Source of the DNA: Octopus sinensis | Taxonomy: Eukaryota | Direction of reading: 5' to 3' | Assembly (NCBI RefSeq): GCF_006345805.1 | Contig: NC_043011.1 | Location: 61,082,464-61,146,463, forward strand | Length of the DNA stretch: 64,000 nt | Shown here: in pieces, positions 1 to 64,000 of the stretch | Position numbering within the stretch: position 1 is the stretch's first letter | Layout: every line of letters starts with the position of its first letter | Position numbers and translations under genes: made by a program | The notes under the pieces: model-generated | Told to the model about the DNA's origin: nothing | The model's database searches: none | Seen by the model: the letters and a program-made list of their open reading frames with translations, nothing else

Positions 1-1050
1 AGCAAGGCCTTTGACAGGGTTGATCATAAGATCCTTTTGAGAAAGCTGTCCAATATTGGTGTCACTGGAAAGCTACTGCAGTGGATCAAGTGCTTCCTGT
101 CTAACAGAACCCAACATGTTGTCGTCGAAAGAGTCAAATCCAGCCCAGCCAAAGTCAGTAGTGGCGTCCCACAAGGCACTGTGTTGGGCCCACTTCTCTT
201 CATCATCTACATTAATGACATCACTGACATCATCAAACACAGTAACATCAGAATCTTCGCTGATGCTTCCAAGCTCCAGAAGGTCATCAATGGCGTGGAT
301 GACCGAATAAGCCTTCAGTCAGACCTACTGGCTGTTGTCCAATGGGCGGAAAAGAACAACATGTTGCTAAACGAAGACAAATTCGAATTGATCCACTTTG
401 GAAGGGAGGACGCTCTGAAACTCCCATACTCCCTTCCTTCTAGTGAAACTCTCATGGCGTCTAACAACATCAGAGACTTGGGAGTATCTGTGGACAACAA
501 CATAAGCTGGGCTACACATATAAGCAGCAAAGTTGACATGTCCCGCAGAATGTGTTCCTGGATTCTCAGAACCTTCCAGTCGAAAGATTCCCACACCATT
601 ATCCTTCTCTTCTCCACTTTTGCCCGAACTCACCTGTATGATGTGGAAAATATTCCATCAGCACTGTCCAAATGATGTTGGTATCACCTTCAAAATACAT
701 CCAAGACTTGGATCCCGTGCCATCCGTCCACAACAAAAATCTAAATCGCATCTCATAACAACATTGCGGCACAATTATTTCACCTCATTAGACCCGCCCT
801 CTTCAACATTACACCAAGACACGTCAAAACAGAAACTGACCACACAAATTTCAAGAAGATTTTGGACAAATTCCTTCAAACAGTCCCGGACAAACCACCC
901 ACACCCGGATATGTCTCCGCAAACAATAACTCTCTGCTCGAATGGGTCTTGGTGCCCAAATCCTGAATTGAAAGACTTCACCAGGTGGTGCTATTAAGTT
1001 AGACATGGCCTGGGCCAATACTGGCCAAAACCTTTCTAAGTTATTCTAAG

Positions 1051-1053
<3 letters not shown>
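1..1053 (+). mobile_element. 3' part of a non-LTR retrotransposon (CR1/L2-group LINE): RT pseudogene plus 3' UTR, running off the window's left edge
   Basis: Frame 1 from base 1 reads SKAFDRVDH...SGVPQGTVLGPLLFIIYIND...IFADASKL (catalytic (Y/F)ADD mutated to FADA), then IRDLGV and WILRTF. Internal deletion/frameshift near 635. Ends in a short tandem tail (TTCTAAGTTA)x2 followed by (TA)n. Confidence 0.9.
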
Positions 1054-1118
<65 letters not shown>

Positions 1119-1726
1119 GTATGTATACGTATGTGTGTACGTCTGTCACGAAAGTCGCTTGCATCTTGAAACGTAAATCTGAGTTCCACGGATCCGTATT
1201 CTCTCGTTCTCTGTTCAAATGCCACTAATCCCAGCTTTCATACCTGCACGGCGCATACAGTGACGTACGAGAGAGTCACTGGCATTCACGGAATCGACTA
1301 CAAATTCTTCACAAAATTGCTGGCCTCGTTCGAAAATTTGAAACCACATGATCAAGTGGAATCATTAATAAGATGGCCAGTATATCTTGTATGTTTTCCG
1401 AAACCCCTTCTGTACGGAGTTCAAATTCCGCCGAAATCAATTTTGAATTTCCTTCATTTAGGAGTCAGTAAAATTAATTACCAGCCAAGGATTGGTAGCT
1501 ATGGTATTTGACAATCCCCACCTAAAATTGTTGGCCTACGATTATTTGCCGGCAGAATCGTTAGCACGTTGGACGAAATGTTTAGCAGTATTTCGCTCGT
1601 CGCTACGTTCTGATTTCGAATTTCGCCGAGGTCGATTTTACCTTTCATACTTTCGGGGTCGATAAATTATGTACCAGTCGAATGTCATCGACTAGTCCCT
1701 CCACTAAATTGGTAGAAAAGTTGAGT

Positions 1727-1783
1727 CTTCTTCTTCTTCTTCTTCTTCTTCTTCTTCTTCTTCTTCTTCTTCTTCTTCTTCTT

Positions 1784-1814
<31 letters not shown>

Positions 1815-1876
1815 TTATTATTATTATTATCATCATCATCATCATCCTCCTCCTCCTCCTCATCATCATTATTATT
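1727..1876. repeat. Compound trinucleotide microsatellite (CTT)n(ATT)n(ATC)n(CTC)n
   Basis: Directly visible. Confidence 0.95.
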
Positions 1877-2112
1877 AAGGCGGCGAGCTGGCAGAAACGT
1901 TAGCACGCCGGGCGAAATGCTCAGCGGTATTTCGTCTGCTGTTACGTTCTGAGTTCAAATTCCGCCGAGGTCGACTTTGCCTTTCATCCTTTCGGGGTCG
2001 ATTAAATAAGTACCAGTTACGCACTGGGGTCGATGTAATCGACTTAATCCGTTTGTCTGTCCTTGTTTGTCCACTCAATGTTTAGCCCCTTTTGGGTAGT
2101 ATAGAAATAGGT
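1877..2112 (+). mobile_element. Near full-length SINE family 1 copy
   Basis: 5' GGCGGCGAGCTGGCAGAAACGTTAG (A-box-like) and GAGTTCAAATTCC (B-box). Same sequence recurs at 14263-14480 and 35358-35589 on the minus strand. Confidence 0.85.
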
Positions 2113-2287
2113 ATTCCATGTATCTTTACGTTCCGAGTTCAAATTCCGCCAAGGTCAGCTTTGCCTTTCATACTTTTGGCGTCAATAAATTAAGAACCAG
2201 TTACATACTGAGATCGATCTAATCGACTGGTCCCCTCCCACCAAATTTCAGTCCCTGTGCCTATTGTAGAAAGGATCATCAACATTA

Positions 2288-2322
<35 letters not shown>

Positions 2323-3114
2323 TATTATTATTATTATTATCAAGGCGGCGAGCTGGCAGAACGTTTAGCGCGCTGGACGAAATGCTTATCATTATCTCGC
2401 CCGTCGCTACGTTCTGAGTCGGGTCAATGAAATAAGTACCAGATGTACACTGGGGTCGATGTAATCACCTCAAAATCCTTCCCCAAAATTGCTGCCGTTG
2501 TGGCAGAATTTCAAACCATTATTTATGTTTTTGTTGTTGTTGGTGGTGGTGGTAGTGGTGGTGGTGATGGTATTGCTGTCATCATCTTCGTTGTTGTTGC
2601 TTTTGTTGTTGCTGTTCTTGTGGTTGTTGTTATCTAGCAATGTATGACGGCTAATGAATTCAAACATCAATCGAAGCATTGACATAACGCATATTGTCCA
2701 TCAATACACGCACATCGCATGCGGAATGATCAGATCAATAACTACAACTCTGCCTGTATTTATTTATTTGCTTGTTTATTTATTTATTTATTTAATGAGC
2801 TATTCATTCTTTCATGATGGCAAGTCTTTTATCGCTGCAACAATGCATTGTGGTTAAGCCGCAGGGCTTCTTCACATCAATATACACAATCTGATGTATA
2901 AAAAGAACGTTTGCAATTGACCCTCAACAAAGTAATTACAAATATGTACAGAAGTTCTTGTTGTTTTCGTTGCTGTTACTGCGTAGGTACAGATCAGCCT
3001 TGACCGAACAGAAATATATTGTTTGAACATATTTCAAAGACACCCCATCCGTGACCATCGCATATTTTTGTTATTTATGCGTAGAGTAATTGATTTTGGG
3101 AGAAAGCTAGCAGT

Positions 3115-3278
3115 TTCGGAAGACGAGATAAGTCGATTACATCGACCCCAGTGTACAACTGGTACTTATATTATCGATTCTGAAAGGAGGAAAAGAAAAG
3201 CCGATCGTGGCAGTTTTCGAAGTCAGAACGTGAAGACGGACGAAATGCCGCTAAGCATTTTGTCCGGCGCGCTAACGG
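3115..3278 (-). mobile_element. SINE family 1, diverged copy
   Basis: Reverse-complement similarity to 1877-2050 (AAGTCGATTACATCGACCCCAGTG...GACGAAATGCCGCTAAGCATTT). Confidence 0.7.
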
Positions 3279-3326
3279 TATACCTAGAGAAATTAAAATG
3301 TATACCTAGAGAAATTAAAATGATTT

Positions 3327-3575
3327 GAAGATGCATGGCCTGGTAGTTAGGTCATGGGCTAGATGCGGCCCGCTGGACTCTCTGAATGGCACAATTATCG
3401 AAAAATTGTCCGTTGCGGCCCGATTCTTGAAAAAGATTGCTTATGCCTAACGCCGTTAGCATATTCCAGTGACAATCACAAGACTAGTTTCGATTTCCAG
3501 ACCTGACCGTACATAGTACTCTTGAGCAAGAAGCTTCACTTCACATTGCTCCATTATACTCAGCGGTGCATAAAC
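3327..3575 (+). mobile_element. Diverged SINE family 3 copy interrupted by a ~100-bp possible hAT/MITE-like fragment
   Basis: GAAGATGCATGGCCTGGTAGTTAG head and TCTTGAGCAAG...TTCACATTGCT match 28817-28950. The intervening segment has two GCGGCCC motifs. Confidence 0.4.
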
Positions 3576-4368
3576 TCCAGCAGTAGCTCAGAAGTTAAAC
3601 CTACAACTGATTAATGCCCCGTTCAGGCGGCACTGCTTTAATCTCAACCACTTTTCACCTGATTCATGAGAAACTTATGCATAAATCTACTTAGAACAAC
3701 ATATTACAATGTGGCCGTCCACGTTTAACACTGTAGACTAGGATTTTAGGAAAACGTGGTTGCTATCTCTACGACAGCTACGAGATTCCATGCTTATCTT
3801 TATATCCAGTATTTTTTCAATTAATATTTGTTATTTTAATAACTTCTGACCTTAGACTGCATTTGTGCTACAGCTTCCCCTTCAGGAAGCTTTTAGCCGA
3901 TGTTATAAAACGCTGGTCCTTCTTTTAGGAAGCCATATTGTATCGATTGACTGAGTTAATATTTTGACACTGCACCAATTGTATAAATATAATCATGAAC
4001 AATCACAAACACAATCACATACACATACATTATGTATACACACACACAGATATGTATGTATATGTTTATATCTGTATATCATTGGTTTTCCGTTGGTGAC
4101 GAAATGATGGATATGTATTATATAAACATTAGAATAGATCAATTATGGAAACAGTTATTTGAATAAATCATTTTTAAATATTACATAAATATAAATATAT
4201 GCATGTGCGTGCGTGTATGTATTCATTTATGTTTGATTGTATATATATATATATAATACATATATACATAGATTTATTTAATATCATCTGGGTAATGACC
4301 TCATAACGTGTTTCAAAGTTCCTAGGCAGTTGTCGGCTATTCATTTGCTCATTCCATATTCTTTTACA

Positions 4369-4401
<33 letters not shown>

Positions 4402-4437
4402 AATTTATATATATATATATAATATATATATATATAT

Positions 4438-4468
<31 letters not shown>

Positions 4469-4589
4469 GTGTGTGTGGTGTGTTATATGTGTGTGTGTGT
4501 GTATACATAAATACAAAAATATACACATATATAACTACACATACACTTATACGTAATTATATAGTTATGTGATATATTGTGTATATTAT

Positions 4590-4651
<62 letters not shown>

Positions 4652-5209
4652 TAAATGCACATAAATACTTATTTATCCGTGCGTGTGTGCGCGCATGATA
4701 TATAAATATAATTACATTGGTAAGCTAAATATATATTCATTTTGTCTTGCTCTCCAAGTCAACAGCCTACACGAAACATATGACTGTTTGTGTAGAACAC
4801 TACTGATTAAGATCTCGGCTAGTATCCCATCACTGTCAAGCTCCTCTAACCTGTTTTCTATTTCGGTATTTCATATATAGAAACGCAGAAATGCGATAAT
4901 CAGTGGCAGTTCTTTAGTTCATTTTCAAATTACTTCAAACGTCTTTGATGCGTAGATTAAATACCGTATTAATTTTCACAGCGAAGATAAGCGCTGCGTT
5001 TATTAAACATAAAGCATGAATATTTATTTACAGCTTAACTGCAGAGACACCATTACATCATTTCAGCTTGTTGATACGCATCAATAAACAATGCATTCAT
5101 TCGTAAATACTCGACTGTAGAGACTCTATCGCATGTATAATATAGCTAAACGCAAAGTGTTTTGTTAAGCATGTTTGCATTTCACTTATAATGTAAACCA
5201 ATGCGGATT

Positions 5210-5245
<36 letters not shown>

Positions 5246-5841
5246 CATATGCATACATACATGCATACACACATACATATCTATATATATGTGTGTGTGT
5301 GTGTGTGTATGTGCGAATGTTTAATAACAGTTCAATGTTACAAATGTTTCAGTATCATGGTACTTTATTCATAATTGGGGCATTATATACATACCTACAC
5401 ACACACGCACGAGTGCGCACGCGCACCTTATTGTGTCTAGGAAGAGTCCTTCTATTTTCATGCGTTATTAATTAACACACCGGTTCGATTTCTACTCATT
5501 TACTTATTTACTTTTTGTAAAATTTTCTTTGCTTCTTGCAACTTCTTCAGTAGGCTCCGCAGACCATTAAATATGCTTCAATATTCGAATCAACATAAAA
5601 GTCTTGCAAATCAAATGCAAAAGCGATATATATATATATGTAATTTATATACACACACAGTTATAGACACCCTCCCCACACACATGTATGTATACATTTG
5701 GGCAATAAACCACCTCAAGACTCAATAGAAACATTCACACACGCACACACGAACATACACTATGTGGGTGATATTTTAAGCGAACTGTTGCAATCGTATC
5801 TGATTCTTCAAGTCCTTCAAAGCTGTGTATGTACATATGTT

Positions 5842-7125
5842 TATTAGATTATTCACATTTATAACATAATTTGTGTCCGAATTTTGAATAAAGAAAACAA
5901 GAGATAAGATGTTGTATTTAATTAAAAGTTAATCATCGATGTACTTTCCCTGATTATCTATGACTTACTTCCATCTATTTACAAGCTTTTTAGTCCCATC
6001 AATGTAAAACCTCTTTTGGCTTCAAAGCGAAGAACTCTGAAATGTCAGTTTCGACCTCCTCCTGGCTTGCGAGAGTTATCTCCCCCAAATGATTCTGTAA
6101 ACTACGAAACAAATGCTAGTCTAAAGGAGCAAGGTCGGGCGAATAAGGCGAATGAGAATTTTTTTCCCAACCAAGCTCTTCGATCTTCTGTGATGTGATT
6201 TTGTAGTGTGGGGTCGCGTATTGTCCTGATGAAACATCACTCCTTTTCGATTCACTAAAGCGGTTTTTTTCCTTCAAAGCTTGCTTCAAACGCTCTAATT
6301 GTTGACAGTAGACTTGAGCATTGATTGTTGCATTAGGTGGTAACAATTCAAAGTGAATTACTCCTTTGCAATCCCACCAGATAGAGTAGAAACTTTTTCC
6401 CATGAAGTTCCCTTCTCAGTTGTGGTTGAGCATTTTCCCTTTTACCAAGCCACTGTTTACGACGTTTAACATTTCGATAGAAAATCCATTTTTCGTCACC
6501 AGTCACAAGTCTATCCAAAAATGGTGAAATGAGTTCGTGAGAATGGCGAGAAGAGCAGATGTCAACACGGGATTTGAGGTTGCTTTCGGACAATTCATGA
6601 GGCACCCATTTTCCAAGTTATTGAAGCTGACGATGAACAGTTGTATCGTTTGAACTAAGCTTTATTGCCAATTCGTCAACTGATAATGCAGGATTTTCTT
6701 CAAGTAATGCCTCAAGGAGCTTATCATCAAACTTAACTGGACGTCCTGTTCGAACTTCATCTTCAAGGCTGAAATCTCCACTTCTGAATTTCGCAAAACA
6801 TCTTCTGCAGGTTCTTTTATTCAAGCATTCTTTCCCATAAACTGAGTATATGTTTCGAGTCGCTTCGGCTGCAGAGTTTCCTGTTTTGTACTCATAAAGT
6901 ATTATGTGCCTCTAATGCTCTTTGGATACTTCCATGTTAGAAAGAGTTTTCATCAAAGAAATTTGAATTCTATTATTCTGTAAAATAATATTTAATTAGT
7001 TTAAATGTACACAAATGCCTAAAAGTAATTTTTAATTCCATTAGATATTCTAAAATACTATTAAATTTCATTCAAAATTTTAAAAAAAGGGTAAAATCGG
7101 AGAGAACGTGTAGGATGACCTGATA
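5842..7125 (-). mobile_element. Decayed mariner (Tc1/mariner, DD34D-type) DNA transposon
   Basis: ~1.28 kb, degenerate TIR-like ends (TATTAGATTATTC...TGTCCGAATTTT vs revcomp TATCAGGTCATCC...CTCCGATTTT) flanking a transposase pseudogene. Confidence 0.85.
5929..6935 (-). pseudogene. Mariner transposase pseudogene
   Basis: MEVSKEH*RHIILYEY...FRSGDFSLEDE, KWVPHEL, LVTGDEKWI, WWDCKGVIHFELL, HSPYSPDLAPLD, C-terminal VIDNQGKYIDD*. Several stops and frameshifts. Confidence 0.93.
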
Positions 7126-7297
7126 TTAAATTTTCCCCATTGTGTTGATGTACTATAGTCTACCATTATTAAAACTGGCGGCATTGTTTCCGATACGGGT
7201 ATGCTGGTATATACATACATAATACATACATACATACATACACACACACACAACACATATATATATATATATATAGATAGATAGATAGATATTTATA

Positions 7298-7473
<176 letters not shown>

Positions 7474-8324
7474 TATACACATAGATAGCCAGATACATAG
7501 ATAGATAGATAGTGTGATGCATAGATAGACGTACATAGGGAAGTGTACATACTTAGCTAGATAAATGAAAATGGAGATTGGTAAATAGATATGTTTGGGA
7601 AGGGTGTAAGAGTCAGGTCCCATTAAACAATCTAACCAAAACTAGAATATATTATAAAATTCAGATCTATATCACTAATGGTCGATGCATTAATTTACTT
7701 TGGCGCATTCAAATATGTCAGTTAATTAAACAGCATGCTATATCAAAACATAAATTTTTCATAATTTAGTGAAGAATCTAACAATGTTAAATGATATCTC
7801 TTCGACATTTCGAAATTAAAAAGTTTTATTGACTATATATGCATAACTATATCTAGATATATACATACAAACATGTGTATATATGACTGTACTGTCTGTA
7901 TGTATACATACCTCTATACTTATATATGTGCAAAGATATGATTATGTGCATATATATGTATATACTGGAAACACACGCATATATATATATATATATATAT
8001 ATAAGTTATGTTTCTGCATGTGGATGTACGCATGTGTGTAAATACATACACACATTCCAACACACCCACCCACACACTTACAGACGCACACACACACGCA
8101 TTTATATGTATATACATGTATGTATATTTATTGCATATATATATATATACGCATACGTACACACAATATTTACATATAGATGTAAATACTTATTTTCATA
8201 TCCATATGTATCTATGATTATACATCTATACATGCTTATCAGTATAAATGTACATATACATATGTACACGCAAACACACACTCACACACACACACACACG
8301 TACACACACACACATGCATAAATT

Positions 8325-8358
<34 letters not shown>

Positions 8359-9607
8359 GAAAAGAAAATTGATTCTTCGAAATTTTCTTCTGATTTCCAT
8401 ATAACTCTTCAGACGTCAAGATTATTGTCTTCAAATGATATCTTGATAGTTTTAATGGCTTTTCAAACCATTCATCTGATGATAATCATTGAACTAAATA
8501 CCTGATTTAATAGCTGAAAGTTTCCAGGAAATCAACTCTATCATAAAGTTGTTGTTGTTATTGTTGTTGGTGTTGTTGTAATTTAGCCCCAAGTGAATAA
8601 CGATCGACCTGGCAATTACCAAGTGAATTCTACCCAACTCTATCTCAGCTTTATTAACGCAAATTGTATCTTGAATGTTGTTATCGACTTGATAATATCC
8701 TAGTTGTTCTTTTGTATAATATCATGATAGACGTGGTATTATCAGTAACAGTCCAGTCGTGACCATTCCATCCAATATTCTTTTGTATACAGTGTATCTA
8801 ACACTACATTAAATAACACGTGTCTATAGTTTTCCATGATCAAGTAGCACTATGATCAATGACATCTTCTCATCGTTTACAACTACATACATGCACACAT
8901 ACACACATACATAATTGTATACATACATACATACATACATACATACATACATACATACATACATACATACATACATGCATACATACATGCATACATACAT
9001 ACATATACATACATGTATACATATATACATATATACATGTATAAATACAAGCGTACATTCGTACGTTGGTACATACATACATACATGCATACATACATAG
9101 ATGCATACAGGCATGCACGTGCGGATACATGCATGCATACCTACTTACATGCGGACATACATAAATATACAGTTGGCCGAAACTTCGATGTCACTGTTAG
9201 AATGTCAACACCTTTATATAGTGTGATACACAATGTGTTAATATGTGTAACTGTCCAACCTTTTTTGTTTTCTGATGTCTTGAATGTATACTCTGTAGCT
9301 GTATAATATCCTAGGAAGCGAACTCAGTGTTTTCCTGTCGAACGAATTGCCGTGTAATTGTTTACCCAAAACAACGTTATGCTTTCGCCGTCATTCGAAA
9401 TGGTTTGCCGGTACCTGCATTATAACAAGAGTACTAACAAGGCACATCCTTGGTTACTCATTCCCTATTCTTTCACGTTATATATATTTTTAAAATTTTC
9501 AATTCATGAATTTGTAATTGAATGAGTTAAGTATAGAAAACAATTGTATATTACAGGGAAGTTTTACAATATATTAATAAAATGAATTTTATTAGTTAAA
9601 ACTCTCC

Positions 9608-9810
9608 TGTAACCACGTATAAACCGTTGGCGATTGTTTTTCCCTCGTCTTCCATTTCTATTGGACTTTCCTCTGTCTCCTGTTTCTGAAGAAGAGCTTT
9701 GCTCGGAACGTAAAATCACCTTTCTTTCCTTCCCTGAGCGTCTGCTAATACTTTACATGTACCACGTCCTCACGTTGTTGTTTTTATGTTTGTTCTTTGT
9801 TTTTTTTATA
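9608..9810 (+). mobile_element. Short non-coding repeat family I with a degenerate minimal hammerhead core (9682-9716)
   Basis: Similar to 17120-17305, 18077-18262 and 33865-34063. Contains GTTT-CTGAAGA-AGAGC TTT GCTC-GGAAC-GTA-AAAT (GAAA mutated to GGAA). Confidence 0.65.
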
Positions 9811-9909
9811 TAGGTAGATAGGTAGGTATATAGATACATAAATAAAGATACAGATAGATAAATAGGTAGATAGGTAGACAGGTAGGTAGATATATATATA
9901 TATATATAT

Positions 9910-9950
<41 letters not shown>

Positions 9951-10562
9951 CAAATACACACATTTTTATACATACATACACCCATATAAAATTATTCCAA
10001 TTCATATGCGTATGTGTGTATTGCTGTGTATGTCTATGAGCACAAAGACCCTACTTTTCTGGCCTCTGGTTAGCAGAGGGTACAGAAGCTTATCTCCTAT
10101 CTACACCTTTTCCTCCTTGTGGATTAAATTCCCACTCACTATTTACACATCCTTGACACCCACTGCAACTTACTCCCCGCTCTATAATTACCATTCTGTG
10201 TCTGTTTTGCTATTCTTTATCCGTTTCACTGACCTCAAACATACCGTACCCTCACCTCCAACCAGGACCCCAAAAAGCATATTCCCCTTGCACAGACGTC
10301 AACATACATATTTATACACAAATAGGCTTCATTACATATGTAGACCGCGTTTCACCAACCACTGAATTTTCTCTTTGCTCAAACATTAATAGACACATTT
10401 TACTGATATCCACATCCTTGCATTTAAGCCATTTGTCTTTCCAAAATAATTTGGGTATATTAAACAACTCTCTCTCCAGCACTTTGAACCAATCAAATTA
10501 AATTAAACACACACACACACATATATATATATGTATATATAATATATATATGTGTATATATA

Positions 10563-10597
<35 letters not shown>

Positions 10598-10619
10598 GTA
10601 TTATATATGTATATATATA

Positions 10620-10688
<69 letters not shown>

Positions 10689-10689
10689 G

Positions 10690-10832
10690 ACAAATTAAAC
10701 TTAAATGTTGAAGTGAATCGAACGGCTTTTGTGTGTTTCTTAAATGGCTTATAAACACCTTCACGCTGCAATTGTTTTCGTTTCAGCACACGATCTCAGA
10801 TCAAATTACTTGCTATGCGAGTACATCTCCGT

Positions 10833-10836
<4 letters not shown>
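10690..10836 (+). mobile_element. Short repeat family C fragment inside (TA)n
   Basis: 10690-10771 is the reverse complement of 34089-34172. Both copies end in ACTTGCTATGCGAGTACATCTCCGTAATA next to (TA)n. Confidence 0.7.
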
Positions 10837-10894
<58 letters not shown>

Positions 10895-11334
10895 TTCGGC
10901 CGAAGGTAATTAACTTCACGGAGAGGCGTGACACATGCGGGCAGCCCATCGACCCCCAATATCATAATAACTTCGTTATGGATTTAATTAGGCTCAAAAT
11001 ACTGTTTGCTGTGATTAAGTTGTTGTTCGGGATACTTCGTTCCGGAGACGCAAAGCATTTCGCGAAAACAATTAACGTTGTTTTTCTTTTCTGCTCCAGT
11101 ATAATGGGAAACAATTAGCTTAATTGATGTAATAACAGCATATAACCTATACTTACCTACCTACCCACCTGTATTATATATATATATACACATATATATC
11201 GATAGATAGATATATATAGATATGTATGTATTTATGTCGCTCTCTCACTCCCTCCCTCTCATTATATATATATATATGTATATATATTTGTGTGTATATA
11301 TATATATATATATATAATATATATATATAAATAC

Positions 11335-11373
<39 letters not shown>

Positions 11374-11384
11374 AATACATATAT

Positions 11385-12550
11385 AAATCCTTAAATCCTT
11401 AAAAATGTTTTAGCCCGAAGGCCGCGGCCATGCTGGGGCACCACCGCTGAATGAGCTACACTAGTTTGTGAATCCACCTCTGATACGTGGCACTTGATCA
11501 ACAAGGGAGTTCGATGCTGCTGCCCGCATCCGTGTCTCCTGTCGTGAGGTAGGTTCATCTGGGACTCCCAACAAGAAGAGATCCAGTTTAGTTTTAAAGA
11601 AACCCACATCCACACCATGTAAGTCTCTCAGGCATTTAGGGAGTATGTTAAGAGCTGTGGTCCTCTGAAACCCAAGCTGTTGCAGTATCTGGACCTGTAT
11701 TTTGATGGTGATGTTGGAATCCTTGGCACCACGCAGCGGCGCCCCGTTCTGCGGTTGGAGTAACTTTGAATGCCAAAGTTTGGGACAAGACCCTCCAGGA
11801 TTTTCCAGATGTATATCACTGCATATCTCTCCCGCCTCCGCTCCAGGGAGAAGAGGTTTAATACCTTCAGTCTTTCCCAGTAGCTGACATTTTGCATTGA
11901 GACGATTTTCTTTGTGTAGCTTCTCTGAGTTGCTTCGAGTTCTGCTGTTTGTTTTATATTGTGGTGGTGACCAAAGTTGGGAGCAGTAGTCCAAGCGGCT
12001 GAGGACAAATGTTTTCCATAGGACCATCAGTGTCTCCTTCTCTCTTGTTCTGAAAGTTCGGAGAATCCATCCAGCTAGCCGTCTGCATTTTATCACCAGA
12101 TTAGCAATATGCATTTGGAAAGATGCATCATTGCTCATGTCAATGCCCAGGTCACGCACTGATTTTGACTCAGGGATTGCAATTCTTCCTGGGCCAGTGT
12201 ATCCAGTCTTCACGTCATTTACCTTTGTGTGCCAGTAGCGCAGGGCCTGGAACTTACCTGCATTAAACTGCATGTTGTTGTCCTCAGCCCACCTGTATAT
12301 TGTGTCCAGCTCATGTTGTAGATGCGCAATATTTTCAGGTTTTGTATTGCGTGGGAGACTTTTGTGTCATCTGCATAGCTAGCAAGGGTGGTCATCGTAG
12401 CAACTGAAGGCATGTCTGAAAGGGCCACTATGAACATCAGTGGCCCCAAGACAGTGCCCTGTGGGACACCGCTTGTTATTTGCGTTTCCCTGGAGGTGGC
12501 TCCATTGCTCACAACTGCCTGTTTTCTGTCTTTTAGGAAGTTGTGCAGAT
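11385..12550 (-). mobile_element. 5'-truncated CR1/L2-group LINE (RT domain, C-terminus, 3' UTR) inserted in (TA)n
   Basis: SGVPQGTVLGPLMF, SYADDTK, VRDLGI, GWILRTF, SRLDYCSQLWSP, LFSLERRRERY spread over frameshifted ORFs. Tail (AAGGATTT)x2. Both ends flanked by (TA)n. Confidence 0.93.
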
Positions 12551-12556
12551 AAATAC

Positions 12557-12589
<33 letters not shown>

Positions 12590-12594
12590 AATAC

Positions 12595-12639
<45 letters not shown>

Positions 12640-12644
12640 AATAC

Positions 12645-12686
<42 letters not shown>

Positions 12687-12749
12687 ATAAATACATATAT
12701 ATATATATATATATATAGATATATATATATATATAATATATAATACAAC

Positions 12750-12797
<48 letters not shown>

Positions 12798-14262
12798 GGG
12801 TGGGTGTGTATATATATATCTACAACAAGTAATCAAGGCCTGAAATGAAATGTGTTTCTTTTTTTGTGGGGGGAGGTTCGGTTGGTGTGCTGAGTGGAGA
12901 GAATGATTCGAAAAGTTTAATGGCGGGAAGGGATAATAGAATAGACATAAAAGGAAAAGAAAAAAGAGTGGGATGGGAGGAGAGGAGGAAGGAGGAAAAG
13001 AAGAAGAAGAAGAAGAAGAAGAATGGGAGAGGACGATGAGAAGAATTGTGATGTTTGAATGCGTTGGAATGAGACTGATAAAGCAAAGATATGCCATAGT
13101 AATGAGGTGACCATTAATGACATCTAGAATGCTTCTGCATATTTATGTACACACACACACATACATACACGCACACACACACACACACATATATATATAT
13201 AGTGTACACACACACATGCACTTAAATATACACACTCATGCATATATATTCATTCTCATAAACACGTACAAAGACATATACACAGAAAAACAAACACACA
13301 CACATGCGTGTATATCGTTGCGTGTGTGTGTGTTGTGTGTGTGTACCAAGCCAAATTTCTAAAGAGGAAATTATCTAGAAACGTAGAGAAGATACTAAAT
13401 TAAAGAGATTCATAGAGGAGTCTGAAAGTGTTCTCTTTCAAGCTGCAACAGTAACTTATAATTATTGCATTGTCTCGTTAATTAGCCATTCGGAAGAGCC
13501 TAAACACTGTTTTTAGACATCATTGTACATTACGTATAACACAAACTTTTACTGGTAGTCAAACACAAGCACAAGTATATTTGAGATTATTCATTTGAGG
13601 GAACGATGGGAATAAATTTTTGGTGGAATCCAGCGGTAGAAATCAATCACATATCGCTTCCTTATGGGGCAATCTTGATGCATTTTATTTCGTGATAATA
13701 GAAATTTGCTCGTTGTAATATTCTTCCAGTCACGATGTTTGTATGTTCAAATGATACACTTTGAAGAAGCTTATCTATGGAACGATATCAAAGATATAAT
13801 CTTCATATTTAACACAGTGTAAATGTTTACGTGTAAGTGAAGGTTAATTAAAGAATCCGTAATGCCTTATATAATGAAACAAGCTTGACTGATAAGCTTT
13901 CAGCAACCTTAGCTACGGAACGACAACGGAGACATAATGGAAGTGCATACTAACGAAATATGCTCGAGGAGCAACTCTTTAAGCACCGTTAAGTATGGAT
14001 TAAAATTGAAGTCATAATCGGAATATTTATTGTAATATAACATGTCTAAAGCCTTAAACAAATGATTGACTCTCTGTCTCATTGCGTTTGTTTAAGCGTT
14101 CAACATTTCTTAGTTTGCTTTTGTTGTTGTTGTAATTTTAAATTTTGCTAGAAATGGCAATAAAATCTACCTCAGTTAAATACTGCCATCCTAGAAATGT
14201 TGATGCTGGTTACACACACGCACACACACTCTCACACACACACATATTAAGCATTAGCCGAT

Positions 14263-14480
14263 TACCTATTTCTTTACTACCCACAAGGGGCTAAACACAG
14301 AGGGGACAAACAAAGACAGTCAAAGGGATTAAGTTGATTACATCGATCCCAGTGCTTAACTGGTACTTAATTTATCGGCCCCGAAAGGATGAAAGGCAAA
14401 GTCGACCTCGGCGGAATTTGAACTCACAACGTAACGGCAGACGAAATGCCGCTAAGCATTTCGCCCGGCGTTGCTAACGT
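14263..14480 (-). mobile_element. SINE family 1 copy
   Basis: Close reverse complement of 1895-2112. Confidence 0.85.
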
Positions 14481-14636
14481 TTCTATGTTGTGCCTCACCT
14501 TGAAATAAATAACAATGAACCCCCCCACCTCCCAGTGTTTGCAATCTGCTACATATTCGATTGCCTCTTTGCATTTGTTATTGCTGTTGTTGTTATCGTC
14601 GTCGATTTTTTTATTTTTGTTATTGTTATTATTACT

Positions 14637-14830
14637 AAGGCGCTGAGCTGGCAGAATCGTTATCGCACCGGGCAAAATGTTTACTGATATTTCCTCCGTC
14701 TTAACGTTCTGAGTTCAAATTCCGCCGTTTCGGGGTCGACCAAAGAAGTACCAGTGGAACACCGGAGTCGATGTAATCGACTAGATCCCTACCCTAAAAT
14801 TTCAAACCTTGTATCTATAGTAGAAAGGAT
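14637..14830 (+). mobile_element. SINE family 1 copy followed by (GTT)n
   Basis: AAGGCGCTGAGCTGGCAGAATCGTT...GAGTTCAAATTCCGCCG...GTAGAAAGGA, with a small internal deletion. Confidence 0.8.
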
Positions 14831-15789
14831 TGTTGTTGTTGTTGCTGTTGTTGTTGTTGCTGCTGCTCTTGTTGTTGTTGTTGTTGTTGTTGCTGTTGTT
14901 GTTGTTGTTGTTGTTGTTTCTGCTGCTGTTCTCGCGATGCTCTCTAGTCTTGATATACTGCGGCAGTCATGATGGGCGTCACTCTTAATTCTGGGGTCTT
15001 ATCAATACGCTCCACTTCAAATGCCAGCGCGGCGATGGAATAAGAACCAGTGATGCACTGCAATCAGCTGATTGGTTTGATTCTGGCTTCAGAAAGAGGA
15101 AAAGAATGAAGCAGAGTACAGGAAGTCAAGTGCGGGGCAATATCTACTCTACGTCTGCCTCAGGCACCATTAGTTATTTTTTGATTCTTGGATGAGCAGA
15201 TTTAGCAGATTGAGAATACATTAAAAAAAGACCCGAAGACGTGATAGGTAGGATAAACCCGAAAAATCTATTTTGTATTTTGTGACAAAAAAATTCATGA
15301 CCAACATACAGCACTTGTCAAGGAACTACTCAGCGTTGTTTCTAGTCTGATGACAGAAAGAGAAAAACATTGTCTGCTTCTAAATTCTGAAAGCGTAGGA
15401 AGAAAAGAAATTCATTTTTCTTAAATCCATATGTATTCCTGAATAAGATTATTCATCATCAGCAAAAGGTTATTCCAGCTTCCTGCAAGAAGCTCTCCTT
15501 ATCGCTGATGATAACTTCTGCTTGGTGTGTCTCAGGTTTTCTTTCCTGAAATAGCTTTTATTCAATACTGTATTTATGTCCGTATTACAGCAGATAAAGT
15601 AAAGAATTGATAAAGATGTTCACCATTACACATCTTAGTCACATCACATATAATCTTCTGCATTCACTATCACTTAAATCTCTTTTCTATTTCAATTTCT
15701 ATTTTCGGTTTCGGTTAGAGGCTGCAGTCGTGCTTTATCACCGCCATTAGCATTAAAACTTGCTTATTTTAGACTCATTCCTCAAATTT

Positions 15790-16142
15790 CTCTTCAGAAT
15801 CAGTCCTTGAGATGTAATGAGTTGGACAGAGCTTCTCTTCTTTCTGTTTCTTGCTGGAATGAGGGATCATCTGGTATATCATATCAAAATTTATCTACAT
15901 CTTCTTTGAACACACCAACATCTACACTCCTTGGATCACTGAGGTCTTTTAAGAGCGCCTTGAAAAGTTGTGGGCCTAAGTTGGACAGCGAATGCGGGAT
16001 CCTTTATACACTGCACTACTGTCCATTCAGGTGACTGGTACAGCATCCTATCCCAAAGTTGAGGGTTATAGCTTTCAGATCTTCCAAATATGCCACGGCA
16101 TATCTTTCATGTCTTCTCTTCAAGGAGTAGAGCCTCAACTAT
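15790..16142 (-). pseudogene. Degraded 3' ORF2 remnant of the same LINE group
   Basis: Minus strand reads LRLYSLKRRHERYAV and DVGVFKEDVDKF*YDIPDDP, paralleling LFSLERRRERYAV and DVGFFKTKLDLFLLGVPDEP of the 11385-12550 element. Confidence 0.7.
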
Positions 16143-16494
16143 GTTAGTTTACAACAGTGGTCAGTCTGTTGCACTGAGGCCATCTTCTTAGAGTAGTCGC
16201 GTTGGATTTCCCCGAGTTTTCTGTTGTTAATTTGACATTTTGTGGCGACCATAATTGGAAGCCTCTTACCCAGGGGACTGAACGCGGAGTATTCCTCATT
16301 CGAACAACATGGTTTCCCCCTCCCGTGTTCTGAATGATCTCATAATCCAACGAGTCAGTCACTTGGATAGTTTTGCGATCTTAGTAACATGGACAGGGAA
16401 TGATGCATCACTATACATGTAGATGCACCAGTCAGGCACCGACTCTGAATCTGGGGTTGCAATAACCTCATGATCATATCAAAAACACAACTCA

Positions 16495-16562
16495 CACAGT
16501 TCTCTACATTTACTGCCCATGCTTCACTACTATTCACCAGTATGCATCTTACGCACGCATGC
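16495..16562 (-). pseudogene. Possible tiny RTE-type LINE RT C-terminal remnant
   Basis: HACVRCILVNSSEAWAVNVE resembles the RTE motif ACVRSxMLYGSETWA. Very short. Confidence 0.35.
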
Positions 16563-17002
16563 TGGAAACGAAAATAGAAATCTGTCGGCATAAAAAAATA
16601 TAAATATCAACAGAAAATACAAGACAGCAGAAACTAAATATATAATGGGAAAATGAAAGAGATGAAGAATTGGGACTTTAAGAAATCTGACGTGCCACAG
16701 AAATAATTGGTGAAAGTTGATGAAAATTTTGCTGCACAAAATACAAGAAGTGAAAACAATACCAACCGACTACAACGTGTGCATTTTAATGAAGACGTCA
16801 CGACACGAAGACTAACCAATGTAGTGGCACAATGTCGAAGAATTGTGTGCAAAGCACGGAAAAGTCTGAGACGTACTTTAATGGAGCATACGTTTAGACA
16901 TACATTTAGTGGAGATAGTCTTCGCGTTGGTGGCGTGTACGGGGACTAAAACCGAAACAACGTTTGATGAGTGCATCCCTTTTTAACAACCCACCCACGA
17001 GC

Positions 17003-17092
<90 letters not shown>

Positions 17093-17198
17093 GTGTATAT
17101 ATATATAATATAATATATACATTCAAAATGTGACCGCGTGTGTACCGTTGGCGATTTTTTCCTCCGTCTTCTCTTCTTTGAATCTTTCCTTTTCCTAT

Positions 17199-17233
17199 GT
17201 TTCTGACGAAGAGCTCCACTCGAAACGTTAAAT
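17199..17233 (+). ncRNA. Minimal type I hammerhead ribozyme motif (family I)
   Basis: GTTT-CTGACGA-A-GAG CTCCA CTC-GAAAC-GTT-AAAT: intact core, short stems I and II, palindromic AACGTT stem III. Confidence 0.65.
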
Positions 17234-17504
17234 CCTCCTCTTTCTTTCTTTCCTTTCCCGAGTGTCCATACCACCATACTTATTCCACGTCCTCGCGTTC
17301 TTGTATGAATGTATGTACGTATGTACATGTGGGTGTATGTGTGTGTATGTGTGTGTGTGTTAGATATACATTGTAAGCTCGCCCACACTTTGCTTGGCTA
17401 GAGTAATAATTGAAATCTTGATGATGGTAATGCTGATGATAATACTGATGATACTACTACTGCTACTACTACTGCTACTACTACTGCTACTACTACTGCT
17501 TCTT

Positions 17505-17564
<60 letters not shown>

Positions 17565-17888
17565 GAATAATGAAACAAAGAGTTCCTAAAAGTTATCTGC
17601 GCATGAAGAAAAAAATTCAGAGACACATTATAAAAAATAACGTAGATAATAATTTGTAACTGCCAAAATCAGGAGATGTGAATTATTTTGTCTAGCCATA
17701 GAATATATTTGATAGTTTTTGATATTTGACAATGTTTATAGAATATCCTAGGGCTGATAACAGGAATCAGAACACAACGAATGTGATATCAATAAAGTGA
17801 GAGAAGAGAAGACACTATAAAACCACGATAACAATGTTATATATGATAATATGAAAAGACTCGTTGAATCAGTATCAGCATAAAATAA

Positions 17889-17919
<31 letters not shown>

Positions 17920-17934
17920 ATATAATATATATAT

Positions 17935-17971
<37 letters not shown>

Positions 17972-17997
17972 TGTATATATATATATATAGTATATAT

Positions 17998-18046
<49 letters not shown>

Positions 18047-18155
18047 GTGTATATATATATATATATTATATATATACATTCAAAATGTGACCGCGTGTGT
18101 ACCGTTGGCGATTTTTTCCTCCGTCTTCTCTTCTTTGAATCTTTCCTTTTCCTAT

Positions 18156-18190
18156 GTTTCTGACGAAGAGCTCCACTCGAAACGTTAAAT
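18156..18190 (+). ncRNA. Minimal type I hammerhead ribozyme motif (duplicate of 17199-17233)
   Basis: Identical sequence in the second unit of the tandem duplication. Confidence 0.65.
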
Positions 18191-18477
18191 CCTCCTTCTT
18201 TCTTTCTTTCCTTTCCCGAGTGTCCAATACCACCATACTTATTCCACGTCCTCACGTTCTTGTATGAATGTATGTACGTATGTACATGTGGGTGTATGTG
18301 TGTGTATGTGCGTGTGTGTGTGTGTGTGTGTGTTAGATATACATTGTAAGCTCGCCCACACTTTGCTTGGCTAGAGTAATAATTGAAATCTTGATGATGG
18401 TAATGCTGATGATAATACTGATGATACTACTACTGCTACTACTACTGCTACTACTACTGCTACTACTACTGCTTCTT

Positions 18478-18525
<48 letters not shown>

Positions 18526-18847
18526 GAATAATGAAACAAAGAGTTCCTAAAAGTTATCTGCGCATGAAGAAAAAAATTCAGAGACACATTATAAAAAATA
18601 ACGTAGATAATAATTTGTAACTGCCAAAATCAGGAGATGTGAATTATTTTGTCTAGCCATAGAATATATTTGATAGTTTTTGATATTTGACAATGTTATA
18701 GAATATCCTAGGGCTGATAACAGGAATCAGAACACAACGAATGTGATATCAATAAAGTGAGAGAAGAGAAGACACTATAAAACCACGATAACAATGTTAT
18801 ATATGATAATATGAAAAGACTCGTTGAATCAGTATCAGCATAAAATA

Positions 18848-19008
<161 letters not shown>

Positions 19009-19542
19009 ATATATATATACATACTTATAGGTTTTGTGCAAATTGTAGTAGTATCAAACACACCCATACCTATATTATACACGTACACATGTACAAATAT
19101 ATACACATGTATGCAAGCACACATATACATTCATATATTATACTACATTTATAGCTAGGCATACACATACAGTGAGGACTCATGTATACACACATAATTT
19201 TAGAGTTGATAACCACTGATAGGTTTCTGTAGGAATATAACAGTATAGAGAAATTTACATAGACGCTTATGCTCACACACATAGATAAGCACATACACAT
19301 ACTTAATCACACGCTCGCACACGTACACATACACATAGAGAAATGTAGAGAGACATTTTTGTGTATGTCTACAGAATACATGCGCAGGTGTGGCTGTGTG
19401 GTAAGAAGTTTGATTTCCGACCACATGGTTCGGAGACCAGTCCCACTGCGTTGCACCTTGGGCATGTGTCTTTTACTATAGCCTCGAGCCAACAAAAGCC
19501 TTGTAAGTAGATTTGGTAGACGGAAATTGAAAGAAGCCCGTC

Positions 19543-19620
<78 letters not shown>

Positions 19621-19622
<2 letters not shown>

Positions 19623-20166
19623 TTTAACAATTAAGGATAACCTCTTAATAAGGAATCTTAACAAGAAATTATCAGGTAGTTAGCGTGAAAAACCTCATAA
19701 AAGTAAAGAATTCGAAAATAATGTTTTCCTTTTGAACAAATTAATCATATCTATATTGTATAGAGGGCATTATTACACATAAATGCCTCACACTAAGAGG
19801 GACAAAGTCATTACTACCAAAATTACACTAATCATACCTAAATGCAGTTCTTCAAAGCAAGACATATAAAAAATGAATTTAGTTCTGTATCACCGTGATT
19901 TCACATTTAACTTACGTCTATGATCATCAGCAGAACTGATTCTGAACACATCATAAATAAACCACCAACCTTACCTAGCGAAGACGAATAGACATCTATT
20001 CACTCCGGCCAAGCACATGGAATGTTTATAAATCATATATCCGGTAAATGGCGGGCTTTTTCGAACTGCATGTCGGATAAGAAAAGTATTTCGGAATAAG
20101 TTTAACAATGACTTTGTCCCTCTTAGTGTGAGGCATTTATGTGTAATAATGCCCTCTATACAATAT
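19621..20166 (-). mobile_element. Hammerhead-containing non-coding element family A (retrozyme-like): ~478-nt unit plus a 60-bp inverted arm
   Basis: AGTTTAACAAT at both 19621 and 20099. 20107-20166 is the reverse complement of 19753-19812. Second copy at 47077-47520. Flanked by (TA)n. Confidence 0.8.
19881..19937 (-). ncRNA. Type I hammerhead ribozyme
   Basis: Minus strand: AGTTCTG-CTGATGA-TCATAGAC GTAA GTTAAATGT-GAAA-TCAC G GTGA-TA-CAGAACT. 7-bp stem I, intact core, near-palindromic stem III, AUA cleavage triplet. Confidence 0.85.
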
Positions 20167-20189
20167 TAATATATATATATGTATATGAA

Positions 20190-20423
20190 ATTAAAATCAA
20201 AATGAGGGTGAAAAATTGGATATTAATTTGAGAACATCAATTTTAAACCAGTGGTCTAACAAAAAAAACTGAGATTCAGTAAATAGTATTTCATACATAA
20301 ATATAAGAGGGAATTTTTTAACCACTATGGGCTAAATTTTCTGGAGAACAATTCTTAGTGGTTGAGACCATAGCAGACCTTCTTCTAGCATAAGGGTTTC
20401 CACACAGTCGTTAAAACATTCCC

Positions 20424-20430
<7 letters not shown>
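20190..20430 (+). mobile_element. Short repeat family H fragment between (TA)n tracts
   Basis: TTTTCTGGAGAACAATTCT...TTCTAGCATAAGGGTTTCCACACAGT resembles the reverse complement of 33362-33455. Confidence 0.45.
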
Positions 20431-20469
<39 letters not shown>

Positions 20470-20889
20470 AGAGAGAGAGAGAGAGAGAGAGAGAGCATAT
20501 ATCAACGAGTGTGTGTCTAACTCCTCACCTCGTGACAACTGCTGTTGGTGTTTAGATTCCTCTGTAACTTAGCTGCTCGGCAAAAGGAACCGATAGAATA
20601 AGTACCAGGCTTATTTGAATGAAATTATTCAAGGCAGTGTTAGAGCATGGCCGCTGTCTAATGACAAAATCCAGTAAAAGCCAAAAGGTTACTGATATCA
20701 TTTGTCCATAATATATGCATGTATGTACGTGCTTCTGTTCGCACGCATATGCACATATGTATGTAAAGCCGGGGCTTTGCAGTTCATAAGGTATTTAGGC
20801 CATTGGGAATAAAGAATGGTGTCCATGTGCCCCAACAAAATGTATTATGCTAGACTCGTCGCTTACAACATCCATCCGGCCATCCACAC

Positions 20890-20892
20890 ATC

Positions 20893-20981
<89 letters not shown>

Positions 20982-21127
20982 GTCTGTCTGTCTGTCTGCC
21001 TGCCTGTCTATCTATCTATCTATCTATCAGTCTGTCTGTCTGTCTATGTGTCTACCTGTCTGTTTGTTTATATGTTTGTCTGTCTGTCAATCTATCTGTC
21101 TGCCTCTGTCTGTTTGTCTCTGTCTCC

Positions 21128-21159
<32 letters not shown>

Positions 21160-21286
21160 CTCTCTCTCTCCTCTCTCTCGCTCTCTCTCTATATATATAT
21201 CTCACTTTCTGTCTGTATGTCTGTTTGTCTGTCAATCTATCTGTCTGTCTCTATCTATCTACTATCTATCTATCTATCTATCTATC

Positions 21287-21322
<36 letters not shown>

Positions 21323-21470
21323 GTCTGTCTGTCTGTCTGCCTCTGCCTGTCTATCTATCTATCTATCTATCAGTCTGTCTGTCTGTCTATGTGTCTACCT
21401 GTCTGTTTGTTTATATGTTTGTCTGTCTGTCAATCTATCTGTCTGCCTCTGTCTGTTTGTCTCTGTCTCC

Positions 21471-21502
<32 letters not shown>

Positions 21503-21591
21503 CTCTCTCTCTCTCTCTCTCGCTCTCTCTCTATATATATATCTCACTTTCTGTCTGTATGTCTGTTTGTCTGTCAATCTATCTGTCTGTC

Positions 21592-21666
<75 letters not shown>

Positions 21667-21667
21667 G
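20890..21667. repeat. (TATC)n/(TGTC)n microsatellite mosaic with a ~330-bp higher-order duplication
   Basis: The block CAGTCTGTCTG...CTCACTTTCTGTCTGTATG...CTCTATC occurs at ~21028-21260 and ~21371-21600. Confidence 0.85.
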
Positions 21668-22302
21668 ACTATCCATCCAGCAATCCGTCTCTCTTTCTCC
21701 CCCTTCCCATCTCTCTACTTCCTTCAAAGTTTTCACAAATTCTTTTTATTGCTATGAGTTGCCGCGCCTCCAGCTAAATTTTGGCACAGATCTTGCGCTT
21801 CGGCCAATCCCCTGATAGCATCTGCAATATTCCCCGATATTCTTACAGGTAAACAACGGAAAACATCTAATATCTCTAATGATTCAAATTTACGCATCAA
21901 ACCTTTTCTCTTCCTTTCACATTAGAAGCCATTGGTGATATATTTCATATATTCTTATATACTACATTAGATTATGATAGAATACATTTTGACAATTGCA
22001 TTGTGACAGAAGATTGTTACGATAGGATATATATTGACAATTTCACTGTCACAAAAGATGATAATAACAAATGACTGCATAGTTGTATAAACGGAAGGAG
22101 AGGTGTAAACGCACGCACGCACTCATAGTCATGCGTGTTTGAGGTGGGAACGTGTAATTAAGCGCGTGACTGTTTGCGTATATGAATGTAGGTGTGCATA
22201 TATGTGTGTGGGTATGAATCTTTCCCATCTCTCTCTCTTACACACACAGACATATGCATATACATAATAAATAAATAAAAAACATATATATATATAATAT
22301 AT

Positions 22303-22678
22303 AATCAGATTTAGGATTGAATCCAATTTTATAGTAAAATATTATATTATATTAAATTAGAGATAAAACCACTATTAGGCAAATCATACAATGAAAAACT
22401 CAAGCCAATACATAAGATTAATTAATTTATATTATTTTAAATATATATCAATCGTAGTGTTATACTAATTATCTTTTTTTTAATAATTTTGATATATATT
22501 TAAAATAATATAAATTAATTAATCTTATGTATTGGCTTGAGTTTTTCATTGTTTGATTTGCCTAATAGTGGTTTTATCTCTAATTTAATATAATATAATA
22601 TTTTACTATAAAATTGGATTCAATCCTAAATCTGATTTTCCCCTGTAAGTTTGGATTTATTCCCTAATATTTTATTAT
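22303..22678. mobile_element. Fold-back insertion of a Penelope-like element terminus in (TA)n
   Basis: Arms 22303-22451 and 22489-22637 are near-perfect inverted repeats. The sequence is similar to the PLE terminus at 58735-58882 (TTTTACTATAAAATTGGATT.AATCCTAAATCTGATTTT..CCCTGTAA.TTTGGAT.TATTCCCTAATATT). Confidence 0.85.
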
Positions 22679-22729
22679 AATATATATATATATATATATA
22701 TACATATGTAAGAATTTGACATATATATG

Positions 22730-22925
22730 TATAGTTGGAATTTATAGAAAGACGAAAGACGAAGATAGGTGTATGAACAACAAGCAAGTATTTAGTTTGA
22801 CGCTCGGGAAAATGAAAAATGTTTTTTACATTTCGAGCCTAAGCTCTTCAGCAGAACAGAATAAGAGAAAATAAACAGAGAGAGAATGAAAAAAACTTGT
22901 AGATTTCAGCGCTCCTGCATGGCGA
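22730..22925 (-). mobile_element. Short repeat related to family I with a decayed hammerhead-like core
   Basis: Minus strand CTGCTGAAGAGCTTAGGCTCGAAATGTAAAA. Similar copies at 31065-31300 and 47570-47715. Confidence 0.55.
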
Positions 22926-23289
22926 AATGTATGTATGTATGTATGTATGTATGTATGTATGTATGTATGTATGTATGTGTATGTATGTATGTATGTATGT
23001 GTGTATGTATGTATGTATGATGTATGTATGTATGTATGTATGTATGTATGTATGTATGTATCCGTCTGTCTATCTGCCTGCCTGTCTGTCTGTCTATATA
23101 AGCACACACTCATATAATGAAATGAAGCTTTGCAGCCAGTTGTCATATTTAAGTATATATATGTTTGTCTGTTGCCTTCTTTTAAGGGATTTAGGCAGAG
23201 GCTGCAGCCACGAAGGAACACCGCTTAAAATTCTACTAAATCTTGACAGGAAGCCAATAATTTTAGGGGGAAGCTTTACTTGATAATGT

Positions 23290-23415
23290 TGACCCCATTA
23301 CTTGTCTGATATTTTATCGACCGGTAAAGATTAGATGGCGAAGCTGACTTCAGTCGAATTCAAACTCAGAATACAAAGAACCATAAGAAATGCTACTAAG
23401 CATTTTGTCCTTCGC
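23290..23415 (-). mobile_element. Old SINE family 1 copy
   Basis: TTTTATCGACC...GGCGAAGCTGACTTCAGTCGAATTCAAACTCAGAA...CTAAGCATTTTGTCC. Confidence 0.55.
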
Positions 23416-23699
23416 ATCGGCGTGTCCCGCCATCCCATACGAAACTAGATATGTAAAGAGGAGAGAAAACGTTTAATACATTAGGGAGCAAAAAAATGTG
23501 TCTGTATTTCGACTCAACTTCACGTTTAAAACTTCGTAGAGATCGATAAAAGTATAGCTCTTCACATGAATACACTCACCGTGACACAAATATAAATGGT
23601 TTCTTAATGAAAATATTCTGGGGACCTCCATTGGTCACTTCATTTACGTGAATAATTTGGTTAAGCAACGTCTGCAAGTAATCTTATGTCCATAAACTC

Positions 23700-24470
23700 A
23701 CAATTAGTTACATCTGCCAAGATAATATCGATTCTACCATCACTTTCACCCCAGAATGATAAAAATGTGCACCAACATGCACTCCACTCCATATCCATAC
23801 CTGTAGCCTTGAAATGTCATGAACCATGAAATCTGCACTGGAAGAAGCTCGTTGGTATCGTGAAATTATGTGTGGGCCTGACGGCCAATACTTTGGTGTC
23901 AAGCTTCACGCAATATATGCTGTCGTCACACGCACCTGTCTAGAAAAGCATATCTTTCCCTCTTACTTCATCTGGGAATTCTGAGACTAAAGAGACATCT
24001 TCACCAACATAACATGTAGTGTCGTTTCTCATCTGGAGATCGTAATTGCTAAATATGTTTCTGTCAGAAACCGTATACATTGCAACATCCAACAGCTTAC
24101 TGCTGCCATCATAGTAACACTCTGTTGATGAACTTAAACCACTGACCACTGGTGCTCTGGAAGTAATACGCTATCGCCAGCTAGCCTATACGCGATTGTG
24201 CAGTGAAGAACATCTGCCTTTCCACATAAGAACGTTTGTAGTTGGGTATTACTAAAAGGAAGCCGGTCTGACCTACCATTGGTAAAACCCAGCAACGAAT
24301 ATATCTAAAACATTGCGTCCCACAAAAAAATCCAGTTGTTAGTGAGCTTTCCAAAGAGAACATCAACCACGCAATTGCCGCCGATTTCGAGTTGTCTGCG
24401 AAGGCCGTTTGGCACCAATCATTTCGTAAACCATAAAAAATTGTTTCCTTTCAGCAAAGTTTTTTCTACC
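23700..24470 (+). pseudogene. Possible highly decayed piggyBac-like transposase remnant
   Basis: Fragments TGRSSL (~23837) and GQYFGVKLHAI (~23883) in the order expected for piggyBac GRSSL...KYGxKxW motifs. No continuous ORF. Confidence 0.3.
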
Positions 24471-25069
24471 GTTTCTTCTACGTTGAACGATTCTTTCGTT
24501 GGCTAATTCTAATTTAGCAATATAACAAATATTTATTTTCTTCTTGCATTTATTCTCTTATTTTGCTGAAAACTCAATAAACATTTGGAAATCAAATTAT
24601 AATATTTTTGCGGCATTTCTCCTCGTATAATTTAACATATACAGCAGAAGAATGCAATGCTGTTCTTGTCTGCACAAATGAGCATAGCTGCAGTTGTCAA
24701 GAAGTCTAGAAGATACAGAAAGCTGCAGTTGAAATGTGCAGCGAACTATTTCAATGTATATGACGTATTAAATGCTGTAAACAACGTTAATAAATCAATA
24801 ATTTAATGATTGCATTCAGGTGTAATGTATTGTGCTTGAAGCAATTTAAAGATTCTGTAGCCATTAACGTTGTTGCGCATAAAAAGACACACACACACAC
24901 ACACACTCATTACTTTGTTCTTTCTCAACGATTGTCATACTACCGAACAAGTAAGGGGTAGCAAAGAGATTCTAATATGTTGATTAAATATACGTAATTC
25001 TGCTGATAAACTAATTGTCGAACGGTTAATTCGTTATATACGTACATACATATATGCATGCATACATAC

Positions 25070-25100
<31 letters not shown>

Positions 25101-25342
25101 CATACATACATACATACATACACACATACATACGTACATACATACATACATACATACACACATACATACATACATACATACATACATAAATACATACATA
25201 CATACATACATACATACAAACATATATATGTGCGTGTGTATGAGTATATATATATATAAATATATATTCACACACATGCATAAATATGTATATACATATG
25301 GATATATATATGTGTGCATATGTATATATGTATGTGTGTGTA

Positions 25343-25381
<39 letters not shown>

Positions 25382-25734
25382 TATATATATGTGTGTGTGT
25401 GAGTGTGTGTTTGTGCGTGCGTGTGTGTGTTTTATAAAACAATTTTACTTTTAGCTGAAGTTAACTCTAGTGCCCTTGGTTAAAGATCTTTAGTGTTTAA
25501 TTACTGGTTTTCAGGATTTTTTTACGGTGAGAATAGCAAATGTGAGTAACTCCTTCGCACCGGAACCGGGACCTCATTTTCAGAGCACTAGTTTATTGAG
25601 TTCCTCAGAAAATTTTACGAATTAATCGATGTGAGTTGGTGAAATGAGGAAAGGCATGCGCACAAAATCACGCATAATCACGCACAGACATAGAAACACC
25701 TCTCCACGTATCTATATATTCGCGCTTTCACACT

Positions 25735-25774
<40 letters not shown>

Positions 25775-26164
25775 TGTGTGTGTGTGTGTCTGTATGTGTG
25801 TAAATCACAACACGTGGACGTGCGTGGTTTAGTGCTGAAGGCCAAGGTGGCCCCGGACAAGCTGAACTTGGGCGTGTTACAAGCTGACGGTTGTGGAAAT
25901 TTCCTTTTCTTTGTCACGCCCTCTTTGGTATCCCCAAGCACATGGCATCCTAGGTGACTGTCGAAGTTGCCGGTACCTCGACACGGCATTAGGCTCACGC
26001 CCACAAACTTGTGGGTCCGCTATTTTTCAGAGAGTGTCTGTAGTTACTCCCAATAAGGAGAGTATCGTGTACAAAGTGAAGAGTCTCGGTCGACCGATAA
26101 GCCACAGATTTAAAGTTCTATTCTTTTCAAATATACGTTTTCTTTGATTATGGTTCAATGTTAC

Positions 26165-26495
26165 ATTTTTTTTGGATTTGGTTTGCAAGATTCTTTATTT
26201 GGGTTCGTGTGTTGAAGTATATTCTGTTGCGTCTGGCGAGAGTCATTTTCTTTTTGTGCCTTATGATTCTCACCGGTAAAATTTCCACTTATTTCTTATT
26301 TTTATTTTCCTAAAATTTTCGGTGCGTCTTGCAACCTTTTCAATAGTCTTGAGTCAAGACTATTGAAAAGGTTGCAAGACGCACCAAAAATTTTAGGAAA
26401 ATAAAAATAAGAAATAAGTGGAAATTTTACCGGTGAGTGTGTTATATTATAAGGCCCAAAAAGAAAATGACTCTCCCCAGACAGGACAGAATGCT
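26165..26495. repeat. Large palindrome (fold-back element family D) centred at 26353
   Basis: 84-bp arms 26269-26352 and 26354-26437 with one mismatch and a 1-nt spacer, extending imperfectly to ~26221/26492. Related single-arm copies at ~5430-5555 and ~36290-36420. Confidence 0.9.
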
Positions 26496-27169
26496 ACAGT
26501 TGTTATAGTATCAATGTTACAGTTGTGTAGTTACAAAGTTTACCTAGAAACAATGTGGTTTTGAGTTCGACCCCTCCCAGGGATCCTGATAAGCAGCCAC
26601 AACTCATATGCAATACTCACATCTGTTACTTAATACTTGTGGTTTCGATAGAGCAAATGAAGGATTCTCTATGCAGTGACCCGACTTTCTAACTATAGCA
26701 GCCAATTCTCCCTCAGATCAAACCATGTAATCATAGAAAATTATTGACTGGTTACCTTGACAACCCCTTTTCTTTGCCACAAATCAACCTGTCGGTACTC
26801 AGTTTGGTGACATATGTCATACTTTCGCTCGTTGTGTTTGGTAACCCCGTGTAGGCATAGACACCATCTCAGGCACCTCACCCTTGACTTAGAAGCGCAT
26901 CCAACTTGTGACAAGTGAAGAGGGAGAGAGAGCGACAGAGGAAGAGAGATAGAGAAAGGAAAACCTGCAAAAGAGTACGGCTGTTCGTCCTTTATATTTG
27001 AATGTGAAACATTCTGACATGAAATGCATTGTTCAATGACACGACAGGAATTGAACCCACGACTTTATCATCCAGTGCCAAACACCTAGTCATTAGGCTA
27101 CACCCTTTCACATCACAAGCCAATAATTTTGATTAAGGCATACATGATTGAGCTCATTGATGGTTTAAG

Positions 27170-27900
27170 ATTGGAATATCTGAAACCAAGCTGTTCTGTT
27201 CGAGATCGGGTCTAACTTGTGTTCAAACAGTTTCATACTACAGTACTATAACTGTCTCTCTTGTTTGGTGTTATCTGGTCTCGTACCTTACCCATTCATG
27301 CATGACTCGCCTTTCCAACTCTCACCGTTTAAACCACAAATCACAGTCCTTCTTCTCTTGAGCATTGACCCACAAAAATATTCTCTCCATTCAGATCATC
27401 TCTGCAGACGTTGAGCTGCAACTATTTAAAGCGAAACTTTGACGTCATCAAACAGCGGTTTCAGATGATGTACAAAAGACCTCGGCAACCACTGCACCGC
27501 TTCTTCCAAACACAGCAACTAACATCAACACACCACTCAAAAAAAACAAAACCTAAAAGATGAACGACAGTGGGCTTCGCAAAAAACATCTCAATTTGCT
27601 TAATTAGCACAACAATGTCCCAGTTTTAAGTGCATAAGCTGTCACCCTATTTATGTAAATAGTAGCTAAATCTTTGTTATAGACTTAAAATCGGTTCCAG
27701 ATGTAAATATTGGTTTATTGTGCATTGTCTCTCTTCCAATTTAGTGTCACTGTATCTAGAACACGTCACACATCAATCATTGATTCCGCCTCCCCAACTC
27801 CACATTTCACGCTTAATATTTCTTCTACAACAGCCCCGCCCCTCTATCACCTGACAATTTTCCTCAAGCTTTTACGAAACCCGCTTCTGAACCGTTAAAA
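27170..27900 (+). pseudogene. Old LINE RT 3' remnant
   Basis: LKPSCSVRD motif at the start. CCCCGCCCTCTATCAC near 27835 matches GACCCGCCCTCTTCAAC of the LINE at ~790. Confidence 0.4.
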
Positions 27901-27913
27901 GACAAATCTATCT

Positions 27914-27966
<53 letters not shown>

Positions 27967-28816
27967 ACTATCTGTGTCTCTGTCTGTCTGTCTGTCTCTG
28001 TCAATAGTACAGTAATGCATTCTATAATTTCTCTAATTACTTCTTGAAAATTTTCTATGGAATGACACAGTTTTCTGGCAATAAAATTGTTTTATTTCAT
28101 GTTATTGGTTTAAAACTTTTCTTTCCTTTTTAAAATTTCAAAAGAAAGAATCACATTATACGGTATTTCTGTCTTTAGACAATGAAATAAATTGCTTCTA
28201 TTATTTATTTTTCGTTTATACCCTTTCGAAACTTTAAATATAAGTAGTTAATGGGGAAAAAATTGCTGATTTTAACCTCGTTTATTTATTTTTTCTCTTG
28301 TCAAATAGTTCTATTTTTGTGAGACAACAGAAGACATTATCTGACATTCCTAACAAAATACAAAATACTTGAAAATCGCGTTGTTTTATATCAAGTGTAA
28401 AATCTGATTTGGTTTCAAATCACACAAGACTAAACAGCATTGACATTCTTGGCAACACACTCGAGTCAGTGGTCCACCCATTCCAGCGTAGTCACATCCG
28501 GCTTCCTTTTTTCTGTTTTGTTCCTAGACTAGAAAAGACTGTAGTCCTCGAATAATCGGCCTCGTACCAGCTGAACAAAGGCCACTTTGACTCATTTATT
28601 TATGTCCTTATTGTCAACCATATTGGGTCCATTATGACCAGCCAATCCTACTTTCTTGACAATTCGCTCTTCTTGTCTCTACCATAGCAAGAGCCACATT
28701 TCACACAGAGTACACACACACACACACACACCACACACACACACACACGCACGCACGCACAACACACACACACACCACACACACGAGTCACAATATGTAT
28801 ATATATCTATATAAGT

Positions 28817-29135
28817 GAAGGTGCCTGGCTCAGTGGTTAGAGCGTCGGGCTCACAACCATGAGGTGATGAGTTCTATTTTAGATCGAGCCTGTTTTGTGT
28901 TCTTGAGCAAGACCCTTTATTTCACGTTGCTTCAGTTCACTTGGCTGTAGAAATGATTTTTGACATCACTGGTGCCAAGCTGTATCGGCCTTTAACTTTC
29001 ACTTAGACAACATCAGTGGCGTAGAACAGAGACGCTGGTATGCATGACCGACAGTTGGTTTTCCATAAAGAACCTTGCCTGAAATTGTGCTTCGGAGAGG
29101 AACTGTCTAGCTGCAATAGCATGGTCATTCGTGAC
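28817..29135 (+). mobile_element. tRNA-derived SINE family 3 (CORE-like)
   Basis: TGGCTCAGTGGTTAGAGCG A-box, GAGTTCTATT B-box-like, then TCTTGAGCAAGAC CORE-like segment. Confidence 0.7.
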
Positions 29136-29511
29136 CTTTACATATTATCTTTATACGCATCTATATCTTGTTATAACGATGACTAAGTATCAAGGCACAT
29201 CAAATCGTAGGACGTCAGAAATGGCTAGTGCAATACGAGACGAGAAAAACAGCCAACAACCGATGAAGGGTCATTCTTTATGTTGTTTGTTTTGTTTTCC
29301 ATTTGTGTCTTTCGTTGTTCGGAACAATAGTTCATGTACCACGTACTCGTGCTTCGTATTTTTTTGTTTGTACACATTTCGTGACGTCCTGTGCCCACAT
29401 ATGCATATATATATATACGTATAGATGTAAATATGTACATATACGTATGCATATATTCATATATATATTATTTATATTGTATATATATATATATGGATAC
29501 ATACATACTAC

Positions 29512-29560
<49 letters not shown>

Positions 29561-29889
29561 CCATATACATATATATATACATATATTGTATTTATATATA
29601 TACACATATATATATATATTTATATATATACACATATATATTTATATATATATATACATATATATTAATATTTATACATATATATATATGTATATATATT
29701 TATATACATACATATATATGTATGTATATATACATACATACATATATGCAAACATACATACATATATAGATATCGTGTGTGTGCATATGTATGTTTTAAA
29801 TCAGCCACGCCCACCTCAACTACTGACAAAGAAACAGTAGAGTCACTTCTCGTCTGTATGAATGAGTTTTTCTTGTCCCAACTTTTTCT

Positions 29890-30515
29890 TCCCTCCAAAA
29901 ATATTAGAACATTTTAGCCCTTGTATTTAGTAATCACACCAACACAATACACAGTATTTCAGTGGCAAAAAACTCTACTTTCAGACCACGACGTGGTTCT
30001 CTGTAACCTGAGATTCTGCCAGCCGAAAGTTAACGCTAGTGTCCTCTTTGAAGCTCATCGAATTGACACCATGGATCTCTAAGAAACCGACTGGGACGCA
30101 ATCATAAATGACCTATCACATGTTGACTGGTCTTTCACACATGCACACACCTTCTCCAGCATCAAAATATTTTGGCAGATCTTTGAAGACACTGTCACAA
30201 ACATATGTGCTAAACACACCCCACTAACTAAGTGCAGAATTCACCAAAACAGAAAAACGGTTATCAGAACAAACAAACAAAATAACAAACAAAAATACTG
30301 CCAACAGCCACACATAAATTCGACGGCTGTCACTTTGCTTGAATCAAAGGAATATAATCTCCAACAGTGCTTGTAGGCCATCATCAAAAACCAAAAAAAC
30401 AGCCGAGAAGCAATGGACCGTGCAGAACTCGGCCCCAAAGTGTTCTTCTGTTTTGCAAATAAATACAAGATCATTGTCTCAAATGTTGGCCCGCTAATTG
30501 ATGAAAATCTCCAAG
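29890..30515 (+). pseudogene. LINE ORF2 fragment (end of APE endonuclease and linker)
   Basis: ILALVFSNH...LLSDHDVV (DLVFxN...SDH motif), TDWDAI, PKVFFCFANK, VGPLIDEN. Confidence 0.65.
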
Positions 30516-30518
30516 ATG

Positions 30519-30794
30519 ATACATTATTTACATTATTTACATTCGGCGGATATTTGTCCTCGTCTTGTTTGTTTGTTAACACAACGTTTCGGTTGATACA
30601 CCCTCCAGCCTTCAACAGGTATCTTAGGGAAATTTCGAACCTGGGTTCTCATATCTAATGTATTTTTCGTTGTTATTATTATTATTATTATTATTATCAT
30701 TATTATTATTACCATTATTCATGTCACTGCCTGGAGTCGAACTCGGATTTTTGGGGTTAGTAGCCTGCGCTCTTAACCACTACGCCATATGCCC
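30519..30794 (-). mobile_element. tRNA-derived SINE family 4 carrying a hammerhead-like motif (30579-30622)
   Basis: Minus strand: GGCATATGGCGTAGTGGTTAAGAGCGC...GAGTTCGACTCC head, (AAT)n, ATAC-CTGTTGA-AGGCTG..CAACC-GAAAC-GTT-GTGT, tail of AATGTAAAT repeats. Confidence 0.7.
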
Positions 30795-30854
30795 GTGGAT
30801 TAAATAGTATGTGCCTTGTTAAGGAATATATCCTTTTGTTCTCTATATTTGTTT

Positions 30855-31299
30855 CACTCATCTGACTACGGCCATGCTGGGGCACCGCCTTTAGTCGAAT
30901 AAATTATTATTTTTTGTAACCTTAGTACTTATTCTAACGGTTACTTTTGCCGAGTCGCTATGTTACAGGGACGTAACCACACCAACATCGTTTGCCAACC
31001 CATGGTGGGGGGACAAACACAGACTCACAAATACATACATACATACATACGTACATATATATATGCCATGTTGGACCGTTAGCTCCTACATGCATTTTTC
31101 TCTCCTTGTTTCTCTCCTTGTTTCTTTTCTTTGTAGCTTTCTGTCGAAGAGCGTAGGCTCGAAATGTAAAAGACTTGTTTTATTTCTATTCCTAAGCGCT
31201 ATACTAATACATTTGTTTGTTTGTTCTACACCTGCCTTCGTCTTTTGTTTATTTTCGTAAACCTGCCTTCGTCTTTTGTTTATTTCGTATAACCTTCCC

Positions 31300-31374
<75 letters not shown>

Positions 31375-31517
31375 CGAGCTTCTTTCAGTTTCCATTTACC
31401 AAATCCACTTACAAGGCTTTGGTCGGCCCGAGAATGCTGGCGTCACGTAGTGGGACTGAACCCCAAACTATGTAGTTGAAAAGGAAGCTTCTTACCACAC
31501 AGCCACTCCTGCCTCTA
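30855..31517 (-). mobile_element. SINE family 2 split by a family-I-related element (31065-31300) in its internal microsatellite
   Basis: 3' half at 30855-31030 and 5' half at 31372-31517 match 43895-44287. Confidence 0.75.
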
Positions 31518-31672
31518 TTGAGAAGATAACATGCCACATGGCTTTGATTTCATTATCTAATAAGAGAAGAGATTTCACATTGCACTTATTAAATGATTAC
31601 GTCCCTACGTGACGTTGTATAAAATCTTCCAATGAAATCTTGACACGTATTCTCTTCGACATTTACTTCTTT

Positions 31673-31674
31673 TA

Positions 31675-31732
<58 letters not shown>

Positions 31733-31847
31733 TATTATTATCATCATCATCATCATCATCATCGTCGTCGTCGTCGTTGTCATCATCATCATCACCATTA
31801 TTATTATCATTATTGTTATTTTTATTATTATTGTTATTGTTATTATA

Positions 31848-31891
<44 letters not shown>

Positions 31892-31992
31892 CATCATTAT
31901 CATCATTATCATTATTGTTGTTGTTGTTGTTGTTGTTATTATTGTTATCGTTATTATTGTTGTTGTTGTTGTTATTATTCTTATTCTTATTC

Positions 31993-32023
<31 letters not shown>

Positions 32024-32098
32024 GTAGTAGTAGTAGTAGTTGTAGTATTTTTATTATTACTATAATTTTTATTATTATTATTGTTATCGTTGTTATTT
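31673..32098. repeat. Compound (ATT)/(ATC)/(GTT)/(AGT) microsatellite
   Basis: Directly visible. Confidence 0.9.
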
Positions 32099-32911
32099 TT
32101 TCTAGTGAACAGTATCAAACGCTACTGATATGTATGATTAAATAATATAGCAGCCACTTAATTAGATCTTCAACAGTAGTCCAAAGCCGGTTGTAAGTCA
32201 CACAAGTTAAACCCAGCAATCAAAATATCTGACGTCGTGATAAACTGATTTCAGAAAAAGATAAATCAGTTTGAGTTTTTATGCAGAAAACAAATTGGCC
32301 TCCTTATCTCTGCACAAACCATTCGGCTCGCTTTGTTCAACTGCACGTATCTGTTATCAATAGATAAGATGCCTTAAGTCGGTAACCTCTACACCGTTAA
32401 TATGAAAATAGAAAAAAATATATAAGGAATACTGACAAAAGATAAACGGAAGGAAGTATTTAATAGGTCGATTCTAGAAAATCCCAATTCGCAGAATAAT
32501 TAGCGATCTCGTGCATTGAATTTGATACATCGATTTTCATCTACAGTAAAAATACATACGAAAAATAAACAAATAGAGAGAAATGTTATTTTCTAGTTGG
32601 TTGGATGGGGGGGACGTTCGCAAGGAAGAAGAGCTGGATAGTTTGCTTTCATTTGTAATGTGTACTAAACACTGAGATCGGAATACAATGGTTGCGTGTT
32701 TCGATTGGAATTTTCTTTTTTAAATGTGTTATTTAATAAAGAAGAGAATATTGGGAACAGCCATGACCTTTGTAAAGCTTGTCTTCAATGTCGGCTTGAG
32801 CATCCGTAGGATAATGACCGCTACGAAGAAACCGTGAGTAAAAATAACAATAATAATAATCATCATGATGATGATAATAATGATAATAATAATAATAATA
32901 ATAATAATAAT

Positions 32912-32942
<31 letters not shown>

Positions 32943-33285
32943 CACAAAAAGAAATACAGAAAGGTGCATATGAATATAAAGTTTGAACAAAGTATTTCAG
33001 CGGAGTATGAGACACCATGTACAGAAACCGGCAGAGACGTGGTTGGCTGTGAGACGGCTTGCTAGTTCAGAGAAAGTATAGCTATCAATAATTAGCAACA
33101 AGTGACACAAATGGAATTCACAATCCATCTGCGAGTCAAAGGTTATAACGTTCTGGGTGAGAGATTCTTTGACATAAAAGAGATCCTTATGTATTTTAGA
33201 ATTACAATACAACTTCAACCCAAAACAGCACCCTAATACATTTAATACACACACACACTCACACATTCAATTTCAATACACATGC

Positions 33286-33320
<35 letters not shown>

Positions 33321-33359
33321 ATATATATCTTATATTATATATATATATATATGTTATAT

Positions 33360-33690
33360 TTAATGGCTAAAACACCACTATGTGGACAGCCATATGCTAG
33401 AAATAGATCACCTACGATCAAACTACAAACAAAGAATGTTCTCTAGAGAAAAATCAGCGGACACCAGAACAATAGGCAGGCAAGACAGATGAAAATTATT
33501 TAAAAATCAAGAATTAATCTCATACCGGTTTCGTCTATTAACGAATAAATCACTTACGTAATCCTTCATCCGTAGGACTCATCCGTACGATCGTTCCAAA
33601 ATCAATATAATTATTTTAGCCCTTAAAATATACACATGTATTAGAATTTTCTCTGACTTTTCAGATTTTTGTATGCTAGGCTACTGGTTT
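33360..33690 (-). mobile_element. Family H element with a decayed hammerhead-like core and long stem II
   Basis: Minus strand CTGAAAA-GTC...(~120 nt)...GAC-GAAAC-CG-GTA with palindromic ACCGGT. Adjacent to (TA)n. Confidence 0.4.
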
Positions 33691-33772
33691 TAAATTAATG
33701 TTCAATTTATCTCCCTCATTATTTAAATATCTATCTATCTATCTATCTATCTATCTACACACACACACAAAA

Positions 33773-33864
<92 letters not shown>

Positions 33865-33865
<1 letters not shown>

Positions 33866-34063
33866 TCTTTTCAACATATAACCGCGTGTATATAGTTGGC
33901 GATTTCTTCCTCCGTCTTCACTTCCTTTGGACTTTCCGCTATTTCTGAAAAAAAAAAGCTTTCCTCGAAACATTAAATCCTCTTTCCTTCTTTTCCTGAG
34001 CGTCTGATAATACAGTAATTGTACCACGTCCTCGCGTTATTGTTTTTTCTTTGTTTGGATTCA
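33865..34063 (+). mobile_element. Family I copy with decayed core, between (TA)n tracts
   Basis: ACCGCGTGT...GTTGGCGATTT...CCTCCGTCTT...CCACGTCCTCGCGTT, as in 17120-17305. Confidence 0.7.
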
Positions 34064-34088
34064 ATATATATATATATATATATATATA

Positions 34089-34261
34089 GTTGCAGCGTGG
34101 AAGGTGTTTGTAAGCTATTTAAGAAACACACAAAAGCCGTTCGATTCACTTCAACAGTTAAGTTTAATTTGTCAAAATATTTTCGTCGCTAAAATCCGCG
34201 ACCTGTTCACTGACAAAAATCCGTGGTGCATCACTTGCTATGCGAGTACATCTCCGTAATA
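34089..34261. mobile_element. Family C element with two diverging arms and a variant hammerhead-like fold (34168-34217, minus)
   Basis: Left part is inverted relative to 10690-10771 and the right end is collinear with 10808-10836. Minus strand TTTGTCA-GTGAACAG-GTCGC..GCGAC-GAAA-ATATTT-TGACAAA. Confidence 0.65.
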
Positions 34262-34312
34262 TATATATTATATAATATATATACAATATATACTTATGAT
34301 ATGTATATATAG

Positions 34313-34356
<44 letters not shown>

Positions 34357-34470
34357 ATATATCTATGATATATATATATATATATATATGCATATATATA
34401 TAAGCATATATATCTATATAGTATCGAGCACTGTATCAACATATACACATAAAGGCACACACACACATAC

Positions 34471-34503
<33 letters not shown>

Positions 34504-34908
34504 AAGTAAAACGTGTATTTATATATAATATATAATACAGTTAATTATACACAGCTTCCCCTTTTTACACCGATCTTGTTTAATTATTCGAGTTAATTAG
34601 GTAGCTTCGGTATCTTCATATCCACAGTAAATCAATTTTAAATTGACCACCGATATTATTTCTATAATATCTAAAAAAAATCTTCTTTAGTAGACGGAGA
34701 TAGAAACCAAAGCCTTGACCTTTGAGTATTACTGGCACAAGCTCTATAACTCCAGAATGATTGAACGTTTTGCAACACGTAGTATAATGATGCATGCAAC
34801 TTATATATTCGAAGCCATATATTGAAGTTCTTTGTACCAACGCAAATCTGCTTATCTTGCGAAATATTGGAGAAACAATGATACTACTACTACTACTACT
34901 ACTACTAC

Positions 34909-34947
<39 letters not shown>

Positions 34948-35357
34948 TAATCTATAGAATCACACTAATTTGTTTCCATGAGAAAATTCGAATAATTAAT
35001 GACGTCATTGCATCTGAACGAACACAATTATTGGTAAATGAGTTGGAAGTAGCTCAAAAGTTATATGCCGAGATAATAAATGAATCGAATATTTATGTTT
35101 TATTTCTGTGTTCCTGAATGAAGTGATATAAGACCAGTCCTGCTGTTAATGATATTAATTACAGAAAAAAGAAAAACAAAACCATCATGTGACATTAGGT
35201 GCCAATTGCTAGTTAATGGTTTTCCGATCTATGTTCATTAGGCAAAGTAATTTCAGTCCTATATTGTTATTTTTTTGATATGTCGCTTAATTAGTTCTTA
35301 TTATAATTTGATCAATCAAATGAGAAATTATTAAACACTATTGTTATTATATATATA

Positions 35358-35589
35358 TTTCGTTACTACCCACGAGGGGCTAAACACAGAGAGGACAAAC
35401 AAGGACAGAAAAAGGGATTAAGTCGATTACATCGACCCCAGTGCGTAACTGGTACTTAATTTATCGACCCCGAAAGGATGAAAGGCAAAGTCGACCTCGG
35501 CGGAATTTGCACTCGGAACGTAACGACAGACGAAATACAGCTATGCATTTCGCCCGGTGTGCTAACGATTCTACCAGCTCGCCGCCTTA
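35358..35589 (-). mobile_element. Full-length SINE family 1 copy
   Basis: Close reverse complement of 1877-2112. Confidence 0.87.
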
Positions 35590-35978
35590 TTGTTATATAT
35601 AGCTTATGTAGATTGCCTATCACTATAATTAACCATTGCTAGAAGAATGTCCAAGTTTATGAAGAGTCGTACATAACCGTTTCGGCATTGTCCGCTAAGT
35701 AAAAGTAGATTTTGAACAACCCTGTGGCACTTGGCTGTAAATCAATAGCACCAGACAGTGGGAGTAGCAAATACCTGTATATGTGGCACTAGCACCGGGC
35801 GACTTATGAGTATTTTGTTAGATTTTTGTGATAAATTCAACATTAGGAGTAGACTGAAGAGATTTAAGCTTCGTAAGGTTAACTTTGCCAGGATCTTAGA
35901 AAAATATGCGAACTTATAATGAATCCCGGACTGTTTCTATTAATAAAGTACGAACAACATCTGGATGGAAACAAATTG

Positions 35979-36275
35979 AATAGTAAAGAATAAAAAGGTT
36001 TGAATGGTACCACAAAGCACTATAATAGAAAAACAATGGGCAATACAAAAACCTGTTGTAATTTATCATTCATAGTCTGATAATATTTCGGAATAAAGTT
36101 TCTAAGAATATCTAAAGAAGGAATTTTATTACGAAATATCATATCAGACAATGGATGACTAAATTACAACAGGAATATAGCTCATTGTCTGTTTTATAGT
36201 GCATTGTTGTACCATTCAAAACTTTTTATTCTTTACAAACAATACACAATGCTTCAAGCAAACTACAATACTCTC
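35979..36275. mobile_element. Fold-back element family E with a decayed hammerhead-like core (36108-36144)
   Basis: ~35982-36095 is an imperfect inverted copy of ~36125-36236. Second copy at ~52435-52588. Inferred consensus ATAT-CTGAAGA-AGGAAT ATT ATTCC-GAAA-TA-TC. Confidence 0.6.
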
Positions 36276-36824
36276 CTAAATTGAAGAGTGTTTTGTTTGT
36301 GTATTTAGTTTGCCAAATTCTTGATGTGAAATCGTCTATTGAAACAGATTTTGTTGTATCATGAGGTCATTATGACAACCTTAAACACACGCACTGATTC
36401 CATTTCACTTATTGTTTTTAGCTAATAAGTTTAGGCGGTGATCGGGCAGAGTGCTGAGAACGTAGTGGATTCCTGTAAAGGCGTCCAAGTTGCTAAGTAG
36501 AAATATCAAGGCAGGAAACGAATTAAGTCTACAACAGTTCTGAAGTTATACATACATACAAATATCAATCAAGGACAATTTTCACTTCTACTTTTTCCTT
36601 TCATGCCTGAAACATATAACACCTTTGTGAAAACCTCTCCTTCTTGTGCTTTCCTTGCTGTTTTTCCTTCATCGCACACATGCATCATACATAAATACAT
36701 AATACATACATACATACATACATACATACATACATGCTCTCATCTATGAGTCCGCTACGTCTTTCTTATTATCACTCTGTGCTCGTATATTCAGTTCTAC
36801 ACAAGGTTGTTAGTTTCGCAATGA

Positions 36825-36902
<78 letters not shown>

Positions 36903-37574
36903 TCATTCCACTCTTCGTTCTTTTCATTTCCCCTCTCTCACATTTCTTTGCTTTTTCTTATTCGCTTTCCCTCCACTTTTCGCTTCACTGTGTCCCTGTC
37001 GTTTTCTCTTCCCCCTCCTTAATTATTCTGTCCCTCTGCTCCTACTTCTCTCTCTTCTCTTCCCACGTGACCAATTGGCTAGCCTGCTCTTTCATTTTCG
37101 GTCTCACCGTGTCCGTGCAACATCGATATTCTTCCCCGAGTTTGTGAAACATTTGTATCTCTGCCGCAAGGCTTCATCTCCTCACGCGCCAGCTTAATTC
37201 AATTCGTCCTTAGTCGAAAGACACTCACTATTATGTCCTGTTATTATTTTTATTGTATTTAAATTTGTGCAACATTGTCCGTTTATTCCGTCCTTGTTTT
37301 TGTATACATTCGCTGCTTTCTTCCAAGGAATCTAATGCTCTTAGTTTAGTTTTTTCTTGGGGCTGGCCAGATTGGAGCAATCGCTAAAAATAATCAGCCG
37401 AAATTGCGAGGATAATCTGGTTCTTGACTGAAGATATAAAACTTCGAATGACCCGTTCTTTTTTTGTTTGTTTGTTTGTATTATCGTCTATCTGGATGTT
37501 GTGTTGTCCCCTTTTTGTATCACATAGTTGTCCGGATGTTTTGCGTTCCCATATTCTATTTTATATTATATATA

Positions 37575-37637
<63 letters not shown>

Positions 37638-38084
37638 CAAGGCGGCATCACAAGTTGCCAGACTACTTCTTTAAGTATTAACTAAGGATTGTATTGATGA
37701 CAAAAATTGGATGGTACTCGAAACCAAAGTGTATTGATGAAGGTATGCTACACTATTCGTCCCATACCGAATTTCGATAAGATATCATCAACTATACAAC
37801 TCAACTTACAATTTAGTAAAGAATATTGTTAATTGCGCGTGTATGGATTACAGGGTGTAGAGCTTAAAGGTGGGAAATTCTCCATACATATGTTTTCCAA
37901 GCCAATCTAAAAATGTCTTATGTCATAAGGACCTACAATCACCGTTATTCCTGCCTGAAGAAATACTCAACTGTGTACATATGTGGGTTACATATTTGTG
38001 ATACGTAAGATATGATGAGATTGGTTCGGTAACATATGTGATACATATTTACCTTTTGGCTCCTCTCCACCGTTTAATATATAT

Positions 38085-38129
<45 letters not shown>

Positions 38130-38479
38130 GAAATATATATGCATACATACATATATTTATTTGTGATGTGTATGCGCATATATAAATTAATCATCAAAAT
38201 GAATGGTATTCTTTAAAAGATTCGACTGTGTGTTTTAAAAAACCTCTCAACACTTATTCGATTGCATTTTGGACGATCTTACAAATAGATGTTAAAAATA
38301 AAAGTTCCAACAATGAAACGTATATTCTTTCTCTGTTGCAAAAGGAAATTGAAGACACCATATTAGTGAAACTAATACCATTGTATTGCATCAAAGAAAT
38401 CCACCAACGCGGTCGACACCATAAACACCACCACTACCACCACAACCACCACCACCACACCACCACCACCACCACCACC

Positions 38480-38511
<32 letters not shown>

Positions 38512-38581
38512 ATCATCTTCACCATCGTCATCATCATCATCATTATCATCATCATTATCATCATCACCATTATTATTATTA

Positions 38582-38639
<58 letters not shown>

Positions 38640-39066
38640 CATCATTATTATTATTATTGCTGTTAATGTTATCACATATACGGAAAATATGGATTTCTAT
38701 TAATCTAAAAGGACAAAAAATGTTTTTATCATATATGCTGTAATACACGCAGGCACACATACACATATACATCCATACATACATATCGACATCGATACTT
38801 ACATACATACACTCATGTATGCATGTATATATATATGCATGTGTGCCTGTATGCAATTCTGTATTGGGGAGACGTCATCGGGAATCTTGTCACCAACACC
38901 AAAAACCAAGAATCAACAATTACAATTCTAGCTGCGAGAAACTCATGACACCCAACAGAGAGTCACGGCGCCGCACACATTTATATATTCATACAAACAC
39001 GTACAGACACGCACATGCATACACGCACTTGTATATATACATATATTCATATATAAATATATATAC

Positions 39067-39114
<48 letters not shown>

Positions 39115-39260
39115 TTATATATGAATATATGTACATATATACATATATATTATATTATATAATGTATATATATAATATATATTATATATATATATATATA
39201 TATATTATAAAACTTACTTCGAAATGGATGCTGGCATTCGATCATATAATAATGTAAATG

Positions 39261-39333
<73 letters not shown>

Positions 39334-39343
39334 TTATATATAT

Positions 39344-39386
<43 letters not shown>

Positions 39387-40129
39387 AATATATACAGGCA
39401 TACATGCACATGCCTACATATATATGTACATATACATGAATATATGGGTATAGGACGTCAAAAAAGACGTGAACGAAATGAGAAACGAGAACATAAAAAA
39501 CAAAAGCACGGAAAATGGACATTTTTTCAAACAACGAAAGAAACAAAAAGAGAAACGAGACAGGTAACATAATGAACATTCCTTTCATCAGTTGTCCCCT
39601 CTTTTATCTACTCCGCGTTTGGAAGTACACCTATATGTGTGTGTATGTACGTATGTATATATATTGTATGTGTTTATAATAAGTGGAGTGTATATAAAAA
39701 TAGAGTAAATGTAAATAAAAATACACAGAATAAAGGCCATTTAAAATTTTTCTCTCTCTCTCACCTTGATTATGTCACATGTTTTATAACAAAGTTATGA
39801 CGTAGAGAAAGAATTCGATGTGCAAGAGGAGAGAAAAGCACAACAGCCACAACGGTAACAAGAACAAACGTTAGTACCACCACCACCACCACAAGTACAA
39901 GAACAAAGCAGATACTTGCATTGTGAAATGCTATAAACAGCAATAATGATATGAGGTAAGAAGAAAATGGAGAAAGACAACTATAACAGCGAAAAGTGGG
40001 AAAAAAAAACAAAAACGTATTAGCAACTTAAAATAATACGAAAGCGCACCTGCGTTCATTCAAGAATTCACTTCATAGATTTATGAACGACGAGGCGTGG
40101 TAGTAGTAGTAGTCGTAGTTGTAGTAGTT

Positions 40130-40162
<33 letters not shown>

Positions 40163-40229
40163 GCAAAATAGCAATAACAATAATAATAGCAATAATAATA
40201 TTAATAGAGTTAATAAATAATAATAATCA

Positions 40230-40261
<32 letters not shown>

Positions 40262-40309
40262 TTACTACTACTTCTACTGCTACTTCTGCTACTTCTACTG
40301 CTACTGCTG

Positions 40310-40354
<45 letters not shown>

Positions 40355-40603
40355 ATGATAATTAGAAAACAGTGTTATTAGGTACACCTAGGATACGTAT
40401 GACGGTTCATGGAATCTAAGGCTATTTGATGTAGCCCGATGTCAGGATTCTTTTCCAGCAGTCTAATCTGTTGTGTGTATAAAATAATAATAACAATAAT
40501 AATAATAATAATAATAATGATAATAATAATAATAATAATAATAATAATCATAGTAATAAAAATAATGTAAAAACAAAAACAATTCCTATCATAGTGGGCG
40601 CAT

Positions 40604-40636
<33 letters not shown>

Positions 40637-40638
<2 letters not shown>

Positions 40639-40990
40639 GGCGCAGGAGTGGCTGTGTGATAAGAAGCCTGGTTCCGGGTTCAGTCCCACTGCATGGCATC
40701 TTGGGCAAGTGTCTTCTGCTATAACCTCAGGCTGACCAAAGCCCTGTGAGTGGATTTGGCAACTGGAAACTGATAGAAGCCTGTCGTGTGTATATATATA
40801 TATGTGTGTGTGTTTGTGTTTGTTTGTTCCACCACCATCACCTGACAACCGATGTTGGTGTGTTTACGTCCCCGTAGCTTATCGAGAATACGTACTAGAC
40901 TTATAAAGAATAACTCCTGGGGTCGATTTGTTCGACTAAAGCCGGTGCTCCAGTATGGTCGCAGTCAAATGACTGAAACAAGCAAAATAA
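40637..40990 (+). mobile_element. SINE family 2 (tRNA head, CORE-like segment, internal TA/TG microsatellite, LINE-like tail)
   Basis: AGGCGCAGGAGTGGCTGTGTG...GGGTTCAGTCCC...CTTGGGCAAGTG...GGTGCTCCAGTATGGTCGCAGTCAAATGACTGAAACA. Confidence 0.85.
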
Positions 40991-41461
40991 TATACATATA
41001 TGTATATAATGGTGGCTTATTCGCAATTTTATATCCTAATGGCAGAAATACAGTCGTCACTAAATTATTGCTAGAAATAAGAGCCAAAGCAAAGAAATAG
41101 CCTTGAAAAACAGTATCTTAATGATGGACAAGGGAGGTAATCTTCCTACAACAGCGAACCTAGCCAGATCGTCGACAACTTCGCATTTTGATATACATCA
41201 GTGGCACTCAGCGCGCCTATATAAACAAACACACTCAAAGAGTAAATTTAATTTACGGAAATTGTATTTGGAGCTAATGTTGTTACGCTTATGATTAAAT
41301 CAAGTTGACTTTATTTCAACGTTTGGCATGTTTTCAGCTGTCAGTTCTGTTACGTAAAGGAATGAAATGCCTTGCAGTTTCGATACTGTTCAGAGTATCA
41401 TCAGGCAATTGTGATATCGATCGGGGGTATGAAAGATTCATTCCGTCAGACAATACTGAAC

Positions 41462-41500
<39 letters not shown>

Positions 41501-43271
41501 ATTTTGTCTACCTGCCTGTCTGTCTGTCTATTTGTCTGTCTGTTTGTCTGTCTGTCTGTCCGTCCGTCTGTCTGTCTGTCTGTTTGTCTCTTTGTCTGTT
41601 TTCGTATGTATGTACCTGTCTTTCGGTCTGTCTGTCTGTTTATGTATGTATCTGCCTTTCTCTCTGTCATATCTGTCCGCCTGTCTGTCTGTCTATCAAT
41701 CTGTCTGTCTGTCTGTGTTTCTGTCTGTGTATCTATCCATGTATCTATCTCTCTGTCTGTCTCTCTGAGTATGTATGTATGTGTGTGTGTATGTATGTAT
41801 GTTTGGCTGTTATCTGTTATCCTTTTTGTCTCTCTCTCTCTCTTTCTCTCTCTATCTATTTTTCTATCTATATTCTGTCTATGTATCCATTTTTCTATCT
41901 ATCTGTCTGTCTGTCTGTATATCTATTATGAATACATACACATACATAGGTATACCTCAATCTGAGTCATTGTTTCCAAGACAAGCGACTTAACTCGAAA
42001 TTGCTTCAACCATTCTACATATTAAAAAGCAAATCAAACAATCGTTTAAAGGAAAATAATCATTAAAAATATAAAGTTAAGAAACATTTTTCAAGAGAAA
42101 CCAAAATTCCAAGAAAATATGAAACAAATGCCAAAACCATTTACTTGTTTGGTGATGACGTCGTGTTTTATTGACCAGGCGGAGCCAAGAAGGGGAACTT
42201 GGGGTTATGACATTCTTCAGGCATGCTTCCAATGAAGACCTTCGTATTCAATGTCAACGAGTAATAGAAACTTACTTTGCGTGCTTTGAATGCATTTACA
42301 TTTCTTGTTTCAGTTGGTTTAATGAGACATGCATCCACTCGTATCCGTTTCGCTTTTGGAAGCCTTAGGTCTCACATGAGGAGTCACCGGGTGAAGAGAA
42401 CGAATTTTAAACATTGGCAAATAGTAATTATTGAAACGTGTGTTGTTAATGGTCAATTTGATTAGATTTCTTTTCTGTCCTCGCTCAACTCTCATACTTC
42501 TCATCACAGCATTTCTTGGAAGGAAATATTTAGCGAGCAAATATAAATGTGTGTATGTGTGTGTTTGTGTGAGAATGTCCATCCGCGCGTGTGTGTGTAT
42601 GTGTGTAATGGCACCACTTTAACTCGAACATGATTTAATGTCTTCCACCATTTCCCCATAAAACGGCAATAACGAAGTCCCCGAATCATCGAATTACGAA
42701 GAAAAAAAAATCGAGCATTAGCTTTTCTTTTTGCAAGCGGAAATGTAGAGAGCTGAACTGACTTTGGTGCGAAGCCGCAATGAATATAGCAATATGTTCA
42801 TTGTAAAGGTGTCTAACAATTTTGCCACTGCGTCGCCTCTTCTCAATATATATTAATAAGTGTCTCATTAATGGAGCGTGGGTTGTGAATAAATCTGTGT
42901 GCAGAGTCAAAAGCATATTTAATAAAATATGTATTTAAAGAGTCGCGTGAGGCCAAATATATGTTTATTAAATATTTGGAGACTTCTCTGCATACGTGCC
43001 TACATATACATAAATATAGATATACGCATACATACGTAGTACATATACAAACACACGTGCTTATATTTATGTATATTTGCAAATGCAAAGCCCCTACGTA
43101 TGTATGCCTCTCTCGATCAGTCTGTCTGTCTGTCTGTCTCTCTCTCTATCTATCTGTCAATCAGTATTAATTCATATATGTGTAAGCATCTATATATATA
43201 CATATATATATATATACACATATATGTATATATACATGTATGTAGATATGTATATATATATAATTATATAT

Positions 43272-43310
<39 letters not shown>

Positions 43311-43550
43311 TATACATTCATATATACATGTATACCTCGAAATAAAAAGGATAAAGATATGTATGAATATATAGACGTGTATGTTATACATATATGTGTA
43401 TATATATATATTACGTATATGTATATATAATAATAATATACATATATAAATATAACATGTATGCATATATAAGCTGTACATATATCTACATTATATATAC
43501 TACACATAGTGCGATATATATATATATAGTATATATATATATAGAGTATC

Positions 43551-43583
<33 letters not shown>

Positions 43584-43894
43584 TAATGATGTTCAATTAA
43601 CATAGCTAGTAAATTACTTTTAATTCATATTTTCGAAGTTAATTCTCATATTCTTGCGAATATAATTGCAATAATACACTGTGTGAGGTTGGTGGTGACT
43701 TGGTCGCTAGAATCAAAACTATCACATTAAGAAATTGTGAAATATTTAGCATATTTATATAATTTATATAATGTTGTGGCCATTTACCATTTTAGCAATA
43801 GGAATTCGTATTCTTGGTATTTAGAGTGTGTTATTATTACATTGACGAGGAATAGATGCAGAAAAAATTGGTTTCAAGGGGTTAGAAGTGTTAC

Positions 43895-44287
43895 CCTTTT
43901 ACTCCTCTACTCTTTTACTTGTTTCAGTCATTTGACTGTGGCCATGCTGGAGCAGCGCCTTTAGTTGAGCAAATTGACCCCAGGTCTTATTCTTTGTAAG
44001 CCTAGTACTTATTCTATCGGTCGAACGGCTAAGTTATGGGGACGTAAACACACCAGCATTGGTTGTCAAGCGATGTTGGGCTGACAAACAGAGACACACA
44101 AACGTATACACACACATATAAATATACATACGGGCTTCTTTCAGTTTCCATCAACCAAATCCATGCATAAGGCTGTCGTCGGCCCGAGGCTATAGTAGAA
44201 GGCACTGCCCAAGGTGCCACGCAGTAGGACTGAACCCGGAACCATGTGGTCAGTAAACAACCCAATTACAACACAGCCACTGCTCTA
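43895..44287 (-). mobile_element. SINE family 2 copy
   Basis: Reverse-complement match to 40637-40990. Confidence 0.85.
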
Positions 44288-44723
44288 CTGTAGGAGGAAA
44301 TTCAAGATAAGAAACTCAAATACGAGAGATTTAGGTAATCACAGAAAAACTAAGTGAAATACTTATTGCAAGTGTATGACGACCCATCAGATATTATCTC
44401 TCTCTCTCTATCTCTCTCTCTTTCTCTCTCTACATTAAGGCGATGCTCCAGCATGGCCGCTGTCAAATGACTGAAACAATTAAAAGAATAATAGAATGTA
44501 CACACACACACGTTCTTTTAGTTGCTTAGGCTTAATGTCTCGCGCTCGTAAAAGCTCCTACGCTCCTTAATGTTGACCACCGCCTTCTATATCCATGTTC
44601 CTATGTTATGCAGAAACGTATGTTGCAACGCATTTATAAAATATAAAAAAAAAACGTCCAACCACAAATAATTTTCCTTATTACTCTACCTATGTATAGT
44701 TATATAAACGTTTGCATAACTAA

Positions 44724-45104
44724 TCTCTCTCTATATAAACGGCAGTTTGTCTGTGTGTGTTTCTGTGTGTCTGTTTGCTTGTACCCTCACTCTGACCACG
44801 GCTTTCAACCGATTCTGATGAAACTTGACACACACATAGCCCAATGTCATAATTCAAAACTAACGCAGCGAAAATTTTGAAAAGTTCCCCCAGTTCTGAA
44901 AACAATCGATAAATTCGACATGGGGTCGAGAATCAGAAACACGAACAACTGTCTAGGGGACGCAACTCCACCTTTTTTAAATCTCAAAAAAAAGTTTACC
45001 ATCATTTTTTTCCATTTTTGGGCTATTTTTTGGCTATAACTCTCTAAAAAGGCTTTATAGTTATTTCCCTTACAAACCTGAGCAACGCCGGGCGATACTG
45101 CTAG
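44724..45104 (+). mobile_element. Non-autonomous Helitron
   Basis: A|TC 5' end, subterminal GC-rich hairpin CCTGAGCAACGCCGGG (45077-45092), CTAG|T 3' end, inserted between A and T with no TSD. Confidence 0.8.
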
Positions 45105-45513
45105 TATGTCTATAAGTTCACATGTATATTCCTATAAAGAAATGTTTATGTAAATCTGCAGTAACAAGATCTTATGTTGTAAACCGAATACCTACCTAAC
45201 TCAGCGCTACCAAACAGCACCAATTTAAGTTACTATAGCAACATCATTATTATTTACTATCAAATTAGAGATTGCTAGTGTTTTAAAGAAGCATCAGATA
45301 GTATGTACATTTCGTTCACCTTAAAATTTTACGCTGTCATAAATATGTGCGTACATACACACCACGTACGAACCAGCGTGCGCGCGCACACACATACACA
45401 CACATATATATATATATATACAGTTGTATATATTTATATACATATGTACATACATATGTATATGTCAACATATTGTAGAGAAATATAGTTATGTATATAT
45501 ATATATATATATA

Positions 45514-45566
<53 letters not shown>

Positions 45567-45647
45567 TGTATATAGTTTATATATGTGTGCGTGTATATAT
45601 ATATTGTGTGTGTCTGCGTGTTATATAATATGTGTTGTGTGTGTGTG

Positions 45648-45747
45648 NNNNNNNNNNNNNNNNNNNNNNNNNNNNNNNNNNNNNNNNNNNNNNNNNNNNN
45701 NNNNNNNNNNNNNNNNNNNNNNNNNNNNNNNNNNNNNNNNNNNNNNN
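45648..45747. other. Assembly gap (100 N)
   Basis: Run of N. Confidence 1.
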
Positions 45748-45947
45748 CTTGGTCGAGTTGGGCAGGAATTCGATTATCTTTTGGATGTTTGTAGTTTAAC
45801 GCGCGGCGCTCACATTGAACACCTGTAAAACCTGAATAGAACGTGGAAATATCGGCTTTCAGGAAATATAAATTGTGCCTTTGATACCTTCAATAGTCAT
45901 AAGATATACAGGGCAGTATATGACACAGACTTTTGAAACATGCTATA
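45748..45947 (+). pseudogene. 3' end of a Tc1/mariner-superfamily transposon (transposase C-terminus plus TIR remnant)
   Basis: LGRVGQEFDYLLDVCSLTRGAHIEHL* fits the G.HIEHL* C-terminus of Tc1/mariner-superfamily transposases. ACTTTTGAAACATGCTATA is TIR-like. Confidence 0.65.
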
Positions 45948-46077
45948 TGTATGAATGTATGTATGAATGTATGTGTGTATGTATGTATGTATGTATGTAT
46001 GTATGTATGTATGTATGTATGTATGTATATATGTATGTATATTATTATATATATATATATCTATATATATATATATA

Positions 46078-46200
46078 TAGTAGGTCCCGGGTTGAGTCGG
46101 GGTAACCACAGTAAATAAGGTACTCAATACATAGACTTCCTGATGATTTCTTTTGAATGAAACAGTTCTAGTCCTGTAGAAGCTCCTTCTATAAAATAAA

Positions 46201-46205
<5 letters not shown>
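46078..46205 (+). mobile_element. ~130-bp element in (TA)n with a hammerhead core (46134-46173)
   Basis: GACTTC-CTGATGA-TTTC TTTT GAAT-GAAAC-A-GTT-CTAGTC. Core intact, stem I imperfect next to the core. Confidence 0.45.
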
Positions 46206-46235
<30 letters not shown>

Positions 46236-46947
46236 TATGCTATATATGTGTGTGTTGTGTGTGTGTGTGTGTGTTTATATTGGAGTGTGTTTGTGCTTAT
46301 CTTTATGTATTTGCATTTTGCAAATAAATTCTTAACGTAATCGTAGTTTGTGTAATATTGGCAATGTAGCCATTTTAATAATGGTAGGTAGAGATGTCTA
46401 TAACTAAAAGATATTAAGAAACAAATATTGGGTATATATACGAAAGTACATGCGTAGATATATATATATATATGTGCGTTTTGGATAGACACATGTTGCT
46501 AAGCTACTCAAATTTTCTGCAAAAAATTAATTAGCATTCGCTTGGAAAATATATTGTTTTTTTCCTTCTTATTAATGTGACTGCTTACCCATCTAATGTG
46601 ATGTTTAATATCATTTTAACAATTGTTCTGGGAGATATATATAAACAGAAGCTGACAAAAAGAATTTTTTTACAATTCTTCTTGAAAATTTCTCGATATT
46701 CATATTAACTCTCTACTATTTTCGACTCATGTTGACTTCTAGTTTCATGGAAATTAGCATATAAGTACACACACACACACAGGAACACACACAACCAAAC
46801 ACCCACCCACCCACATTCGCTCTCACTCTCACAAACACACACGCACATACATACAGACACACACTCATGGGAATGTGCGTATGTGGTGTGCATTGCTACG
46901 GGTAAGCGTGTATTAATAAATACGTATATCATATTTTCCACGTATAT

Positions 46948-46987
<40 letters not shown>

Positions 46988-47076
46988 ATACACACACACA
47001 CATACATTTAAACTTTCATATATATATATTATATATATATATAATATATATAGATATATATAATATATATATATAT

Positions 47077-47520
47077 TTAACAATTAAGGATACCTCTTAA
47101 TAAGGGATCTTAACAAGAAATTATCAGGTAGTTAAGATCCCTTATGAAGAGGTTATCCTTAATTGTTAAATTTATTCCGAAATACTTTTCCTACATGCAG
47201 TTCGAAAAAGCCCGCCATTTACCGAATATATGATTTATAAACATTCCATGTGCTTGGCCGGAGTGAATAGATGTCTGTTCGCCTTCGCTAGGTAAGGTTG
47301 GTGGTTTATTTATGATGTATTCAGAATCAGTTCTGCTGAGGATCATAAGACGTAAGTTAAATGTGAAATCACGGTGATACAGAACTAAATTCATTTTTTA
47401 AATGTCTTGCTTTGAAGAACTGCATTTAGGTATGATTAGTGTAATTTTTGGTAGTAATGACTTTTCCCTCTTAGTGTGAGGCATTTATGTGTATAATGCC
47501 CTCTATACAATTATAGATAT
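47077..47520 (+). mobile_element. Second copy of family A (short inverted arm 47077-47133, then sense arm)
   Basis: 47171-47518 is the reverse complement of ~19748-20098. 47131-47170 is inverted to 47077-47115. Flanked by (TA)n. Confidence 0.82.
47329..47386 (+). ncRNA. Type I hammerhead ribozyme
   Basis: AGTTCTG-CTGAGGA-TCATAAGAC GTAA GTTAAATGT-GAAA-TCAC G GTGA-TA-CAGAACT. Within the core it differs from 19881-19937 only at the free N7 position; also a 1-nt indel in stem II. Confidence 0.85.
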
Positions 47521-47739
47521 ATATATATATATATATATAATACACCACACATATATATGATACATCGCTAGCCATTAAACCTTTCTATTTTCTCTCCTTG
47601 TTTCTTTCTGTGTTCCTTTCTTTTGAAGCGCATAGGATCGAAACGTAAAAGAATACCTTACTTCCGAGTGTAAAATAATACATCTGTAAATTCTCACCAT
47701 ATTTACACACCACCGTATATATATATATATATATATAAT

Positions 47740-47772
<33 letters not shown>

Positions 47773-47877
47773 CTTATATATATATCTGTATATATATGTA
47801 TATATATAGATATATATATATGACATATACATATATATGTATTAATATATTATATATATTATATATATATATACATA

Positions 47878-47912
<35 letters not shown>

Positions 47913-47922
47913 ACACCACACC

Positions 47923-47981
<59 letters not shown>

Positions 47982-49859
47982 GTGTGTGTGTGTATAGTAA
48001 TGTTTGTTCCACTTCAAAATGGCTGTTCCGTACAAAATGACATTACTACTCTTTTTAACCCCAGGAGCACATCTTCTCCACTTGGTTAACGAACAACCTG
48101 TATCCGATGTATTACCTTTCAGTAGAGTTACTATTTGTATCTGTAATAGAGATTTTAGAACCAGCTACTTTGGTAATATATATATATTATATATATATAT
48201 ATATACAGAGAGAGAGGAGAGAGAGGAGAGAGAGAGAGAGAGACAGAGAGAGAGAGAGAGGGAGAGTATGATATCTATTCATCGATATATATATATATTA
48301 TATAGATATATATGCATAGACATATATTTATATATGCACATCAGTGTTTATCCATCCATGTTTCTCACCTTGTCTCTCTCTCTCTCGCACACACACACAT
48401 CCACACACAGTCACGCACGTACACAAACACACACACACACACACACATACACTGTACAAACATACACATACTTAGGAGTACTGGAGTACTTGGGGAAAAC
48501 AGCACAAAAGTTTGAATAAAACATCGAGATTTTATTTAAGATGAAAAACTTTGCAATTTTTACTTCAATTTTCCTGCTGCTTCCACTCATCGACGGCGCA
48601 GTCGTGACTGTGAGTTTAATATACACACATTTATAATAAAAACTCCCTGTCAGTGAGCAGCTGTTTTATGTTTCGATTGCTGATGAAAGCTTTACTGATT
48701 GTTTCCGAATGTTTTATGACGGGTGATGAAATGTGCAGCGTGTTCTTGTGTAGACTTTAAGAAGGCAGTAGAAGCTATATGCAGAATGATCGAAGTCGCT
48801 CAAATGTTAATGTAAAGTTTCGTCCTTTTTTCTCATTTGATAGCGTTCATCAAGAACTTTTCCCACTTATTCAGACTAGAATATTCTTACTCGGACGTCA
48901 ACGCATATTATATTCTTAAGGTTTCACACACGCACGTACGCACACACCGAGACACACATAGACATAAACACGCACAGACCCTCCACCACAACACAAACAC
49001 TCTCACCATGCCTACACCTACATACACACATGCACGCATTAACTCTTAGAGTATTTAAATGATCTGGATGTCCTAGATGCATTATACAGTAAAGAGGCTG
49101 ATTTTGTGAAGGATGCAAAGAAAACAAGAATTTTTTTCGTGGCTCTTCTTTGTGCTGAGTTTGCAAGGTTTTCTCTTTCCGGCTAATGACTCTTGTTTTA
49201 ATCTAAAATCCTCGTTTAAAATTATATACTTTTCAGTATTCCGATGTAGTAGGAGAGTGAAGTGTCATTTCTTCAGAGAAACTTTTGGAATTGATTTTTA
49301 TATAAATTTCATAGATATATATCATTACGGCCATCGCCATCATCATCATCATCCAGCTTACTATGCGCAACTAATATGACCATCACCAACTTCAACAACA
49401 TCAGCAACATTTGAAGTAACAACAATACCTCCAAAATTAAAAAATAAAAAACAATACCAGCAAAATCATCACAACCACCACCAGTAATACCAATTTATCA
49501 CAATCAACAAACCGCAAAATACCGAGCGATCTGCTAGAATTAGCAGTTAATTTTACCTTCATGTGAAGGAGATAGTTTGCATAATGTAGGTAAAATATGT
49601 GTGAATAAAAGCTGCAATGCACTTGATTGGTGTGTTTTTTATTGTAATTCTTATCATTCAGGACAGATCTTGGTATAAACGATAAGAGCAATAGTGAGGA
49701 GAGCTGCAATAACAGCAACAGCATGAGATGCAACAACGACAACAGCATCGTAAAGAGGATCAAAAGGTGGTAATCTTCACGGCTGTACATGTTGCTGAAC
49801 AAGAACAAGAACAACAAAGATAGCAACCTACCAACTCAAACCCTCCAGTAAAACTAAAT

Positions 49860-51090
49860 ACCTTCGTCGTCGTTGTGATCGTGATCGTCAACATCAACAC
49901 TGTCGTCGTATCAACATCATTATCCTCCTCCTCATCATCACCATCGTCGACATCATAATCATCATTATCGTCGTCGTCATCGTCATCAGCATCGTCGTCG
50001 TCGTCATCATCATCATCCCTCTCCGCCTCTTCCTCACCCTCCTTCTCCTCCTCATCACCGTCTCCATCCCCTCCCCCTCTTCCTCCTCCTCATCCTCCTC
50101 TCATAGTCGTCGTCGTCATCATCATCATCCCTCTCCGTCTCCTCCCCCTCCTTCTCCTGCTCATCACCGTCTCCATTCCCTCCCCCTCTTCCTCCTCATC
50201 ATCCTCTCATCGTCGTCGTCGTCATCGTCCTCTTTCACATCCCCCCTCAACCCCTCCGTCCTCATCCTCATAATCCTAATCCTCAACATCAGCATCACCG
50301 TCAGCAGCATCGTCGTCGTCGTCTTTCACATCCTCTCCCTTCAATTCATCAACATCACTACTACCATCGTCATGAACGTCAACATCCCTGCCACCGCCAC
50401 CGCCGCCACCACCACCACCAACAACATCACCACTGTCACCGCCACCTCCGCCGCAACCACCACCACCATCACCACCACCACCAACACCACCACCACCACT
50501 ATGACCACCGCCATCACCACCACTACCACCACCACCAACATCACCACTGTCACCGCCACCTACGCCGCAACCACTACCACCACCACCACTATGGCCACCG
50601 CCATCACCACCACCACCACCACTACCACCACCACCACCACCACTACTATGACCACCGCCATCACCAACACCACCACCAACAACAACAACATCACCACTGT
50701 CACCGCCACCTACGCCGCAACCACTACCACCACCACCACTATGACCAGCGCCATCACCACCACCACCACCACTACCACCACCACCACCACCACCACTATG
50801 ACCACCGCCATCACCACCACCACCACCACCACCACCACCACCACCACCACAACACCCACTACCACCACTACCACCACTACCACCACCACCACCACCACAC
50901 CACCACTACCACCACCACCACCACCACCACTACCACCACCACCACTACCACCACTACCACCACCACTACTATGACCACCGCCATCACCAACACCACCACC
51001 AACAACAACAACATCACCACTGTCACCGCCACCTCCGCCGCAACCACCACCACCACCATGACCACCACCACCACCACTGTCACTATCATC
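49860..51090. repeat. Trinucleotide-derived low-complexity tract; (ACC)n-based higher-order minisatellite from ~50390
   Basis: Recurring blocks ACTATGACCACCGCCATCACC and AACATCACCACTGTCACCGCCACCT.CGCCGCAACC. Confidence 0.9.
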
Positions 51091-51597
51091 GTCGTTAGGG
51101 GCAGCAGTATTAATTACGGTGTTTCAGCGAGCATCGTTTGTCTTAACGGTGATATTGAAATTCTGTTAATCGAATTATCTTTTTTATCATTCATTTCCAG
51201 TCGTTTCAATTGAGAAGCCTTATTACCACCTCCTCCCCTCCATCCTCGTCGTCCTCCCCCTTCTCGCTGTTGGAATAGTTGCACGGAAAGTACATACGAC
51301 CGCGTAGCTTTCCAAACAGCACACACACACACGCACACAGATGCGCGAACGTGCATACTCATAAACACTACCGTGTAAGAATATATGGAATTATACACAC
51401 ACATCCGCGCATGTATATGTGTACACACACACACATATATATATATGAATGTATATATATATATATATATATATGTATACATACTTCAAAATACGTAGAT
51501 CCATACATCCATACTCACATATTTATCTATCTATATTATATATATATATATATATATATTACATACGTATATATACATATACATATATATTACACAT

Positions 51598-51629
<32 letters not shown>

Positions 51630-52605
51630 TTATATATGTATGCATATATATATATACATATACATATACATATGTATATACATACATATATATGTATATA
51701 TATATGTGTGTGTATATGTGTGTGGACGTATATATGTACGTATGTATATATGAATATACAGGAGTGAGTGGCCAAAAGAATGGAAAGAGTTCTCACGCAT
51801 TTAATAAGTGTCACTTGTATTATTTAAAACACTTTGGTGTGCCTCAAATTATCGCTGACCGATGAAAGAAGCCCGTCCCTTGCAGGTTTTAGATTATCAA
51901 ATCTAAGACATGAAGGAGACGGGCTTCTTTTTGACGCCCTCGAAACTTCAGTTCGCAAGGAGCCGAATCGAACTTTCATATAATGCACACACACACTGAT
52001 ATGGGATATTTCTTTAGAAATATGACAGAGTAGAAAATTCGTCTACCCTCAGAATTACCCGGTACTCTACGGTAGCATTATTATATACTTCTATATTTAT
52101 GTTTGGGTATTCGTCGTGTGTGAATGTAAAATTGAAGAAATTGGAGTCAAGAAAACTGTTTGTTTGCATAATAAAATGTAGTTGTGTTTCCTCAGTGGAT
52201 ATTCAAGTGTTGTGTCCGTTAGTTTAAAATCTTCGAATTCCAGGCCTTCCCCAACCGTCCTGCTTCGAATTTTGTAACTACGGATGTACCAGCACACACG
52301 AAATTGAGACATGGCCGACCTCACACACTTCTCATAAGGAATTCCGGAAGAAGCATCGTGCGACCACTGCTGAGACGCTTCTAAAAAATAGAAAAGAAAA
52401 GCCGTTAGAAAACCGATTATAGCAGCGACTCCATCTAAGAATATCGGAAGAAGGAATATTATTCTGAAATATCAGACTATGGACGACTAAATTACAACAG
52501 GTATATAGCCCATTGTCTGTACTGTACCATTCAAAACTTTTTTCTTTACAAACAATGCACAATGCTTCAAGCAAATTACAGTACTCTCATATATATATAT
52601 ATATA

Positions 52606-52960
52606 TTCTCTTTTACTATCTTTTACTTGTTTCAGTCATTTGACTGCGGCCATGCTGGAGCACCGCCTTTAATCGAGCAACTCGACCCCGGGACTTATTC
52701 TTTTGTAAGCCCAGTACTTATTCTATCGGTCTCTTTTGCCGAACCACTAAGTAACTGGGACATAAGCACATCAGGATCGGTTGTCAAGCAATGCTAGGGG
52801 GACAAATACAGACACACAAACACACACATATACATATACATATATACGACGGGCCCGAGGCTATAGTAGAAGACACTTGCCCAAAGTGCCACGCAGTGGG
52901 ACTGAACCCGGAAACCATGTGGTTGGTAAACAAGCTACTTACCATACAGTCACTCCTGCG

Positions 52961-52963
<3 letters not shown>
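52606..52963 (-). mobile_element. SINE family 2 copy
   Basis: Reverse-complement match to 40637-40990, with a small internal deletion. Confidence 0.85.
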
Positions 52964-53000
<37 letters not shown>

Positions 53001-53196
53001 GTTGAAATATATATAATATATATAATAAATATTAGGAATATATCCAAATTTACAGGGAAAAAAATCAGATTTAGGATTAAATCCAATTTTATAGTAAAAT
53101 ATTATAAAATATTATTGAGACAAAACCATATTTTGCAAAACAAACAAGGAAAGACTTAATCAATACATAAAATTTAATAAATAGTCAAAAAAACCG

Positions 53197-53238
53197 CCAC
53201 TACAATCGTTCTTGTCTTGATCGACAATCTTCAGGTGG
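53197..53238 (-). ncRNA. Hammerhead ribozyme, inverted copy of 58665-58707
   Basis: Same sequence but GAAAC reads GAAC (1-nt homopolymer loss: mutation or sequencing error). Confidence 0.7.
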
Positions 53239-54981
53239 ACTTCCAATCTAAAAAATCAAAATTTTAAAATATAAAAATAATACTTTTAAATAATTAAAGT
53301 ATAAATGAAAAAATATAAGATATAATCCATATATAAACCTATATTAATCCATATCGAAAATATAGACTAATTACCACGAATTCCCTAAAAAAACCATAAT
53401 AAAACAAAACTCTTAAAAACACATATAACGATAAAATCTCCCTTTGCTAAACCTATAACAAACTTAAAGTAACCCCCCTAACCTAAACATCACACACCAA
53501 ATACACACGTAAACCACAGACTCACGACTTATACACATACCTATACTAACTTATAAACCTCAATATACACCAAACCCACTCCCTCCCACACACAGACAAA
53601 TTAACACATACATCCCAAAACCTAAATAACAAACCCATATACACATTCACACCACAAAACACACACTCACACGCAAAAACACTCACACACAAAAGATACA
53701 TATACTCCTCACATATACGCCTATACATACTCACTAAACTCGACATATACAACAATACTTACACACCCACAAAAACCATTATATACATTTATGAGCTTTA
53801 ACTCACCTTAGCATCTCTAACAAACAACTTGCAGTAACCCAATCCCATTCTCTATGCCTACCTCACTACTACACTATTCCATTCACATTCCAAGCAACGC
53901 TAGTCCACCACCCGGTTATTCACGTGGCAAAACGAACACCACTCAAAAATTGTGAATGAAACAATGTAAAAAAATAACCAACACCTAAAATAGACAAAAT
54001 ACCACAAATTACCTAAAAAAACCATGATAAACCAAAACTCATAAAAGCATATAACGATAAAATCTCCCTTTGCTAAACCCTATAACAAACTTATATAGCA
54101 ATCCCCTAACCTAAACATTCACACACAAAAAAACCCACACGTAAACCACAGACCCAAGACTTATACACAAACCTATACTAACTTATAAACCTCAATATAA
54201 CCAAAAACCACTCCCTCCCCACACAGACAATTAACACATACATCCCAAATCCTAAATAACAAACCCAAATACACATTCACACACAAACACACACACACAC
54301 AAAACACATACACAACAGATACATATGCTCCCTCACATATACGCATATACATACTCACTAAAACTCGATATATACAACAATATTTACACCCCACTCATAC
54401 AGATAAATAAATTAATTATACAATTAAAAACTCACAACCAATCTCATATACATAAACACTCTTATGAAAACAACAATAAATACATCGTAATTAACCAGAA
54501 TATCAAAAATAACATTATGACATAAGGATAATCAAATACATACTTACAATTCAGTTACAAATTATGAAGTGAAATTAGATTTTTAGCCGTTAAAAACCAA
54601 ACAAAATTACGTTACCATGGAAATAACTATGTAAAAAAAGAATACGCGCCATAGAAAGTAAACGTCATTCATAGTATGAATGGAGAAATATAATAAATGG
54701 AACTAAAAAACTATTTCCACGTAGCAAACCAACGCTACTTAAAAAAAATTATTATGAATGGATTCTTTAAAAACTATCATGAAAAATCAATTATATACAT
54801 TTATGAGCTTTAGCTCACCCTAGCAACTCTAACAAACAACTTACAGTAACCCATACTCAATACCTACCTCATTACCACCCTAATCCATTCACAATTCCAA
54901 ACAACACTAGTCCACCACACGGTTACAATTCCCAACTCTACCCATTCATTCATAATTTCAACGACGTTCCCTTCAACAACT

Positions 54982-55395
54982 CTAATCTAATTTATATAAG
55001 TTCCTTGTTTTATCAGATTGTACTATAATACTATCCATATTTCTCATATCTTTAATTTTAATTGCTAAATTCCTTAAATATTCATTATTTCTATTTGGGT
55101 ATTTATGGAATTCAATATTTTTTACCACCTTCCATATACTATCTTCAAGTAATTGTAATTCTTTATTAAATGGAGGTTCCTTTCTAGATTTAAATTTAGA
55201 GGTATAATTATCATTCCTACTATCAATATCATTAAATAAATAAAAATTATAGTAAAAAGCTTTCCATTTAATTCTAGAAATAAAATCTTTAACATTATTA
55301 ACAAGTTTCAAGATAAATTCCTTTCTAGAAGGAATAGGAATATCTTTCAAAGATGAATCCCAAAACAGCGGTTCTATCTTACCTGTAAAATCCAT
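54982..55395 (-). pseudogene. N-terminal fragment of the Penelope-like ORF (inverted, truncated by deletion)
   Basis: MDFTGK...SSLKDIPIPSRKEFILKL...FISRIKWKAF...VQSDKTRNLYKL. The DKT motif precedes the PLE RT core. Confidence 0.85.
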
Positions 55396-55419
55396 AATTT
55401 GCGAAATTGAGGTATTACA

Positions 55420-55870
55420 GTAGAGATAAATCTAATTGTATATTAAATAATAATTGTGATATTAACGATGTAGTGTATAAATGTATAGTTACATTACATG
55501 ATAATAACTTTAAGAATAATAATTACAATAAAGCGGTTTATATAGGTTCTACTTCCTCAAAAATAAAACTAAGAATTGCACAACATATGAATTCTTTTAA
55601 AAATAAAAACTTAATCAACTCAACCGGACTTAGTAAGTATATTTGGAGTCTTAAATCACTAAATATTAATTATAGTTTAATATGGGAAATAATTTGTAAA
55701 ACTAAATCATATAATATAGGAGCTAATTGTTGTTATTATGCTCTATATAATGAGTTTAAAGAAATTTTATTTTATAAGTATGATAATTTACTTAATACTG
55801 GGGAGGAGCGCAAAATAAAATGTAGACACAAGTTACTTACTTATATAATAAGTTTCATGATAAATAGCAA
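55420..55870 (+). pseudogene. GIY-YIG endonuclease part of the 5'-truncated upstream PLE copy
   Basis: DVVYKC...VYIGST...RIAQH..SF...STGLSKYIW...WEII...KCRH. Confidence 0.88.
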
Positions 55871-56051
55871 TAATAGTTCCCTTTTAGGTTATTTTAGTTT
55901 AAATTAGTTTAGATGATATATTTTGGTTATGTTGTCTAGGATTTAATTATAGTTAGTCTTTATTGATATTTCTTTGTTTTAATTAGTTCATTTTAATGTA
56001 TATTAATTTAGCAGTTTATGGTACGTTAAAAACTTTAATAATTTATATTAG

Positions 56052-56084
<33 letters not shown>

Positions 56085-58664
56085 TTTTTTATTATGTATT
56101 TTTATTTTGCATTTGTTATATGTATTTTGAGGATATATTTATATGTTTTGGGTGTTATTAGTGGTGTTTTTATTGAGTTTTGTATGTATGTGTGAATGTT
56201 TAAGATCCCTTTTGTTTTTGTTTTTTATTTTATTTGTAGGTTGAATTGACAGATTTTATTTGGGTATTGTCTTTTATAATAAAGTACACACCCATAACAA
56301 TTATAAGTGCCCACTTCATTCGTTGTACATGGGTTTGCATGTGAGCCTCAGCATATGCACTAACGGCCACTCCAGCCCCACATGGATAAATAAACACATA
56401 CATCCCCAACCACCATCACAATGAAACCACACCCATACAATGACAAAACTCCCCCATACCCTATTTACACCTACATAGTAATCCAATATATTCTTCCATA
56501 CATGGACGCAAGTGCGTGAAGCACATGAACATAATTAGTACGTACAACCCCTAATACACACTAATATATACGTATCAAGCTCGACCTCCACAGTGATAAG
56601 TTTACACACAATCACACCCAGATGGGTGAATTGCACAACCAGTGAATGCTCACACATACGGGCGCGATTACATTGTTGCATATATCGAGCCAAAATTGTA
56701 TGCATATGTACATGTGAGGGGTACACGTAAATAAATGAAGTGAGCGTGTACCCCCTGTATTTATACCCGTGCGTGAATATACACATGGAGACTACCACAC
56801 AGGTACAAATGTGTTTAGAAATGGGAGCCCCATCACTACACTTAATGTATACTCTCACCCATCCGCACGGATGTGTAAGTGTATCTCCGGTGTATATGTT
56901 GAGGCTTATATGTAGAGTTGTTGAAGGGAACGTCGTTGAAATTATGAATGAATGGGTAGAGTTGGAATTGTAACCGTGTGGTGGACTAGTGTTGTTTGGA
57001 ATTGTGAATGGATTAGGGTGGTAATGAGGTAGGTATTGAGTATGGGTTACTGTAAGTTGTTTGTTAGAGTTGCTAGGTTGAGCTAAAGCTCATAAATGTA
57101 TATAACTGATTTTTCATGATAGTTTTTAAAGAATCCATTCATAATAATTTTTTTTAAGTAGCGTTGGTTTGCTACGTGGAAATAGTTTTTAGTTCCATTT
57201 ATTATATTTCTCCATTCATACTATGAATGACGTTTACTTTCTATGGCGCGTATTCTTTTTTTACATTAGTTATTTCCATGGTAACGTAATTTTGTTTGGT
57301 TTTTTAACGGCTAAAAATCTAATTTCACTTCATAATTTGTAACTGAATTGTAAGTATGTATTTGATTTATCCTTATGTCATAATGTTATTTTTGATATTC
57401 TGGTTAATTACGATGTATTTATTGTTGTTTTCATAAGAGTGTTTATGTATATGAGATTGGTTGTGAGTTTTTAATTGTATAATTAATTTATTTATCTGTA
57501 TGAGTGTGTGGGTGTAAATATTGTTGTATATATCGAGTTTTAGTGAGTATGTATATGCGTATATGTGAGGGAGCATATGTATCTGTGTGTATGTGGTGTT
57601 TGTGTGTGTGTGTGTTTGTGTGTGAATGTGTATTTGGGTTTGTTATTTAGGATTTGGGATGTATGTGTTAATTTGTCTGTGTGGGGAGGGAGTGGTTTTT
57701 GGTGTATATTGAGGTTTATAAGTTAGTATAGGTTTGTGTATAAGTCTTGGGTCTGTGGTTTACGTGTGGGTTTTTTGTGTGTGAATGTTTAGGTTAGGGG
57801 GATTGCTATATAAGTTTGTTATAGGGTTTAGCAAAGGAGATTTTATCGTTATATGCTTTTATGAGTTTTGGTTTATCATGGTTTTTTTAGGTAATTTGTG
57901 GTATTTTGTCTATTTTAGGTGTTGGTTATTTTTTACATTGTTTCATTCATAATTTTTGAGTGGTGTTCGTTTTGCCACGTGAATAACCGGGTGGTGGACT
58001 AGCGTTGCTTGGAATGTGAATGGAATAGTGTAGTAGTGAGGTAGGCATAGAGAATGGGATTGGGTTACTGCAAGTTGTTTGTTAGAGATGCTAAGGTGAG
58101 TTAAAGCTCATAAATGTATATAATGGTTTTTGTGGGTGTGTAAGTATTGTTGTATATGTCGAGTTTAGTGAGTATGTATAGGCGTATATGTGAGGGAGTA
58201 TATGTATCTTTTGTGTGTGAGTGTTTTGCGTGTGAGTGTGTGTTTTGTGTGTGAATGTGTATATGGGTTTGTTATTTAGGTTTTGGGATGTATGTGTTAA
58301 TTTGTCTGTGTGGGGGGAGGGAGTGGGTTTTGGTGTATATGAGGTTTATAAGTTAGTATAGGTATGTGTATAAGTCGTGAGTCTGTGGTTACGTGTGTGT
58401 ATTTGTGTGTGAATGTTTAGGTTAGGGGGTTTACTTTATAGGTTTGTTATAGAGTTTAGCAAAGGGAGATTTTATCGTTTATGTTTTTAGAGTTTTGTTT
58501 TATCATGGTTTTTTTAGGGAATTCGTGGTAATTAGTCTATATTTTCGATATGGATTATATATAGGTTATATATGGATTATATACTTATATTTTTTCATTT
58601 ATACTTTAATTATTTAAAAGTATTATTTTTATATTTTAAAATTTTGATTTTTTAGATTGGAAGT

Positions 58665-58707
58665 CCACCTGAAGATTGTCGATCAAGACAAGAAACGATT
58701 GTAGTGG
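58665..58707 (+). ncRNA. Type I hammerhead ribozyme in the PLE terminal repeat
   Basis: CCAC-CTGAAGA-TTGTC GATCAA GACAA-GAAAC-GATT-GTA-GTGG: canonical core and all three stems. Predicted cleavage after 58703, ~235 nt upstream of the ORF ATG. Confidence 0.9.
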
Positions 58708-58937
58708 CGGTTTTTTTGACTATTTATTAAATTTTATGTATTGATTAAGTCTTTCCTTGTTTGTTTTGCAAAATAGTGGTTTTGTCTCAAATAATATTTT
58801 ATAATATTTTACTATAAAATTGGATTTAATCCTAAATCTGATTTTTTTTCCCTGTAAATTTGGATATATTCCCTAATATTAATTTATATAATATTGATAA
58901 TTTTGTATATTGAGTGTAATACCTCAATTCGCAAATT

Positions 58938-61441
58938 ATGGATTTTACAGGTAAGATAGAACCGCTGTTTTGGGATTCATCTTTGAAAGATATTCCTATT
59001 CCTTCTAGAAAGAATTTATCTTGAAACTTGTTAATAATGTTAAAGATTTTATTTCTAGAATTAAATGGAAAGCTTTTTACTATAATTTTATTTATTTAAT
59101 GATATTGATAGTAGGAATGATAATTATACCTCTAAATTTAAATCTAGAAAGGAACCTCCATTTAATAAAGAATTACAATACTTGAAGATAGTATATGGAA
59201 GGTGGTAAAAAATATTGAATTCCATAAATACCCAAATAGAAATAATGAATATTTAAGGAATTAGCAATTAAAATAAAGATATGAGAAATATGGATAGTAT
59301 TATAGTACAATCTGATAAAACAAGGAACTTATATAAATTAGATGTTAAATTATATGAAAACTTTTAGGGAAAGAAATAATTAAAAAATATAAAATTGTTC
59401 CAGATGATATTCTTTATAATATTAATAAGGCCTCTAAAGTAGTAATGTTAAAATATGAGTTGGATAATAAAACTGAACCTTATGTACCTCTGCACCCCAG
59501 AATTACTCTTAAAGACCATAAAGATAATTTTTATTCAGACCCTAAAGTTAGATTAATTTGCCATGTAAATCGGACCTAGGTAAATTAAGTAAATTTATTT
59601 TAGATAAATATATTGATAAGTTAAATAAACTTAATTATTTAAAATTATGGTTTAGTAATAATAATACATTGAAATGGTTTAATAATATTAAAGATAAAAA
59701 TCGTTATAAATTTATTCAAATAGATATAGATAATTATTATTCTTCTATTAATGAAATTGTGTTTAATAAAGCGCTTATTTTCGCAATGAATAAAGTGGGC
59801 ATGTCACGGGAAGAAGTTAATGTAATTAAATTGGCTAGGAAATCGCTAATTAAATATAAAAATAAATTATGGGCTAGGAATGATACTAGAGATGTTTTGA
59901 TATACCTATGGGAGCACCAGATTCTGCACAGGCTACTGATTTAGTAGGTATTTTTCTTTTATCTGAACTCCAATTAGAAAATCTTAAGATAGAGGGTGGT
60001 TTATATAGAGACGATCTTCTACTAGTTACAAAGAATTGTACTAATAGGAATCTAGAAGTATATAAGAAAAAACTATATAGTTTCTTTAAAAGATATGGTT
60101 TACGTATTACTATATATAAGGAGAATTATAATGTTAATTATTTAGATGTTAATTTTAATCTTATTACAGGTAAAACACAACCATTTCATAAACTTAATGA
60201 GAACCTTAGATATATAAATGTAATAGTAATCACCCATTTTCTATTAAAAAATCGTTGATTAATAATATAAGTAAACGTATTTCATTACTCTCTTATGATA
60301 TAGAGATTTTTAATAAACATGCTAATTTTATAATGAGGCCCTTAGAGGGGCAGGTTATAATAAGAATATTAAATTTTATAATATTAGCGATAATGATTTA
60401 AATGATAATTTTCGAGATACTTCTAATAATAATTATAATTTTGTTACGTTTAGTGGTAAAAATAATAGATATTAAAAAAAAATAATAAAAATGATAAAAA
60501 TATAAATAAGAATAATAATAATAATAAAATAATAATAATAATATAAATAAGAATAATATAAATAAAAATAAATTTAATAATTATTATAATAATTATATTG
60601 ATAAATTTAATAATATTAATAATTCCTTAAATGCTGTACATAGATATAATTCTGATAATAATTTTAATAAAATAAAGAATTATAAATATATTATAATAAT
60701 GATAATAATAATAAGGTTAATAAGAATAAAATTTGGTTAATAGTTCCTTATGGAGATCAAGTTAAAACGAATATTATTAAAGAGATTTTAGATGTTATAG
60801 AACTATTTATTAGAGATAATCGTAAATATAGGAACATTTTCTCTTTTAATAATTTTGGAGTTGGTTACTCTACCACTAATAATGTTGGTAACATTATTTC
60901 TTTCTTCATTTAATAAATATAAACTGAATAATTTTTATAAAAAGAATATTTGATAATAATATTAATAATGATAAGACTTATATTAATTGTACATGTAGAG
61001 ATAAATCTAATTGTATATTAAATAATAATTGTGATATTAACGATGATGTAGGGTATAAATGTATAGTTACATTACATGATAATAACTTTAAGAATAATAA
61101 TTACAATAAAGCGGTTTATATAGGTTCTACTTCCTCAAAAATAAAACTAAGAATTGCACAACATATGAATTCTTTTAAAAATAAAAACTTAATCAACTCA
61201 ACCGGACTTAGTAAGTATATTTGGAGTCTTAAATCACTAAATATTAATTATAGTTTAATATGGGAAATATTTGTAAAACTAAATCATATAATATAGGAGC
61301 TAATTGTTGTTATTTATGCTCTAATGAGTTTAAGAAATTTTATTTTATAAGTATGATAATTTACTTAATACTGGGGAGGAGCGCAAAATAAAATGTAGAC
61401 ACAAGTTACTTTACTTATATAATAAGTTTCATGATAAATAG
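58938..61441 (+). CDS. Penelope-like polyprotein: reverse transcriptase + Asn-rich linker + Cys-rich GIY-YIG endonuclease (frameshifted as assembled)
   Basis: SLKDIPIPS, DKT, TLKDHK..F...PKVRLI, IDIDNYYSSI, MGAPDSA..DLVG, GLYRDDLL, VNYLDV, NCTC...C...C, VYIGST, CYLC..E, CRH. Reading is broken mainly by single-base indels. Confidence 0.85.
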
Positions 61442-64000
61442 CAATAATAGTTCCCTTTTAGGTTATTTTAGTTTAAATTAGTTTAGATGATATATTTTTG
61501 GTTATGTTGTCTAGGATTTAATTATAGTTAGTCTTTATTGATATTTCTTTGTTTTAATTAGTTCATTTTTAATGTATATTAATTTAGCAGTTTATGGTAC
61601 GTTAAAACTTTAATAATTTATATTAGATTTTTTATTTTTATTTTTATTTTTATTTTTATTTATTTTATTTTATTATGTATTTTTATTTTGCATTTGTTAT
61701 ATGTATTTTGAGGATATATTTATATGTTTTGGGTGTTATTTAGTGGTGTTTTTATTGAGTTTTGTATGTATGTGTGAATGTTTAAGATCCCTTTTGTTTT
61801 TTGTTTTTTATTTTTATTTGTAGGTTGAATTGACAGATTTTATTTGGGTATTGTCTTTTATAATAAAGTACACACCCATAACAATTATAAGTGCCCACTT
61901 CATTCGTTGTACATGGGTTTGCATGTGAGCCTCAGCATATGCACCTAACGGCCACTCCAGCCCCACATGGATAAATAAACACATACATCCCCAACCACCA
62001 TCACAAATGAAACCCACACCCATACAATGACAAAACTCCCCCATACCCTATTTACACCTACATAGTAATCCCAATATATTCTTCCATACATGGACGCAAG
62101 TGCGTGAAGCACATGAACATAATTAGTACGTACAACCCCTAATACACACTAATATATACGTATCAAGCTCGACTCCACAGTGATAAGTTTACACACAATC
62201 ACACCCAGATGGGTGAATTGCACAACCAGTGAATGCTCACACATACGGGCGCGATTACATTGTTGCATATATCGAGCCAAAATTGTATGCATATGTACAT
62301 GTGAGGGGTACACGTAAATGAAGTGAGCGTGTACCCCCTGTATTTATACCCGTGCGTGAATATACACATGGAGACTACCACACAGGTACAATGTGTTTAG
62401 AAATGGGAGCCCCATCACTACACTTAATGTATACTCTCACCCATCCGCACGGATGTGTAAGTGTATCTCCGGTGTATATGTTGAGGCTTATATGTAGAGT
62501 TGTTGAAGGGAACGTCGTTGAAATTATGAATGAATGGGTAGAGTTGGAATTGTAACCGTGTGGTGGACTAGTGTTGTTTGGAATTGTGAATGGATTAGGG
62601 TGGTAATGAGGTAGGTATTGAGTATGGGTTACTGTAAGTTGTTTGTTAGAGTTGCTAGGGTGAGCTAAAGCTCATAAATGTATATAATTGATTTTTCATG
62701 ATAGTTTTTAAAGAATCCATTCATAATAAATTTTTTTAAGTAGCGTTGGTTTGCTACGTGGAAATAGTTTTTAGTTCCATTTATTATATTTCTCCATTCA
62801 TACTATGAATGACGTTTACTTTCTATGGCGCGTATTTTTTTTACATTAGTTATTTCCATGGTAACGTAATTTTGTTTGGTTTTTTAACGGCTAAAAATCT
62901 AATTTCACTTCATATTTGTAACTGAATTGTAAGTATGTATTTGATTTATCCTTATGTCATAATGTTATTTTTGATATTCTGGTTAATTACGATGTATTTA
63001 TTGTTGTTTTCATAAGAGTGTTTATGTATATGAGATTGGTTGTGAGTTTTTAATTGTATAATTAATTTATTTATCTGTATGAGTGTGGGTGTAAATATTG
63101 TGTATATATCGAGTTTTAGTGAGTATGTATATGCGTATATGTGAGGAGCATATGTATCTGTTGTGTATGTGTGTTTGTGTGTGTGTGTGTTGGTTGTGTG
63201 GAATGTGTATTTGGGTGTTATTTAGGATTTGGGATGTATGTGTTAATTTGTCTGTGTGGGGAGGGAGTGGTTTTTGGTGTATATTGAGGTTTATAAGTTA
63301 GTATAGGTTTGTGTATAAGTCTTGGGTCTGTGGTTTACGTGTGGGTTTTTTGTGTGTGAATGTTTAGGTTAGGGGGATTGCTATATAAGTTTGTTATAGG
63401 GTTTAGCAAAGGGAGATTTTATCGTTATATGCTTTTATGAGTTTTGGTTTATCATGGTTTTTTAGGTAATTTGTGGTTTTGTTGTCTATTTTAGGTGTTG
63501 GTTATTTTTTACATTGTTTCATTCATAATTTTTGAGTGGTGTTCGTTTTGCCACGTGAATAACCGGGTGGTGGACTAGCGTTGCTTGGAATGTGAATGGA
63601 ATAGTGTAGTAGTGAGGTAGGCATAGAGAATGGGATTGGGTTACTGCAAGTTGTTTGTTAGAGATGCTAAGGTGAGTTAAAGCTCATAAATGTATATAAT
63701 GGTTTTTGTGGGTGTGTAAGTATTGTTGTATATGTCGAGTTTAGTGAGTATGTATAGGCGTATATGTGAGGGAGTATATGTATCTTTTGTGTGTGAGTGT
63801 TTTGCGTGTGAGTGTGTGTTTTGTGTGTGAATGTGTGTATGGGTTTGTTATTTAGGTTTTGGGATGTATGTGTTAATTTGTCTGTGTGGGGAGGGAGTGG
63901 GTTTTGGTGTATATGAGGTTTATAAGTTAGTATAGGTATGTGTATAAGTCGTGAGTCTGTGGTTTACGTGTGTGTATTTGTGTGTGAATGTTTAGGTTAG

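What the first reader, a model, noticed from the sequence alone, without database searches (positions are those of the whole stretch)
19621..20166. Retrozyme-like family A: ~478-nt circularly permuted unit with an intact hammerhead
Seen: this copy starts and ends with the same 11-mer (19621, 20099). The independent copy at 47131-47518 reads straight through that junction (…AATTGTTAAA|TTTATTCCGAAATAC…), so the template was circular or tandem. Both copies have an intact type I HHR, differing in the core only at the unconstrained N7 position, and no convincing ORF. Known: non-LTR retrozymes of animals are HHR-bearing repeats that give small circular RNAs and are thought to be mobilised by Penelope-like RTs. 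Inference: this is a retrozyme family in this genome, possibly undescribed, producing a ~480-nt circRNA.
Basis: partly seen in the sequence, partly recalled or inferred. Interest (0 to 1): 0.85.

Follow-up and report, generated by a model that had tools for sequence, protein, structure and literature searches.

The report
Hammerhead retrozyme moved by Penelope enzymes
This is a short, non-coding, head-to-tail repeat carrying a predicted self-cutting hammerhead RNA, likely from an octopus, whose insertion pattern suggests it is likely copied into the genome by a Penelope-type retrotransposon enzyme; it is probably a new member of a known class, and the circular RNA it would make is not shown.

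Summary
Largely confirmed. A 478-nt, 33% GC, non-coding unit occurs twice in the window (95% identical), each copy with a type I hammerhead on one strand. The head-to-tail junction is read through in copy B and in contigs of all 4 public runs laid. Corrections: the hammerhead has a U·U at the base of stem II (precedent: axolotl HHR_Amex2, weak as a monomer). The copies are not plain monomers: each is a two-armed inverted insertion in (TA)n with the same two outer ends (about 19623 and 19755) and 3-4 nt overlaps at the inversion. This matches Penelope-like (PLE) insertions and PLE reverse transcription from two internal start sites. The long arms cross the intact cleavage site, so the template was a circle or an uncut multimer. 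One RNA-like run shows six private A-to-G changes on the hammerhead strand, likely A-to-I editing. The junction is also multi-copy in DNA runs, so a circRNA is not shown. Cleavage is untested, no two-hammerhead tandem was seen, and no genome was available to exclude a longer coding parent. Verdict: likely a non-autonomous PLE derivative (non-LTR retrozyme), probably undescribed, in an octopod. New member of a known kind.

The parts
19621..20098 (-). One full 478-nt unit (copy A long arm); the RNA strand is the minus strand
   Evidence: Period from the 11-mer; junction 20098->19621 in runs X11 and X14; circular fold z = -4.0 on this strand, -1.5 on the other (60 shuffles each)
20099..20109 (-). 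11-nt overrun into a second turn of the unit
   Evidence: Identical to 19621-19631
19881..19937 (-). Type I hammerhead: stem I 7 bp, core 19930-19924 and 19902-19899, stem II with U·U base and a GUAA loop, palindromic stem III, predicted cut between 19888 and 19887 after an AUA triplet
   Evidence: Descriptor scan with shuffle control; folds
20110..20166 (+). Inverted short arm of copy A (copy of 19753-19812), joined by a 3-nt overlap at 20107-20109 and ending in a TA-rich flank
   Evidence: BLAST 60/60; junction print
19621..19623 (.). Distal recurrent insertion end (inferred reverse-transcription start 2), about 265 nt downstream of the cut site
   Evidence: Left end of both window copies; five listed contig pieces in X1, X4 and X11 start at 19623, and X11 and X14 show TA-rich loose ends there
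19748..19759 (.). Proximal recurrent insertion end (inferred reverse-transcription start 1), at a predicted 6-bp hairpin (19764-19750); exact base is ambiguous with the TA flank
   Evidence: Right end of both copies; loose ends at 19748 and 19759 and the depth peak at 19757-19790; hairpin
19623..19754 (-). About 130-nt 'tail' between the two ends; PLE tails are reported as 30-40 bp
   Evidence: Arm maps; tail length from Craig 2021 and Frangieh 2024
19547..19620 (.). (TA)n target on the left of copy A
   Evidence: Sequence
47077..47134 (-). Inverted short arm of copy B (matches 19623-19682), joined by a 4-nt overlap at 47131-47134
   Evidence: BLAST 96.7% over 60; junction print
47131..47518 (+). 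Long arm of copy B: about 40 nt of tail, the junction, then 20098 to about 19755, ending in (TA)n
47329..47386 (+). Type I hammerhead of copy B (N7 = G, one extra A in stem II)

Best explanation
This is a 478-nt non-coding hammerhead repeat that is likely a non-autonomous Penelope-like element (a non-LTR retrozyme): its RNA is predicted to be cut, probably as a dimer, and would be joined into a ~478-nt circle, which a Penelope enzyme likely copies into (TA)n from two fixed start sites. Shown: the unit, the hammerhead motif, the absence of an ORF, a head-to-tail junction shared by independent copies, and two-armed inverted insertions in (TA)n with the same two outer ends. Inferred steps: (1) tandem copies are transcribed on the hammerhead strand; (2) neighbouring hammerheads pair through the palindromic stem III and cut, and a host ligase closes monomers; (3) a PLE RT-endonuclease nicks both strands of (TA)n and starts one cDNA at about 19755 and one at about 19623; (4) the long cDNA runs through the intact cleavage site and past one full turn (489 nt in A), and the two cDNAs join by 3-4 nt of complementarity, leaving an inverted two-arm insert. 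My separate odds: PLE mobilisation 0.85, non-autonomous unit 0.8, a circRNA exists 0.5.
For: Both copies have the same left end (19621/19623) and right end (about 19755), but different inversion points and flanks. The same ends recur in other runs with TA-rich loose ends, and depth peaks lie next to both ends in X1, X11 and X14 (in X4 the second peak is clear, the first shifted slightly). Craig 2021 names inverted arms, tails and (TA)n targets as PLE marks. Frangieh 2024 shows a PLE enzyme cutting and extending both target strands and starting at two internal RNA sites downstream of the hammerhead, which makes the tail. The junction is shared by copy B, by X11 and X14 (53 and 101 nt on the short side), and by DNA contigs in X1 and X4 (tables 5, 5c, 8). 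The unit folds strongly on the hammerhead strand only (z -4.0 vs -1.5), with the ribozyme at the tip of a rod. The cofold of two local hammerheads puts stems I and III in dimer register and is 6.3-9.5 kcal/mol below two monomers. All 6 of 6 listed changes private to X11 are A-to-G on the hammerhead strand; five of the six sit in a predicted helix (p about 6e-4 against the 10/34 baseline). A Hydra-type PLE with the same insertion style lies in the same window. A U·U-based hammerhead occurs in an axolotl retrozyme that self-cleaves (22% in 1 h as a monomer, more as a dimer), and circles are reported for the axolotl retrozymes.
Against: No circle was observed: contigs cannot show ends or circularity, and the junction is multi-copy in DNA runs. 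No record held two complete hammerheads in tandem. The U·U and the slipped stem II register predict weak cleavage, and the dimer MFE still slips stem II. In the only PLE assayed, uncut RNA was the main substrate and hammerhead mutants did not block insertion. In Li 2026 only 1 of 9 retrozyme dimers cleaved. Variants break fewer predicted pairs than chance only weakly (9 vs 13.1 expected, P = 0.06). The editing signal rests on low-depth contigs (depth about 3-4) in one run whose RNA status is a guess, with no matched DNA; X14 shows no such excess. The unit has no similarity to the neighbouring Hydra element's end, so the partner enzyme is unidentified. Depth falls steeply at 20063-20109 in X4, which may be an edge effect or truncation.
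Confidence: 0.6

Rival explanations
1. Same non-autonomous PLE derivative, but it spreads from uncut linear head-to-tail transcripts. The U·U hammerhead cuts little and no stable circRNA accumulates.
For: U·U base and slipped stem II. PAc uses unprocessed RNA, and no reads began or ended at its cut site. 8 of 9 Xenopus dimers did not cleave. The junction exists in DNA, so multimers alone explain all the anatomy.
Against: Among the 40 listed letter changes and 10 indels none falls in stem I, stem III or a conserved core letter, while N7 takes three states; this is suggestive and not significant for so short a stretch. The axolotl U·U hammerhead does cleave, better as a dimer.
Confidence: 0.25
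2. The copies are 5'-truncated pieces of a longer coding PLE whose terminal region holds a 478-nt tandem duplication.
For: The insertion anatomy is that of autonomous PLEs. The neighbouring Hydra element has ~410-bp direct repeats in its non-coding region. Read-through past the junction was followed for at most 160 nt (X14 record 17). 167 loose ends were not displayed and no genome could be searched.
Against: There is no coding remnant in the unit (tblastn with two PLE proteins gave best E 0.48). The share of laid sequence running on into unlike letters is 0.02 in X1 and 0 in X4, and none of the 12 displayed X1/X4 loose ends looks like a fixed exit; by eye they resemble variants or relatives of the unit. 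The whole unit folds as one stable structure.
Confidence: 0.12
3. The unit spreads at the DNA level (satellite, foldback or rolling-circle DNA element) and the hammerhead is a passenger.
For: Tandem junction and inverted arms can arise from DNA repair or fold-back. The window is rich in palindromic repeats.
Against: Two fixed ends downstream of a hammerhead, (TA)n targeting and unequal arms match PLE reverse transcription. There are no terminal inverted repeats common to the copies, because the arms differ between A and B. The fold asymmetry and the A-to-G signal are on the hammerhead strand.
Confidence: 0.03

Closest known systems
Non-LTR retrozymes of animals (Cervera and de la Pena 2020, PMC7229834; Li et al. 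2026, bioRxiv 10.64898/2026.07.22.740005)
   Same: Short non-coding unit, type I hammerhead, GC below 50%, head-to-tail junction, stable predicted fold, PLEs in the same genome.
   Different: 478 nt is above the 170-400 nt of the 2020 paper but inside the 51-972 bp range of the 2026 survey. The window copies are dispersed two-arm inverted inserts, not arrays. The 2026 main text has no relevant mention of inverted arms or tails. Circles and cleavage are not shown here.
Axolotl HHR_Amex2 / Rtz_353 (PMC7229834)
   Same: U·U mismatch at the base of helix II; predicted better cleavage as a dimer.
   Different: Stem III here is an 11-nt near-palindrome (4 bp with a 3-nt loop as a monomer), and stem II is longer, with an internal loop and a GUAA tetraloop. 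No sequence comparison was made.
Penelope-like elements: PAc/Poseidon (PMC11167929) and Hydra clade (PMC8557442)
   Same: Hammerhead upstream of two fixed ends, a tail between them, inverted arms, and AT-rich or (TA)n targets.
   Different: No RT or GIY-YIG ORF. The tail is about 130 nt instead of 30-40 bp. No DNA similarity to the Hydra-type element in this window.
Non-autonomous Chlamys PLEs such as MRC1 (PMC8557442, passage)
   Same: Short PLE derivatives forming head-to-tail insertions.
   Different: Most Chlamys lack canonical hammerheads and occur mainly in green algae.

Membership tests
Non-LTR retrozyme | Type I hammerhead core with stems I-III | tested here: met
   2 hits in the window, 0 of 20,000 shuffles at the same stem lengths. 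U·U at 10.1-11.1 has a retrozyme precedent. Rfam models did not hit.
Non-LTR retrozyme | Short unit (150-450 bp typical, 51-972 bp surveyed), GC below 50% | tested here: met
   478 nt, 32.8% GC; ranges.
Non-LTR retrozyme | No protein-coding ORF | tested here: met
   no tRNA gene either.
Non-LTR retrozyme | No LTR, PBS or PPT | not tested
   No dedicated PBS or PPT search was run; the copies have inverted arms, not direct LTRs.
Non-LTR retrozyme | Tandem array with at least two consecutive hammerhead-bearing units | tested here: inconclusive
   The head-to-tail junction is present in copy B and in all 4 runs laid, but no record spans two hammerheads; no genome held.
Non-LTR retrozyme | Transcribed on the hammerhead strand | tested here: inconclusive
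   Contigs in two runs guessed to be RNA; the A-to-G cluster in X11 points to this strand but is low-depth and lacks matched DNA.
Non-LTR retrozyme | Accumulates as unit-length circular RNA | not testable with these tools
   Only assembled contigs were available, and the junction is also in DNA.
Non-LTR retrozyme | Self-cleavage as monomer or dimer | not testable with these tools
   Folding only.
Penelope-like element (insertion signature) | Inverted truncated arm next to the main copy | tested here: met
   2 of 2 window copies.
Penelope-like element (insertion signature) | Two fixed ends separated by a tail, downstream of the hammerhead | tested here: met
   Ends at about 19623 and 19755 in both copies and in other runs; the tail is about 130 nt, longer than the reported 30-40 bp.
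Penelope-like element (insertion signature) | (TA)n or AT-rich target | tested here: met
   All four flanks are (TA)n or TA-rich.
Autonomous Penelope-like element | RT plus GIY-YIG ORF in the unit | tested here: not met
   A linked ORF elsewhere in the genome could not be tested.

The most novel reading that the evidence does not exclude
An octopod retrozyme whose ~478-nt circular RNA is A-to-I edited along its rod and is copied by a Penelope enzyme from two fixed start sites at once, running round the circle through the re-ligated hammerhead site. Each two-armed insert would then be a direct record of rolling-circle twin priming, and the unit a ready substrate for testing the proposed retrozyme-PLE partnership.
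Probability: 0.3. Interest if true: 0.7.

Novelty: new member of a known kind. Interest (0 to 1): 0.45.

Why it matters
The papers read treat PLE mobilisation of animal retrozymes as a hypothesis, resting on shared hammerheads, co-occurrence and pLTR homology. Here the inserts themselves carry the PLE signature and map two candidate start sites to within a few bases. That gives a concrete test: do a PLE enzyme and this RNA, as circle or dimer, give inserts starting at those sites? My library searches found no report of a hammerhead retrozyme in a cephalopod. The class itself is well known, and a retrozyme with circRNAs is already described in mussel, so the biological surprise is modest.

Tried and rejected
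Whole-genome copy mapping was not possible: no genome is held. Two exact motif scans of metagenome contigs and one of viral contigs found nothing. Rfam: no match at gathering score in the window; 7 matches at E<=10 around copy A, all far below their gathering scores and none a hammerhead. Earlier scan findings: nothing in three look-ups. Similarity of the unit to seven other repeats in the window, including the Hydra element's end: none above shuffles except a marginal score for 35983-36236 (1 of 100 shuffles reached it; seven tests, not pursued). The idea that the junction coinciding with an insertion end is informative was dropped, because the junction is defined by copy A's start. Simple fold-back of one cDNA was rejected for copy B, because its inverted arm continues into unit sequence beyond the junction. 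Junction-spanning contigs in X11 and X14 were rejected as proof of circles. Pfam on five fragments of the neighbouring PLE gave only a sub-threshold GIY-YIG match (20.4 bits vs 22.6), so its clade call rests on motifs and homologues. A literature search for PLE priming with microhomology (2022 on) returned 0 papers, and one search returned nothing PLE-specific.

Full report
1. Observation. Copy A begins after a (TA)n run at 19621. Its first 11 bases recur at 20099-20109, giving a 478-nt unit of 32.8% GC. BLAST of 19621-20166 against the window finds one other copy, at 47077-47520, 95.1% identical over 366 columns; it reads through the 20098|19623 junction for about 40 nt. A type I hammerhead descriptor run on both strands of the 64-kb window gave 2 hits, one per copy. 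In 20,000 dinucleotide shuffles of the unit, 3 gave a loose hit and 0 gave stems as long as seen. The conserved core letters differ only at N7. The longest ATG-started frame over two turns is 25-28 codons.

2. The ribozyme is complete but not canonical. Stem I has 7 bp, stem III is a near-palindrome and the triplet is AUA, but position 10.1-11.1 is U·U in both copies. The lowest-energy local fold slips stem II over G12/A13; forcing the active fold costs 6.4 kcal/mol in A and 4.0 in B (such models ignore core contacts). Two local copies cofold with stems I and III in the dimer register, 6.3-9.5 kcal/mol below two monomers, though stem II stays slipped. Rfam has no hammerhead hit. A precedent exists: axolotl HHR_Amex2 has a U·U at the base of helix II, cleaves 22% in an hour as a monomer, and cleaves better as a dimer (PMC7229834).

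3. Copy A is a 489-nt arm plus an inverted arm (20110-20166) identical at 60 of 60 bases to 19753-19812. Copy B is a ~58-nt arm matching 19623-19682 plus an inverted ~388-nt arm. In both, the left end is at 19621-19623 and the right end at about 19755, each against (TA)n or TA-rich DNA, while the inversion points differ. The inversions have 3-nt (A) and 4-nt (B) overlaps (two cases, no significance test). Craig 2021 lists inverted arms, a 30-40 bp tail and (TA)n targets as PLE features (PMC8557442). Frangieh 2024 shows a PLE protein cutting and extending both target strands and starting at two internal RNA sites downstream of the hammerhead, the gap being the tail (PMC11167929). I read the two ends as such start sites, about 133 and 265 nt downstream of the cut, with an unusually long tail of about 130 nt. 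Joining of two cDNAs by short complementarity resembles L1 twin priming (recalled, not from a call). Both long arms cross an intact cleavage site, and A's arm exceeds one unit. The template was therefore a circle or an uncut multimer, not a cut linear monomer (inference).

4. Public runs. Of 24 runs listed, 20 hold the unit or part of it, from 11 studies; 18 hold at least 0.26 of its words, under five organism labels. I laid 4 of the 24. All 29 bins are covered in all four. The joint 20098->19621 is in X11 and X14 (53 and 101 nt on the short side). It is also in the DNA runs: variant joints at depth 27 and 150 in X1 and 201 and 22 in X4, and an X1 contig of depth 1908 that runs through the 11-mer. 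Junction contigs in RNA-like runs therefore do not show circles. Five listed pieces start at 19623, TA-rich loose ends occur at 19623, 19748 and 19759, and depth peaks at 19655-19705 and 19757-19790 in X1, X11 and X14, so the two ends are family-wide. The share running on into unlike sequence is 0.02 (X1) and 0 (X4). However, 167 loose ends were not shown and contigs are short, so a coding parent is not excluded.

5. Structure and expression. The unit folded as a circle reaches -116.5 kcal/mol on the hammerhead strand (z -4.0) and z -1.5 on the other (60 shuffles each). I tested 31 of the 40 listed letter changes, leaving out the six private to X11 and three minor rows (19770, the second letter at 19963, 20078). 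Nine break a predicted pair against 13.1 expected (P = 0.06); two pairs change on both sides (19989/19998 and 19680/19796). This is weak support. Of the 40 rows (3 more not shown), six are found only in X11, and all six are A-to-G on the hammerhead strand, against 10 of 34 among the rest (p about 6e-4). Five of them lie in one predicted helix and none has a 5' G, which fits ADAR preferences (recalled). Against this, they rest on low-depth contigs (depth about 3-4), the run is only guessed to be RNA, there is no matched DNA, and X14 shows no excess.

6. Host and partner. Named homologues of two neighbouring retroelement proteins are from Octopus bimaculoides (47%) and Argonauta hians (44%). This suggests an octopod but does not prove it. 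A decayed PLE at 53005-64000 has RT and GIY-YIG remnants with KWK, DKT and CxCX5C motifs, matching the Hydra clade description. It has its own hammerhead-like motif at 58669 and an inverted arm starting in (TA)n. A small relative at 22303-22680 shows the classic ~40-nt tail. The family A unit has no detectable similarity to that element's end, so the enzyme that moves it is unknown.

7. Comparison with what is known. It works like a PLE-dependent non-autonomous element. As a non-LTR retrozyme it meets the hammerhead, size, GC and no-ORF tests. The tandem two-hammerhead array and expression tests are inconclusive; circles and cleavage could not be tested. Li 2026 argues that animal retrozymes derive from PLE pLTRs, found cleavage in only 1 of 9 dimers tested, and focused on vertebrates. 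Searches for retrozyme, hammerhead, Penelope and octopus or cephalopod showed no paper describing such a family. The library is incomplete, Repbase and Dfam were not available, and the unread supplement of PMC7229834, which shows further invertebrate retrozymes, may bear on this.

8. Papers seen. Li 2026: parts 1-3 of 5 plus a term search. Cervera 2020: abstract, Results parts 1-2 of 3 and Discussion; supplement not readable. Craig 2021: passages and section 11. Frangieh 2024: parts 1-3 of 4. Cervera 2014 (PMC4209133): part 1 of 4 and three supplement passages. Other papers: search listings only.

9. Verdict. A real, multi-copy hammerhead repeat, likely a non-autonomous PLE derivative of the non-LTR retrozyme kind and probably an undescribed family. 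Its added value is that the inserts map two likely PLE start sites and carry a hint of A-to-I editing. The circRNA remains a prediction. New member of a known kind; interest 0.45.

Noticed in passing
window 53005-64000: Frameshifted Hydra-type Penelope-like element in tandem and inverted arrangement, starting in (TA)n: RT about 58940-60350, GIY-YIG about 61000-61400 and 55416-55850, hammerhead-like motif at 58669 with U-A at the base of stem II, and a long non-coding region with ~410-bp direct repeats.
   Followed up: partly
window 22303-22680: Small two-arm inverted insert in (TA)n related to the end of the Hydra-type element, with a ~40-nt tail on one arm only.
   Followed up: partly
window 17006-19029: ~950-bp tandem duplication (94.8% identical) with a minimal hammerhead-like motif in each unit (17203 and 18160, + strand); a different family.
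   Followed up: no
window 22831-22851 (-) and 41378-41404 (-): Further hammerhead core-like motifs that did not pass the full stem descriptor.
   Followed up: partly
window 26221-26492, 35983-36236, 43164-43235, 51865-51930: Palindromic repeats that may be other two-arm Penelope-type remnants.
   Followed up: no
window 19657, 19894 and 19915 (loose ends): Related subfamilies appear in the runs; some loose ends suggest a C rather than U at hammerhead position 11.1, so relatives may have a canonical stem II base.
   Followed up: no
window 1-675 (+) and 11461-12674 (-): Fragments of LINE-type reverse transcriptase ORFs; the second was used only to infer the host.
   Followed up: partly
window 19376-19567: A SINE-like repeat directly left of copy A's (TA)n, with several other copies in the window (near 31300-31512, 40600-40990, 43910-44280, 52620-53000).
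   Followed up: no

Follow-up and report, generated by a model that had tools for sequence, protein, structure and literature searches.

Inverted two-site insertions of a 478-nt non-coding unit with a predicted hammerhead in (TA)n arrays of Octopus sinensis

Two inverted insertions between (TA)n arrays

A 64-kb stretch of Octopus sinensis DNA (64,000 nt, called the window below) contains two insertions of one repeat family, family A, which share their outer ends but switch strand at different internal points. What kind of element is inserted in this way, and how could its two head-to-head arms have been made? The original prediction proposed that both target strands prime reverse transcription at two preferred sites on the RNA, in a twin-priming-like manner. 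The two copies and their parts are located as follows.

19546-19617: (TA)n target array, left flank of copy 1 (TRF row 19546-19620)
19618-20166: copy 1 of family A, between (TA)n arrays
19618-20109, minus strand: long arm of copy 1, the 478-nt unit plus 14 nt (same 14-mer at 19618 and 20096, direct repeat spacing 478); 3' end at site 2
19618-19754, minus strand: interval between site 1 and site 2, the ~132-137-nt equivalent of a "tail", with a strong hairpin just before site 2 (z = -2.73, 2/200 shuffles)
20107-20109: inversion junction of copy 1, 3-nt microhomology (P of at least 3 nt = 0.066 for random joins)
20107-20166, plus strand: short inverted arm of copy 1, unit positions 298-357; 3' end at site 1; inverted repeat with 19747-19812 (97%)
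20167-20185: short (TA)n, right flank of copy 1 (from the sequence)
47018-47074: (TA)n target array, left flank of copy 2 (TRF row 47018-47076)
47075-47511, or to 47520 with a 1-nt insertion: copy 2 of family A, between (TA)n arrays
47075-47134, minus strand: short inverted arm of copy 2, unit positions ~428-487; 3' end at site 2 (the distal, "tail" end); 96.7% match to 19623-19682
47131-47134: inversion junction of copy 2, 4-nt microhomology (P of at least 4 nt = 0.022 for random joins)
47131-47520, plus strand: long arm of copy 2, unit positions 448-478 and then 1-355/363, crossing the unit junction; 3' end at site 1 (47511, or 47520 with the 1-nt insertion)
47521-47542: (TA)n target array, right flank of copy 2 (from the sequence)

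It turned out that the two insertions and their different strand-switch points are real, both by self-BLAST and by counts of a 16-mer from the left end and a 14-mer from the right end; a search of the window found no third copy. The left 16-mer has three matches in the window (19623 plus, 47076 plus and 47155 minus; the second starts at 47076, not at 47077 as first given), against a chance mean of 0.26, and three matches were reached in 0 of 100 shuffles. The right 14-mer has three exact matches (19755 minus, 20151 plus and 47498 plus), with a chance mean of 0.51 when up to 2 mismatches are allowed and three matches reached in 1 of 100 shuffles. All matches of both words are confined to the two family A loci.

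The strand switch lies about 490 nt from the left end in copy 1 and about 55-58 nt in copy 2, and self-BLAST puts the inversion points, predicted at about 490 and 55 nt, at 20107-20109 and 47131-47134. Copy 1 consists of a 492-nt minus arm and a 60-nt plus arm, and copy 2 of a minus arm of about 58 nt and a plus arm of about 385 nt. The long arms are 95% identical by self-BLAST, and the copies overall are about 95% identical (about 5% diverged). In the long arm of copy 2, 47131-47170 is the reverse complement of 19623-19662, and 47162-47520 is the reverse complement of 19747-20109 at 95%. The joint chance of the 3-nt and 4-nt junction microhomologies is about 0.002.

As for the outer ends, the claim that they are shared holds to within 4-8 nt; they are near-identical, not identical. 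The left ends are about 4 nt apart, and the right ends 2 nt, or about 6 nt if copy 2 reaches 47520. The chance of both ends agreeing within 6 nt on a 478-nt unit is 0.0015 under uniform placement and 0.0026 when only AT-ending positions are considered. All outer ends (4 of 4) adjoin (TA)n arrays, which make up about 6% of the window, and 1-4 AT bases are common to the ends and the target. The window as a whole is microsatellite-rich, animal-type DNA with 167 tandem-repeat rows in TRF. As to target-site duplication, an interruption motif to the right of each copy recurs in the left array of the same copy, the two motifs being common ones that are found in 6 and 23 of 54 TA arrays. Fixed outer ends, variable junctions and junction microhomology, the features that the original prediction had asked for, are thus all found in the two window copies. 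Shared flanks, which it had named as the counter-case, are not: in all four flank pairings the unique flanks of copies 1 and 2 give simple-repeat matches only, and since these flanks are unrelated the copies are not a segmental duplication.

A closed 478-nt unit and its hammerhead-like motif

The nature of the element had been missed at first: it is a closed 478-nt non-coding unit with a hammerhead-like motif. The long arm of copy 1 has an identical 14-mer at its start and end, 478 nt apart, and in the long arm of copy 2 the first 40 nt equal the site-2 end of the copy 1 arm and are followed by about 350 nt straight into the unit. The unit is closed because the two copies jointly cover every adjacency. 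Its GC content is 33%, and stop-free frames on either strand of a tandem dimer reach 45 codons at most, so that family A lacks the single ORF with reverse transcriptase (RT) and GIY-YIG that marks an autonomous EN+ Penelope-like element (PLE). Two other marks of PLEs are present: partial tandem, more-than-unit length is seen in both copies (copy 1 is 478+14 nt, and copy 2 crosses the unit boundary), and an inverted 5'-truncated arm is found in 2 of 2 copies. As to the PLE tail of 30-40 bp at one end only, both copies have a one-sided extension, but its length is 132-137 nt. At the same time a short, low-GC, non-coding unit with a predicted type I hammerhead-like motif is what characterizes a retrozyme. 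No tandem array with at least two ribozyme-bearing units occurs in the window, each insertion having one ribozyme motif; the head-to-tail boundary is present in family A, and arrays may lie elsewhere.

The motif and the fold around it were predicted at these positions.

19881-19937, minus strand: type I hammerhead-like motif of copy 1, predicted cut after 19888 (descriptor scan)
47329-47386, plus strand: type I hammerhead-like motif of copy 2, predicted cut after 47379 (descriptor scan)
47165-47462, plus strand: predicted ~300-nt rod-like fold around the hammerhead, unit positions 4-303, with a 32-nt inverted pair 47190-47221/47399-47430

In standard hammerhead numbering, the motif has a 7-bp stem I, an intact core, a stem II with a U-U base and a GNRA loop, and a near-palindromic stem III; the sole core difference between the copies is at the variable position N7, and besides this the motif differs by an insertion that is unpaired. 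A strict descriptor, drawn up after the motif had been seen, gave 2 matches in 64 kb, both in family A, and 0 in 30 block shuffles that preserve dinucleotides approximately; a looser descriptor gave 5 matches in the window versus a shuffle mean of 0.7. Rfam gave no match at the gathering threshold anywhere in the 64 kb. At E<=5 it gave no hammerhead in either family A copy, the only hits there being miRNA-hairpin and snoRNA chance matches far below gathering, of which the miRNA ones are due to the palindrome of copy 2. The 15-mer of the family A ribozyme does not occur in the supplement text of PMC8557442, in which long sequence runs are shortened.

In predicted stability, the active ribozyme fold falls 4-6 kcal/mol short of the local minimum-energy fold (-6.4/-7.7 versus -12.8/-11.7 kcal/mol), and the 101-nt ribozyme region is no more stable than shuffled sequence (z about 0). 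The whole monomer on the ribozyme strand is more stable than its shuffles (z = -4.65, 0 of 100 shuffles), and folded as a circle this strand reaches -116.5 versus -79.9 kcal/mol for the opposite strand. Eight substitutions separate the two copies, of which 3 keep predicted pairs, 2 break pairs and 3 are unpaired, with none compensatory. PLE ribozymes typically show weak monomer activity (PMC4209133), and an axolotl retrozyme ribozyme, also with weak monomer activity, is described as having U-U at its helix II base (PMC7229834).

Both outer ends of both copies are 3' ends on the hammerhead strand. The motif, independently of the arms, marks this strand as the RNA strand, which bears out the earlier reading of the outer ends as 3' ends of sense arms, on the same strand for both. 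Site 1 lies 133-141 nt and site 2 lies 265-270 nt past the predicted hammerhead cut, with 132-137 nt between them. In each insertion one end lies at site 1 and the other at site 2; the long arm has its start at site 2 for copy 1 and at site 1 for copy 2. Since both long arms read through the predicted ribozyme cut site, the template was not a cleaved linear monomer. Along the unit, the long arms of both copies begin within about 45 nt of the unit boundary. That the synthesis of both would have stopped within about 45 nt of the upstream site 2 hints, with two copies, at a block or an RNA end near it.

The small hairpin that is predicted around site 1 has a CAA loop. That a hairpin regularly precedes the start sites was rejected as a rule, the local folds there ranking no better than the top 9-37% of positions. 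The copy 1 junction joins unit positions 1-3 and 298-300 (20107-20109 and 19807-19812), which face each other at the base of the predicted RNA rod with an offset of about 6 nt. From this one case, it is possible that RNA structure guides the stop or the switch at the junction of copy 1.

Proposed insertion mechanism and rival explanations

In the PLE literature, insertions are described as having an inverted 5'-truncated copy and a tail at one end (PMC8557442, PMC3846280, PMC8969392), with a (TA)n bias (PMC8557442, PMC3846280). EN+ PLEs (Penelope/Poseidon, Neptune, Nematis and Hydra, with Naiad for insertion anatomy) have 5'-truncated copies of more-than-unit length, as in family A (PMC8557442, PMC3846280), and they also share with it the inverted 5'-truncated arm, the extension at one end, a type I hammerhead near the 3' end and (TA)n targets. 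Unlike them, family A has no ORF, a unit of 478 nt and an extension of about 135 nt versus 30-40 nt.

The closest biochemical parallel is PAc (Poseidon of Anolis carolinensis), a lizard PLE whose purified protein was reported in 2024 to nick and extend both strands of AT-rich DNA in vitro (PMC11167929). In that work, reverse transcription starts at two internal sites which mark the limits of the genomic tail, the protein is a predicted dimer and the main substrate is uncleaved RNA. PAc thus resembles family A in its two fixed start sites downstream of the hammerhead, the use of both target strands, an AT-rich target and a template uncut at the ribozyme, and the predicted CAA-loop hairpin of site 1 recalls the AC-rich stem-loop of PAc. 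It differs in that its sites lie inside the ORF start and 30-40 nt apart, whereas the family A sites are read from sequence; formation of an inverted junction is not described for PAc in the accessible text of PMC11167929.

Two other systems share part of this anatomy. Metazoan non-LTR retrozymes are short, low-GC, non-coding structured units with one type I hammerhead and a proposed PLE dependence, like family A (PMC7229834; bioRxiv 10.64898/2026.07.22.740005), and they have been tied to PLE pLTRs (bioRxiv 10.64898/2026.07.22.740005); family A is larger than the typical retrozyme monomer of about 300 bp and is seen in the window as dispersed inverted insertions of about one unit, not arrays. 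In L1 twin or dual priming, both target strands prime and head-to-head arms are joined by short microhomology, as in family A (PMC2837659); unlike L1, family A has no poly(A), both of its start sites are fixed and internal, and its arms overlap on the unit.

Taken together, family A is likely a non-autonomous PLE of the retrozyme type, a 478-nt non-coding unit with a predicted hammerhead that would be mobilised in trans by an endonuclease-bearing PLE protein. The twin-priming-like idea of the original prediction is largely right, in that fixed ends and variable junctions with 3-4 nt of microhomology fit the priming of both target strands at two preferred sites. It is no new rule: an inverted arm, a one-end tail, a hammerhead and (TA)n targets are the published PLE signature (PMC8557442, PMC3846280), and its core mechanism is already published for PLEs (PMC11167929).

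In the proposed mechanism, a more-than-unit family A RNA, either an uncleaved tandem transcript or a ligated circle, would be taken up by a PLE RT/GIY-YIG protein, probably a dimer, which would nick both strands of a (TA)n target. From one target 3'-OH, cDNA synthesis would begin at site 1, and from the other at site 2; both cDNAs would stop early, anneal by 3-4 nt at their 3' ends and be completed by fill-in. The product would be a head-to-head insertion with about 135 nt extra (the "tail") on the arm begun at site 2, which is the long arm in copy 1 and the short arm in copy 2. Copy 2 is as expected from a single tandem RNA with an overlap of 40 nt. Copy 1 agrees with a single tandem RNA and a gap of about 120 nt, with a circle copied for one lap plus 14 nt, or with two RNAs. 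The two copies are compatible with one RNA (twin priming) as well as with two (dual priming), which were likewise not told apart for L1 (PMC2837659). A bolder version, which we hold only tentatively and think rather unlikely, is that a dimeric PLE protein loads one 478-nt RNA circle and primes from both target strands, obligatorily once per site, 135 nt apart, and that the long arm of copy 1 is a full lap plus 14 nt which stopped at its own start. Circular templates for more-than-unit cDNA have been proposed before (PMC4209133, PMC7229834). If true, this circle reading would give direct genomic proof of the circle-to-DNA route proposed for animal retrozymes, and a one-site-per-end rule would underlie the PLE tail.

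Several rival explanations have to be weighed against a self-standing unit inserted by a PLE protein. Family A might be the pLTR and tail of an autonomous PLE outside the window, the apparent 478-nt circle coming from a parent locus with a site-2-ending copy and, after it, a copy truncated at the 5' end; insertion would work in the same way, and the unit would not be a self-standing family. Partial tandems are normal PLE structure (PMC8557442), the unit boundary coincides with site 2 as such an origin would lead one to expect, and both long arms start within about 45 nt of that boundary. However, the same boundary is present in two independent insertions about 5% diverged, which means that on at least two occasions the template that transposed was the closed unit itself, and neither copy has any coding sequence, so we consider this origin improbable. 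Twin priming of the L1 style by a LINE protein, with site 2 as the true transcript 3' end and site 1 as an AT-rich internal site pairing with the second target strand, would suit the head-to-head arms with junction microhomology (the twin-priming pattern; PMC2837659), the 1-4 AT bases held in common by ends and target, and the RTE/CR1-type RT fragments present in the window. We give it little credence, as family A ends in neither poly(A) nor a repeat tail, both copies have the same internal site (chance about 0.002-0.003) whereas an L1-type internal priming site is variable, the long arm of copy 2 starts at site 1 and contains site 2 internally, and the hammerhead and the (TA)n targeting indicate PLEs.

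It is very unlikely that the inversions are post-insertion DNA events (fold-back repair, or template switching in the microsatellite) or artefacts of long-read assembly. The arms of copy 2 are palindromic with a spacer of just 16 nt, and the window is indel-rich, with frameshifts in a neighbouring PLE. Yet a fold-back would copy the (TA)n flank, whereas the right arm runs into the next unit; the short arm of copy 2 has 47115-47130, which its long arm lacks, the two arms differ by 2 changes in 40 nt, and two other families of the window have the same anatomy. Snap-back self-priming was ruled out for copy 2, the arm of which continues into the next unit and not into the flank. Least credible of all is a segmental duplication that produced one copy from the other, or a DIRS-like or MITE-like nature of family A, with inverted termini that are fixed. 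The 95% identity and the inverted terminal segments would agree with this, but the unrelated flanks and the variable junction refute it for these two copies, and the inverted arms differ in identity and length between the copies, unlike fixed terminal repeats.

Other (TA)n-associated elements of the window

The window also holds a PLE of its own.

52998-64000, continuing past the window end: frameshifted PLE, putatively Hydra-type, ORF ~58938-61420, unit ~5.6 kb, with RT and GIY-YIG matches

Pieces of this resident PLE match two RT + GIY-YIG proteins of about 710 aa in tblastn (E down to 2e-38). One RT fragment gave no match in a word-index search, and an exhaustive search with the RT fragment gave 1098 database relatives; in Pfam, GIY-YIG was found in 1 of 5 fragments at E 6e-4, below the cutoff, and nothing was found for 4 of 4 full-length relatives. 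Its motifs are DKT, CxCX5C and CxH, with KWK replacing RWK, and by matching these to the clade description in PMC8557442 it appears to be of the Hydra type, a (TA)n-targeting, hammerhead-bearing clade there. The element is a partial tandem with an inverted arm and has a hammerhead-like motif at 58669-58703. Its tail is 38 nt, the spacing of its two sites, and its cut-to-site-1 distance is 139 nt, equal to the 133-141 nt of family A. No similarity was detected between family A and the pLTR of this PLE (87 of 100 shuffles score as high), and against the resident PLE and 6 other candidate regions of the window, hammerhead-bearing repeats included, 0 of 7 comparisons were above shuffles. The inverted arm of the resident PLE jumps from the ORF start (54985-55419) to the 3' UTR (54355-54984), with a junction at 55416-55419 of about 4 nt overlap. 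It also contains an asparagine-rich stretch at about 60400-60720, and its 3' UTR is strongly skewed and internally repetitive.

Two further families show inverted insertions. A short inverted (TA)n insertion at 22303-22670, about 83-85% like the pLTR end of the resident PLE, has two arms that face outward; one ends at site 1, and the other has a tail of about 40 nt, at the right end only, which is the canonical PLE pattern. In the third family (10689-10836 versus 34090-34261), inverted arms end against (TA)n at two sites about 87 nt apart, counted on the alignment; one copy is inverted with non-overlapping arms, and the other is plain 5'-truncated. Among the 34 segments of 80-1500 nt between TA arrays, 4 have an internal inverted repeat, namely the two family A copies, the element at 22.3 kb and an internal hairpin at 51865-51930 that falls short of the ends, and none of them has the same site at both ends. 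When the element at 10.7 kb, found by self-BLAST, is included, all inverted insertions with both ends visible (4 of 4) have a different site at each end. This has a chance of 1 in 16 under an independent 50:50 choice, with site 1 seen once each in the second and third families.

What is new, then, is a protein-free retrozyme-like unit with the full PLE insertion signature, with sites about 135 nt apart (usually 30-40) and one site per end in 4 of 4 inverted insertions, family A itself being known from two copies. In a literature search that covered few subscription papers, we found no earlier account in which a non-coding unit with a hammerhead has inverted two-site insertions, nor one of a tail above 100 nt. 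The origin of the inverted structures and one-ended tails of PLEs has been called unresolved (PMC8557442), and the mobilisation of animal retrozymes by PLEs has so far been argued from co-occurrence and pLTR similarity (PMC7229834; bioRxiv 10.64898/2026.07.22.740005). The start sites of family A are far enough apart to be scored copy by copy, which makes both questions countable in the genome, for instance whether the two ends of an insertion always use different sites and whether there is an excess of arms one lap long. The compact unit could also serve as a template for PLE assays in vitro.

Several other repeats of the window adjoin (TA)n. A dispersed repeat of about 180 nt lies at 9608-9776, 17120-17301, 18077-18260 and 33870-34043, with a minimal hammerhead-like core at 17203 and 18160 by the looser descriptor, and is probably another PLE pLTR family. 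In a second dispersed repeat (22752-22886 on the minus strand, 31110-31248 and 47589-47652) a hammerhead-like core is seen by eye; one piece is about 70 nt to the right of copy 2 and one just to the right of the element at 22.3 kb, a placement that suggests clustering in TA-rich targets. An abundant SINE-like repeat ending at (TA)n is found at 19376-19545, 31373-31518, 40636-40788, 44105-44284 and 52852-52967, and its first copy has as its tail the left TA array of copy 1. We take this repeat to resemble an octopus SINE.

The segments 17120-17888 and 18077-18848 form a near-perfect tandem duplication (period of about 960 nt, 98-100%), which is either a recent duplication or an assembly repeat, and the sole Ns of the window are a 100-N assembly gap at about 45645-45744. 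Long palindromes at 26221-26492, 35983-36236 and 51865-51930 are fold-back or MITE-like and do not have TA arrays at both arm ends. Besides, ORF fragments of a non-LTR reverse transcriptase, presumably RTE/CR1-like, lie at 1-675 and, on the minus strand, at 11461-12674.
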